Origin: Eutreptiella sp. 'Long Island Sound 2002'
Taxonomy: Eukaryota; Protista; Euglenida
Assembly (NCBI GenBank): GCA_964036045.1
Contig: OZ038378.1
Location: 198,834,001-198,898,000 of the forward strand
Length of the DNA: 64,000 bases
Reading direction: 5' to 3'
Shown: positions 1 to 64,000 of the stretch, piece after piece
How the letters are laid out: every line of letters starts with the position of its first letter
Position numbering within the stretch: the stretch's first letter is position 1
Notes under the pieces: generated by a model
What the model saw: the letters and a program-made list of their open reading frames with translations, nothing else
Told to the model about the DNA's origin: nothing
Databases searched by the model: none
Program-made: the position numbers and the translations under genes

Positions 1-157
1 TGTTCCAAGCTGAACCTACCAGTCAACATTCTTGTCAGGAATTGCGCAGGTTGTGGCTACGCGTTGGTAGGGGGGTAGCGGGGATGCCTATGCAGGTAGT
101 GCAAAATTTAGTACCGGTAGCACTACCAGGACCCCATTTCTAGGTCTAATCCAAATC
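1..157. repeat. Dispersed repeat, inverted homolog of 9052-9194
   Basis: The reverse complement of 1-157 aligns by eye with 9052-9194 (tgttccaagctgaacc versus ggttcagcttggaaca), with a short internal deletion in the second copy. Confidence 0.85.
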
Positions 158-586
158 ACTGTTGGCATCTTGTGGACTTGCAGGTACTCCGCCAGGACTG
201 ATGTTGCCAGAAGTGATGTCGCCCCAGGCCTCTGACAACAGCATTGATCCTTTTGCCACATGGAATGCCTGTGAACATAGAATGCTTGTGAACATTGTCT
301 GTGCATGGCTCAATTTGCCCTTGGGACAGTTAGGAACGAGATATTTCCATTTTCTGTTTTTACGACGGACAGCCCGGAGTTTATCGGTGGCAGGATTCGG
401 TTAACCGACGGCGATTTGCGCCTGGCCGCCGGCGGTTGGCCGATGACCAACTGCAGGTACTCGCCGGCTGGCGGTCTGTTTGTGTCGCATGCAAGCACAG
501 GCTTGTCTAAGCACGGGATGGGCATTGAACCGCTGTTTTGCTTGGACTTTTGGGACCGCGGCCGTGCTTGCGCAAGTGGGGGGGGG

Positions 587-876
587 TTAAATACAAATTG
601 CTTATTGATTCCGACCTTCGCAATTGATTTGAGAAGCCCCCAAAACTTGACCTCAGGCAAAATCAACACAGTCAACCACGAAGCAAATGGAATCTCTTGT
701 GTCCCTCGATGTACCGGTTTCAACTCTACTACAGAGTCCTCATCAGCTGCAAACGGAGGGACACAAAAGATTCCGTTTGCTTCGTGTTTGACTGTGTTGA
801 TTCTGATTGAGGTCAAGTTTTGGAGGCTTCTCAAATCAATTACAAGGGTTAGAATCAATAGGCAATTTGTATTTAA
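587..876. repeat. Foldback inverted repeat with 121-bp arms and a 48-nt loop
   Basis: Arm 587-707 matches the reverse complement of 756-876 with 13 mismatches and no indels. TTAA lies at both outer ends. Confidence 0.95.
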
Positions 877-1572
877 AAATTCGGAGTGCAACTCAAGCGT
901 CGTGACACGGCCCAAGAACCGCTGGGCGCAAAACCCTGCCACGACCCATGTTAAAAAAATGACATCACTTTTCGCTTAAGCATGGCATTTCTCTGTGCAT
1001 CGATGGTATACAGCAATGCTGCTGAACATAACGCAATTGGGCTAGGGGGGTGCCATCAGCTCCTCTTTAGTTTGCTGCACTGCAGCCCTAACCCACATAC
1101 CACATGACCTGATGTGACTCACATTCCGACACCTGAGCAAGGTTTCATAATCTGGAGAATTCCTCAAGCCATTTCAAAGTGACTGTGCCTGGCCGACAGG
1201 TGGAGGAAGGGGATGGGCGATTATTTTTGGCAAATTGAAGGATCCGGTGGGGAGTTGATGCCAGCCGCCCAGAAAGTGCTGGCTTGGGCTAACCATGTGT
1301 GTCTATTGTACCTGAGCACACCTGCCTTTGTTTCAACATCATTGCAACGGCAGATGTTGAACTTTCAAAGGAAGTTGCAGAATATTTGGGACGCCCTCCC
1401 ACTGTCACGATGCATAGAAACGTGGGAAGTATGCACGTGCACCGGCACAAATGCACACGTTATGAGCATGTGCAAATGTGGAAGGTTGGACCATGTGAGC
1501 CTGTATTATGGGATTCTCTGTTGCTCTGAGCAGTGTAGGGTGCCTGCACTGAGTAGTTCAAATACGATGGCG

Positions 1573-2040
1573 GCATCATTTTTGGAAAAACGCATTTTTG
1601 ACCCGTTTTTGGTCCCAAAACGGCCCATTTTCAAGGCATTTTTGGAGGGCCAAACCGGGCTACCACGGGCTCACAGTTGGCTAAGGGGGCGCACTTAGCG
1701 CAGTGCGCGCGCAGGCGTGCAAGCGCAGTACAACTATTTGGGCATGTGGCCGTACTAGAGACCCATACTTTGTGATACTAGGGGGGCATCATTCTTGTTT
1801 GAGAGTACGTTTTGATACTTCTTCCACATTGGGGATATAGCATTTTTGGATTTTCACCTAGTTTCACCCATTTCCATTTTTTTTCACTTTTTTTTGCTCA
1901 TTTCCACCACATCCACTCTTTCCTAGGTTGATTTCTCCCCACCATGGGACCTCAAGAAGGCAGAGGTGATGTATCCTTGTTGTTAACCCCCCATCATGGG
2001 GACCCCAAGCAGGCACGGCTGATGTTGGACCTTAGGATCA
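1573..2040 (+). repeat. Dispersed repeat family R1 copy
   Basis: 1573-1650 matches the reverse complement of ~35790-35850. 1685-1950 matches ~58648-58905. 1890-1970 matches ~48378-48460 and its duplicate. Confidence 0.8.
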
Positions 2041-2143
2041 TGATCAAGGCCGAGGGACAATCCCGCATCCTCTCCAAGTGCTGTCTCACGTTCAAGTACT
2101 ATAATCGAAGGTGACCTCACGGGCTTGATCTAGCCAAGATGTA

Positions 2144-2723
2144 CCCTCCCCCCCCCTTGCAAACTCCCCCCCCTTGCAATCTCCCCCCCCCACCCGGGAG
2201 ACCATCACTTGCATGTTTTTCTAGTTAACATGTATTGTGCTGGTTTGTGTTGCCCATCTGCTTTACACATGGCCTTGCATTGTTTTCCCATTACTACAAA
2301 TCAAGCACCTGTGTGTGTTCTGTGATATTCTCTCTCCAAAGGCGTTGTATGGGTGTGTTGTGTTGCTACTTCAGACCCAAGATGTTTTCTCCCGGTGACC
2401 ATGTACGGTCATGCCTGTCATGCAAACTGAGCATGTGCAACAGTTCAAAGTGTGTTATTCTCGTACCCAGGAGTTCTTCACCGTTCCTTTGGATCCTCAA
2501 TAACATTAGTGGTGGATGAAACACATTGGCACCGCATCAATGCGAAAGTCGCTTCACACGTGTTCTCTTTGCTTGCATCGGTGGAGGGTACCACAGTTTG
2601 CCTTGAAATACCCTTGCAATCTCCCCCCCCCTCCCCGGGAGACCGTCACTTGGCGACCGTCTCCCCCCCCCACCCGGGAAACCGTCGCGCGCTAACCCGG
2701 GAGTTTGCAAGGGGGGGGCAGGG
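2144..2723. mobile_element. MITE family A, copy 1 (580 bp, TA-flanked)
   Basis: Terminal inverted repeats ccctcccccccccttgcaaactccc ... gggagtttgcaagggggggggcaggg. TA at 2142-2143 and 2724-2725. No transposase ORF. The interior is homologous to 37508-38484 in opposite orientation. Confidence 0.75.
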
Positions 2724-4105
2724 TACCATGCCGTCATCCCGAGACGGTCGGCAGCGGGGCTATGCTAGACAGCCATACCCAGCACCCAAGGGTCCATCCT
2801 CCCACCCCCATTCGTGGAAGATGGACCACCTCCCACCCCCACTGAAGGAGGTCTCCTAGGGTCTATAGTGGGACATGCTCCTGAGGCATGGGTGATATAA
2901 GGGCGTTTGGAAGGGGTGTGCTTGGGGACTCTTCAGCGGGAACTTGGTCTAAAAAGTAGCGCACAGTGCGCGTGCACCGGGCTCCCCCTAAAACCACTTG
3001 TTTTGGCATCCCACGTGGTCTAGGATCATTTTTGAAAAAAGTATCTTTTTGGCCCACAGTGGACCCCGTTGACAAAAGCGAGTTGAAGAACAACATGGAG
3101 AGCCAAATCTGGATTGATATGTGATGGTTGTTGTGAACTCACCCATTGTTTTGTGACCTCCCACAAAAGGCCTTCAAAAGCCTGCTTAGGCGCCCATTGC
3201 TGCATTATTGGGCCGAACACACAAAATCGGCTCTAACCAAGCCTTGTGCCTACCGTCGCGTTCTTTGTCCTCACATGGAAAGATTAGGTTTGCGCCACCT
3301 TCCCCCTCCCCCCAACGCCCCCTGACCCCCAACCCTGACGCCAACCCGGTCACTGGGGTGGCAAAATGGCCAGTATGTAGGGTTAGGGTCATCAAGTTGG
3401 CGCCGGCGTTCGCAACTACAGACCAAAAGGCGCCTTTGGTACCATTCATGACGCTTTAGTTGTGTCACCGACTGCGCAAACCACGGGGGGGGGGGGGGGG
3501 CACGTTGATGATGACAATGCTCGCTTGGTGGCTGCAACACGACCGCTGTGAGTCTGCAGGCTTTGAGGTCATTGGCTTAGTACCTGTAGGCAGAATGGCA
3601 GGAAGCGGCCAAAAGAGAGCGGTGACCCCAAGGACAATGTGTTCTATTCAGAAACCACAAGATCTTCAGCCCTTTTGCCACCAAAGCTTATAGTCATTGA
3701 TCTGTGGCCTGGCCAGTTGAGTTCCCAGCCCAAGACCCCCCCCCCACCCCCTGTTCACCGGTATTATCTCCACTGTCTGCCCCTCCAATGCCACTGTGTC
3801 ACACCTGCCGTTTGTTCCTCCCCTGAAATCCATGTCCAGCCCCAGCAGCCTCTCCTTCCGTATACACACCAAGAAAAAACCTGGGCAGTGACCTCCGTTC
3901 TCGCCGCTAGATTCCGGGGGTGACCTTCACAATCAGGGGTGTGCGGTGATGTACAGACACACACGGGACTCTGTGCACACGTGTGCACAGCGTAGTACTC
4001 AGATTTCCACATGTTGAGTGCATTTCCTACCCCCCATCCACTGCACGTCTCCATATGCTGCTGGCCACCAACAGGGTTGTGGTTGAACTGCAGGGCTTTA
4101 TATTA

Positions 4106-4566
4106 AACCCCCCCCCCTTTTGTTAACACCCAATTTCGTTAACGCCCCGGGGATTTGTTAACAGTTGACTTGGCAGACCATTTTCCCCACAATTGGTTAA
4201 CATTGACAGTTTTGACTCACTACATCCTCCATCAAACATGGCAGCAACACAAAGGGGCAAGTATTGTTGGAGAAACACATAAGACCACATTAGTTTGGGA
4301 TGTTTGGTTTGAAAAAGGACATCAAAGAAAGTTGCTTGGAAGTGCGCTGCTGCTTCACCAAAGGCTCCACAGGGTCAAGCTGAGGGTCATCCCCAGCCCT
4401 GTGACGCTTCTCAACATACATACGTCAACATCAAGACAAAGACAAAGGGACAAATTCTGCAGTGTGATGAAATTCGTTAACGCCCCCACTTTTTGTTACT
4501 AGTTCAACCTCTCCACCAACTGCCCCACCATTCGTTAACATTAACAAAAAGTGGGGGGGGGGGGTT
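4106..4566. mobile_element. MITE family B (461 bp, TA-flanked)
   Basis: TIRs aaccccccccccttttgttaa ... ttaacaaaaagtggggggggggggtt. TA at 4104-4105 and 4567-4568. The subterminal motif ttcgttaac recurs near both ends. Confidence 0.7.
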
Positions 4567-7500
4567 TAGGGGGTCACACCGTGCGTTGTGCACGCGCTGT
4601 GCGAAAAGTCGGCTGTTTTCCACCACCGGTAGCCATGGGTCCCAGGGTCCTGAATTCTGCACCCCACAGCCCCTGCTGGTATACCGGTATACCAGGGAAT
4701 TTTTTTTTTTGGTGTGATGCTTGCCACGGGTCCTAGGGTCCTGAATTCTGCACCCCTGCTAATTTGAATTGATGATGCATGCTTCTGTACGTGGGTGGTT
4801 TTCAGGGGGTGTTCCCTGGATAAACAGCGTAATAATTGGTGCTGTGCACGCGCTGTGCGAAAACGCCCCCTATTGTTCACTGGGGCCTGCCCTCCCCGAA
4901 CCGCAAGACGTATGGGCCCTGAAGGAGATGTTGGGCTGATCCTCAAACATTTAGGTAAATGAATATGAATTGTGGACGTGGAACAAGTGGGATGCATGAG
5001 TAAATCAATTGTAGCAGCACGCATGCATTTTGGAATCATTTTTTCGCGTCAATAACAGAAACCGAGACAATGATTATATCCATTGAAAAACACATAGGAG
5101 GAATCATATGACAGTGATTCATTTGTAAAGTTTGGGATTCGACTCTAATCCTGATCAGAAGCCTCCCCTGCTTCATTTGGGTGAGGATTTATTTGCACCG
5201 TAGTTCAAAACCTACTACCATTTACTGTATCCGTAAACGTCAGCTTCCCCAGAAATGACTGTGGGAAATCTTCATGCAGGATGCCAACTGTGTGAATGTA
5301 TTTCCAAACCCTTGCAGCTTCGCCACAGCTCTGAGCCACATTCCCAGCCATTGACCCTACAAGAGGGAAATATGAAGGAATTCTAGTTCAGGGTGCTCTT
5401 GAGCAAACTTTGCACAAAGCTACTAATCTTTTGCATGCCACCAAAGGGGTACCCTCAGTTGCAATCAGTGTAGTGTGCACGCAGTGCTACTCTCAGGCAT
5501 GCAGGGTCAGAAGAAGAAGAAGGCAGTGGTTATGCAACCACATTGATGTTCCCCCACTATGGGGACCCCAACAACGCAGAGGTCACATAGCTGTATTCAT
5601 CTCTCCACTATGTTATGCTGCCATATCTCTCGGGGACAACTGGAATTGCGCCAACTCGGTGGGTTTTCGGGGGTTGGTGCCATTGTTCCCTCATTTGTGC
5701 CCGCTGAGTGTTCCGAAGGTAGGGGTTTCTGGGGTATATTTGGAAAACCCTTGGAAAGGGCTATTCGGAACACCCTGGGTCTGCATGCTGTACTGACGAG
5801 ATGTTTGAGATTTTCATCCGTTTTGGACGATGCCTGTGTTGCTTGCTGCCTGTTTTTGTCAACAGGCAGCCACCATGTCTGCATACAAATTCACACCAGG
5901 TGGTGGTGCAGCCTGGGTGCGGGTCAGCCGTGAGAGGTCCCCTAGCAAAGCAAAAAGGCCTCAGACAGCCCATTCACAGCAACCTGCGTGCACCCACTAG
6001 GAGCACCAGATTTTGACCACCGCCGAGGCCGCTTATTTTGCAAATCAATTTTGGGATCGTAAAGTTCACCCCACGAAGGCTTCACAGCAGGAGTTTCTGG
6101 CCACATGCATTGACGTTGATTTGGAGAAAAATGTCAAGCATGCACAGTGGCACAAGTACACTAGAAAGAGGGGTCATCAAACAACATATTTCGTACCGGG
6201 CAACAATGAGGGCGATTCGGATTCAGAATAATCAGTGGTCCCTCGAGCATTGCCCCGTCCTGTGCATCGTCCAATTTGCAGCTCTGTTTGCTCAAAAATG
6301 TGACCTCCTACCCCCCCCCAACCCATACATTTCTGAAATGGCCTTTTCTCACAGATTTCCAAAAGTAACACATACACCCCCCAAAGGGACGAAATTTTGG
6401 CGCATTGGACCAAAAGTTTACAAAACCCAGGAAAAGTGCCAAAACCCACCGTGTTGGCGCACTATGAACGTCCCCGAGAGATATTGATTCCTCCCTGTTT
6501 TGGAGACAGTTGGAGACAAGGGTTACATAGCCACATTCATTTCTCCCCACCAACACCAGGTCTCCTCCACTCAAACAGTGCCATCAATTTTGCCTGCTCA
6601 ACAGCACTTGCATGCCATTATTGGTGAGCATTTTCTGAGTGCTTTTCTTCAGAGGCTATTTTGTGGTCTTTTTGTGGCCACGGATGAGCATCTGGCTTAT
6701 GTGCTGCTTGCGTGTGCCTTCGCCAAAAAAAGGCTTCCCATTCGGTACACAATTGTGTAGCCGCAGAAGACCGAAGGCCACACACCTTTAAAACATAAAC
6801 ACCACCATCTTTCTTGCCACAAGTCCTCGTGCATTTCTTTTGGCCCCTCCCCGCACCCCTTCTGCATGGTTTTCAACTGGTTCGGGTCCCAGTGTTCGGA
6901 ATGGGGGCCTTACATGTATTTTGTGAAGAGGAGCGTTGCCAAGGACAACAGAATTCTTTGGTGATTGAACACAGTGACTGAATGACCTTGACTGCGAAGG
7001 ATACTGTACAACAAGGCAGCCTCGCTCTCCAGGAGCACCGAACGACCCCTCCCTTGCAGCAGCTTGGCTTTGTTCGTGGGGAACAGAATGACCACAGATG
7101 GGAGCATATCGCCTGCAATCGCACCGGGGCACAGGGTGTGTGCGTTGTGTGCAGACCCGAGGCCTGGTGCGGTTGAGGCTCAGCAATGCCCACATGGCGG
7201 TCGATAGTGTAGGCAGTGAGGAGGACAGAACATGAGACGGCAAACAACAGCAAATGGTTGATGTATCTCTGGTATATTCCAGACGTTGAGAAAGACTGGG
7301 GGGTCAATAGGACACACCTGACGTAATCCAAGCTGTGTGCAAGTGGTGCTGTGTAGTGATCTAGCTAGGATTCGCAGCAATGGGCTGCGAGGGATGACGG
7401 AGTGGTCTCGCATGCAATACCTGTTTCTGAAGGGACACCCAGGGAAAGATCTGGATGTGGGCCATATGCCCATGCTACCTGCTGGGGTCCAGATGTGCTG

Positions 7501-7649
7501 TGGAGTTCATGGCCAAGGGAATGAACTGGGCTTTGCTGAGGCACGGTGCTTCACGGACTGTACATGCAAAAGCAAAAGCGTGGGACTTGCAGACGAAACG
7601 TGTTCCGAAAAGCTGCTTGTACATTATCGCCGTTGTTGTCTCTTGGCAG

Positions 7650-7847
7650 TCAATATGAATCAGCCGGACCCCGTGGGCTCGCCACCACGGAGTTCCTTCT
7701 CCCAATCCACGACATCGGACCACAGCAAACTTGTCCAGCTCGGAGAAGACATCTCCTCGTCACTGTCCAGTAGCGACGCTTCCATTTTGTTTGAGCTCGT
7801 CAAGAGCGCAAATGAAAATGCCGTTTTGTCATCGCAAAGAGCACAAG
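7650..7847 (+). CDS. Putative internal exon of a Ser-rich low-complexity protein
   Basis: Acceptor gtctcttggcAG at 7648-7649 and donor AAG|GTGAGC at 7848. The frame is open (NMNQPDPVGSPPRSSFSQ...SSQRAQ) and splices in frame to 8443. Confidence 0.55.
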
Positions 7848-8442
7848 GTGAGCGGCAGATTCCCTGCCACCATTCCTCTTTCCCCAGCCGCGCCGTTCGA
7901 GGGAGCTTGAGAACGTTGCGAACGGAAGCCGCGCAGAGCCAGGGTTTAATGTTCATGCCATGAGGCCTGAGTCTGCCCCACATATGCCCTCACCTGCTCT
8001 GCCCCACACATGCCCACTTCTAGTCATCCCCTCTCTGCCCATGTAGGAGGATCACCGGACGCAGTGCGGGCGGTGCAGAACTCACAGTGCGGCCATGGAC
8101 CCCAGGCAGCCATCAGTTTCACGGGTTTTGGGCAGATATTTGCATGCCGGCATTATTTGTGTTACCCGTGGGACCTGTGGGCCGGGATGTGCTAAGGGGT
8201 TGTCCCCAACTGAGCATATTGAGTAGTGTGAACCGCCTATGACCAGTAATACCATCCTCAGGGCAGCGATGGTGTGCCTGCTTGTGGGGCCCCTTTCACG
8301 CAGGGGGACCGTGGACAAGGGGTCGTCTCGTGGTGAAACGGCCCAAAAGGTGCGCGCGCGGTGCAAGTGCAAGGCTCTCCTCAGCTCAGCCCCTCATTCT
8401 GCCCCGTGCTTGCCCTCGACCCCGTCCCGATCTGTCCCACAG

Positions 8443-8711
8443 AGGCCCTTGAGGATTCCATGAACAGTCTGCTCCTGCAACAACAATCACTTGCACGCAT
8501 CCAGAGCAGGAGCAGCAGCGGCTTTCACAGTAGCTTCCAGCTTCCTCAGCAGCTTTCCGCTTGTCCCTCCTCGGAATCCCACGCCAACGACGCTCTGTGC
8601 AACTCCCGCGAGGATTCCAGCTTGGGTCACACCAGTCACCCGGTGGCGGAGATGCCCCCAACCACGCCATGGGAAATGCAGTCTTTCATGAGCGGACCTG
8701 TCTACATGCAG
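8443..8711 (+). CDS. Putative next exon of the same Ser/Gln/Pro-rich protein
   Basis: Pyrimidine-rich acceptor tctgtcccacAG at 8441-8442. The phase matches the 7847 donor (caa g|ag gcc = Q-E-A). Donor CAG|GTAGTG at 8712. Confidence 0.55.
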
Positions 8712-9051
8712 GTAGTGTTTCTGTGCAAGTTGTGTCACATGCTGGTGGTTTCTCTACGAAGGCATTGTTTAGATATAAGAGGCGCTACATGAACCAGTAG
8801 ATGCGTGCAGGGGTAGTGGCTGCATGCAGGCGGTGCCTCCATGTAGGCACTGACTTTAAGCTTTGAACAGACTGGGTACATTGGGACGCAGGCCATGTGA
8901 GCCAGTATGAGTGGTGGTGTGAGGGTCCGGTTAGGGCGATTGTGAGTCGTGGGTCACCTCAATCCTCTCCATACGCAGGTTAGAGGTTTGCGGGGTGCCA
9001 CGTCAACTGCACGACTGCCCCAGCAATTTCATGTTTGATTACCAGCAATTG

Positions 9052-9194
9052 CATTTCGATTAGCCCTAGGAATGGGGTCCTGGTAGTGCTACCGGTGCTA
9101 AATTTTGCACTACCTGCTACCCCCCTCCCAACGCGTAGCCACAACCTGCGCAATTCCTGACAAGAATGTTGACTGGTAGGTTCAGCTTGGAACA
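9052..9194. repeat. Dispersed repeat, inverted homolog of 1-157
   Basis: Same alignment as the feature at 1-157. Confidence 0.85.
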
Positions 9195-11820
9195 CTGCAG
9201 CTGCGCAGTATTGGGATCTATGAATGGATCTTATGCAAGGGTATGCACACACGACACACTTCCAAACGGCAGGTGCCTGTTATTTGTGTGTATTAGTCTA
9301 TTGGTGTATTGGTTACTCTAGGTTCGGGTCACCGAGCTAGTGTTACCAGTAGGGTTGTTTCACCCTTTGTCGGGTGTAGGGTGGTGAGACCCTTTCTAGC
9401 AAGCAATAACATGCAAGCAGCAAGCGCACGCGGAAACGGAAAAAATCAGAAGTGTATCGTAGTGGCTTGTTTCCTGCCAAATTTTTGCCACTGACACCAA
9501 CAAGCATGAAGTTGAATCACAGAAAGATTTGAGCAAAATCTTAACAGTGGTCGGCAGGTGCCCGCAGGTGCAGCAAGTGCAGGTGGTGGGTTCGATTGCA
9601 CCAGGGGAGGGGTTGGGGGGGACAGCACATCAGTCAGGTCACTCAGGTACATCACATGGTCTGTCAGTCTGTCAGTCTGTCAGTCACTGCACTGCACATG
9701 TTCACGGCTGATGTTGTATGGCCTCTAGCCTAGGAATTTGCCTGAAGGGGGGGTTTGGGGGCAATTCCAGACCAGCTACAGAGCGGTTACAAGGGGTTGT
9801 GAAAGCGGTTGGGGGATGGTTACTGGCGGTTGGAATGCGGTTTGTGCTGGTGTGGGGCGAGGGAATGCCGTTGGGGGCCTGAGTTTTTTGGGGGGGACCC
9901 CCCCCCCCAAACCCAGTCTGTTTTTGCTGTGGCAACACCTCACACACTTCGTTATGTCACGGCACAACACACAAATGCTGGCATTCAACACTGTTTAGAG
10001 ACACCAACAAAAACACATACTTCTCCCCTAAGCTGATTTGCAAAGACATATCAGGCAGCTCGAATTGCAAGGCGCAGCTTGCCCAAGACTGCCCCCCCCC
10101 CCCCCACCACTCTCGCCTCCCCAGGAGGCATCAGCAATTTTCTGGGGACAGTGGAATACCAAAAAGATGCTCCGCTATCTGATGCAGCTCCAGCCACCAG
10201 AGCCAGGGCAAACACCGGAAGTCTGGCAGGCATGGAATAAGCCCCCCCCCCCCCGGGACTTGCTTTAATTTTCATTCCGGCAGGGGGGGGGGGGCTCCCC
10301 CCTGGACCCCCCCCCCCCTCCCCCCTCAGCTCAAGTGCACCTGAAAACCTCGGTTTTGGGAACTTTTTTTAGTCATGGGAAAAAATTTTCAGCGCCTTCG
10401 GCACATGCCATATATTGTGTACGTGTTGCTCCACGTGTGCTCCATATACCTTGTCTTGCAGACCACCATGCCCCAACGCTCGTTGTCAGTGTATTTCAGC
10501 TCCCCGATCCAACCATCGCCACGCGCAAAATGCGAAGACGTGATTGACGCGCTGCTCTATTTTAGGTTTACAGATAGGACCACCAGTCGGAAAAGACAAG
10601 AAGCCTGCAACGAGGCACAAAAGGCATGTGCAGCACTTTTTTTGAGCATACCAATGGCCACACTGTGCGAGTTTGTCGTTGTGGCACAAAAAATGGCCAC
10701 ACGCGACACGGTTCCGGTTCCGGTTCCACTACCGATGGAGGCTCCAGTTCAGACGAGTCTAATTCTGACTAACAAGAAAGATCACTGTCATTTGGCATGA
10801 GATGGTGAATGTGCCGCTTTGTTGTAGTTGTTCTGTATTGGTGAGATGTGGGAACCCTGAATTGACATTCAATGATGAATTTCCTTTGTTTACAGCTGAC
10901 AACATGACATTTCCATGTGCTGAGTTGTTCATTCTCCAATAATCTTTCTGTTCCCTGTGGATTGGGTATGTTCCGGCGGGGGGGGGGGGACCCTCCCCCC
11001 TGGACCCCCTCCCCCCCTCCCCTCCCCCTCCCCCAAGTAGACCCGGGGCTGGTGACCTTGTCGTGGTGTGGGGGCCCGAATGGCTCTTGCCATCGCGAAC
11101 AGACCGGAAAAGAGGGTCTTGGCACCCGGAGGGGGCTCCGTCTGCTTAAAGTTGCCCTAAAGACAGCGCCCACGGGGGGGCCAGTCGCTTGACGTTGCCC
11201 AACTCCTCCACCCACCACCTCCTCCTCTCCTCTGCACCCTAGTGCCCTGCTTGTCCTGCAGCTCCCATAGTGCGATGCCCCTAGTTGAGTTGCCCTATGG
11301 GAGTAGCCTAGGGGAGTAGCCTGGGGTGCTGCAGAGCAAGTGGGGCACCCTGAAGGTGTGTGTACATTAGTAGATCTCTCCCTCCTTCCCTCCCTCCCTC
11401 CCTACAGCCCCTACAACAGTCATTTGAGGGATCATTGGACAGCTCTGTCTCTGCCAATCCTGGCTGCGTGTCAGACCCGCCACCATAGTCATCTGTGGGA
11501 TCATTGCAGGATTGGACAGCTTAGAGCCTTGTGTGTGTCCCAAACGGGCGGTCATCAGGAGGGGTCCTGGTGACTGTAGTTGCCCAGTGCCGGTGCCTGA
11601 TGGTTGTAATTGCCCTACACCAGCTGCCTCCTAGGCAGCCTGCCCTCTCATGTACACTCGTGCCTTGTTACCCCCTCCGACTTCCTACGTAAGTGGCCAC
11701 CGGGAGGGGTCCCGGTGGCTATCATTGCCCCTGAGTCTGCACACGCAGCTGGTTGGGACGTTGAGCAGCCAAAACCAAGTGCCTAGGTCCCTGGGAGCAG
11801 CCCCCCGCAACGCTCAAGAC

Positions 11821-11844
11821 ATCCATCCATCCATCCATCCATCC
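11821..11844. repeat. (ATCC)n microsatellite
   Basis: About six tandem ATCC units, read directly. Confidence 0.9.
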
Positions 11845-11927
11845 CCCCCTCCCCTGGACCCCCTCCCCCGCCCCCCCCGCTCAAGCAAGTCCCTGCCCCC
11901 CAACACCATACATTTGTCCAAACAGCG

Positions 11928-12960
11928 TTGTGGTGCAAGCTCCCCGTGGGAACATGGCTAGCTAACTGGCTTCTGCATAACAGGCACTGCCGCACCGAGG
12001 GCAAATCAAAAGATGTCCAGCACACGCTCACGCAATGTCTGTTTCCCCCCCCGGCATTCAGAGTAGCAACCCGCTGCATGGGCCCAGCAGTCCTGGACGA
12101 TACGGCTGAGTCGGACCCACATGTAATCCTCTGGGACATGCCGGCCCTCTCATTGCAAACCCCCCTAGGCTTAGTGTTCTGGACGGCAATCATGGCCAAC
12201 TGGAACGTGCCCAACGCAGGCAAGTTCAGGACGCCCCCCCCACACACATGGGACATATTCCTCAGTTTGTGGCTGTGCATCCTTGCATGATGGTTTGACC
12301 ATCAAGCCGCCACCCTCCCTACACGGGAGGTGCGGGACCTGCATGCAGCCATCACTACCCTGAAAGACACAGGAGCACTTCAGCATCCCAGGCGGCTACA
12401 AGTCCAGCCCCCACCCCCGTCTGCGCAAGCCCCGCCCCCCCAAAAAAAGGAAAAAGGACTTGCACGGCCATGGCAGCCACCCACCAGAAAGTCATTGACG
12501 AGCATTCGCATGAGGGATGGGAAATAATATACACGGATGGCTCTTGGGTGATACCCGGAGGTAGGGATGGTGGGAGGATACGAGGTGTATTTTGGGGACC
12601 ATAGGGACACGGCTCGCTGTGTCCCCACCAAAGACAAACACACCAATAGGGGGGAGCTCCTGGCAGCCCTGCACGCAATTCGCCACCGCAACCCACAGCG
12701 GCCCACCTTGATTTGCTCAAGACTCAACAAGAGTTGGTGATAATGGGCGCCACAGGGAAAGCCAGCAAATGGAAGAGACATGAATGGGAGGGCTCGCGGT
12801 GGCCGGTCGGCCACATCCACCTATGGGAGCAAATACTGCAGGAGATAGCGTTAGTGGGACACATGTGAAGTGGATGCATGCCCCCTCGCACGTGGGCATC
12901 CCGGGTAACACCAAAGCAGACACACTAGCAGGTATGGGACGCAGACGGTCGCCGCTCCTC
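11928..12960 (+). mobile_element. Decayed non-LTR retrotransposon 3' part: Zn-knuckle-like region plus RNase H
   Basis: Frameshifted RNase H motifs in the correct order: WEIIYTDGS (~12518-12544), TNRGELLAALHAI, LICS-DS, WMHAPSHVGIPGNTKADTLA (~12870-12930). Upstream lie WCKLPVG and CRTEGKSKDVQHTLTQCLF (11988-12045). Confidence 0.75.
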
Positions 12961-14337
12961 AGGGGGTATGCGACTGCCAGCCACCACATGCCCTGCCCCG
13001 CCAGCCACACAAAGAGGAAGAGCCGGAGTCAGAATCGGACTTCTATGAGGCCCCCCTATGGTCCCCAGAGGAACAAGGGGGGGTGGGGTCAGGGCCGCAC
13101 ACACCGGCGCCCAATCGAAGGGTGCATGCAGAGACTAAACCCAGCCACCCCGATCATAGATGTAGAGGACTGCACCAAAGTCAAAATGCACCACTTCATG
13201 GTGCCAATGCGGTGTTGAAGGATGTTGATGGTGCACAAAGGGCCTACCAATGTTCGCCTTCATCATTATTCATCACCACAAGGGTCCCCAAGGCAATACA
13301 TGGCACTCGAAATGGGCAAAAGAAAGTGTGTCTTCGAAAACCAGGTGCTCTGGGCAGGGCAGTGGTTGGGCAGCCTAGCAAAAATGTCAAGAAATGCCAA
13401 AACCGCCTTCTTTTTGGCACTGCCATGTATCCATGTAATGTACATGGCGTGTTTCAGGAAGGGGCCAGTTGCATAGATGTTGAAAAAAAACACTTTGGGG
13501 CCATGTTTGGTAGTGTGTGGACCCAATGAGCAGCCTCAATAAAGTGGCTGTCATGCACATACAACAACACATCTAAGCAAAACACACAAAAATGCAGCAA
13601 TCCCCGTGTTTTCAGCCCCTGCCGGGGCACGATGCCGGCCAGGCCATGGTCTCGTCTGGAGTAGTGTGGGCTAGAGCAGCTTGAAGGGGGGTCTCAATGG
13701 TCAGATGTGGACCCGCCACTTATCTCCAGCCGTGCCTGCCCCACGGCCTTCGTTGCCTTCAATGTTCCGATCATGTTCGTGTCTCTTGGACAGTGCCATC
13801 CAGTGCCATTCCCTCACCTCCCTGAATAGGGCTAGGGTCGGCGATGGTCTATTGGGTTCTGGGCATTGTCGCCTGGACTGTGTTTGGGCGTGGCAGTTTG
13901 AGATTGTTCCACTTTGGTTTTCACCTCACTGCTGGCATGCTTGCTACTGCTGGCCCCTTTCGGCCACACACCGCGGTTTCCGTTATATCCCGGCTCCTGG
14001 GGGGTACGGGGTGGTCAGCGGTCAGCCACACTGGGCGCTGTAATCGACCCTGGCAATTTAGGGGTCCTGAGGATTGAAAAACCCCAGTGGGTACAGGCGT
14101 ATTGGAGGTCAGCATACAACCATACAGAGAGTTGGGCATGTGTGTTGTGCGTGTGTGTCATGGTGTGTAGAATAGTTGTCGTTGGGCGTCCGGTGTGACA
14201 ACTTGGACCCTTCTGTGCTGCAAGAGAGAGTGGAGGCTGTGGCCGGTGAGTGCTGTACCGGCACCTCTTCGTCTCGGCCAATGGGGGAGATGGACCCTGG
14301 GAACAGCATTTAGCGTGTGGTGCACTTGGGGGTTCCC

Positions 14338-14449
14338 GTTCTCGGCGAAGATCGCCCTGGAGCGCCAGCGCGTGGCCGGCATGCTCCTGCCCGTCGAAAA
14401 ATACGGTCTCTTGGAGGCTGGTGTGCAGGTCTGCACCTGCCAGGGTAGG
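14338..14449 (+). CDS. Putative exon fragment, product unknown
   Basis: GC3-rich codons (FSAKIALERQRVAGMLLPVEKYGLLEAGVQ). Phase-0 GT donors at 14429 (CAG|GTCTGC) and 14450 (AGG|GTAACT) both join 14913 in frame. The 5' boundary was not found. Confidence 0.35.
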
Positions 14450-14912
14450 GTAACTAGGTGACCAAGTGGGTCCAGAACTGGTGAAACATGATTTTTCGAT
14501 GGTAGTCCCCAGAATACCTGGAGTGCCCAAACAAGTGATTTTAGGCCATTTCGAGCTAATTTTGACCCATGTTAACCCCTGCATGTTGCCAAAAGGCCCT
14601 GAAAAGGGCCATTTGGAGCCTGAAAAGGGGTCGAAAAAGGGCGAAACGCGTGTTTTTCCAACAGTGTTCCGAGAACGCTTGGGATGCTCAAACAAGCGTT
14701 TTGGAGCTGTGTCAAGCTACTTTGCCCATTTTTCGCTTGCACAAATGTCAAAACAGCCCAGATCTTTAGGTCAGGTCCTTCCATCCCCAGCAGACAGCAA
14801 TCTCTGCAGAGTACATGTTCTGGGTTGGGGGGTGAAGGAGATGCATCACAGCCTCCTGCAGTGCAGACAAGAGCTGCTCACACAATTGCTGTTGCTCTCT
14901 CATTCGTGCCAG

Positions 14913-15326
14913 GGCGACCCCTCGCCACCGCCATCGGAGGTCTTCATCTTCAGCCGCAACTTATCGTTAGAAGGGGACGACCCGACGCGCAATAACTCCC
15001 TCAGCGGCTACCAATCGGACCTGCAAGCCCAGCTCTCAGGCCTTCGGAAGGACGGCTCGCAGTACTCCAGCTTCGGGTCGCCCTTGCATTTCCGCAGCTC
15101 GAGTCTTGCCCGCACGGACTCAGATGCAGTGCAATCTGGCACCCCCCTGCCACACTACAATGGCCTGCAGCGCCCACCCTCCCCGCTGCGGCTGCGGCAG
15201 CCGCCACCTGCACCCTCTACCCGCTTCTCCAACGATGTGCCCCCCTCGAACTCCCCTTTGCAGCCGTGGCCGCAGCATCAGAGCCCCCTGCGGACTTTCA
15301 ATGACACAGCTCGGAAATTCTCTTGA
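14913..15326 (+). CDS. Putative terminal exon, Ser/Pro-rich
   Basis: Acceptor ctctctcattcgtgccAG at 14911-14912. The open frame runs GDPSPPPSEVFIFSRNLSL...RKFS to TGA at 15324-15326. Confidence 0.45.
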   Translation, partial: GDPSPPPSEVFIFSRNLSLEGDDPTRNNSLSGYQSDLQAQLSGLRKDGSQYSSFGSPLHFRSSSLARTDSDAVQSGTPLPHYNGLQRPPSPLRLRQPPPAPSTRFSNDVPPSNSPLQPWPQHQSPLRTFNDTARKFS

Positions 15327-15574
15327 CGCCCCCAGCACCCCCCCCCCCTTGCAAAAGTTCAGATGAATGCTGTACGTTTAGAAGAGCTCACTGTACATAA
15401 TTTCGATGTTGGGAGCATGGACTCTAACGGGACTGAGCATCTACGGTTCGAGAACGCTATTGCCCTGCTGCAGACCCGCTCTATGTTGTTGAATGTGTTT
15501 GCGGGGGCCCTGCAAAAGTTACGGAGGTTCTGTGGTTGACTCCTACCTCTACCCTTACTGATCATCCCCGCATG

Positions 15575-15675
15575 GTTTGGCGTGGCATGGCGTGGCGTGG
15601 TGTGGTACGATGCGGTGCGGTGTGGTGCAGTGTTGTGTGGGTTTGGTGCGGTGTGGTCTGGTGCGGTGTGGTGTG
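15575..15675. repeat. Degenerate 5-mer (GTGTG/GTGCG-type) repeat leading into the satellite leader
   Basis: cgtggcatggcgtggcgtggtgtggtacgatgcggtgcggtgtgg, read directly. Confidence 0.8.
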
Positions 15676-15977
15676 CCGAAGGCGCTGTTACCAAAAGGCA
15701 AAGGCCGGGATGTCTACCCACGGGTACAGGTAAACGGGCTGGGCTGTGTGTGTTGTGTGCGCGCTGTGTGTAAGTGTGTTGTGGCATAGCCGGACCAGTG
15801 CACTCTCGCACTTGGCCGACACTGCCTTGCCGACGCCTGCGCGCAGTCACACAGGGTCTCATTTGCCCACTGCACCCTGCGTGCCGCGCTGCACCATCAG
15901 TGCCTTCTGCGTGGTGCCGCACTGCTTGGTGCTCTGCACCACACTGCACTGTGTGTGCCCTGCTGCACTGTTGTTGT

Positions 15978-18900
15978 GGGCAGGGGGCAGTGGGCAGTGG
16001 AACTCCTGCAATGCACTGCCGCACTGCCTGGGGGCAGTGGGCAGTGGACCTCCTGCAATGCACTGCCCCACTGCCTGGGGGCAGTGGGCAGTGCAATTCC
16101 TGCAATGCACTGCCTCACTGCCCGGGGGCAGTGGGCAGTGCAACTCCTGCAATACACTGCCCCACTGCCTTGGGGCAGTGGGCAGTGGACCTCCTTCAAT
16201 ACACCGCCTCACTGCCTGGGGGCAGTGGGCAGTGGACCTCCTGCAATACACTGCCGCACTGCCTGGGGGCAGTGGGCAGTGGACCTCCTTCAATGCACTG
16301 CTCCACTGCCTGGGGGCAGTGGGCAGTGGACCTCCCGCAACACACTGCCTCACTGCCTGGGGGCAGTGGGCAGTGGACTTCCTTCAATGCACTGCCCCAC
16401 TGCCTGGGGGCAGTGGGCAGTGCAACTCCTGCAATACACGGCCGCATTGCCTGGGGGCAGTGGGTAGTGCAACTCCTGCAATGCATTGCCTCACTGCCCT
16501 CGGGCAGTAGGCAGTGGAACTCCTGCAATGCACTGCCTCACTGCCTGGGGGCAGTGGGTAGTGCAACTCCTGCAATGCACTACCTCACTGCCCTGGGGCA
16601 GTGGGCAGTGGAACTCCTGCAACACACTGCCGCACCGCCTGGGGGCAGCGGGCAGTGGAACTCCTGCAATGCACTGCCTCACTGCCTGGGGGCAGTGGGC
16701 AGTGGAACTCCTGCAATAACCGGGCGCACCGGCCTGGGGGGACGGGGAGCCCAGCCCAGGGGGTGGTCGGAACCTCCTGCAAGGCTCATGGGGAGCCATC
16801 ATCTTCCAATAACCGGGCGCACCGGCCTGGGGGGGACGGGGAGTCCAGCCCAGGGGGTGGTCGGAGCCTCCTGCCAGGGCCAATTGGGGGCCATCTTCTT
16901 CAGAGAACCGGGCGCACCGGCCCGGGGGGGACGGGGAGTCCTGCCCAGGGGGTGTTCGGAGTCTCCTGCCAGGCCAATGGGGGGCCATCTTCTTCAGAGA
17001 ACCGGGCGCACCGGCCCGGGGGGGACGGGGAGTCCTGCCCAGGGGGTGTTCGGAGTCTCCTGCCAGGCCAATGGGGGGCCATCTTCTTCAGTGAACCGGG
17101 CGCACCGGCCCGGGGGGGACGGGGAGTCCTGCCCAGGGGGTGTTCGGATCCTCCTGCCAGGGCAACGGGGGGCCATCTTCTTCAGAGAACCGGGCGCACC
17201 GGCCTGGGGGGGACGGGGAGTCCTGCCCAGGGGGTGTTCGGAGTCTCCTGCAAGGCCAGTGGGGGGCCATCTTCTTCAGAGAACCGGGCGCACCGGCCCG
17301 GGGGGGACGGGGAGTCCTGCCCAGGGGGTGTTCGGAGTCTCCTGCCAGGCCAATGGGGGGCCATCTTCTTTAGAGAACCGGGCGCACCGGCCCGGGGGGG
17401 ACGGGGAGTCCTGCCCAGGGGGTGTTCGGAGTCTCCTGCAAGGCCAGTGGGGGGCTATCTTCTTCAGTGGGCAGTGGAACTCCTGCAATGCACTGCCCCA
17501 CCGCTTGGGGGCAGTGGACAGTGCAACTCCTGCAATGCACTGCCTCACTGTCCCAGAGCAGTGGGCAGTGGAACTCCTGCAATGCACTACCTCACTGCCC
17601 TGGGGCAGTGGGCAGTGGAACTCTTGCAATGCACTGCCTCACTGCCTGGGGGCAGCGGACAGTGCAACCTCTGCAATGCACTGCCTCACTGCCCTGGGTC
17701 AGTGGGCAGTGCAACTCCTGCAATACACTGCCGCACTGCCTTGCAACTCCAACTCCTGCCACGCACTGCCTCACTGCCTGGGGGCAGTGGGCGGTGCAAC
17801 TTCTACAATGCACGGCCTCACTGCCTGGGGGCAGTGGGCAGTGCAACTCCTGCAATGCACTGCCTCAGTGCCTTGGGGGCAGTGGGAAGTGGAAGTCCTG
17901 CAATGCACTGCCTCACTGCCTGGGGGCAGTGGGCAGTGGAACTCCTGCAATGCACCGCCTCAACGCCTGGGGGCAGTGGGCAGTGCAACTCCTGCAATGC
18001 ACTGCCTCACTGCCCTGGGGGCAGTGGACAGCGGAACTCCTGCAATGCACTGCCTCACTGCCTGGGGGCAGTGGGCAGTGGAACTCCTGCAATGCACTGC
18101 CTCACTGCCTGGGGGCAGTGGGCAGTGCAACTTCTACAATGCACGGCCTCACTGCCTGGGGGCAGTGGGCAGTGCAACTCCTGCAATGCACTGCCTCAGT
18201 GCCTTGGGGGCAGTGGGAAGTGGAAGTCCTGCAATGCACTGCCTCACTGCCTGGGGGCAGTGGGCAGTGGAACTCCTGCAATGCACCGCCTCAACGCCTG
18301 GGGGCAGTGGGCAGTGCAACTCCTGCAATGCACTGCCTCACTGCCCTGGGGGCAGTGGACAGCGGAACTCCTGCAATGCACTGCCTCACTGCCTGGGGGC
18401 AGTGGGCAGTGGAACTCCTGCAATGCACTGCCTCACTGCCTGGGGGCAGTGGGCAGTGCAACTCCTGCAATGCACCGTCTCACTGCCCTGGGGCAGTGGG
18501 CAGTGAAACTCCCGCTATGCACCACCTCACTGCTTGGGGGCAGCGGGCAGTGGAACTCCTGCAATGCACTGCCCCACTGCCTGGGGGCAGCGGGCAGTGG
18601 AACTCCTGCAATGCACCGCCTCACTGCCCTGGGGGCAGTGGGCAGTGCAACTCCTGCAACGCACTGCCTCACTGCCTGGGGGCAGTGGGCAGTGCAGCTC
18701 CTGCAATACACTGCCGCACTGCTTGGGGGCAGTGGGCAGCGCAACTCCTGCAACGCACTGCCGCACTGGCTTGGGGGCAGTGGGCAGTGGACCTCCGGCA
18801 ATACACTGCCGCACTGCCTGGGGGCAGTGAGCAGTGCAGCTCCTGCATTACTCTGCCCCACTGCCTGGGGGCAGTGGACAGTGCAACTCCTGCAACGCAC

Positions 18901-21900
18901 TGCCTCACTGTCTGGGGGCAGTGGGCAGCGGAACTCCTGCAATGCACTGCCTCACTGCCTGGGGGCAGTGGGCAGTGGAACTCCTGCAATGCACTGCCCC
19001 ACTGCCTGGGGGTATTGGGCAGTGCAACTTCTGCAATACACTGCCGCACTGCCTGGGGGCAGCGGGCAGCGCAACTCCTGCAATGCACTGCCTCACTGCC
19101 CTGGGGCAGTGGGCAGTGCAACTCCTGCAATGCACTGCCTCACTGCCTGGGGGCAGTGGGCAGTGCAACTCCTGCAATGCACTGCCTCACTGCCTGGGGG
19201 CAGTGGGCAGCGCAACTCCTGCAATGGGTGGTCGGAGTGTAGTGCCTGGCCTGTGGGGATGTACTACTGGGCGCACCGGCCTGGGGGGATGGGGAGTCCA
19301 ACCCAGGGGGCGGTCGGGGCATCCTTCAGGGCCCATGGGGGGCCATCATCTTCGGAGAACCGGGCGCACCGGCCTGGGGGGGACGGGGAGTCCAGGCCAG
19401 GGGGTGGTCGGAGTGTAGTGCAGGGCCCATGGGGAGGCGTCATCTGCTAATAACCGGGCGCACCGGCCTGGGGGGGACAGGGAGCCCAGCCCAGGGGGTG
19501 GTCGGAGCCTCCTGCCAGGGCCAATGGGGGGCCATCTTCTTCAGAGAACCGGGCGCACCGGCCCGGGGGGGACGGGGAGTCCTGCCCAGGGGGTGTTCGG
19601 ATCCTCTTGCCAGGCCAATGGGGGGCCATCTTCTTCAGAGAACCGGGCGCACCGGCCCGGGGGGGACGGGGAGTCCTGCCCAGGGGGTGTTCGGAGTCTC
19701 CTGCCAGGCCAATGGGGGGCCATCTTCTTCAGAGAACCGGGCGCACCGGCCCGGGGGGGACGGGGAGTCCTGCCCAGGGGGTGTTCGGATCCTCCTGCCA
19801 GGGCAATGGGGGGCCATCTTCTTCAGAGAACCGGGCGCACCGGCCTGGGGGGGACGGGGAGTCCTGCCCAAGGGGTGTTCGGATCCTCCTGCCAGGGCAA
19901 TGGGGGGCCATCTTCTTCAGAGAACCGGGCGCACCGGCCCGGGGGGGACGGGGAGTCCTGCCCAGGGGGTGTTCGGAGTCTCCTGCCAGGCCAATGGGGG
20001 GCCATCTTCTTTTGAGAACCGGGCGCACCGGCCCGGGGGGGACGGGGAGTCCTGCCCAGGGGGTGTTCGGAGTCTCCTGCAAGGCCAGTGGGGGGCCATC
20101 TTCTTCAGTGGGCAGTGGAACTCCTGCAATGCACTGCCCCACTGCTTGGGGGCAGTGGACAGTGCAACTCCTGCAATGCACTGCCTCACTGTCCCAGAGC
20201 AGTGGGCAGTGGAACTCTTGCAATGCACTGCCTCACTGCCTGGGGGCAGCGGACAGTGCAACCTCTGCAATGCACTGCCTCACTGCCCTGGGTCAGTGGG
20301 CAGTGCAACTCCTGCAATACACTGCCGCACTGCCTGGGGGCAGTGGGCAGTGCAACTCCTGCAATGCAATGCCTCACTGCCTGGGGGCAGTGGGCAGTGC
20401 AACTCCAACTCCTGCCACGCACTGCCTCACTGCCTGGGGGCAGTGGGCGGTGCAACTTCTACAATGCACTGCCGCACTGCCTGGGGGCAGTGGGCAGTGC
20501 AACTCCTGCAATGCACTGCCTCAGTGCCCTGGGGGCAGTGGGAAGTTGAAGTCCTGCAATGCACTGCCTCACTGCCTGGGGGCAGTGGGCAGTGCAACTC
20601 CTGCAATGCACTGCCTCACAGCCTGGGGGCAGTGGGCCGTGGAACTCCTGCAATGCACCGCCTCAACGCCTGGGGGCAGTGGGCAGTGCAACTCCTGCAA
20701 CGCACTGCCTCACTGCCCTGGGGGCAGTGGACAGTGCAACTCCTGCAATGCACTGCCTCGCTGCCTGGGGGCAGTGGGCGGTGCAACTCCTGCAATGCAC
20801 CGCCGCACTGCCTGGGGGCAGTGGGCGGTGCAACTCCTGCAATGCACTGCCTCACTGCCCTGGGGCAGTGGGCAGCGGAACTCCCGCAATGCACTCCTGC
20901 AATGCACTGCCTCACTGCCTGGGGGCAGTGGGCAGTGCAACTCCTGCAATGGGTGGTCGGAGTGTAGTGCCGGGCCTGTCGGGATGTACTACTGGGCGCA
21001 CCGGCCTGGGGGGATGGGGAGTCCAACCCAGGGGGTGGTCGGGGCATCCTTCAGGGCCTATGGGGGGCCATCATCTTCGGAGAACCGGGCGCACCGGCCT
21101 GGGGGGGACGGGGAGTCCAGGCCAGGGGGTGGTCGGAGCCTCCTGCCAGGGCCAATGGGGGGCCATCTTCTTCAGAGAACCGGGCGCACCGGCCTGGGGG
21201 GGACGGGGAGTCCTGCCCAGGGGGTGTTCGGAGTCTCCTGCCAGGCCAATGGGGGGCCATCTTCTTCAGAGAACCGGGCGCACCGGCCCGGGGGGGGCGG
21301 GGAGTCCTGCCCAGGGGGTGTTCGGAGTCTCCTGCCAGGCCAACGGGGGGCCATCTTCTTCAGAGAACCGGGCGCACCGGCCCGGGGGGGACGGGGAGTC
21401 CTGCCCAGGGGGCGTTCGGATCCTCCTGCCAGGGCAATGGGGGGCCATCTTCTTCAGAGAACCGGGCGCACCGGCCTGGGGGGGACGGGGAGTCCTGCCC
21501 AGGGGGTGTTCGGAGTCTCCTGCAAGGCCAGTGGGGGGCCATTTTCTTCAGAGAACCGGGCGCACCGGCCCGGGGGGGACGGGGAGTCCTGCCCAGGGGG
21601 TGTTCGGAGTCTCCTGCCAGGCCAATGGGGGGCCATCTTCATCATGCACTACCTCACTGCCCTGGGGCAGTGGGCAGTGGAACTCTTGCAATGCACTGCC
21701 TCACTGCCTGGGGGCAGCGGACAGTGCAACCTCTGCAATGCACTGCCTCACTGCCCTGGGTCAGTGGGCAGTGCAACTCCTGCAATACACTGCCGCACTG
21801 CCTGGGGGCAGTGGGCAGTGCAACTCCAGCAATGCAATGCCTCACTGCCTGGGGGCAGTGGGCAGTGCAACTCCAACTCCTGCCACGCACTGCCTCACTG

Positions 21901-23406
21901 TCTGGGGGCAGTGGGCGGTGCAACTTCTACAATGCACGGCCTCACTGCCTGGGGGCAGTGGGCAGTGCAACTCCCGCAATGCACTGCCTCAGTGCCCTGG
22001 GGGCAGTGGGAAGTGGAACTCCTGCAATGCACTGCCCCACTGCCTGGGGGTATTGGGCAGTGCATCTTCTGCAATACACTGCCGCACTGCCTGGGGGCAG
22101 TGGGCAGTGGAACTCCTGCAATGCACTGCCTCACTGCCCTGGGGCAGTGGGCAGCGGAACTCCTGCAACGCACTGCCTCACTGCCTGGGAGCAGTGGGCA
22201 GTGCAACTCCTGCAATGCACTGCCTCACTGCCTGGGGGCAATGGGCAGTGCAACTCCTGCAATGGGTGGTCGGATTGTAGTGCCGGGCCTGTGGGGATGT
22301 ACTACTGGGCGCACCGGCCTGGGGGGATGGGGAGTCCAACCCAGGGGGTGGTCGGGGCATCCTTCAGGGCCCATGGGGGGCCATCATCTTCGGAGAACCG
22401 GGCGCACCGGCCTGGGGGGGACGGGGAGTCCAGGCCAGGGGGTGGTCGGAGCCTCCTGCAGGGCCCATGGGGAGGCGTCATCTGCTAATAACCGGGCGCA
22501 CCGGCCTGGGGGGGACGGGGAGCCCAGCCCAGGGGGTGGTCAGAACCTCCTGCAAGGCCCATGGGGAGCCATCATCTTCCAATAACCGGGCGCACCGGCC
22601 TGGGGGGGACGGGGAGTCCAGCCCAGGGGGTGGTCGGAGCCTCCTGCCAGGGCCAATGGGGGGCCATCTTCTTCAGAGAACCGGGCGCACCGGCCCGGGG
22701 GGGACGGGGAGTCCTGCCCAGGGGGTGTTCGGAGTCTCCTGCCAGGCCAAGGGGGGGCCATCTTCTTCAGAGAACCGGGCGCACCGGCCCGGGGGGGACG
22801 GGGAGTCCTGCCCAGGGGGTGTTCGGAGTCTCCTGCCAGGCCAATGGGGGGCCATCTTCTTCAGAGAACCGGGCGCACCGGCCCGGGGGGGATGGGGAGT
22901 CCTGTCCAGGGGGTGTTCGGAGTCTCCTGCCAGGCCAATGGGGGGCCATCTTCTTCAGAGAACCGGGCGCACCGGCCCGGGGGGGACGGGGAGTCCTGCC
23001 CAGGGGGTGTTCGGAGTCTCCTGCCAGGCCAATGGGGGGCCATCTTCTTCAGAGAACCGGGCGCACCGGCCCGGGGGGGACGGGGAGTCCTGCCCAGGGG
23101 GTGTTCGGAGTCTCCTGCCAGGCCAATGGGGGGCCATCTCCTTCAGAGAACCGGGCGCACCGGCCCGGGGGGGACGGGGAGTCCTGCCCAGGGGGTGTTC
23201 GGAGTCTCCTGCCAGGCCAATGGGGGGCCATCTTCTTCAGAGAACCGGGCGCACCGGCCCGGGGGGGACAGGGAGTCCTGCCCAGGGGGTGTTCGGAGTC
23301 TCCTGCCAGGCCAAGGGGGGGCCATCTTCTTCAGAGAACCGGGCGCACCGGCCTGGGGGGGACGGGGAGCCCAGCCCAGGGGGTGTTCGGAGTCTCCTGC
23401 CAGGCC
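15978..23406. repeat. Composite satellite of alternating 47-bp (A) and 94-bp (B) unit blocks
   Basis: A = ggcagtgggcagtggaactcctgcaatgcactgcctcactgcctggg; period 47 checked at 19081/19128/19175. B period 94 checked at 22921/23015 and by ORF spacing. Approximate block starts: A 15978, B 16718, A 17465, B 19226, A 20106, B 20951, A 21644, B 22264. Confidence 0.97.
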
Positions 23407-24859
23407 TGTGGGTACTCCCTCCTACCTCTTAGCAACAGCAGGCAAGTAAGCAGGCAGTACCGGGGGCCATAACCCCGGGGTAACAGTATCTGGGACTCAA
23501 CGTGAGTCCTCTTAACCAGAAACAACCCCAAACACCGCCGGGGCTTAACTCCCGAACGTAACGGTGTTTGGGGCCCCCGTGGGCCTTTTGAGCCCATGGA
23601 GTGTACTGAGGCGTGGCTACCAGCTGTACTGTGGCCTGCCATACCCATTTCTGGGCTCGCCTCAGTACGGCCGGTCGAGTCCGGCTCTGGGGGTTGCGCA
23701 CTAAACTGGCCCCGGGGGGGGGGCATTTACCCTGTTAAGCATTAGTTACGGCAGTAGGCACTATTCATTACGTTAGGGTATTACTCAGCGCATTTGTTTA
23801 CCCCGCAGACATGCCCCTTCCAGTGGTGCGCTCACCTTTGGGGCTGCCTTTGGGGGATCGGGGGCTGTTACCCCTCCCGGACGCCCTCCCTGGTGTTGGC
23901 GCCGGGGTGGTGGCCGGGGGGCCTTATACCGTACCTAAAGGATGTTGGATACCGATACCGGGGCGTCCTACCGGACGGGGACAGGGACTGTGTCTCCGGG
24001 CATTGCCATCTGGCTTACAATCGACTGACCCATATTCAACGGCTGTTGGTACGGAAGCCTGCTCCACTCCAGTCCTCAACCACTCAGGCCAGCTGCATAT
24101 TCCTCCACATACCCTCGCACATGTTGCAGGGCGGGGGGTCGTTGTTGGGGCCCCCCGCGCATGTCCGCGCCACTGGCCATCCTCTCCTCCCAGGCACCGC
24201 GCCTCTGCTAGGGCGGGGGCCCCTCACATGCACCCTCCAGGGCCCTTTCCACCTGCACACCTGGACGCTTGCCATGAAGACCCCGCATTGGAGCCTCCTC
24301 GTCGGCGCGCCCGGGCCCAGTTGTTCACGCGGCCGGCCGCCGATGCGGGGCCCTGGAGGCGCGCCGCACGGGCGCTGCCAGCCTGTGAGAGGGGCAAGGG
24401 CAGGAGAAGGGGGTGGGGGGGGGGCAGTGGGCAGGGGAGGCGGCACGGAGTGGCTGCGGGAGGTAGTGCATGGGGGGCACCGAGAGCTGCATGGGGGTGT
24501 GTGGGATGGAGTTGGGGCAGAGGGCCCTGTGGGTGGGGCAAAGGCGCGGGGGGGGCGCATGTCCGGGCTCCTGCGTGGGCTGGTGCGTGGGCGGGCGCGT
24601 AGGGGAAGAGAGGAGGGGGAGGCTTGGTCAGCCGTCCTCTACGGAGGGTCGCTGACCGTTCCCAGGGCCAAGGCGGCCGGCACTAGGGGCCGCGGGGTCC
24701 CTGGGGATGGTGCTTGGCCCTGGGACGTGCGCGCACCCGACACTGTTAGTACACCGCCTATTGGCAGTGCCCGGGCCCTGTCGTCGGGGGCTTCGCACCC
24801 GGCACCCAGCCCGTGAGTAGAGCTGGGGAGTACTCAGGGTGCGGTGTGGTGTGGTGTGC

Positions 24860-27800
24860 CAAAGATGCTGCTGGGCTCGCCTCCATTCATGGGATTGCTC
24901 TCTGCACTCCCAGATATGTCATGCTGTCTCTTGGCGGTTGCCGCACAGCCAGCACAGCATACAAAGCCATACATTTGTGTGCTCTGAGCGCTCTACCAGC
25001 ACCATCATGGTGGGGAGGTTGCATGTGCGGTGCGCCGAGAGGTGCTAGTGTTTTCATGCATGAACCAATCCGAGGGCAACCCCAGGCCTTGCCGGTAGTT
25101 TTTGCCCCACCGGTGCTCGCACTGCACCTGCATTAGGACAATTGCTTGCTCCTAGAGCAGGTTTGACAGGCCAATTCATAGTGGTCCCGAAATTGGTCCG
25201 CTGGAACAAAAGACAAGTGGTTCATGCCTTCACCAAGTGTCCAGGCTCCGGGGATGTGTGCTAGGCATCCGTGGCCGATTCCAAGTCCGGGACGACCAAG
25301 TTTTCCCGCTCCCGCTCTGCAAGCTAGTGGACGCTTTGGAGGAGGGCTGTGGTGTTTCCTTCCAAGGAGATTCCCACACCGGAGGCCACATAGGTGTTGT
25401 ACTAGCTTGGTGTGCGCTTGGATAGCCAGGGCATGGCCATTCTTGCAAAGGTGATCCCCTCCATCGTCACGTTGGTTCGCTACATGGTGGCAAGTTGCGG
25501 CAGCTCATGGAACTAGATACCTGGCAAGCCTGCAGGTAGTGGGGGTGGCCGTTGCCCCTTGGTCGGGGGCAGTGGTGTATTTGCACCAAAATGTTCCTAC
25601 AGGTGGGTGCGGAAGGTGCGGAGTGCGGTCTAGCTCCAAGTGCAGGGCCTCTACCGTGTGAAGGGCTATGTAGAGGGGCCCTTTGTGGGGTGTCCTTCAT
25701 GCTAGTGTGGTAGGCACTTCGCGGGGCCATTGCTTCTACCGTGACATTGATCCATGGGCGCGGCATCAACGTGCTCAAGCCTATGGTTAGAAAGTGCGGT
25801 GACTGGGACACCTATTCCCAATACTCTCAAGCGGGTTGCCCCAAGTGCCATACCATAGGGCCTTCAGTGGCATTGTGTCATGCTGCACTAAGCATGGACC
25901 ATTGATACTCCTGCAGGCACACATGTAGAGGGGGTGCTCCACTTGAACTTGGATCCCCAGGGTCACCAAGAGCTTGTGTAAGCGGGTGTCACTCGGGAGT
26001 GTCCCAGGGGCCGTTGCACAGGATGAGTATCACAGCCCACCCCAGTGCACCCATACTGCCCCCCCCCCCCCCTAGCTATGACAACTTGTATTGCTTGGCC
26101 GTGCTAGTGCACAACCGTCACCCAGTTGGTCTTGGCTTGCGGGCCCCCAACGACCGCCGTGGCCTAGTATGGTGGTATCTTGCCGGGTGACCAACACTTT
26201 GGGGCTTGCTTCCACCGAGGCGTGGGCCACACCAGCAAGGGTTGAAGGTCTACACCACTCCCACACCATGGGCATTGCTCGCCCCTTGGGAGCCCATGCA
26301 CACAGGTCCCACCACTGCACAATGTGCCATCTGGGGCATAATAATCCCCCAAGTGGTGATAGCCCACAGCCGAGGCGGCTGTGTAGACTACGGGGGGCAA
26401 GTGGGAATGGGATATGTCTCGGGGGGAGCACCTGACGCAGCATGCGCGCGGCACAGAGATTTGGCCACCTATCCTAACCAAGCAACTGTGCTTACCACCA
26501 CGGGGTTTTCTCTCTGTAGGGACCATTTTAGGAGGGGGAAGAGCCTAGGCCGTTCCGGGAACACGACGTAAAAGTAGCGCGCGGTGCGCGGCGTAGATAC
26601 TCCCCCTCGGTACGGGTTGCAATGCACAACGATATGTAGGGGCATATCCTCCGGTACCTGTCCCCGCTGTTGCTGGCCCCCGCACAAGGGCTAGAGTAGT
26701 TCCCCGTCAGTTGCATGGGTGCCACATGGGTAAGCCAATTCACCACCATTTGCAAGGTACTCGGCGCAACAGTTGGGGCAATGGCAATGGTGGGGATGAC
26801 GACCTGGGGCCATGACCACCGGGGAGCCGCCGTGCAAGGCTTGGTACTCCGATAGGAGGTGGTGTGCACCCACCGGAAGTGCTCCTAGACCCGAGCCCCC
26901 TACCGGACCCACTCTTGCAAGGTCGCAATTTGCCAGGACTGCTCCGAGCAGTGGAGGCCTAGGCAGCCGTCCCCCTAGAGTACAAACAGTGCCTTCGTAT
27001 GGGCGTGGCGGGACGTGCCCATGATATATTTCCAGTGGCACATCAAGAGGGCATCGTTGCTTGCATGGATGGCTTTGTAGAATTTTGGGGGGGCATTGGC
27101 TTGGAGTATCATCGTGGCCTCATCTTATGACATCCGCTTGGGTTGCATTTGGCCCTAGATCTCCGCCTTGATGGCTGACATGTCGCTGGGGGGGCTGTGG
27201 GCCACCCCTGTAGGTATACATGGGCCCTCATATATTGGAGGACCGGAGACAATAGGAGGGCGCTGGAGCCCCACAAGGCTACCTCTTGGGCCCTCAGGCT
27301 GTCCGTCATCCAAGATGACCCCACATATGCCCCCACTACTGCCGGGGCCAGAGATTGAAGCACCAGCAGGTCCGGTGTGGCGCCATGCTGGCCGGCGTGC
27401 GACCCGCAAGAGCCCCTAGAAGTGCACACATTGGTCCACCAGCACCCCTTGTATCGGCTGGCGGTCATCCCAGCGGCAGCTCCAGCAGTTGGCTCTGCAG
27501 GGGTCTCAGTGGCATGGAATAGGTGTACCCCTCTGTTGTGGTGTGGTGTGGTGTGCCGATGCGCTGTTGCCGGATGGCGGTGGCCGGGATGCCTTGCACG
27601 CGGGTAATGGAAAACAGGAGGGCTGTGTGTCTAAACGCGCGCTGTGTGTAGCGCACCTGTGGCAGAGGGCCGTCAGTCTCTCTTGGGCCGGGCGGCTGCT
27701 GTCCAGGGCAGGGCAGGACCTTCGGGGGGTCAAGTTGACGCACTCGGAGCACCCCCCCCCCCCCCCACACACACACAAAAGACAGCGGGGACACGAACCC

Positions 27801-29920
27801 CCCTCCCCGAGAGTGAGCGCCCGTGCAAACGGGCACGCCTGAGAGGAGAGGGCGACCCGTGGAGAGGCATGGGCGAGCGAGCATGGAAGCATCGTAAGAC
27901 CTCAAGGCCAGAGGCTCTGGCCTAGGTGAGGGTGGCGTACACGGAGGGCGCCAGTGCAGACACCACGAGTGTCATTCTCTGAAGCAAAGGGGCCCGCCTC
28001 TCTGACCCACCTGCAGACCCATACAGGCCTTCCTCTATAATATGGCGCCCACCCCCCCCCCCCCCCACACACACACTTTATCCCCATTCTCCTCTGTCCA
28101 GCCAGCCCTTTGGGGGCGGAATTCACCAAAAAGCGTTGCATTTGTCGTTTGGCACTGTGTTATGCTCCGGTGCAGCTGTGATAGGGTGTGTGCTGAGGCC
28201 TCGTGTATATATACCCCTGAGGCTTGTTTGCACGTGTACCATGCACAGTGTGGCACATAAGAAACGCCCTTGTTGAAGGAACACGAGGCGTTGCTTCCGT
28301 CATTTGCCGTTGCTTGTTGCTTGGACAAAAGGGGAGGGATTTGATAAGGCGCAACGGCGTAGTGTGTGTTGTCTGTTGCTCGTGAGTTTAGGGTGAATCA
28401 GGAAGCAGGTACACACAAGTGCAGGTAGAAGTATGCCGCATCACCATGGAGTTTGTCTGAACTGGCTCCCTTGTGGCCCAGGTTGCCCTTCGGACAGCCC
28501 ACAACTCGCCACAGGCACAACTGTGCGCCATGTTTGTGCAATAAAGGCCCTCTTACCCCAGATGGTGACCTGCCCCAGCACATCCGGCAACAGTGAGATG
28601 GCGCACGGAATTGACTCACAAAGGTTCGCAGCTGCCCATCAACATCCCCGCAGGCTATTTCCCAATAGCCTCCTGCTGTCCCGGAAAAGGGGTAGCCCCC
28701 TTCGCTAATCAACTCCAATGAGGGCCCGGGAGGATGGTACTGGGATTCCAATGCCGTCAGCCTTTGGGAGAGAGGCTTGGGGGAGGAGCTGAAGGAATAT
28801 GTGTAAGCAGAGGGGGCTTGGATAGGAGCTGAGGGGGAGGGGTGGGATGGGAGTGTACCACCAGTCTTGACTGCTCCTGAAACACCTTCCCTGAAGGTGC
28901 TACTGCAGACCTGTCATGTCGTTTCAGGCTCCCCCACGATGGCTACAAGGCCACCACAGACCCTGGGCGACCCAAACCCAGGGAAGCCCAACACATGCCC
29001 ACGCACATGCACACATGCATACACAACCATGTTAATTCATGGTCCTGGCTAGGGGCACCAAGGCTCTACCCAAAGCAGTCATTGGCGTATCTGCGCTCAC
29101 CCGTGAGCAGTGGCAGCCATTGCACATCCCAAAATGGGCCGCGGTGTCAGGGACACATGGGCAGTGGTGCACAGTCCAAGAAATGATGCGCGAGGTTGGG
29201 GGGCCCAGCCACCCGACCACAGGATCAGGTCTGCACGTGTTGAAACTGGTGAGGCTTGCCAGACATCACACGCACGGCAGCCCCCAGGCTGAAGGGGAGG
29301 CCATGGGATACTGTGGGGCAGGGGCTGCAAGGGGGCAGATCTGGGGCAGAGGGGTAAGGGCCCGGCAAAGCCTTTGGTGACCTGCAGTTCTGGGCCCTGA
29401 GCCATGGGCGGTGGTCAGGGAAGGGGCCTCTTATGCTATTGCAGCCACGTTCCGGCAGCGTCACCCCATGGGCCCTTTGTGCAGCACGACAATTGAAATG
29501 GGTGGGGGGGGGGGTCGCATTAAGCCCCTGAGATTGGCAGGTGGGGGGGCGGGACAGACCTCTGGAAGGGCTGTAGCTTTTTTTCTGTGTGTCAATTACA
29601 TGCTATTGCAGGCCAGGGCTGCGGTTTGGCGGTTGGCACACCCATGGCCAGGCTATCAAACAGGATGTTCCCGCGCAACAGTGAGGGGGACCCAGCGGTT
29701 GGGTAGTGGGCGCCAATGCACAATGCCTTTCAACAATAGGCCGAGCCATGTCAGCAATCCTGAGCCTCTCTGGAGCCGGTCCCATTCCCGAGTCCAGTGC
29801 CCCACCGGTACCACCCGGGTCGGTATGTCTCCGAGCATCATCGCGCCTCAAACCCTCGGTGCCAACCTGGGACATGGCGGAATCGAACTCTTGCTCCGTC
29901 AAAGACAGCCACTTTTTTTG
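24860..29920 (-). mobile_element. Heavily decayed non-LTR retrotransposon (RT thumb to Zn knuckle), interrupted by other repeats
   Basis: Minus-strand CWLCGNRQETA*HIWEC (24903-24953, CCHC knuckle) and KALFVL*GDGCLGLHC (~26950-26995, resembles the LINE thumb GGLGL motif). Weaker RT-like remnants lie at ~28480-28690 and ~29650-29900. Many stops and frameshifts. The outer boundaries are uncertain. Confidence 0.55.
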
Positions 29921-32900
29921 GAACCCGCCAGCCCTCTGGAGCCCAATTAAGGGGCATATCTGGACAGGGGGCTCAAAGGGACCACCACTCACCCGCCCAC
30001 CCCCACCCCCACCACCATGTCCAGTTTCAAGGGCCCTTTCCGCGTGCCCACAGGGAAAGACCAATGGGGGCACATTGCCGTTGGCCCCTCACTTGAGCAC
30101 CTTTGGAATTGTTATATTCGTCAGCAAACTCCTGAGGGTGGCCAAAACCACCACCTCGCTTGTGGTCACCAGGGGCTTAAAGGGGACGGGGTGCGCAATA
30201 CACCCACCCGGAACCATTCCCTTGTGTGCCTGGCAATCCCTTTGATCCCGGACCCTGTGCAGCTCAGCAGAGGGGCCACTTGGTCAACTTAACCCACACG
30301 CACACCTCTTGTGCAAGTCGAGGGGGGCGGGTATGAGCAAGCTGGCCACAGCAAGGTTATGGGTTTCGTAATGCTGCCGTGCAAATTCTAAAGATTTGCA
30401 AAAATAATTAATTCCTGGCACAAGGTGTTGTTGTCCGCAAAAAAAAATGCAAAAAAAATAATTATTGGCTTCATGCCTTACGCAAAAATGGGTTCCGCAA
30501 AAAAAAAATATTCGAGGTGCCTTGCCGAAGGCAATAGAATTTGTTTGTTGGTTGTTTGTACAAAGCGAGGGTTTCTCCTAGGGGAAAACAGGCCCACTCG
30601 CCCAAATCAACTAAACAAAACGCGACCACAGGGGTGGCTCGCCAGGCTGTGCGCGCGACGGAGGTACAGCCTTCGTACTTATTTTTCTGTCATTTCCCAT
30701 GAGGCAGCTGTGGAGCGCTTTGCTGCTGCTGCACACGATTGTACCACTGCACGTCATCTTCGAGGGTGCAACAGACCGATGTCACCCCGCAAACACAAAC
30801 TGGTAGACCTGAACCATGCTTGTTGGTGCTTATCTGTGCTATGGACTGCAATCCCACAGTCCAACTGATCGACATTTGGATGCCTGTGTAGGAATGGACT
30901 GCAATCCCAGAGTCCAAGGTACGCACGGTTTCTTGCAGTAGCAACAAAATGAATCAACCCCAATCCCCAAAATGCAAAAAAAAACCGCAAAAAAATTAAT
31001 TTTTGGTCTAACACCCTACGCAAAAATGGGTTCCGCCCAAAAAATGGCCAAAAAAAAAATAATTTTAGCCCATTTTTGCCCATTTTGGATGCTGCCGCAA
31101 AATTTTTGCTTATTATTAATTCAAAACACCCAACACAAAAATTAGGATTCCGCGAAACTTTAGGATCTGCCCGGTATTGCTCTGCTCATGGTGGTGATTT
31201 GAACGGTGAAGACGCCTTGAGGGAGCGTTAGTACGCATGGCGTGCGCATGGCAAATTTTTGGGTCACTTATGATTCCTACCTCTGTTTTTGGGGTGGATT
31301 CTACCCCTCGGATGGGTGAGTGGGTGGGTGGGATGGGGCAATTTGGTACTATTTCTCCTCGTGGACTTGCCCCCTTCTGGTTGGGGATATGGACCGGCCC
31401 CTTTCCCTCACCCATTGTCCCCCAATTCGCCTAGTCTAATGTGTTTCAAGGCTACAAGGTGCATCTATGTGTATTGGCAAATAGGCACGCTGAGTTGGGT
31501 ACATGGTGATACATTCAGCATGTCTGCTGCGGAGCATCAGTTTTTGCCCCAACCTCTTTTGCTATTTGCTATGTGTTATGGAGTTGAGCATTGGGGATAG
31601 AATGTTCTACACCAGGTCTACTAGGCTTCGGGTACCCGCGAAGGTGGTTGGCCTTTTGCACAATGGGCATGTGGAGTTGGGGTATGATCAAGGTGGTGTG
31701 CAGGTCGTCAATCATCGATGCCTTATGGACTCCATCTCCTTCTGTATCCCCAGTCTCGAGTCTCCATCACCATCCCCATCAATGCCCGCAATTGATGTCC
31801 CTCCGGAAGTTCCTTTGGACCGCCTTGTTGATTGAAGCCCCGTTCCCCCAACACGACCATCATCACATTCCCCAGGCTTCATTGTGTAATGGTGAATTTG
31901 GGGACTGCATCTGGGAAAGTCATAATAAAAGTTGCGCGCATGGCGTGCGCAGGGCAAACACTCCCCCTGTTGTCAGATGGGCGGATGCGCTCGGGATCAA
32001 GACAAGGGGATGTGGTGTTGCTGCAGATCTGTCGAACCTTGCTGTTTGAGCTTTGATTGAAATGCGCCATGGCCAGTCGGCCTAAGTACACTTTCTTTTA
32101 TTGTGCCGAGCGGCACCGTTTCTTTTCTTATTGACCGCGTTGCGTGTGGTCAAGAATGGGAGATGGCATGTTTGTGAGCTGCGTGTAATGGGATGCAGGG
32201 GCTTGGTGCACGCAATGCAAGTAATCCCTCATAGCACCATTGCACTAGACATGACAATCTTCTGCTTCAAACTGCAACCCACATGGGATGTCAAGTGAGC
32301 TGTTGCTGCAATGGGCCCAAAGCCCCCCGCCCCCCCCCCCCCCCCCGAGCCACTTGCATGTGGGTCGTTTACAAGCACGGCATCCACATCTGACCGTTCC
32401 CCAGACTGCGACTGCGCTTGTGTAAGTGGCACGGGGTTCAATTCATGTGACTGTCTGTGAATTGGGGCTCCCCTGTTGGGCTCCATCATGACCGTCCGAT
32501 TGTGTTCGCCGCTTCAACGGTGCCGCTCAGGGACCATTGCATTCTGCAGCGGCGAACTGTGTTGAGCCTCCTGCTGTCATGTGGAACCCCAACGCTTCTC
32601 GGCCTTCCAGTTGTGCCCGGTCTTCCTCTTGCACATGATGTTCTGCTCTTTCTGATGCGCCTGCTGCTGCGGCGGCGCATGCCTCATCTTTTGACTGTTG
32701 GTTTCTGACAGTCTCGACCTGATGTGACCCCGTTCAGAGTCTTTGAAAGCTTTGAACGTGTCTTGTGTGGGTGTGTGAGTGTGCGTGGGATGTTGGGTGT
32801 GTGTGTGCGCACGTGCACGCGGGCGCATGTGAGCGGGTCGTTATAACGGAGGATCGGTTACTGCTGCCGCTGGTGGCATGGGACCTGTGTGACCTGTGTT

Positions 32901-33035
32901 ACAGTAGCTCAAGGGCAGACCAGGGCGGGTCTTTGGGCTGCCGTACAGTGGCGTCTTGGTTCGCAGGAGTGCATCAGGAGCCCCTCTGTTTTGGCGTATC
33001 TTGGGAACACCCCCTATGCGCCAGCACGCTGAAAG

Positions 33036-33400
33036 TTAGGAAACTACGGTCAGATGGGGTCCCCGTGCTTGGACAAGGCCGTGCTTGCGCGCGACGTGCG
33101 GTACCAAAGAACGTATGTAGCGACAACCTGCCCATCTGTCACCGTACCCACCATTGGATTGGGTTGCAAGGAGGACACAGTCCAGAAGAGCATGATGCTC
33201 AATCTCATGCCCATCGCACTTGCCCTTCTGATTCACGGGTGATGGCAACGTTTTGTAAGGGGGTGGAGCTGGGGTGGACAATCCATCTCAGACTCTGCAG
33301 GCGTGTTCCCCAGTCAGTTCTAGGCCCACAAGCTGCTGCAGCGCCAGACAACTCTTATGTCCCAAACAACTGGGCGTTGCCTCGGTCAATTTCTGTGCAC
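33036..33400 (-). mobile_element. Possible LINE C-terminal remnant
   Basis: DGHEIEHHALLDC resembles the Zn-knuckle-like segments at 11988-12045 and ~43040-43095. There is no other support. Confidence 0.3.
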
Positions 33401-34346
33401 CAGCGGTTGTTTGGACCAGACGTATGTTGGTGGATTCGGCCCAATGCGTTGGTTGCGCTGTGTCTGTTCCCGTGCGGTCGCTTGGCTGGGCTGCCCAAAA
33501 GGTTTTGGGGATGCCTGACTGCCGCTTTTCCAAAATATTGGGGCATGTCTCGGGACACGCACTGCAGCACATCACAGGACCCCACCGGCAGCGGGCTGCT
33601 GCCATCTGACCTTCAGGCAGTGTCAATGAAGCTTAAAAATGTAGATACTTCAGTCATATGCCGCTACTGTAAATCGACTCCGGTCGCCTTCCGACATGGG
33701 TTGCTTTGGTCACACACAAGGCTCCATCCGCTGCTTACCGCCGAAGTTTCTGTGCCTATGAGCCTGCCTCACGCCGGTGCATTAAGGCAGGATTGGTGGA
33801 CGTTGTTGCATGCTAACCCATAGGCCACCGCGTCCCTGCCTGTAATAAGGGTGTAGTACCCCAAGGAAAGCGCCTGGTGAGGTGCGGGGTGCGATTGAGG
33901 CAGTCTCGATTCTAAATTCTTGAGTTTCAGTTGCTCATGGTTCTTTCTGTTTTGTATGCCTGCTACCATTCAACAGTGTTCTGGATCCCACGACTCTTGG
34001 TGCACTTTGCCCAACACTTCAAGGTTCATGTGGTCACCACATTTCCCCCCCATTTTTCCTGACTTAGCCCATTTTGAGGATAGTGTGCCGGTAACATTGC
34101 AGAAACGGGTAGTTCTGAGCCCTGTGATTCTGAGCAACAAATTGGACCATACTTTTTTGCAAATTTTCTGTGGCCCCCATGGGGCAGGGTGAGGGCCGGC
34201 AGCAATGTGGCCATGTGGACAACTCCAAGGGGCAACATGCAGGGGGGAAGTGTCACACGAGTGTAAAGAAGTGTCACGCGAGTCGAAAGTGTCACGCAAG
34301 TGTAAAGAAGTGTCACGCGAGTGTACTCGCATGACACTCAAGAAAA

Positions 34347-34350
<4 letters not shown>

Positions 34351-34382
<32 letters not shown>
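34351..34382. repeat. (AT)16 microsatellite
   Basis: Read directly. Confidence 0.97.
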
Positions 34383-34387
<5 letters not shown>

Positions 34388-34993
34388 AAGGTGTGAAGCC
34401 CCCCCCCCCCCCCACCCCCGTGACTTGGGGACGATTGGAGGGCAAGTAAGGGCCACACCCCCTATTTTAAGGGTGGGGAACACAAATAAACACCTCTGAG
34501 AAGGTTTCTGGATAGTTGGGGTGGAGCATTTGGGCGCACAAAGGTGTGGGTAGGGCTAAAAAAAGGGCATGACATCACCAAAAATAGGGTCCTAACCAGT
34601 GAACTAAAAATAGCAAAATATGCAAGGTTGGCTCAAAAACTGGTACGCTGGGGTGTAGGTGCCCCTTCCCCTGCCCCTAGTGGGGCAAAAGGGTGATGAA
34701 TGGATCCAACGGAAGGCATTGACGGCAATGGTGTGGGGTGTTGGTGGGTTTTGTGATGTAGAGAGGGCTATTTTTAGGATTTTGAGGCTATTTTTGGGAT
34801 GATGTCACTCGGTAAGAAATACCTATTTTTAGCAACTTTGAAGGGTCATAGCGGCCCACCACCGTCTCCAATCACTCTAATTCCTCTTTTTTTGAATTTC
34901 TCGACCCAAAAATAGGGGGAGGAGGTCCTTGGCCCCAACCCAACCGCGGCCAGTGGGTCCGTGGAGGGGGGGGGGGGGCTCACACCTTGTGCC
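34383..34993. mobile_element. MITE family C (611 bp) inserted in an (AT)n tract
   Basis: TIRs ggcataaggtgtgaagcccccccccccc ... ggggggggggggctcacaccttgtgcc, with (AT)16 on the left and atatat on the right. Confidence 0.8.
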
Positions 34994-35139
34994 ATATATG
35001 GATATATATTACTACACCCCTCTCCCCTTAAATTTAGCTAACAAGCAACAAGCAAGCAATAACAACAACAAGCACGTCACCATTCCGTTTTGGCCATTGC
35101 CCCTTCCCATCGCCTCGGGCTTGACTCTACTTTAGCCAT

Positions 35140-35850
35140 CCTAGAGCCTAGGTGGTGCCCTTGCCAAATCCAAGTTTTGGGCCGAAAACTCACCGGTGGC
35201 GGCCCAGGGCGTGGGCGCCAAGTCAGGAAGTGCCCTCCCAAATCTGCGCAGTTTTGGGCCAAAAATAGCAATTTTTTGTCCAAAATAGCCCCCGAATCTG
35301 GGCGAAACGCCCAAACGAAGGGAAACAGTGGATACACTACACGTGAGGCTTGACTTCACCGTGTCAAAGAGCCCTCTAGTGCCCTTCAACTCCACGATAT
35401 GTCCGAGAAACGGCCCAAAAAGGCGCCAAAAAGCCCCAAAATTTGCGCAATGTGCACCAACACCCCGAAACCAAGCACGGGCCGTATCTTGGGCTACGTG
35501 GCTCAAAATCCGATTCCGAGGGCACCTAGTCCACTCGCAGCCCCCTACTTTTTGTGGTTTCCACCCCTCGGAATCGCCCAAACGGACGCCTAGACCCCCG
35601 TACCATTGGTCACTTGGTGCAGCCGGAGGGCAGCCCAGCCCGCGCATAGTGGGTGCCAACGGTTGGTCCACCAGGGTCCCCCGGGCGAAAAAAATCATTT
35701 TTTCCAAAGTTGTTCCCGGACCACTTGGGAAGCTCAAACAGGTGTTTTTAGTCCGTTTTAAGCCCATGGTGGCGCGTTTTGGCCCATGGAAAATCCCAAA
35801 GTGCCTTGAAAATGGGCCGTTTTGGGACCAAAAATGGGTCAAGGCCATGG
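35140..35850 (-). repeat. Dispersed repeat related to R1
   Basis: 35790-35850 is the reverse complement of 1590-1650. Similar motifs occur at 14466-14750. The ORFs spanning it look spurious. Confidence 0.65.
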
Positions 35851-37507
35851 ACGCCGAGAAGACGGGCGCACTACGAGCTCAGGGTGCGCCCAACACTCCG
35901 GAGGCATCTGAGAATGCTTTCAACGACCTTGCGGGCATTGCGGCGACCTGCTCTCTAGCCGAGGCGGTGCTCTCGGTGGCCGATGAGGGCGATCCGGGCC
36001 TCAACATCAAGAGGGCCACTGTGGCATTGGCACTTTTCGAGGACGAGCTGTGCAATGCACCCGACAATGCATTGCACAGCTCCAAGAAGCAGTGCTAGAG
36101 CTGCTACCGAATAGTTTTTGAGGGGAGGGGGCTGTGCTGTTTTGCCCCCCTACCTCCGTGTTGCTACAGGGGAGCCCAGCCCCTGTCCCTTTGCCGCCTA
36201 GACCGCAAGGGCAAGGGGAGGGAGGCTGTGCTCCAGGGTTGCCACTGCTGCAGGAGCCGCAGGCCATGCGCACGAAGAGTGGAAATGTAGGAGCGCAGCC
36301 GGCGTTGCACCCCGCTGTCCAGGGGCGTCCCGGGGGCCGGCTGGCTAACGTAGCCGCTGGCCCGTCGGAGGAGCCTCGCGAGGAGCAGCAGCCGGCTTCG
36401 CCGACCGCCACCACCGAAGGACTGTTTTGCTAGGGGAAGGGGGATTGCAATCACCCCCTCCCCGCACAAGATGGGACCGATGCACGCCTTATGTTGGCGG
36501 CCCCGTACCGGGGTGGGTGGGCGCCCGTGAAGGCAAACCGAGGGGTGCAAAATCCGGGGCGGCAACCGGCCTCTCAAGCCGCCGCAGCCAAGGGGCTGCC
36601 TTGCTGGGGGGAGGGGGATCACAATCACCCCCTCCCCACGCAAAATGGGGGCAGTGCACGCCCCATGCTTAAGTTGCCACACAAGGGAACAGCGCAGTGG
36701 GCGCATGGGTCGACAGCCCCCTACTGGGGGGGGGGGGGGGCACCGGTGGAGGCGCCCCCAGGGGTGACGGAACTGGCGGAGCTCGGCACGGATGGGTGGA
36801 GGGCACCAGGAAGGGTGCATGGGCAGGCCAGCAGTGAAGTCACCTGAGCCCTTGGCGTGGGTCCTTCTCTTGCGCCGTGTACACTAAAGGTGAGGCTTGG
36901 GGGGCGGCACGGTGGCTTTGCCACGTCGTGCTTCAGCGCCGACCCCTGTACGCACAGCATGGTGGACCTAAATAGGCTAACCTCTTTGCGGTGGCTTTGA
37001 ATCCATTAGAAACTCACTCTCTTGAACGGCACAATCGCGGTGTGGTTCCTCTGCCGCACGGGCACGTGTACCGTGTGTTGCCCTTGGCTGCAACAGCCGT
37101 GCCTAATGCGGCCCCTGGGCCAAGATGCCATCTTGTCCCGTGACAAGGTGATAGATGGTACAGGGCCACATTGTCTCACAGGTTATTGTGTCCCGTCAAT
37201 GAGTGATGTGAACGCGGCTTGGACTGCATGAGCATGTTAAAACAGGACGGATAGGACCACAAGATGTGGTGCAACCCCAAGCTCCCATTCTTTTAGGGGT
37301 GAGGTGTCATGAAGCACATTGTGGAATTGGTGTATGTTGGCGGTGTTGCACTCCATGCCCACAAGGGACGCTACCGTGGGCCCTGCAGGCCAAATACACA
37401 GGGCAGAATGTGTTTGTCTCTGGAAGGGGCCAAGCGCTGTGCTTGGCGGATACCATCGGGGGGGGGGGGGTTGCCCGGCACGCGCCCGCCGCACTACTGT
37501 TGTATTA

Positions 37508-38484
37508 CCCTGACCCACCTTGAAATTTTCCCGACTAGCGCGTGGCGGTCTTCCCCTTGGGGGGGGGGGTCACCAAGTGACAATCTCCCCCTTGGGGGGT
37601 TGGAGGGGAGATTGCAAGGGCATTTCAAGGCAAATTTTGGCACCCTACACTGATGCAAGCAAACATAACATAAATGAAGCGACTTTTGCATTGATGCTCT
37701 GCCAATGTGATTCATCTGGCATGGATGTTGTTGGGGGTCCAAAGGAATAGTAAAGAGTGTTTGCGTGCGAGAATAGCACAATTTGAGCTGTTGCACATGT
37801 TCCGTTTTGCATAACGGGCACAGGGTGTGGGGTTTGGGGCATGTGTTGGATATGGAAAATTGTATTTCACTCGTGCTGTATTTGAGGAAAAGTGGATCCC
37901 TAAGGGTTCGACACCCTCAAAGAGGTTGGTGCCGGCTCCCACGGCAAGAGCAAAGCTAGCCCCAAAGCGGGTGCCAAACCGGCCACATGCTCCAATGCCT
38001 CCTCTTCATCAAACCCCACGTGCACCCTTTGCCCATACTCTGCACATCAGTATCCTCCTCTAATTCACACTCACTTCATTCTCCTCATTGCTTGAAAGCA
38101 TGAAGTCCACATCGGAATACTCTTGTTGTGATTGATCATCACTCGATGTTGAACCCAATGATGAGGAATCCGAAGATGAAGGTGCAGATTTTGTGGGGAA
38201 TCATCATGTGTGCGTGAAAAATATGCCGTATCTTCCAAATCTGAAAGTTTCATTCCCTTTGGAAAATGTGCCATTTGAGTGCACACTGCCTTTGGAGAGA
38301 ACATCACCCAATACACACAAGTAACTGATTTGAAGCGATGGGAAAGCAATGCAAGATCGTGTGTGTGACAAATGGGGAACACAAACCACTCCGATAGATA
38401 TTGCCTTGCAAAACAGTGAAGTGACGCCCCCCCCCCCCCCGGGGGGGGATTGCAAGGGGGGAGGGAGTTCAAAGGGGGTTAGGG
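37508..38484. mobile_element. MITE family A, copy 2 (977 bp, TA-flanked, inverted relative to copy 1)
   Basis: Termini TA|ccctgacccaccttgaaatttt ... gagttcaaagggggttaggg|TA. Segments ~37640-37730 and ~38285-38400 match the reverse complement of ~2510-2590 and ~2235-2345. Confidence 0.7.
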
Positions 38485-38485
38485 T

Positions 38486-39309
38486 AACTATCCCGGCTTT
38501 AACCTCGGATTTACCCTCCCCCAGAGGAGCCCCCCAATTTGACCAGAGTGGACCACAAACCTTCCCCACAAAGCACGTTGTATTAGTCGAAATAGCCGAA
38601 TTCAACGACAATCCATCATGTATTGGCTAATAGGCAATTTGTCCCCCACAAGTGTGGGCATCAATGCATCCGCCACAATGCTCCTAGCACTCACCACAAA
38701 TTGTGATGGTGAAGCGCTTCCAACACAACGCGCACACATTTGTCTCATCCTCCCCCTCACCTTGTGTGGCGGCTAAGTTGCTCCGGTCCAAACACGAGGC
38801 GGGACATGGTCGCATGGCCCACAAGGAGGGTGATGGACTTGCCTCCGAATGCAACATTGTGTGAAATGCAACAAAACACACACGGATTGGTGCAACTCAT
38901 TGGGGCCGCCAGGCTAAATGATCCTAACCAAACCCCAATGCAACAACTGCCCTGTACCATCCATGCACATCTCTGCCTCATGCTTGGACTGACCAAAGGA
39001 ACTCAGCCACCACGCAAGATGAGGCAGAGGATGAGGCGGTAGTGTGTGTGTTGTGTTGTCAGAAGCGCTCCGCCGTCACAATTTGTGATGAGTGTAAGGA
39101 GCACTATTGTGCTGAATGTATTGACACCCACACTTGCGGGACCAATGTTGTTTGTTAAGTACAATACAAATGACATTTGGGTTTGTTGAATTCAAAGCTA
39201 TTGCCTTATTGTGCAACCCGCCTTGTAGGGAAGGTGTGCAGTGCAACGTGGTCCACTTGGGAGGCTTCTCCATGCGAGGGTAAATCTAGGGCTCAAGTCG
39301 GGATAGTTA
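38486..39309. repeat. Diverged inverted duplication (arms ~38486-38820 and ~38960-39309)
   Basis: Both arms share gagggtaaatc..gg.t.aag.cgggatagtta and a Cys-rich coding-like segment in opposite orientations. Confidence 0.75.
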
Positions 39310-39508
39310 AGAGAAAAGTAGCTCGCCGGGCGCGCGCCGGGAAAACACTCCCCCTTGGATGTGGCATATTTGAATTGTCACCCTTTGTTACCCGTTTTCA
39401 AACATTTTTATCCATTTTCCATCCCTCTTTTCTCCGCACCAATGGGAACCCGAGAAGGTAGGGGCGGTGTAGCCAGATTGATCTATCCCCGCACCCACGG
39501 CGATTTCT

Positions 39509-39917
39509 TTGATTTTGAGGTTGGGGCCCATGAAAGCGATTATAAAGGCCAGTTTCATGTCATTGTGCCATTCATTGGAAGAAAGAATGGACCTTGGACG
39601 GCCCTGCAGCAGTCCTCCCATAGTCCATGGGGGGGGGGGGGGTGACTCACCTGCCTGCGCATGCAAAATTGCGTAAAATGCAACAAAATACGGACTAACT
39701 AGTGCAAATCATTCGGGGCGCCACGCCAGATGTTCCTCACCAAGCCCCAATGCCACAAGCGAGCAAACAGCTGCTCAATGCGTGCCATATCCCACCCGTG
39801 CACGTGATCGTAGGATTGTTGGCGCACTATCAACGTGCCATTCTTTCTTCCTATGAATGGCACAATGACATGAATCCGGCCTTTGTGAGCACCATCATGG
39901 CCCCCAACTTCGAGATC
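39509..39917. repeat. Inverted repeat pair (~39509-39600 versus ~39830-39917)
   Basis: catgtcattgtgccattcattggaagaaagaatgg versus ccattctttcttcctatgaatggcacaatgacatg. Confidence 0.8.
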
Positions 39918-40239
39918 AAAGTGCACATGGACACATGCACGCATTTTAGGAACCACACAACACAACGAAACACAAAACAACACAACGCAACGCAAAAGCG
40001 CAACGAAGATTGTCCCAGATTCCTCAATGGCACCAGAAGATTCAACGAAGACCTGGCTAGTCATTATATTCCATCTACTTTAGATGGTTTCAATATTATC
40101 CACTCCAAATTAATGCGAGAAATGGATACTGACTGGCATCTTCGCTTCTTACATGCTAATGGTGCTGCTAGAGTGCGATCTTTTGGGGTACTCCTCTTTA
40201 ATCTTCTCTATGCTATTTTTTTTTTTGCAAGATACAGCC

Positions 40240-40590
40240 TACGGTGGAATTGCTACGTAACCCATGCATTCTCCGGGGTCCCCAAACAAGGTGAGAAAAT
40301 CAGAAGTGGCTGCCCCACCCTTGCCTTCTCGGGGGCCCAAAAGAGGGTAGAATTGCTATGTAACCCATGCATTCTCGGGGGTCCCCAAACAAGGGTACCA
40401 AATCAGAAGGGGCTGCCTCACCCTTGCCTTATTGGGGGCCCAAAAGAGGGCAAAATTGCTATGTAACCCCTGCATTCTCGGGGGGCCCCAAACAAGGGTA
40501 CAAAATCAGAAGTGGCTGCCTCACCCATGCTCTCTCCAAGGCCCAAAAGGGGGCGGAAATGCTACGTAAGCACCGCGTTCTTGGGGGCCA
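40240..40590. repeat. 103-bp tandem repeat, ~3.3 copies
   Basis: The aattgcta-type anchor recurs at 40248, 40351, 40454 and 40557. Confidence 0.9.
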
Positions 40591-42809
40591 TATCACAAGG
40601 TTTTCCGTGGCTCCCCGTAGCCCCTCAAAGATGGGATCAACGCCGCAACTGTTCCACAGGTCCTCTGCGCCTAGCTGTTTTGTCGCGGGCAAAGAAAGCG
40701 TCCTCTGCATTCTACTTTACACCGGAGAGGGAGTACGGCACTCATGTGGCACCCCCGTGGGGGCCAGCTCTGTCGTGGCCAACGTTCAGTGGTGCTTGCA
40801 CCGTGCAAGGGGCAAGGGCATCTACCTCTATGTGGTCTGGGGTGTGTGTGTCGGGGGGGAGGCATAACCGCAGTGGAAGGAGAGACTCATGCTCCCCATG
40901 CTCAAGAGAGTTCGTGCTTAGGGGGGGGGGGGGGGGCATGCCCCGCCCCTGGTTCGGCTTATCCATCAGTACACGTAAGGCGAAAACAAACAAGGGTGTC
41001 ATGGACTTGTCCCCAGTCATTCGTGCTTCCTGAGCTAGAATCGCTCGTGTCACTGGAACAATCGGTAGAGTCCGAGCATGAGGTGGCTTCCGCACTACCG
41101 GAGGTAACCAAAGACAAATCGGCACAGGAAATTATTTCGGTGCTGCACGTGTGCATAGAAAAGCGGTCACGGGAGGATGCAGTGAGAGTGTCCCCAACTG
41201 GACCTCGATGTACTCGGTGTGCTAGCTAGAGAGGCGGCTCGTGTCATACTAGCACAGGGGGAGCGCGGACAGTTCCCTCTGGGGAAGCGAACGGGGCGTG
41301 CACACAGGGGTCCGCCAGTTCTTCTGCCTGCCCGGCATGTCCGGTGCATGGCTTGACATTTGCCATCAGATGGTGCCCTGCTGATGGTTGGTACCCTGCT
41401 GATGGTTGGTACCCTGAGGTCATATGCTCAAGCCCGAGGGCACTAAGGAATGGTTCTGGGGTGGTGACACAAGGTACGTCTCCCGGGCTGTAGGAGGCTA
41501 CTGTGGAGCAGAGTCTGTGCTGGCCGTGTGCGTGGTACTTAGACTCTGTGCTGTGTAAGTGGACTAAGTAGTGGTAGTCGCCGGTGTGGCAAACATGCCC
41601 CCCACAGGCGGCACATCATGACGTGATGGGGGGAGGGGGGCGATGGCGAAGTAGCTCAATTGCCGCCATGAGTTCTCCCCGATTGTTGGTCTGCGACTCA
41701 TCTATAGGCAGGCAAAAATCGTGCAAGTTCGAGATTTGCATGCTGTATGTATGCCCCTCACCCACCTATCATGCCAGCACGCGGATGCAACTTTGCCGAG
41801 CCATCCGTATACCCCGTGACCCAGCCCTCATTTTCAAATGTTTGAATTTTATTCATGATATGCGCCGCCAGATCTGCATGCTCAACTTGCTTGTCCTTTT
41901 TGGCTGGGGCTGCAATTGGTCAGGTGTGGAACCGTCACTTTCGCTCCAGCCGCGCCTGCCCCACGGCCTTCCTTGCGTAATCAGTTCTCAAGTTCGGGCT
42001 TGTGGCCAGTGGCCTGTTGCATTGTCCCAGTGTTCCAGTCCCAGCCTCCCTGGCTGGGGTCAGGGCTGTGGGATCAGGGCTTTGGGTTCTGGGCTTTATC
42101 GCCTGGGTCACTTCGCCGCTTGAGTCCGGGGTTCGGGTCATGGCGTGCATTCGGTGTTCCATGTTTGGGTTGACTGCGCTTTAGGCGTGCTTGCTGGCGC
42201 TGGCCTCGCTTGGCCACACTCCCAACACTCAGTGGTCACCAGGGCATGGAGGGCTCGAGGTTCAAGTGGTCAGAGGTCAGCCGGTTTGGTTGCTGCCACC
42301 AACCCTGGCGAGTTACTAGGTCCTTAGGGTTGAAAACCTCCCCTGGGTACAGGTTGTTTGGAGTTAGTCGCAGGACATACAACATACAACATTCAGTTTG
42401 GGGGGGTAAAGCGTGCTCAATGGTCGAGGGGCGAGGGAGTTTCGCGCCATGAGCCCGGTGTACAGCAAGACTCGGTGGCACTATCAGATGCCACGTCAGG
42501 TCCTGGCGTTACACACCTGGAGTCCTCGGTGCTGCATTGGGTCGTTGTCGCTGTCCCCGACGACGCCGGGCTGTCCGGCGTTGCGCCCATATTGAAAGGG
42601 GGGGGGGAAATCCATGGCTACCAGATTCAGCAAGCCCAGTAGGTTCTGTGCCTCTCCCGGTGTCATTGGGGTTTTGGCTGGGGGGGGGGGGGATGGGGGA
42701 CGGTGGGCCCACGAAGCTCTGGGGCTGGAAGGACCTCCGTTTCATTATACGTTTGAACAAAGTGTTGACATTGTGATGGCGGTGTGGCAAGGTGCGCCAG
42801 CGGCCGCCA

Positions 42810-44190
42810 CTATAGCAGACATTGAATGTTATCTATCCACGCACAAAGAAACCCATTGACAGTAGGATGCCGCAAGAAATGTGCTTTGCAGCGCACCCCA
42901 CAGTGGGCCCTGTGGGCGATCCACAAGAGCAGAGAGTACACTGATTTGGTCGCTTCCAAGTTACCAAGCTGCAAGTTGGCAGTGTCCAGCCCAAATGCCT
43001 TGGACATGAGGACATACACATACGGGAAGAACTTGGAATACCTCAAAGTGTGAGTGATATTCTCTGGCTTAGTGGGGTAAATGGGGCATCAATCCGTGCT
43101 ACAAATAGAAAGTATCCTCTGCTGGACTTTGAGCTTAGACCAGCTTGCCGTATAGACAAATCCAAAGAGCCCTGGCGGATATTGGCAGTTCCACAAAGCT
43201 GCCCAGAACTCCTTTTCTTGTGTGTGTGTGACATGCGGGGAAGGAGCAATATGCTGTAAGGTCAGGGATTTAGCCCAACCATTCGCCCACGCCATAGGCC
43301 TGGACAACTCATTGATGTGTTTTTTGACGAAGTGGGAGAGCGCAGTTTCATAGATCGGAATCCATGTGGTTCCCATTAACATGCCATACGCTGGCCTGAC
43401 TCCGTTATGCTTGTCGAGCAGCTGATCTATCGTGAGGACGCCCCGCCTTACAAGCCGAGGGGCAACGTACGTGCGATAATGCTTAATTTGGAAAATTGCA
43501 CAATGCCATGCGTGTAGGGCCCTCACATCCTGCACTGGTAACAAATTTACGTGCCTCTGAGAAGGCTTGGAAGCTAGAGGCCAGAAAACAGGTAGGTTTC
43601 CACGGTTTACGCACTGAGCCCAACTGCAATAAGGGTATGACATGCGGTTTCATCATCAGACAAACTGTATCACCCCAACGTTTGAAGTGCTGCAGAGGAA
43701 TAGGCGGATAAATGCAAGACTCGGAAAGGTGTGCCATGAGTGGAAGCCCCGCCTGGGCCATGAGCCACGTGCAGGCTAGAGGTAGTGTGTGGCCCCCATG
43801 CTCCCTGGTTTGAGACAGATACAATGTGACACCCCAGGAATCAAACGAAAATAGCACATTGTAAACATTGGTGAGAGTGGCCGAGGTGGCTTGCTCAGCA
43901 ACATAGGCACGGCGGTCACCAGTGATAGGGGAAGAATCCAGGTTTTTAATAGAATCATTGGTTCTTTGATGGTTAATTCTAGATACGAGGCTTGCTTGGC
44001 TCTGCGGAAAGCTTCCGCCAGTGGCGCCGCAAAGGCTTTAACTGACAAGACATGACCGATCAGAACCCCTAGATCTTTGATAGACTTCTTTTTTTGGAAG
44101 GCACAGCCATCAATGGTCTGGTATGTAGCCACAAGTTGGTCATGCTTAACGACAAAGGCGGATTTTCTTGAATGAATCTGCAAAAGCTGC
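42810..44190 (-). mobile_element. Decayed L1/Tx1-like non-LTR retrotransposon ORF2 fragment (RT thumb to Zn knuckle)
   Basis: Minus-strand IHSRKSAFVVK, KKSIKDLGVLIG, MILLKTWILP, LYLSQTREHGGHTLP, SWSKLKVQQRI and CPIYPTKPENITHTL occur in LINE order, with frameshifts. Confidence 0.7.
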
Positions 44191-44609
44191 AAAAGCAGTG
44201 GAACTGGAACTGATGGTGGTTGGATCAACAGTGACGCACATGGCAGGACAGGCACAATTGTCTGTTATGCAGCCCCAGAGGGACGTCTATCTTCGTGTTT
44301 TTCAGAGTTGCAATGCACCTCCGCAGCGCTTGCCCCCAGTTCCGAGGCAGGCTGCCGCCGGGAGCCCCAGACCCTGAGGAGGGCGCTGATGAGGATGGGG
44401 ACGGTGGTCCAACGGTGTTTGCAGTGTGGCACCGCTGGCTGGCCCTAGAGCAGCTGCTGGCGGATTGCGAGGAGGCCAACAAGACGGCCTTGGCCCGGCT
44501 TCTGCTGAAGCAGTACTCCAGCATCACGTGGCAGCTGCAGGCCATGGGGTGTCCAGGCCCGCCATGGCACAGCTCCGAGCCTCCATGGCAGTCTCCCTCA
44601 GCGTGCACG

Positions 44610-44990
44610 CTGGGCGCGCTCGAAAGCACCATCGGACACTTGGAAGCCGCCGCCGGGATTGCAGGGCTGGTCAAAGCCGTGCTGGTGCTCCTCCATGAGA
44701 ATGACGTGCTGCGGCAACCGCCTCAACCGCCTCAGTCCTCACCTGTGGCCGGGTTCTCCCCGGTGGTGTTCATGTACAGCGGACAGGGCACCGCCTTTGT
44801 TGGCATGGGCCATGAGCTTTTCGACGCTGAGCCAGTGTCCCGGAGCGCCTTGACAGAGTGCACGGCCCTCATGGACGCGCAACTGCCAACCCCGTTGCTC
44901 TCAGTGATGCACCCAGCCATTGGTGGGGGGGGCGTTCAACGCGTTGTATTTGCAGGTTGCGACTTTTGCGTTGCAGTATGCGCATCCAGC
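44610..44990 (+). pseudogene. Type I polyketide synthase fragments (KS C-terminal piece fused to AT N-terminal piece)
   Basis: LGALESTIGHLEAAAGIAGLVKAVLVLLHE is the KS GHxExAAG motif. VVFMYSGQGTAFVGMGHELFDAEPV is the AT start. After a poly-G frameshift comes NALYLQVATFALQYA. Confidence 0.85.
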
Positions 44991-45021
44991 AGCCAGCACC
45001 CTGGGCCCTCCAGGAATACCG

Positions 45022-45243
45022 GATTTGGACTCAGCAGAAGAAGTGCCTGCACACTGCAGCATATTGGATTTGGTAGAAATGCCTGCACACTGCAGCACAG
45101 CCATATTGGATTTTGTGTACAAAAAGCCTGCACACTGCGGGTTAGCCGTATTGGATTTGGTAAAAGAATTGCCTGCACACTGCAATCTGGGCGTAGTGGA
45201 TTTGGAAGAAGAAACGCCTGCACGCTGCAACACAGGCACATTG
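45022..45243 (+). repeat. Five frame-preserving 42-45 bp repeats encoding D(L/F)..PA(H/R)C...(L/V)
   Basis: Unit lengths are 45, 42, 45, 45 and 45 nt, with a conserved gcctgcacactgc core. Confidence 0.9.
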
Positions 45244-45416
45244 CCCCCCAGCCTCCACCCTCTAGTGATGATAGTGCCTATGATATGTCACCGTCTTGGG
45301 AACCCGCAGTGGGAAAGAGTAACAACGGGTACTCCCATGCCCTCATGTTTGATGTGAAGGATCCAGTCTCGGTTGTCTCATGTGTCTTGGCTGAAGACCA
45401 GCAGGGTGTGGCAAGT

Positions 45417-45635
45417 GCCTTTGTACTCGTGGTAGGATTGACCAGCAGGAGTGTGTTTTTTTGTTTCCGTCCCAAAGAGAGCATTAAAAGTTTTCAATGC
45501 CGATTAGCAGAGACGGTTGGGGCTCCTGCTGGTTCTTTTTGGTTGAAGGTGGCCGGGAGATGGGTAGGGCCAGGTTGTGTTGGGGATTGGATGGAAATCG
45601 AAAGCTGGGTGAGCGTGGTATGGCGAGGGATTGGA
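45417..45635 (+). pseudogene. Ubiquitin-like domain fragment
   Basis: FVLVVGLTSRSVFFCFRPKESIKSFQCRLAETVGAPAGSFWLKVAGRW...SWVSVVWRGIG follows ubiquitin-fold spacing and ends in an RGxG-like tail. Confidence 0.55.
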
Positions 45636-45646
45636 GAACAAGGGCC

Positions 45647-47382
45647 CCAGACGTAGTCATCCATTGTGCAAGGGGAGCAGTGAAGAACACTTTCAAGGCC
45701 CTTCTTTGTGCACATTCCACAGTCTTGAAAAGCATGTTGGAAGGTCAATGGCGGGAGTCCCGCGAAGCCTCAATTTCCCTCACTGATTTTGAGGAGAGCA
45801 CGGTTACAGGTTTTTTGAACCTATGTGCTTTTGGCATTGCGCGACTCAGTTGGTATGATGCACTGTAATTGTTCAGGTTGTACCATTTGTACAATATGCA
45901 TTTGTACCTGGACAGTGTGCGGCGAGTGCTACGTCGCTTTGTAGACAGTACCACCGCCATATAGCTATATGCCTTTGGCCGGTTGCTTGACCTGTCTCTG
46001 AAGAACATAGCTGTTAGCTACCTGGTCCCCCGGTGTCTGCTTGGGCTTGGGGCTGGTGTCTGAGGGCGGGGAGATGTCTTCCTCGCGAGGGTCACGGTCC
46101 GCCAGCACTGCCATGACCGCCGTGATGTGCTCAGTGGTCGTGGACCATAGCCCCCGATCCCATGCCCGGTTCATCGCCAGCATCGCCAGGTCCCTGAGCA
46201 CCTTAAGAAGCATCCCGGTGAAGTGCTTCATCTTGCAGATAAAACCATTTTGGACGATATGTGTATGGAGGCAGTAACAGAATTGATAAAGGATGACCAT
46301 TTTGTTGCAGATGAGAGGGAGATTTTCAACTTTGTGTGGAGATGGGGAAGACACCACCAAAAAGAAGACGAGCACCTACACCAAACTATAGGTCCCCTTA
46401 TGCCACTGTTGTGCTGGAATTTGATGGACAGCGCACACTTCAAAAGGCCGCACAGTCTCTTGGCATGGAACGACTACCAAAAGTTTCTGCCATATTGCCT
46501 CGCTGGCGTTCTACACTGGATGCAGGCACAGTGTTCTGGTTGCAAAAGATTGACACGGCAACAACCAAGAGTTACATTTTTGAGAGGCCAATTGGAATGA
46601 ATACTCTACATTCAATTGACACACCCCTGTTTGAGGTAGGACGATTCATAGGGTATGTGCACAGTACCGTACAACAGGCAAATATTTGCCTTGAAATCCG
46701 CCCGCAACCTTTGTACCCCTGTGACGGTCTGTTGCTTGTGTGTGTGTCTGCACTCAAGTCTGGGGTTCCCTAGGCATGGTCTTTTAGACGCTGTTGTCGC
46801 AAAATGACTAATTCTTTCCACTTTTGGTTCAAGTTGAGCAAATGCCAGCAACACTCAAAGAAATTCAATTCTCGTCATGTGTGCAGGTTTGAGGTGCAGG
46901 TCCGGGCTGTAGATGCATCATGCAAAGCATCCACGCTTCTTTAACTGAAGGAAAGCCAAATGTTGGGCGGGCATAGGCACGTTATGGAAAAGCACACAAT
47001 GCAAATCAGAGTCCCCAAAGTTGCTTTTTACAGGGATGCCCATGCATTTTTCCACCCCTTTGATGCTTTTGGGGTTGGGTGGAGGCTAGACATTCGTTTC
47101 TGCTACAACGATGAGCGCAGGTCTAAGTATGTTCTGGTCCGCAAGCATAAATCTGGGGTTTTGCACACGCCATTTCCAGGAAGCACCTACGTTGCCACCT
47201 TTCCACATCCAAGTGGGAGTCTAGATCTTTTGAAACAAGGTTCATCAGAACTAAAATTGCGTAATGGGGCGGTGTCAGGAGAGGTGACGATTACGTGGAA
47301 GGCAGCAAACCCATGGTGCAGTTTTGCACAAAGCGATCAGCATATCATTGTACAGTCCTCTTTGCTGTACATGCATGCATGA
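45647..47382 (+). pseudogene. BTB/POZ-BACK protein pseudogene with a possible MATH-like C-terminus
   Basis: BTB: PDVVIHC...KALLCAHSTVLKSMLEGQWRESREASISLTDFEE, with in-frame stops at 45866 and 45962. BACK: LIKDDHFVADEREIFNFVWRWGRH, in the same frame. Downstream PFDAFGVGWRLDIRF resembles a MATH strand (low confidence). Confidence 0.8.
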
Positions 47383-50018
47383 CAGCAGCTATGCTTCCAG
47401 TAGCACAGTCTCCTTCGGCTGCTAGGTTGATCTCAAGTCTGGTTGGTCATTATGTCGTGCTATGTTCCCGGCAAAGTGGTATGGTCCCATGGCACTGGAA
47501 AGACCTAAATGGCCCTGGAAAATGGAGAAGTGTTGTGACAACCGTGTGTCTGCTCCCACCGTAGGGATGCTTCTCGGGGTAAGGAGTGGGTGATGTTGTA
47601 CTTTTGTCCAGAAAAATAACCAGGGTTTCAAAGTGTTGCTTCTACTGCTAGGGCGTGACTGGCTACTTGCTGGTGATCACTAGCTGGGCCTTACATGATG
47701 AGCATAGGTAGGTGGAGAGTCGGGTCCATCATGACACCCAACCCCTGATCATACCTTCCAATAAGATGGCATTAAGGGCCATACGGCAGACTGCTCAACT
47801 TCTTTGTACCAGACCCAACACTCTGCATATTCCAGTGTTTCTTGAGTCTCAAGGTAAGGTGACCAAAACAACACCACATGTTGATCATGTCAGCGTTGCG
47901 TTTGTTGTTTCACCTGCAAAGCCGCAGAACCCTTTGAACCCCGAGTGCCATTCAGGAATGCTGTGACATCTGCCTACCTGCTGCCGTGGGTGACCATCTA
48001 CTTGTTTGTGATCACCGGCTGAGCCTCAGTGCCTCACCACCTTTGGTTGACCAACACCTGCCAGCAATTATTTCCCATTGCCAGTCATGAATTACTGAGA
48101 ATTTACGTATCTCTGCTTGCGTTGCAACCTACTGCATAGGTTCTCTCGGTTCTTCCTGTCTTGTTGATTGCCCAAGGAGTCCTGCCTTTTCCAAAAGCAC
48201 GTACGGCAAAAGGCACTTTTACCTGTGCAAACCAAGGACTATGTGCCCCCAACCCCCCAACACCCAGGCATTATGCCAACCGCCCCCCAAGCCCCCCTTT
48301 GCGAGAATAGGGTGTGGACCGGCGGTGAGACAGTCAGGGATGGCTCGATTTGCCTATTGCAAGTAAATCACCAGCTTTTTTGCTCATTTCCACCACATCC
48401 ACTCCTTTCCGGGTTGATTTCTCCCCACCATGGGGACTCTGAGAAGGCAAGGGTGATGTAGCTATATTGATATCCCTCCACGATGGGGACCCCAAGAAGG
48501 TAGAGGTATAGATCTCTCACCACCATGGGAACCCTTAGAAGGCAGCCTTGATGTAGCCATTTGACTCAACCCCCTGGTGCTATTGAGGAAACCGGGCCAA
48601 TCTTTGTTACATTTTTCCATTGTGTTGCACTCCGATGTGTTGCCATGTATGTGATAAGTGATGCAAGGGGCGGATCATCATTTGCTCTATTCTACTTGCA
48701 CATCCATTGTGAAACAGGCACCTTGAGCTCAGTATATGGTGGCACCACAATCAGTTTCAGACCTGCTTCCATGCTATTGTGTGTTACCAAGTCCTTCAAA
48801 CTGCCAAAGGTACCACCGGTTGGCCTGAATTACCGGCAATACAAACCCGAGGACTAAGGGCTGAAATTGCCTATGGCGGGGCATTCAGTCAATGAGAACC
48901 GACCATACAATACTGCTTTTTTTGCCCCATGTGCACATCTGCTTCCCCAAGGGTGCATGGATTCTAGGGTGGTCGTAGTATAACTATTGGGCGCTGTGCG
49001 CGCATTGTGCGGAAACACCGGGGCTCTCGGTGTTCTGTGTTAGTGGCGTCTGTGGGGGAATGCCGTGCACACAGTGCACACGCAGTGCAAAGTTTTGTAT
49101 GTGAGCAAATACTTGAACCCTAGTTTTGGCCCCTTGGGGGAGCACTTTACGCAGCACGCGCACAGCGCGTGCGCGGTGCCAAGGGCCATACGAGGGGTAG
49201 CGAACCTGGCGCCGAATACAAAACTGGGTGAGGTACAACAAGATGCGAATTTGTGAAGGGTAGTCCCATTGCCCCTCCAAATATTGCGATAGCCATTGTA
49301 CCCACGGGATCTTAACAGTGATGTACACCACGGAAACGAAAGTTGGGTCCGACAATATCGCAGCCCAACGACAAGTTTCGCCCCACACCAACCGCTACCT
49401 TGTGCCATGGCTGAGCGTCGAGGGCGAGATCTTCAAAGAGCAACAATCGACATTTCTTACGCGCCTCGTCTTGCCCAATCTAGCACGGATGTTCAATGGA
49501 CAGCAACAAACAACATTTCCTACCCAAGAGTATCACGGATCAGGCCCAAATCCCTAGACGAGGGCCCCCGGGGTAGGAACTGTGGGTGCTTGGGTGGGCC
49601 AGAAGGCTGAATTTCCCCCCTATGTGCCCCCTCATGTGTTGGTTGTTATCTTGTGGGCTTTGCGGATTTGCTGTGCTAGCAGACAGGTGGCAGGCGATTT
49701 TGGGTGAGTTTCCTGGCAAGTGCACGCAGTGCCCATGCAGTGCGCACACAGTGCAACAACTTGGCCTGGATCACAAGGCAGAGGGATGTGGGGTAGCATC
49801 TATTCTCCAGAGCAGCCCTATAGCGCCAAGAGGCTCCAATGAACTGCTGCCTTCCCGCGAGAGGGCTACAATGTACAATTGTTTAGGAAATTGTTTTCTG
49901 CTTATGCCTGTGGGATTGGGGTTTTTTCCAACAGCGTGTCTGTACGTTCATGTGCTCATTGTTGGTGCTTTGGTATGGCACATGATCTGCAGCTGTCTCG
50001 ACTTAATTGTGCATGCTC

Positions 50019-50045
50019 ACTGTCTGAGTGTCTATTTTTTTTTCG
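50019..50045 (+). other. Spliced-leader exon relic (duplicated copy)
   Basis: ACTGTCTGAGTGTCTATTTTTTTTTCG followed by GCGCCATG, identical to 53471-53497. Confidence 0.85.
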
Positions 50046-50050
50046 GCGCC

Positions 50051-50344
50051 ATGCATTTCTTCCGCCCCCTGAAGAGCTCCTCAAAGACAGGATTAATCAA
50101 GCGCATGGCTGAGGCTTACCCCGAGGTGGAGGAGTACCAGGAATACTTGCCCAATGTAGAGTCAGAGTTGCGCATGCTCGCCCTCGAGTACTTGGGCTCC
50201 AAATTGGACGCCAACTACTGCATCGCTTTGCCAGAGGCGCAGGAGCTGCTGCTGCGGTTGGACGCCATCAGCAAATATGTTCAAGTTGAGCAAATGCCAG
50301 CAACACTCAAAGAAATTCAATTCTCGTCATGTGTGCAGGTTTGA
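50051..50344 (+). pseudogene. Truncated chimeric PLC 5' copy created by the duplication (97 aa)
   Basis: MHFFRPLK...LDAISKY is identical to the PLC N-terminus, then VQVEQMPATLKEIQFSSCVQV* is read from the BTB-pseudogene sequence across the junction. Confidence 0.85.
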
Positions 50345-53300
50345 GGTGCAGGTCCGGGCTGTAGATGCATCATGCAAAGCATCCACGCTTCTTTAACTGA
50401 AGGAAAGCCAAATGTTGGGCGGGCATAGGCACGTTATGGAAAAGCACACAATGCAAATCAGAGTCCCCAAAGTTGCTTTTTACAGGGATGCCCATGCATT
50501 TTTCCACCCCTTTGATGCTTTTGGGGTTGGGTGGAGGCTAGACATTCGTTTCTGCTACAACGATGAGCGCAGGTCTAAGTATGTTCTGGTCCGCAAGCAT
50601 AAATCTGGGGTTTTGCACACGCCATTTCCAGGAAGCACCTACGTTGCCACCTTTCCACATCCAAGTGGGAGTCTAGATCTTTTGAAACAAGGTTCATCAG
50701 AACTAAAATTGCGTAATGGGGCGGTGTCAGGAGAGGTGACGATTACGTGGAAGGCAGCAAACCCATGGTGCAGTTTTGCACAAAGCGATCAGCATATCAT
50801 TGTACAGTCCTCTTTGCTGTACATGCATGCATGACAGCAGCTATGCTTCCAGTAGCACAGTCTCCTTCGGCTGCTAGGTTGATCTCAAGTCTGGTTGGTC
50901 ATTATGTCGTGCTATGTTCCCGGCAAAGTGGTATGGTCCCATGGCACTGGAAAGACCTAAATGGCCCTGGAAAATGGAGAAGTGTTGTGACAACCGTGTG
51001 TCTGCTCCCACCGTAGGGATGCTTCTCGGGGTAAGGAGTGGGTGATGTTGTACTTTTGTCCAGAAAAATAACCAGGGTTTCAAAGTGTTGCTTCTACTGC
51101 TAGGGCGTGACTGGCTACTTGCTGGTGATCACTAGCTGGGCCTTACATGATGAGCATAGGTAGGTGGAGAGTCGGGTCCATCATGACACCCAACCCCTGA
51201 TCATACCTTCCAATAAGATGGCATTAAGGGCCATACGGCAGACTGCTCAACTTCTTTGTACCAGACCCAACACTCTGCATATTCCAGTGTTTCTTGAGTC
51301 TCAAGGTAAGGTGACCAAAACAACACCACATGTTGATCATGTCAGCGTTGCGTTTGTTGTTTCACCTGCAAAGCCGCAGAACCCTTTGAACCCCGAGTGC
51401 CATTCAGGAATGCTGTGACATCTGCCTACCTGCTGCCGTGGGTGACCATCTACTTGTTTGTGATCACCGGCTGAGCCTCAGTGCCTCACCACCTTTGGTT
51501 GACCAACACCTGCCAGCAATTATTTCCCATTGCCAGTCATGAATTACTGAGAATTTACGTATCTCTGCTTGCGTTGCAACCTACTGCATAGGTTCTCTCG
51601 GTTCTTCCTGTCTTGTTGATTGCCCAAGGAGTCCTGCCTTTTCCAAAAGCACGTACGGCAAAAGGCACTTTTACCTGTGCAAACCAAGGACTATGTGCCC
51701 CCAACCCCCCAACACCCAGGCATTATGCCAACCGCCCCCCAAGCCCCCCTTTGCGAGAATAGGGTGTGGACCGGCGGTGAGACAGTCAGGGATGGCTCGA
51801 TTTGCCTATTGCAAGTAAATCACCAGCTTTTTTGCTCATTTCCACCACATCCACTCCTTTCCGGGTTGATTTCTCCCCACCATGGGGACTCTGAGAAGGC
51901 AAGGGTGATGTAGCTATATTGATATCCCTCCACGATGGGGACCCCAAGAAGGTAGAGGTATAGATCTCTCACCACCATGGGAACCCTTAGAAGGCAGCCT
52001 TGATGTAGCCATTTGACTCAACCCCCTGGTGCTATTGAGGAAACCGGGCCAATCTTTGTTACATTTTTCCATTGTGTTGCACTCCGATGTGTTGCCATGT
52101 ATGTGATAAGTGATGCAAGGGGCGGATCATCATTTGCTCTATTCTACTTGCACATCCATTGTGAAACAGGCACCTTGAGCTCAGTATATGGTGGCACCAC
52201 AATCAGTTTCAGACCTGCTTCCATGCTATTGTGTGTTACCAAGTCCTTCAAACTGCCAAAGGTACCACCGGTTGGCCTGAATTACCGGCAATACAAACCC
52301 GAGGACTAAGGGCTGAAATTGCCTATGGCGGGGCATTCAGTCAATGAGAACCGACCATACAATACTGCTTTTTTTGCCCCATGTGCACATCTGCTTCCCC
52401 AAGGGTGCATGGATTCTAGGGTGGTCGTAGTATAACTATTGGGCGCTGTGCGCGCATTGTGCGGAAACACCGGGGCTCTCGGTGTTCTGTGTTAGTGGCG
52501 TCTGTGGGGGAATGCCGTGCACACAGTGCACACGCAGTGCAAAGTTTTGTATGTGAGCAAATACTTGAACCCTAGTTTTGGCCCCTTGGGGGAGCACTTT
52601 ACGCAGCACGCGCACAGCGCGTGCGCGGTGCCAAGGGCCATACGAGGGGTAGCGAACCTGGCGCCGAATACAAAACTGGGTGAGGTACAACAAGATGCGA
52701 ATTTGTGAAGGGTAGTCCCATTGCCCCTCCAAATATTGCGATAGCCATTGTACCCACGGGATCTTAACAGTGATGTACACCACGGAAACGAAAGTTGGGT
52801 CCGACAATATCGCAGCCCAACGACAAGTTTCGCCCCACACCAACCGCTACCTTGTGCCATGGCTGAGCGTCGAGGGCGAGATCTTCAAAGAGCAACAATC
52901 GACATTTCTTACGCGCCTCGTCTTGCCCAATCTAGCACGGATGTTCAATGGACAGCAACAAACAACATTTCCTACCCAAGAGTATCACGGATCAGGCCCA
53001 AATCCCTAGACGAGGGCCCCCGGGGTAGGAACTGTGGGTGCTTGGGTGGGCCAGAAGGCTGAATTTCCCCCCTATGTGCCCCCTCATGTGTTGGTTGTTA
53101 TCTTGTGGGCTTTGCGGATTTGCTGTGCTAGCAGACAGGTGGCAGGCGATTTTGGGTGAGTTTCCTGGCAAGTGCACGCAGTGCCCATGCAGTGCGCACA
53201 CAGTGCAACAACTTGGCCTGGATCACAAGGCAGAGGGATGTGGGGTAGCATCTATTCTCCAGAGCAGCCCTATAGCGCCAAGAGGCTCCAATGAACTGCT

Positions 53301-53470
53301 GCCTTCCCGCGAGAGGGCTACAATGTACAATTGTTTAGGAAATTGTTTTCTGCTTATGCCTGTGGGATTGGGGTTTTTTCCAACAGCGTGTCTGTACGTT
53401 CATGTGCTCATTGTTGGTGCTTTGGTATGGCACATGATCTGCAGCTGTCTCGACTTAATTGTGCATGCTC

Positions 53471-53497
53471 ACTGTCTGAGTGTCTATTTTTTTTTCG
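53471..53497 (+). other. Spliced-leader exon relic directly upstream of the PLC start codon
   Basis: It differs from the Euglena gracilis 26-nt SL exon (ACTTTCTGAGTGTCTATTTTTTTTCG, recalled from the literature) by one substitution and one extra T. It is not followed by a GT donor. Confidence 0.85.
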
Positions 53498-53502
53498 GCG
53501 CC

Positions 53503-56316
53503 ATGCATTTCTTCCGCCCCCTGAAGAGCTCCTCAAAGACAGGATTAATCAAGCGCATGGCTGAGGCTTACCCCGAGGTGGAGGAGTACCAGGAATACTT
53601 GCCCAATGTAGAGTCAGAGTTGCGCATGCTCGCCCTCGAGTACTTGGGCTCCAAATTGGACGCCAACTACTGCATCGCTTTGCCAGAGGCGCAGGAGCTG
53701 CTGCTGCGGTTGGACGCCATCAGCAAATATGATATGAATAAGTGCAAGCACTGCCAAGAGCAGGTGGCGGTGTTTTTCGAGGAGCTGGACACAGGCAAGG
53801 CCCGTGCCCTGGATTTTCACCATTTTGTGCAACTATGGCGGAAGGCACTGGACCTGTATCCTGAACTGGACGAAGTGTACCAGAAGTGCACTGCACGATC
53901 TTCCAAGAATTTTGCAGACCAAAATACTATGTCAATGGATGAATATGACCAATTCTTGGCTACTCACCAGGGCATTTGGAGTGATGAAGCCCGCAGTTCC
54001 ATAAAAAAGCGCCTTCCAGAGAGTGTCCAACGAACAAAGCGGCTCAGCCGAAAGGAGTTCGAGCAAGAGTTCCGCAGCCCTTGGTACCAATGGACACCGC
54101 CACTATGTCCCCATCCCGTGCAGCCCATGGACCGCCCTCTATTGCACTACTGGATCTTTTCCAGCCACAATACATATTTAGAGGGCAACCAGTTGACCTC
54201 TTACTCCTCTGCGGACATGTACAAACGTGCCCTCCTGGATGGCTGCAGATGCGTGGAACTTGACTGTTGGGATGGCTTCGATGGAGAACCCATCATATAT
54301 CACGGATACACCGCCACTTCCAAGATCCTTTTTAAAGAGGTTGTGGAGGCCATCCGGGACACAGCCTTCACGACATCCCCATATCCTGTCATCCTCTCTC
54401 TGGAAGTACACTGCACTCTGCCTCAGCAGGAGAAGATGGCTACTATCCTCAAGGAAGTACTGGGCTCCTTGCTTAAGTGGCCACCCACCTGCCAAGTCTC
54501 TATCGACAGCAAAGAATTTACTCCCGACGGCCTTCAGCGCTGCATCCTCGTCAAGAACAAGACCCTCCGGGACCGTTACTGGGAAGAAGAGCAAGATCCT
54601 CCCCTCGCAGATGACTGGGACAGGGATATGCGGCAGCCAGAGCATGTCCCCAGGCGAAGAAGCACCTGTGACCTTCCTGATGAATTGAAGTCCAGCTTCA
54701 GCATCGAAACTGACGAGGTTTTTCAGATGAATTTCAGCGGATGTGGGCCTTGTTTAGGAGGAGACCCTGACAGCGCTTCAAGACGCACCATCCGCAGGAG
54801 ATCAGCAGCGGAGACAAAGATGGATGACAAAGGCTGGAAGGTGATAGGGGGCGCTGCTCCAAGACATGCAGTGCGCAGTACTGGCACAAGGAGAGTGGAA
54901 AAGACTTCTGTACCATTTGATCCCAACTTGCAGCAGTCTTTCAGTGAGCCCTGCCTCGTCCGAACATTCAACGACCTCAGCCTGCATTCACTGGAATCGA
55001 TCCCTACATTGCAGACAATTGAGATGGACAGCCAGCGCCAGGACACAATAGGGTGCTACAGCAGCCGACAAGACACCCTACAAAGCCAGCAAATCCAAAG
55101 CCGACAAAGTGCTGCTTGCCTGGGCAGTCCGGATTCTAGCAGAGGCACGACGAACACGGATCCTGGCAGCCAAGAAGGTACCCAACGGACCAGCCACGTG
55201 TTGAATGAGGCATCTCTTTCACTAATGGAGGACAGAGATTCCTGTGAGCCCGTTGACCTTATCGCTGATGATGATAAAGACATCAGTTTTCACCGGACGC
55301 CCCCAACGCCCACGCGTGGCTTGCGTTGCTCCATCAGCTCTGGCAGCCCTCAGGGGCTGGCTAGCCATGGCTTCAGCCCCAGAACGCCCATTAACAGCCC
55401 ACACAGCCCACACAGCCCATTTAGCCTCAGGCCAATAAGGCGTGACAGCACTTGCAGCAACCCAAGCAAACGCAATGCCAAGATGGTGCATGTGGAGTTG
55501 TCCCGGATCACATGGATGATGGCAGTGAAATTCAAGACCATTGAGCAACGCATTGTTGAGGCTGACCACTTCGAAGTGTTTTCGCTGAAGGAGCTGAAAG
55601 CCAAAGAGTTGACCCGCAAACAGAATTCTGAGTTCCGCTTGCTCAACACAAAGTGCTTCTCTCGCACGTACCCTGAAGGCAAAAGGGTCACCTCCACCAA
55701 TTATCGCCCCCTTCCTTTCTACTCTGCTGGCTGTCACATGGTGGCCCTCAACCTCCAGACGCCAGATCCTCCGGTGTGGCAGACACGCGCGCTATTCTCC
55801 ACGAACAATAACTGTGGCTATGTCCTCAAGCCACCTCACATCCTGAATGAAGCGGCAAGTTCTGTCCAGCCCATTCGCCTGACGGTGACTGTGATATCAG
55901 GGCGGTGGTTGACCGGAGAGCGGGGCACACAGGGTGTGCAACCTGCCGTGGAGGTTAGCCTGATCGACCCAGACAGTACCCAAAAGCAGAGCGACAATAC
56001 TACGGCACACTGTGGCAACGTCTACAACCCCGTGTGGGAGGAGACTTTCACCTTTGTAGTGACCGACCCGACGGTCAGTTGCCTTACTTTGAAAGTGGTG
56101 GATGGCAATTGCATGAAGTTCAGTGACGATTTTGTCGCACAGAACACAGCAATGGTCTCGGCACTAGAAATGGGCTATCGCATCGTCCCCTTGTACCAGA
56201 AGGATGGCGCGCCCATTCCCAAGGCACATTTGCTGGTGCATTTGCACAGGTCAAAAGGCCCTGACCTGTGCAGCACCTCGTACAAGTCTGAGGTTGAGGA
56301 TCCGCATCGGGAGTAA
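53503..56316 (+). CDS. PLC: Phosphoinositide-specific phospholipase C (EF-hand, X, long linker, Y, C2), intronless, 937 aa
   Basis: X box: [41 protein letters not shown] box: [29 protein letters not shown]2: [19 protein letters not shown]-like [15 protein letters not shown]. No stops. The start ATG was chosen because it follows the SL relic. Confidence 0.97.
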
Positions 56317-58647
56317 GGCAGCCCACGGCGACGGGAAGGCGTTGGAGCGGGTGCCGTGAGACCACAGCCTGACCACTGGCGCTTTACTGTTACCGGTACA
56401 GTCCATGTCCGCCACCATGCAGACCACTGCAGAGGCCGAGGAAGTATCAGCCTCCGATAAATGAACATCAAATTGATGTTAGAACAATTTATGATTGAAA
56501 ATACACCAAAGATTTGCAAGCGGTGAAAACCAAAAAACTATCCGGTTTTGTGCCAAGCCCCGGCCCCCCTTCTCCGAAATGTAAAAAAAGAACACCTGAC
56601 TGACATTTCTAACAACCTAGATGCACCAAAGTCTTACCTGTTCCAATGGTGTACGGTGTGTCGGAAGGAAGTTTCGAGACCATAATAGGCCCTCGCCCAG
56701 CCCCACTGAGCCCGGGCCTGCGTCTGGGATGGTCCTGGGAGGTTCCTTGGTGCTTCTGCCAACTGTTCAGCGGAAATGCCCTCTGAAACCACAATCAGCA
56801 CGGGAAAAGCGGGGAAATGCCCTTTGTGGACGCTTCAATGCGGGCTACGTCGCATGATGCGGCAGGTGGCACATCGGAAAGTGCTCCGGGCCAGAGCCGT
56901 GTAGGGAAATCCTGGCCTTTACCGGCGGATGCGGGGGCATCAATACTTGAGACCCACCCCCGAGCCCGCGCCTGACCCCAATGCAGACCCGACACCCTTA
57001 GGCATTCTCAACCATGTGCAGCCGCAGCATGCCACAGCACCCGTTTTTCGGAGCCGCACATGGGGGTTTTGAAGCATCCCGCGGCACCAAAAGTTTTGCT
57101 TCGTTTATGGTGATTGACATTTGTCTTGTCTGCTCCGTCTGCTCCGTCTGCTGTGTCTGCTCTGTTCGCACCGGACACATTCTGTCTGACCCATATCTTC
57201 TCGATTATTTGTCTCGTCATGGTTGAGTCAACACCACCATCAAATACACTACAGACGATCCGGATGGTGAAAGTGATCAATTTGACTCAACAGCGTGGTG
57301 CATGTTGTCTTTTGTTCAGGTTCCCACAGATGCCTAGGTACCTACATGTGCAGGTAGAAGCATGCCGCAGCAGCATGCCGCAGCACATGCCAAGGGACTG
57401 AACATGCTTGGTCATACTGTCAACTACGACGCCACAGATGTGTTTGTCATAGTATCCTCTGTGCTGAGGCGCGCCTGCAGGTGATGCCCATGGATTGCAA
57501 GCCTCCTGCCGCGCTGCTGGCCTCTCATGTTGTGCAACAGCTACTTGTGCGCCGTTTCCTGACCCCACCTCATGCCTCATCTTCGTCCTCGCCCAGCAGC
57601 CCCTCACTGCCCAACCACATTCCCGACTCCTGGAATTCCTTCTGCTGGGTGCCCTCAAGGAGCACAGCAGTGCGCTCGGGGCCAGTTTCTTGCATGCCCT
57701 TACGGAGACAACCCCTTGGTGGTAAGCACGGTTGTGTGGTTGGGATAGGTGGCGAAACCTCCAAGCCGCGCGTGCACCGCGTCAAATGCTCCCCCAAGTA
57801 TTCCCCTAGGTTTGTTCCCCTAAACTTGGAACCAAGCCAAGCACAGCATTGCTTGGGAGGCTGAAGGCTCAAACACCTCCGGACACCAAGTGGCGGCAAG
57901 CCAACCGAACGGGTGAGGCCGCCAGAGCAAGGATATCTAGCCCAATGTGGTGTTGCCTCCAACCACATGTCTATTCTGTCCCATCCATTCCCCCTTGATT
58001 GAGCATTGTGTACCATGAGTCACCCGTTGGCATGTGCGGCGGCATTCCCAACAACCTCAGGTACTAAGGATTTGTTATTCGCCGTCCCAATGTGTGCACA
58101 ACAGTGACAGTTTTCAGCCCCCACAGCTCATGCCCAGCGGCACACGCTCCACACCCATGCCACTGCTTGTGTTGTGTCCTGAGGAGTCCCCAGGGGATCT
58201 AGCGCTGCAGTCGGAGTAGGGCAATGGAGCTCCTTCTGCGGACGCCCTCCCTCGACCTTTGGCAAGGGGCTCAGGACAGGACCGACAGGGTCCACGTTGG
58301 AGATTTTGTGCAGCCTCGGGCTGCCATGCAATTGAAGTGTTGGGAACATGGTGCGGCCCTAAACGAACTGTTTCGCACCTTCTGCACCAGGTTTTTCAAT
58401 ACATCATGACTGGCCCCGTCAACGTTACACCTCCCTCCTGAATGCTTTCGAGGGTTGTATGATAAAGTAAAGTGGAGGTGCCAAAACCCCCTTGCCCCCC
58501 ATTGACAGAGCTGCATGTCGGTTCCCACTTTCTCTGACCATCTCCGTCGCCCTAACCCTTGACGTGTCCTTGAGGATGGGACTGTTCGTTTTCACAACAT
58601 TCCGAAACGTTGAAACGGTGGACTAGCGGATGCCGGCGGCTGATCAG

Positions 58648-58905
58648 TGGGGGCGCCTTAAGCACAGTGCGCACGCAGCGCGCGCGCAGTGCAACTATTT
58701 GGGCGTCTGGCCGTAGTAGAAACCCATACTTTGTGGTATTTTGGGCATCATTGTTGTTTGGTACTAGGTTTTGATGCATTGGGGTTATGGTTATTTTGGG
58801 ATTTTCACCCTGTTTCACCCATTTGTACCTTTTTGCACACATTTTTTGCTCATTTCCACCACACCCACTCTTTTTCTAGGTTGATTTCTCCCCATCATGG
58901 GGAAC
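58648..58905 (+). repeat. Dispersed repeat family R1 copy
   Basis: Aligns with 1685-1950 (gcagtgcaactatttgggc...cccatactttgtg...ctaggttgatttctcccc). Confidence 0.8.
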
Positions 58906-59657
58906 CCAGACGGCAGGGGCTATGTAGCCAATCACTTGTGGGCCACTTGTGATCCTGTCTCCCGCACCACGCGTTCTGAGAATCTCAAGAATCCCCTCCT
59001 CCAAAGGATGGTGGGTATCTTTCCGAAGGAGATTCAACCCCGGAGGAGAGGCACGCGAAGAATGACCCCACCCCGCGATGCCGTCTTGAAGGCACAGTAC
59101 TGTAGGCTGGATGGATTACCGCCACATTTGTGCCTACCAAGAGCTTGTTTGGTGCATGGGAGAGGTCCTCCAGCCAAGGGCCTGGTGACTGGCCTTGGCT
59201 TGGTGTGCCAACCTCAAGCAGCGTGTGGACAAGGGTGATCCCACGATGTCACCAAAGGTAGTTTACAACTTTCTTGAGCTGGGGCAGTTTGGGTCGCCTA
59301 ATTCTAAGGGCGTTTCAAAGGGGCGTGCCCGGGGGGAACATAGTCTAAAAGTAGCACACAGTGTGCGCGCAGTGCAAGGATTCCCCCAATGGTTGTGCAG
59401 TTGCATGTTCCTTTGGGGCCCGATTTGTACAACAGCAAGGATAAGGAGGACGGGCGGCTGCTCGTGTCCCAGCAACCCACGGTGGGACAGCCTGAGTTTG
59501 CCCGGAAGTATCATTCCCACGCGCCGGCCGGCTGTGTGCTTGGCTATCGGGGTGTGCTTGAGGGTTACACCAAATCAGTAGTGGCGGGGTTTACACCATG
59601 GGCCAACAGCCAGCAGAGGGGGAGTGGCACAGTGACGCTAGCAAGCTGTTAGTCCAA

Positions 59658-59870
59658 GCAGTGTTTGACAATGCTCATGGGGGTCCGAGAGCAAGCATGG
59701 CCATCACCTGCGGCCCTTTTTAGCCGATTCCCTGAGTCCACAGCCCGCAGATATCCTACCGAGCGGAGCTGATGGGACTGTGTGTGGCAGCCACCCTTGA
59801 TCCCTTAAGGTCCACTGTTACCCTTGACAACAAGGTTGTAGTTGGCTACGGACCACTTAAATTCCTCGGG
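59658..59870 (+). mobile_element. RNase H-like remnant of a decayed retrotransposon
   Basis: PQISYRAELMGLCVAATL...STVTLDNKVVV matches the RNase H AEL helix and the third acidic residue. Upstream stops are present. Flanks 59390-61400 look like the same kind of debris but are unresolved. Confidence 0.5.
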
Positions 59871-62800
59871 TGACGCCGTATTTAGCCATTGCCGGGCCAA
59901 GGTCATCACGTGGGCTAGGTGCGCACCCAATTCTGCTCGAAAACCAGGCGCCAAGCTGCGCAGTGCATCAGGCGACCGTGTTGTGTGCCGCAGTGTGTCT
60001 GAGGAGAGCGTGCACTAGATCCTTGGCTTCTCCTAGGGGGGGGGGGGACCCCTGCCAACGGGTGTCACCCTAGAGCCACTGGAGCCAAGTCTGGCATTGC
60101 TGGGCCTGCATGGGGCGGCCATGTAATCCAATGCACTCCTGGGTGCGTGGGGTAAGATCTTGGAGTTGCTATCCACTTCTATTCTAGGGTTAGGGCCTTA
60201 GTGCCGACCAGGGAGATGCCGGACAGGGATGTGGGAGTGAAGAGGGGTAGAGGGAGGGAGGTGGCCCGTTTGGCGAGCCAGCCGACTTCATTGTTTAGTT
60301 GAATGTCGACTCGCTGCTGGGGATTGCATGCATAAGATAACCGGTGGTGGCCCAGGATCCAACACACACCAAGCTTTCTGGTGGATCACGTGTACGGCCA
60401 TCTCATGAAAGTTGAATGTTCGACGCTTCGGGCGCTTTGGGGTGTGTGTGCACATCTCCGAATGGTGCATCCCTCAATCGTTTGTTGGTGTTACCGGCAG
60501 CTTGGCTGGTGTGCCTAAGGGCTACGGGCATGCCGCCACTCGCCATGGTGGATGAAGGCGAGGAGGCGCAGGCAGAGGAGTCGCCATACCGGCGCTATGG
60601 TATGTATCTCGCCATATTGTCTGCCCGCCGCGCGGTGGAGGAAGTGACTTAGCTGGGCGGAGATGCAGCCTCCACAGTGTTTGGCTCGGCGCAGGGGCGG
60701 GGCCCGGATTTGTGCCAGGGGGACGGGTGGGGACCACAACTGGCGGACGGCCCGCTGCGTCACATCCCGGCGAGGGACCCCCTGCAGCTACTCACTGATG
60801 GGATTTGGCGCCGTTTTGGGGGGGGTGTAGTGCACACACCCTGGTAGATGAGATCCAATGCTTATTTGCCCATTCTCTGCTTACCAAAATACCTAGGAGA
60901 TGGGCATTACTCCCAGGTTTCCTCGGCACACTATGCTCGGTAAATGAAGATGACAAAAAAGTCCAGCTTTGGCAAGGCCCCCCGCAGGGCCCTCTGGCAG
61001 GGTGGCCGTGGGAGCATGGCTTTGGGGAGGCCCTGGTTCACTCGGCCCCGACCCTCTAGTTGATACCAGGCTCCGGGTAGGTCACTTATGCCGAGCTGGA
61101 CTTGAACTTTGAGTCCCATGGCAACCGGGCGCTCCTAGCCAGGCCGGGCCATCGCCATGCCCAACAGGTGCTGTCGCTGAGGGAGCACGCGCGCGTGCTC
61201 AGGAGGCGGTTGACTTGATACAGTCCCTGCTCCGGCGGCACCCTACTCGAGGGCGGTTTCTGGTGGATCCGCGCCTGTTTGGTGCCCCTTGGGGGCTTTC
61301 GCGGCATGGGGTGCACAGAGCAGCCGGTGTTTGCATGCCAGTGGCAACAGCACTGCTTGGAGCTCTGGATGCGCCAATTGGGGACCCATGGGGCCGGCCG
61401 CAAGGACTACTTCCTGGCGAGGTACTTACCGCACAGCTTCGGGGGGGGGAGGTACGAGATTGTGCGGTGGAGCGCCTGTGGGTGGTTGATGCGGTGGGGA
61501 CGCACCATCCACCAGCGGAAGACAGCCAACCGGCGCTATGCCGCAAATGACCCACCCATCATGAGCTGCAGTGCGAACAGTGCCGGCGTGCGCAGGGAGT
61601 TGCACACTCCTGCACACACGGCCACGTGGGGCATATAGCGGCAATGGCGGCGGCGGCAGCCTCGTCCAAGATCCTTCGGACGTGGTTGGCATCCCCGGGG
61701 CCGCCGCCAGAGCCACTGGCCAAGCGCTCCTGCGTGGTGCCGGCAATGCTGTGGCGGGCCGCCGCCAGTGGCCAAAGTGCCGCACGCACAACCCGCCGGC
61801 TTGACGCGGCCAGGTACAGAGCACACTGCCCCAAGTCGGGCGCGCGCCCATTGGCGATGACCTCCACCCGCCCCTGCCATAGCTGGCACAGTGGGTGTGG
61901 TTAAGGAGGATGGGGCAACAGTACCCCTATGGCGCCCATGTGCGATGCGCATAGAGCCCCCACGTGCAAGCCGTGCCGGGGGCACAAGCGGAGGGGGCAT
62001 TGCTGCTCTCGGCACCACCAGGGACCCCGTCGGCTGGTGCCAGGGCTTCGCGATAGCGCATGCTTTTCGGGATCGGAGGCGTGTGCGTGCCTTGCCCCCC
62101 CCCCCCCCCCCCCTTGGGGGGGACGATAAGGAGGCTTCACACAGGTCGGGTGCCGCTCCAGCCCCACGAAGCGTTCTGGAAGCCCGAGATGGAGCCATGG
62201 GAGGGCAGTGTGGGCGGAACCCTGACCTTGGTAGCCCCGTTTTTCGATCGTTCCGCAACGCTAGGGGCGGGGGGGGGGGGGCGACACACACACCCTTTGA
62301 CCCATAAACTTTTCGCTAAACCCATTTCACAGCTTTAGGACTTTAATCATCCATTTTCCAATTGTTTATTGACAGCGCGCACACATACACAGGCCATTTT
62401 TTTTTTGCATTGATGTTGCATGCAAGGGGGTGCTAAAGAGCTTCGCAAAGTCTCAATGCCAATTGCATGGCCCTCAAGGGTTGGGGCTGCCGGCTGTCCT
62501 TCGAATGCGCCTTTGTGGGACTGAGTGTGGATATGGATCCTGTTGTTTTCATGTCAAATGCGGTAGAACTGAGTGCAAGTTATACGACTGTTCTAGAAAG
62601 CGATTCACCGCTGGAAAAAGACGTACCAGCGAAGCGGAGTTTCTGCAATTATGTAGTCGCTCAAGTGTGCTGCGGTGCATGCAAATCCATGCGCAACAGC
62701 AGTTTGTGGACAGCTGTGCAACGGAGCATGGGACTGATGCTGTACTGACGGCTAGACACGATGATGGTGCATGGGTAAGGAGCCTAATCCTGGCTGGCTC

Positions 62801-64000
62801 CAAAAGTCGGAGGTCAAGGTGCCTGCTGCATCTGAGGTCCACTTGATGTAGCGTATGCTCTTCCGTTCTCCGTAAGTCACGTTTGCATCTGTGGCGAATG
62901 TTGCATTCAAGCACGCACTGGATGTGAGGGCTGCCATCAGTGCAGATTGCTTCCGCAGATGGTGGGCGCACGAGTCCAAAGATATGGTTAGGTATGTTTC
63001 ACATGCGGGTTAAATGCCGGTGCAATTGCCTACATCTATGCGGATGATCATGTTTCTCAAGGGTGTGGACCGCATGATCCTGTACCGTCGTGCTGCATAT
63101 GGAGAGGGTTTGACAGCAGTGTACGGAGGGGATAAAATGGTAGGTGGTAAATTGTCACCTTTATCAGCAGCCTCCCGGGCTGCGGCTCTTGAGGAGCCAA
63201 TCCCCTACGGCTCCTAGGAAGCCAATTCTTTTGCGCTAGCTCTTCAAGAGCCCGCTCTTAGGGCTCCCGCGTACCTAGGACTTTATAATTTTAGGGGAAG
63301 AGCCGGGGAGGGGACTATACCAGCGATTCATGCATTGTGAAGCAATTATCAATTGGAGCCTTTTTTGCGGCTCCCCGGGAGAATTTTATTGAAAAGCAAC
63401 GCAACCGATCCGAAAAGTTCTTTTTAACTACCAGCATAATGGTCCACTTTTTAAAAGCTATGTTCAAACAAATCGTCAGCCTAAGTTTTTTGTTTTCTAA
63501 TTTTCTGGCATTCCGAGATCTGGGTAGCCGCGGTACAGGGATGCAGTGAATTGAGCAAATGGATACAAGAAAGTGTCCAATAACGTCACAGAAAAGAATC
63601 GCAATACTATCCCCAGATTTCAGATTTTGGTGTTTTGGGAACAGTCTGTTGAGGCCCGGTTTACATGTAGGGGGGTTCGGAGGGGAATTGGACGCGAAAG
63701 GTTTCAAAGAACCCGCCTTCCCGACGCATAGAACATCCACACTCCTACTTTTGTGTCTCCGGTGATCAATACCAAAACCTCGGCGCGAAGGTCGTCTTTG
63801 CTCAGCATGTGGCCTAGGTAATTTGGGCACTCCAAGTTCGCCACATGGTTGGCAACCGTACACAATTCTGCTTGCTCCACTTCATCTTGTAGCTCATCTG
63901 CTTCAAACAAATTCAAAGATTTATGTTACGGTTGCTGAAGAGCGTGTTGGAAAGGCTCCACGGTGTCGGTTTCGTCGCATCTATTCACATACAACCAGAC

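Follow-up and report, generated by a model that had tools for sequence, protein, structure and literature searches.

The window, by which we mean the whole 64,000-nt stretch of DNA that was analysed, holds a PI-PLC gene whose start codon is preceded by the exon of a euglenid spliced leader (SL). The features of the locus, in window coordinates, are the following.

46827 to 50278, plus strand: first unit of a tandem duplication, from self-BLAST, with a unitig break at 53731 and unit pieces at about 1.7 to 2.8 times the depth of the ORF
50018 to 50045, plus strand: duplicate SL relic, identical to 53470 to 53497
50051 to 50344, plus strand: truncated PLC stub of 76 codons, with the duplication junction at 50279/50280 and read-through into the start of the unit until a stop
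50279 to 53730, plus strand: second unit of the duplication, with the relic and codons 1 to 76 of the full-length PLC at its 3′ end
52508 to 53218, no strand assigned: high-copy dispersed repeat with a k-mer depth of up to about 1e5 and hundreds of genomic matches, both ends (52508 and 53218) being loose
53219 to 53469, plus strand: unique flank of 251 nt, presumed insertion-site DNA or present-day outron, with candidate trans-splice acceptors, notably CAG 53442 to 53444
53470 to 53497, plus strand (start 53470 or 53471): SL relic, C-ACTGTCTGAGTGTCTA-T9-CG in the sequence, with an AG inside at 53479 to 53480
53498 to 53502, plus strand: GCGCC, the 5-nt rest of a presumed former 5′ UTR, read in the sequence between SL and ATG
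53503 to 56316, plus strand: PI-PLC gene of 937 codons plus stop, with no internal stop, comprising an EF-like N-terminus, X, a long disordered linker, Y and C2
56317 to 56456, plus strand: unique 140-nt stretch after the stop, presumed to derive from the 3′ UTR, without a terminal poly(A)
56457 to 56644, no strand assigned: dispersed repeat of 188 bp adjoining on the 3′ side, with a 92% identical copy at C1:199701742

An earlier account of this DNA, drawn from its letters alone and referred to below as the sequence-only reading, had described an uninterrupted PLC of 937 codons with every catalytic motif that it could check, a description that Pfam and alignments bear out. In particular, PI-PLC-X is recognised at residues 209 to 353 (1e-56), PI-PLC-Y at 671 to 778 (9e-31) and C2 at 792 to 892 (1e-12), and a stretch of 20 residues (not shown), together with the SRTYPEG motif, aligns to PLC-gamma1 and PLC-delta1. 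The X and Y halves, the conserved catalytic and Ca-binding residues and the C2 domain place the product among the PI-PLCs. Specifically, it has in common with the delta/zeta-like core (PDB 1DJG and 9BCZ; gamma-1, 7Z3J) the X/Y barrel halves, the C2 domain and the catalytic His/Asn/Glu/Asp motifs, whereas it differs from these eukaryotic enzymes in that neither a PH domain nor a Pfam EF-hand is detected, and in the unusual length of its low-complexity X-Y linker (about 316 residues). Residues from about 90 to 104 onwards do, on the other hand, align with the EF region in the structures of PLC-zeta and PLC-gamma. The open frame extends 5′ of the ATG as far as 53038; this in-frame extension (53038 to 53502) was rejected as coding because it gives zero Pfam matches, and the start of the nearest paralogue is level with the ATG at 53503. 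A look-up of the exact 937-aa product returned no record, and its N-terminal piece, used as query, matched only the window's own program-made ORF of 252 aa (49586 to 50344), in which the PLC stub lies.

Metatranscriptome contigs of RNA run X8 cover 53505 to 53789, 55479 to 55708 and 55824 to 56003 at 100% identity, the first of them beginning at 53505, although contigs of this kind cannot reveal the 5′ end of a transcript; in the same run there is no coverage of unique intergenic DNA. On the DNA side, a contig of 2,785 nt runs without a mismatch from 53702 to 56486, that is, from 199 nt past the ATG to 170 nt past the stop, and in a second sample it shows 0 differences, whereas about 1,490 nt of unique flank contain 8 (roughly 0.5%). 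The intact ORF, the RNA and the lack of differences over 2,785 nt offer only indirect hints of the purifying selection proposed in the sequence-only reading. This PLC copy is probably a working gene: it is intact, catalytically complete in its motifs and represented in RNA, and no other copy of this PLC lineage exists in the assembly.

Upstream of the gene, positions 53470 to 53497 of the plus strand read C-ACTGTCTGAG-TGTCTA-T9-CG, which corresponds to a full-length SL exon of the Euglena type. The reference exon, taken from the SL-RNA genes of the same genome, reads ACTTTCTGAGTGTCTA-T8-CG and is followed by GTATAT; the relic differs from it by a T-to-G substitution at 53474 and by one additional T. 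The 3′ end of the relic coincides with the exon/intron boundary of the SL, and the SL-RNA intron is absent after it. The arrangement of SL exon, GCGCC and ATG described by the sequence-only reading is thus present at 53470 to 53503, and both candidate acceptors that it named are in place, one upstream (AG 53443 to 53444, within CAG 53442 to 53444) and one inside the relic (AG 53479 to 53480). PMC3621762 reports very short 5′ UTRs for euglenid SL-mRNAs. When the 21-nt SL core was searched in the window with up to three mismatches, two matches were obtained, as opposed to none in 100 shuffles; the second of them, at 50024 to 50044, is the copy made by the tandem duplication. True SL-RNA genes, organised in SL-RNA/5S rRNA units, contain the same leader of 26 to 28 nt, but there it is followed by GTATAT and the rest of the intron, with a conserved block upstream of it and a 5S gene next to it, all of which the PLC locus lacks. 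Here, GCGCC-ATG follows the leader, the flanks are unrelated to SL-RNA loci, and an Rfam scan of the window detected no family and no 5S, although it recovered the 5S gene at the control SL-RNA loci L004 and L058.

The relic at the PLC gene is far from isolated. In the assembly of about 2.3 Gb (2.28 Gb), exact SL 20-mers occur 4,822 times and the reversed control pattern 0 times; the motif is very common, which the sequence-only reading had overlooked, and yet non-random. The proposed genome scan for leaders followed by something other than GT gave a clear outcome, since among 3,503 exact SL 22-mers only 1,347 continue with GTR, leaving at least 2,156 without the SL-RNA intron. In a sample of 30 SL matches, 20 continue into varied sequence other than the intron, and in at least 11 of the 20 an ORF of 400 aa or more comes next. 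Moreover, the copies of five multi-copy repeat families align with one another exactly from the 5′ end of the SL onwards, their flanks upstream of it being unrelated, nested relics exist at 49 loci (some with two to four reiterations of TGTCTA-T8-CG), and one copy of a sister SL-tagged family contains a twin-priming-like inversion. These three observations together show that SL relics in this genome mark retroposed RNAs. In other words, SL-tagged retroposition is pervasive in this euglenid genome, and the PLC locus is one instance of it. As to the re-splicing product SL+TGTCTA-Tn-CG that had been predicted, it is encountered in fossil form, in nested relics at other loci that include the SL+TGTCTAT8CG form. 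A search of the literature on SL relics or SL-tagged retrogenes in euglenids found no report, in agreement with the initial suspicion that this route is poorly characterised in the group.

A process of this kind, termed 'mRNA recycling' and involving DinoSL-relic retrogenes, was reportedly described in dinoflagellates by Slamovits and Keeling in 2008. The DinoSL-relic retrogenes (PMC5585692, PMC6050394, PMC12014239) and the present locus have in common a leader fossil 5′ of the coding sequence that tags the passage through mRNA. In dinoflagellates nested relics record repeated rounds, the internal AG of the relic is reused as acceptor, giving rise to 5′-truncated relics, and many copies have intact ORFs; nested relics are present in this euglenid genome too, and the other two traits are likewise found here. 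The differences concern the lineage, which is Euglenozoa and not Alveolata, the leader, which measures 26 to 28 nt and has a T8 tract, and the PLC locus itself, which has no identifiable parent. Dinoflagellates have been presented as a 'unique lineage' for the relic approach (review PMC6050394). Like the processed retrogenes and pseudogenes that LINEs generate in animals and plants, the locus holds a spliced mRNA copied into DNA without introns, and the inversion in the sister SL-tagged family is typical of target-primed reverse transcription; in contrast to classical retrogenes, the PLC locus is devoid of a 3′ poly(A) and of target-site duplications, and the 5′ leader is its diagnostic mark.

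The locus is a real SL-tagged retrogene, produced by a process known until now chiefly from dinoflagellates. The reading that we prefer, with a probability of roughly 0.7, is that the PLC at 53503 to 56316 derives from an SL-trans-spliced mRNA that was reverse-transcribed and integrated, as one case of genome-wide recycling. Specifically, a mature SL-trans-spliced PLC mRNA would have been reverse-transcribed and the product then integrated into the chromosome; a copy of mRNA origin would explain why a leader of 26 to 28 nt, which normally only RNA receives, is templated at a distance of 5 nt from the ATG, and why the coding sequence is intronless. The driver was probably target-primed reverse transcription of the LINE type, recycling mRNAs throughout the genome. 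The PLC would now be transcribed from the upstream DNA and given a fresh SL by trans-splicing. The likeliest acceptor would be the AG of the relic (53479 to 53480), yielding SL+TGTCTA-T9-CG-GCGCC-ATG; alternatively, CAG 53442 to 53444 might be used, with SL+CTGTCTCGAC... as the product.

The copy had been called full-length, and this holds for its 5′ end; at the 3′ end, runs of 8 or more A are absent after the stop, and a search for target-site duplications gave none above 9 nt, the longest common flank word (9 nt) being at chance level. Full length is therefore demonstrated at the 5′ end only. The 188-bp repeat, 30 nt inside which the unitig ends (56486), may mask the 3′ terminus with which the retrocopy arrived, or have taken its place. 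On the other side, the 251-nt flank is unique in the genome, which contains no 'empty site' copy of it. The high-copy repeat further upstream has a second copy at 49056 to 49766, in the other duplication unit; a read joint (53218>53470) hinted that this repeat might directly adjoin an SL elsewhere, and a pattern search gave no such junction.

As parent, poly(A) tract and target-site duplications are all lacking, the copy could have arrived by either of two routes, namely landing at a new site with later loss of the parent, or replacement of the parent in place. Replacement in place is a form of the preferred reading with another integration route: a full-length SL-bearing PLC cDNA would have recombined with its own parent, through homology on the 3′ side and end-joining on the 5′. 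Introns and outron acceptor would have been lost in this way, with the SL relic staying behind where the gene had always been, and the route would jointly account for the absent parent, the absent poly(A) and target-site duplication and the continued expression. However, there is no direct evidence for it, the other SL-tagged copies are clearly dispersed with unrelated flanks, and one copy has a twin-priming-like signature, a pattern suggesting that ordinary target-primed insertion prevails; we accordingly regard it as unlikely.

The sequence-only reading had proposed to look for an intron-bearing parental PLC; neither such a gene nor a near-identical one was found by DNA and protein searches of the 2.28-Gb assembly, in which the best non-self DNA match reaches 74% over 329 nt and the best protein paralogue is 52 to 58% identical. 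In the comparison with eukaryotic PI-PLCs, too, the nearest protein comes from this very genome, a paralogue at only 49 to 58% identity. In the paralogues C4 and C14 the X domain is split into exon-sized pieces, in contrast to the window PLC, which is continuous there. The paralogues C8, C10 and C19 are also single open frames, and no decayed relics were detected upstream of them. Hence, although the ORF is intronless as stated, the absence of introns is non-diagnostic here and only weak evidence for a retrogene, since three paralogues are intronless without a relic.

A different possibility is that of a young retrocopy not (yet) under selection, a processed pseudogene in waiting whose ORF is intact merely through recency. 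Indeed, the relic is almost undecayed; its G variant is also present in two SL-RNA/5S gene units (L058 and L059) and T9 variants are common among the relics of the genome, so that it may carry zero post-insertion changes. In addition, the two units of the 3,452-bp duplication alongside are 100% identical, a sign of recent flux in the region. Such a copy, nevertheless, should have a near-identical parent, and the assembly contains none; the ORF is found in the RNA library and unique intergenic DNA is not; and the second sample has 0 differences in 2,785 nt from 53702 as compared with 8 over the roughly 1,490 nt of unique flank. On these grounds a mere young copy appears distinctly improbable.

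Less probable still is that 33 nt of SL-like sequence from another SL-bearing repeat landed by chance 5′ of an ordinary intronless PLC. A candidate source exists in a (TG)n-flanked family whose 5′ end also reads GTCTA-T9-CGGCGCC: this 21-mer has 15 exact matches in the genome (and a 16th with C at the wildcard), 10 of the 15 belonging to that family. But the family begins at TCTTTCTGAG right after (TG)n, while in the PLC relic the CACTGTCTGAG start is complete and a (TG)n flank is missing; beyond the SL the two share no more than 5 nt, and by our estimate a GC-rich genome in which relics number about 3,000 should yield several such matches by chance; and a fragment of another repeat would need to stop exactly at the ATG. 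A longer SL variant behind T9-CGGCGCC was also considered and discarded, as no SL-RNA gene with such an exon occurs among the 16 matches and the 5-nt overlap is within the estimated chance. No hammerhead reached the Rfam gathering score in the loci of the (TG)n family.

With regard to the junction itself, the check in genomic reads that had been called for has a positive outcome. The interval 53192 to 53731, comprising unique upstream DNA, the relic and the start of the ORF, lies on short-read contigs with 0 mismatches in runs X1 and X3, and the depth over the SL-ORF junction contigs matches that of neighbouring unique DNA. The run type is off record, and contig sets totalling 888 and 1,340 Mb indicate whole-genome DNA, probably from the assembly's own project. 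As relic and unique upstream flank stand together on mismatch-free contigs of two samples, the junction is genomic and does not stem from cDNA contamination. A scan of JGI metagenomes for the GCGCC-ATG junction gave zero matches. That the junction is missing from the chromosome, through misassembly or cDNA contamination, is hardly credible: the sole other assembly record of the locus, an ENA contig, is byte-identical to the window and so provides no independent assembly, and a 100% identical duplication could in principle be assembler stutter, but the X1 and X3 contigs cross from unique DNA through the relic into the ORF at the depth of their unique surroundings, the unitig break at 53731 and the roughly two- to threefold depth of the unit pieces back the duplication, and the genome holds thousands of comparable SL loci.

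Returning to the origin from a recycled mRNA, a broader version of it can be put forward tentatively, at somewhat less than even odds. According to this version, recycling operates on a genomic scale as in dinoflagellates, with SL-capped mRNAs reinserted thousands of times. The fossil leader would bring its own pyrimidine tract and AG, so that retrocopies in transcribed DNA could be re-spliced and expressed at once, and 'orphan' retrogenes like the PLC would have replaced their intron-bearing parents. If true, this would represent a convergent case, in a second supergroup, of SL-driven gene duplication, intron loss and genome inflation, and could help to explain the 2.3-Gb genome, the large gene families and the many intronless genes. 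It would also become testable whether the retroposed leader aids the expression of new copies. SL relics are a nearly error-free tag of RNA passage, so far used essentially in dinoflagellates only, and a process operating in this euglenid would allow retroposition to be dated and counted directly. For the PLC, the consequence would be a gene of PI-PLC signalling, probably functional as far as its sequence tells, whose sole copy is a recycled mRNA. Furthermore, annotation should consider that genomic SL sequences are mostly not SL-RNA genes, and pipelines that map outrons by substituting AG for SL will mis-handle relic loci.

Finally, the exact 3,452-bp duplication and the second relic are observations absent from the sequence-only reading. 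By self-BLAST, 46827 to 50279 equals 50279 to 53731 at 100.0% identity. The duplication of the relic and the first 76 codons is very recent and took place after the arrival of the retrocopy; this later event would have generated the truncated stub upstream of the gene.

On the forward strand, positions 53470-53497 read C-ACTGTCTGAG-TGTCTA-T9-CG, followed by GCGCC (53498-53502) and by the ATG, at 53503, of a PI-PLC frame of 937 codons whose stop codon ends at 56316. Comparison with the spliced-leader (SL) RNA genes of the same genome, which carry ACTTTCTGAGTGTCTA-T8-CG and then the intron GTATATACTCGC, identifies this stretch as a full leader exon that differs by a single substitution (T>G at 53474) and an additional T; its 3′ end is exactly the exon boundary. 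A 21-nt SL core, with up to 3 mismatches allowed, is matched twice in the window and never in 100 dinucleotide-preserving shuffles. The frame contains the following Pfam domains:

Pfam domains of the PI-PLC frame (53503-56316, + strand; amino-acid positions)
aa 209-353, PI-PLC-X
aa 671-778, PI-PLC-Y
aa 792-892, C2

Moreover, alignment to PLC-gamma1 finds the catalytic and Ca-binding motifs, including SRTYPEG, in place. The sequence-only reading, which had described an SL exon, GCGCC and the ATG of an uninterrupted PLC with intact catalytic motifs, is thus borne out. A mechanically called ORF reaches upstream to 53038, with no Pfam match in the added stretch, and the nearest paralogue starts level with the ATG at 53503. 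Since the G variant also occurs in two SL-RNA/5S units on contig C21 and T9 is a common variant, the relic may have undergone little decay or none. SL-RNA units L058 and L059 (G000:C21:165744 and 204166) have a G as the fourth leader base (ACTGTCTGAG...) and an intron of divergent sequence (GTATGCATTCGC), and each adjoins a 5S rRNA gene; they may represent a minor SL-RNA species and may have supplied the G of the PLC relic.

Logan contigs of four sequencing runs were placed on 50100-56090. X1 and X3, two samples of one study whose run type is not on record, are read as whole-genome DNA because of the size of their contig sets (888 and 1,340 Mb), their similar cover of unique intergenic DNA and ORF, and repeat depths of up to 1e5. 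Both hold a 0-mismatch contig over 53192-53731, comprising unique flank, relic, ATG and first 76 codons, and a 0-mismatch 2,785-nt contig over 53702-56486. In other words, the leader exon is templated in the DNA before an intact PLC, and cDNA contamination or misassembly, which had been named as dangers to the claim, are very unlikely to account for it. An ENA contig with the locus matches the window without any difference over 16.8 kb and, for this reason, adds no independent support. The RNA metatranscriptome X8 gives 0-mismatch contigs at 53505-53789, 55479-55708 and 55824-56003, which are unable to show the RNA 5′ end, and none on the unique intergenic stretch 50100-51700; as evidence for transcription of the PLC ORF, this is modest.

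Self-comparison reveals a feature overlooked in the earlier reading of the locus, which had recognized relic and ORF. Specifically, 46827-50279 equals 50279-53731 (100.0% over 3,453 nt), a perfect tandem duplication with a unit of 3,452 bp, and the second SL-core match (50024-50044) falls inside its upstream unit. Each unit ends with a high-copy repeat, a 251-nt unique flank, the relic and PLC codons 1-76. As the unit carries only these codons, the upstream one yields a truncated stub, running through the junction 50279/50280 into the unit start and stopping at 50344; this stub, predicted protein P0121, is the sole strong match for the PLC N-terminus in the protein search. The depth of duplicated-unit pieces against that of the ORF contig (74-100 vs 49.5 in X1, 68-95 vs 29.2 in X3) and a unitig break exactly at 53731 fit a real duplication with two or more copies.

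As to the origin of the locus, a trans-spliced PLC mRNA would have been reverse-transcribed and then integrated, and the copy would now be transcribed from upstream DNA and trans-spliced anew. The proposal of a full-length retrogene holds as regards the leader templated before an intact PLC; the other expected marks were not found. DNA and protein searches of the assembly detected no near-identical or intron-bearing parental PLC, which the sequence-only reading had proposed to look for. The stop is followed by 140 unique nt and then by a 188-bp dispersed repeat (56457-56644; a 92% copy lies 0.8 Mb away); no stretch of ≥8 A residues follows the stop, and in a search for target-site duplications the words common to both flanks do not exceed 9 nt. 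The 251-nt upstream flank, which follows a high-copy repeat ending at 53218/53219, has no copy elsewhere in the genome. Two histories would fit this lack of parent, poly(A) tract and target-site duplications: either they were later lost and overwritten, perhaps by the 188-bp repeat, or the cDNA took the place of its own parent at the original locus. The best relative is a paralogue on contig C8 (74% DNA, 52-58% protein identity), the others being more distant; this closest paralogue is P0001, of 975 aa, at G000:C8:23435132-23436940 (L044, L045). On C4 and C14 the paralogues appear broken up, inside the X domain, into pieces of exon size. On C8, C10 and C19 each paralogue is one open frame, and the 200 nt preceding its ATG contain no leader relic, so that intron absence alone proves little. 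In X3, differences number 0 over the 2,785-nt contig 53702-56486, that is most of the ORF, vs 8 in ~1,490 nt of unique flank; this contrast, the intact ORF and its being the sole copy of its lineage hint at selection on the PLC.

The assembly, in which the window lies on contig C1, comprises 2.28 Gb; the Euglena gracilis genome is reported to comprise 2.37 Gb (PMC11252322), and the SL-RNA/5S units, too, match those of E. gracilis. The exact SL 20-mer occurs 4,822 times in the whole assembly and its reversed control 0 times: the motif is indeed common, as had been feared, but not at random. Because GTR directly follows only 1,347 of the 3,503 occurrences of a 22-mer ending in T8-CG, at least 2,156 leaders are other than SL-RNA genes. 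Among the first 30 SL matches, 10 are SL-RNA genes and 20 are leaders joined to diverse sequences, at least 11 of these 20 preceding open frames of ≥400 aa, with a C-type lectin and an OTU protease among them. In addition, the copies of five multi-copy families are alike from the first bases of the leader on, with unrelated upstream flanks, a signature expected of the insertion of SL-capped RNA copies.

SL-headed insertions thus form a genome-wide class, and this class includes nested relics, with 49 sites in a gapped pattern search. At L063, L065, L066 and L070/L071, a full leader is followed by two to four TGTCTA-T8-CG reiterations, in different genes; judging from the sequence, these would be the exact product of a retrocopy re-spliced at the relic AG and then retroposed again. 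The predicted re-splicing at this AG has therefore left fossil traces, at other loci. For the PLC, the relic AG (53479-53480; 13/20 pyrimidines upstream, no upstream ATG left) is favoured as putative acceptor over CAG 53442-53444, with which a 4-codon uORF starting at 53465 would remain, as the fossil reiterations indicate use of the relic AG in this organism. A second recurrent nested form keeps AGTGTCTA; its cut site lies after CTG, not a canonical AG acceptor, and most cases come from one repeat family. L061, L064, L067, L068, L069 and L072 are also nested-relic loci.

The nearest known system is that of the DinoSL-relic retrogenes of dinoflagellates (PMC5585692, PMC6050394, PMC12014239), with which the present relics have in common the logic, the nesting and an internal AG that is used again. 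The euglenid genome papers PMC11252322, PMC6366073 and PMC11170887 make no mention of SL relics or retrogenes, and no literature tying the concept to Euglena was found, in agreement with the suspicion that this mRNA-recycling route is little characterized in euglenids. The single PLC locus is ordinary within its own genome; the SL-relic class appears to mark euglenid genomes on a large scale and to have gone unreported.

At L057 (G000:C16:27186321 region), which with L022 and L025 belongs to one SL-tagged multi-copy family, the leader is abutted on its upstream side by a downstream segment of that family in reverse complement; the inverted segment corresponds to sequence beginning ~2,643 nt past the leader, and the direct part ends at ~2,639. 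A twin-priming-like 5′ inversion of this kind is typical of LINE-type target-primed reverse transcription, and L057 points to this mechanism. In L066, ~597-1489 (oriented) is an L014-family copy, truncated mid-ORF 887 nt past its leader, that directly adjoins the leader of an unrelated retrocopy, so that two SL-headed copies form a chimera joined head to tail. C-rich tracts lie directly 5′ of the leader in several SL-headed families (L014, L015, L016, L018, L030, L064, L067, L068), preceded in L068 by CCCTAA-like repeats; they suggest a non-templated or microsatellite-like 5′-junction extension, or a target preference. In another repeat family (L075, L077-L086, L088, L017, L028), the copies begin with a (TG)n microsatellite, then have a 5′-truncated leader (TCTTTCTGAG...T9CG), often with GCGCC, and ~60-90 nt further on a CTGACGAG motif that fits the hammerhead CUGANGA core, with no Rfam match at gathering score; three tandem copies lie on contig C20, spaced ~1.6 kb.

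Elsewhere in the window, 15980-23410 is occupied by a large satellite array, periodic at 47 bp and 94 bp, from which numerous long but spurious ORFs arise, in several frames. The open frame 44295-45653, with weak ketoacyl-synthase C-terminal and acyltransferase domain fragments, resembles part of a PKS/FAS-like gene, within what has been described as a gene-fragment mosaic. A second high-copy dispersed repeat, at 51828-52060 (=48376-48608), 1890-2013 and 58842-58928, reaches k-mer depths of up to ~1e5 in the DNA runs, which differ consistently from the genomic copy at 51862-51863.
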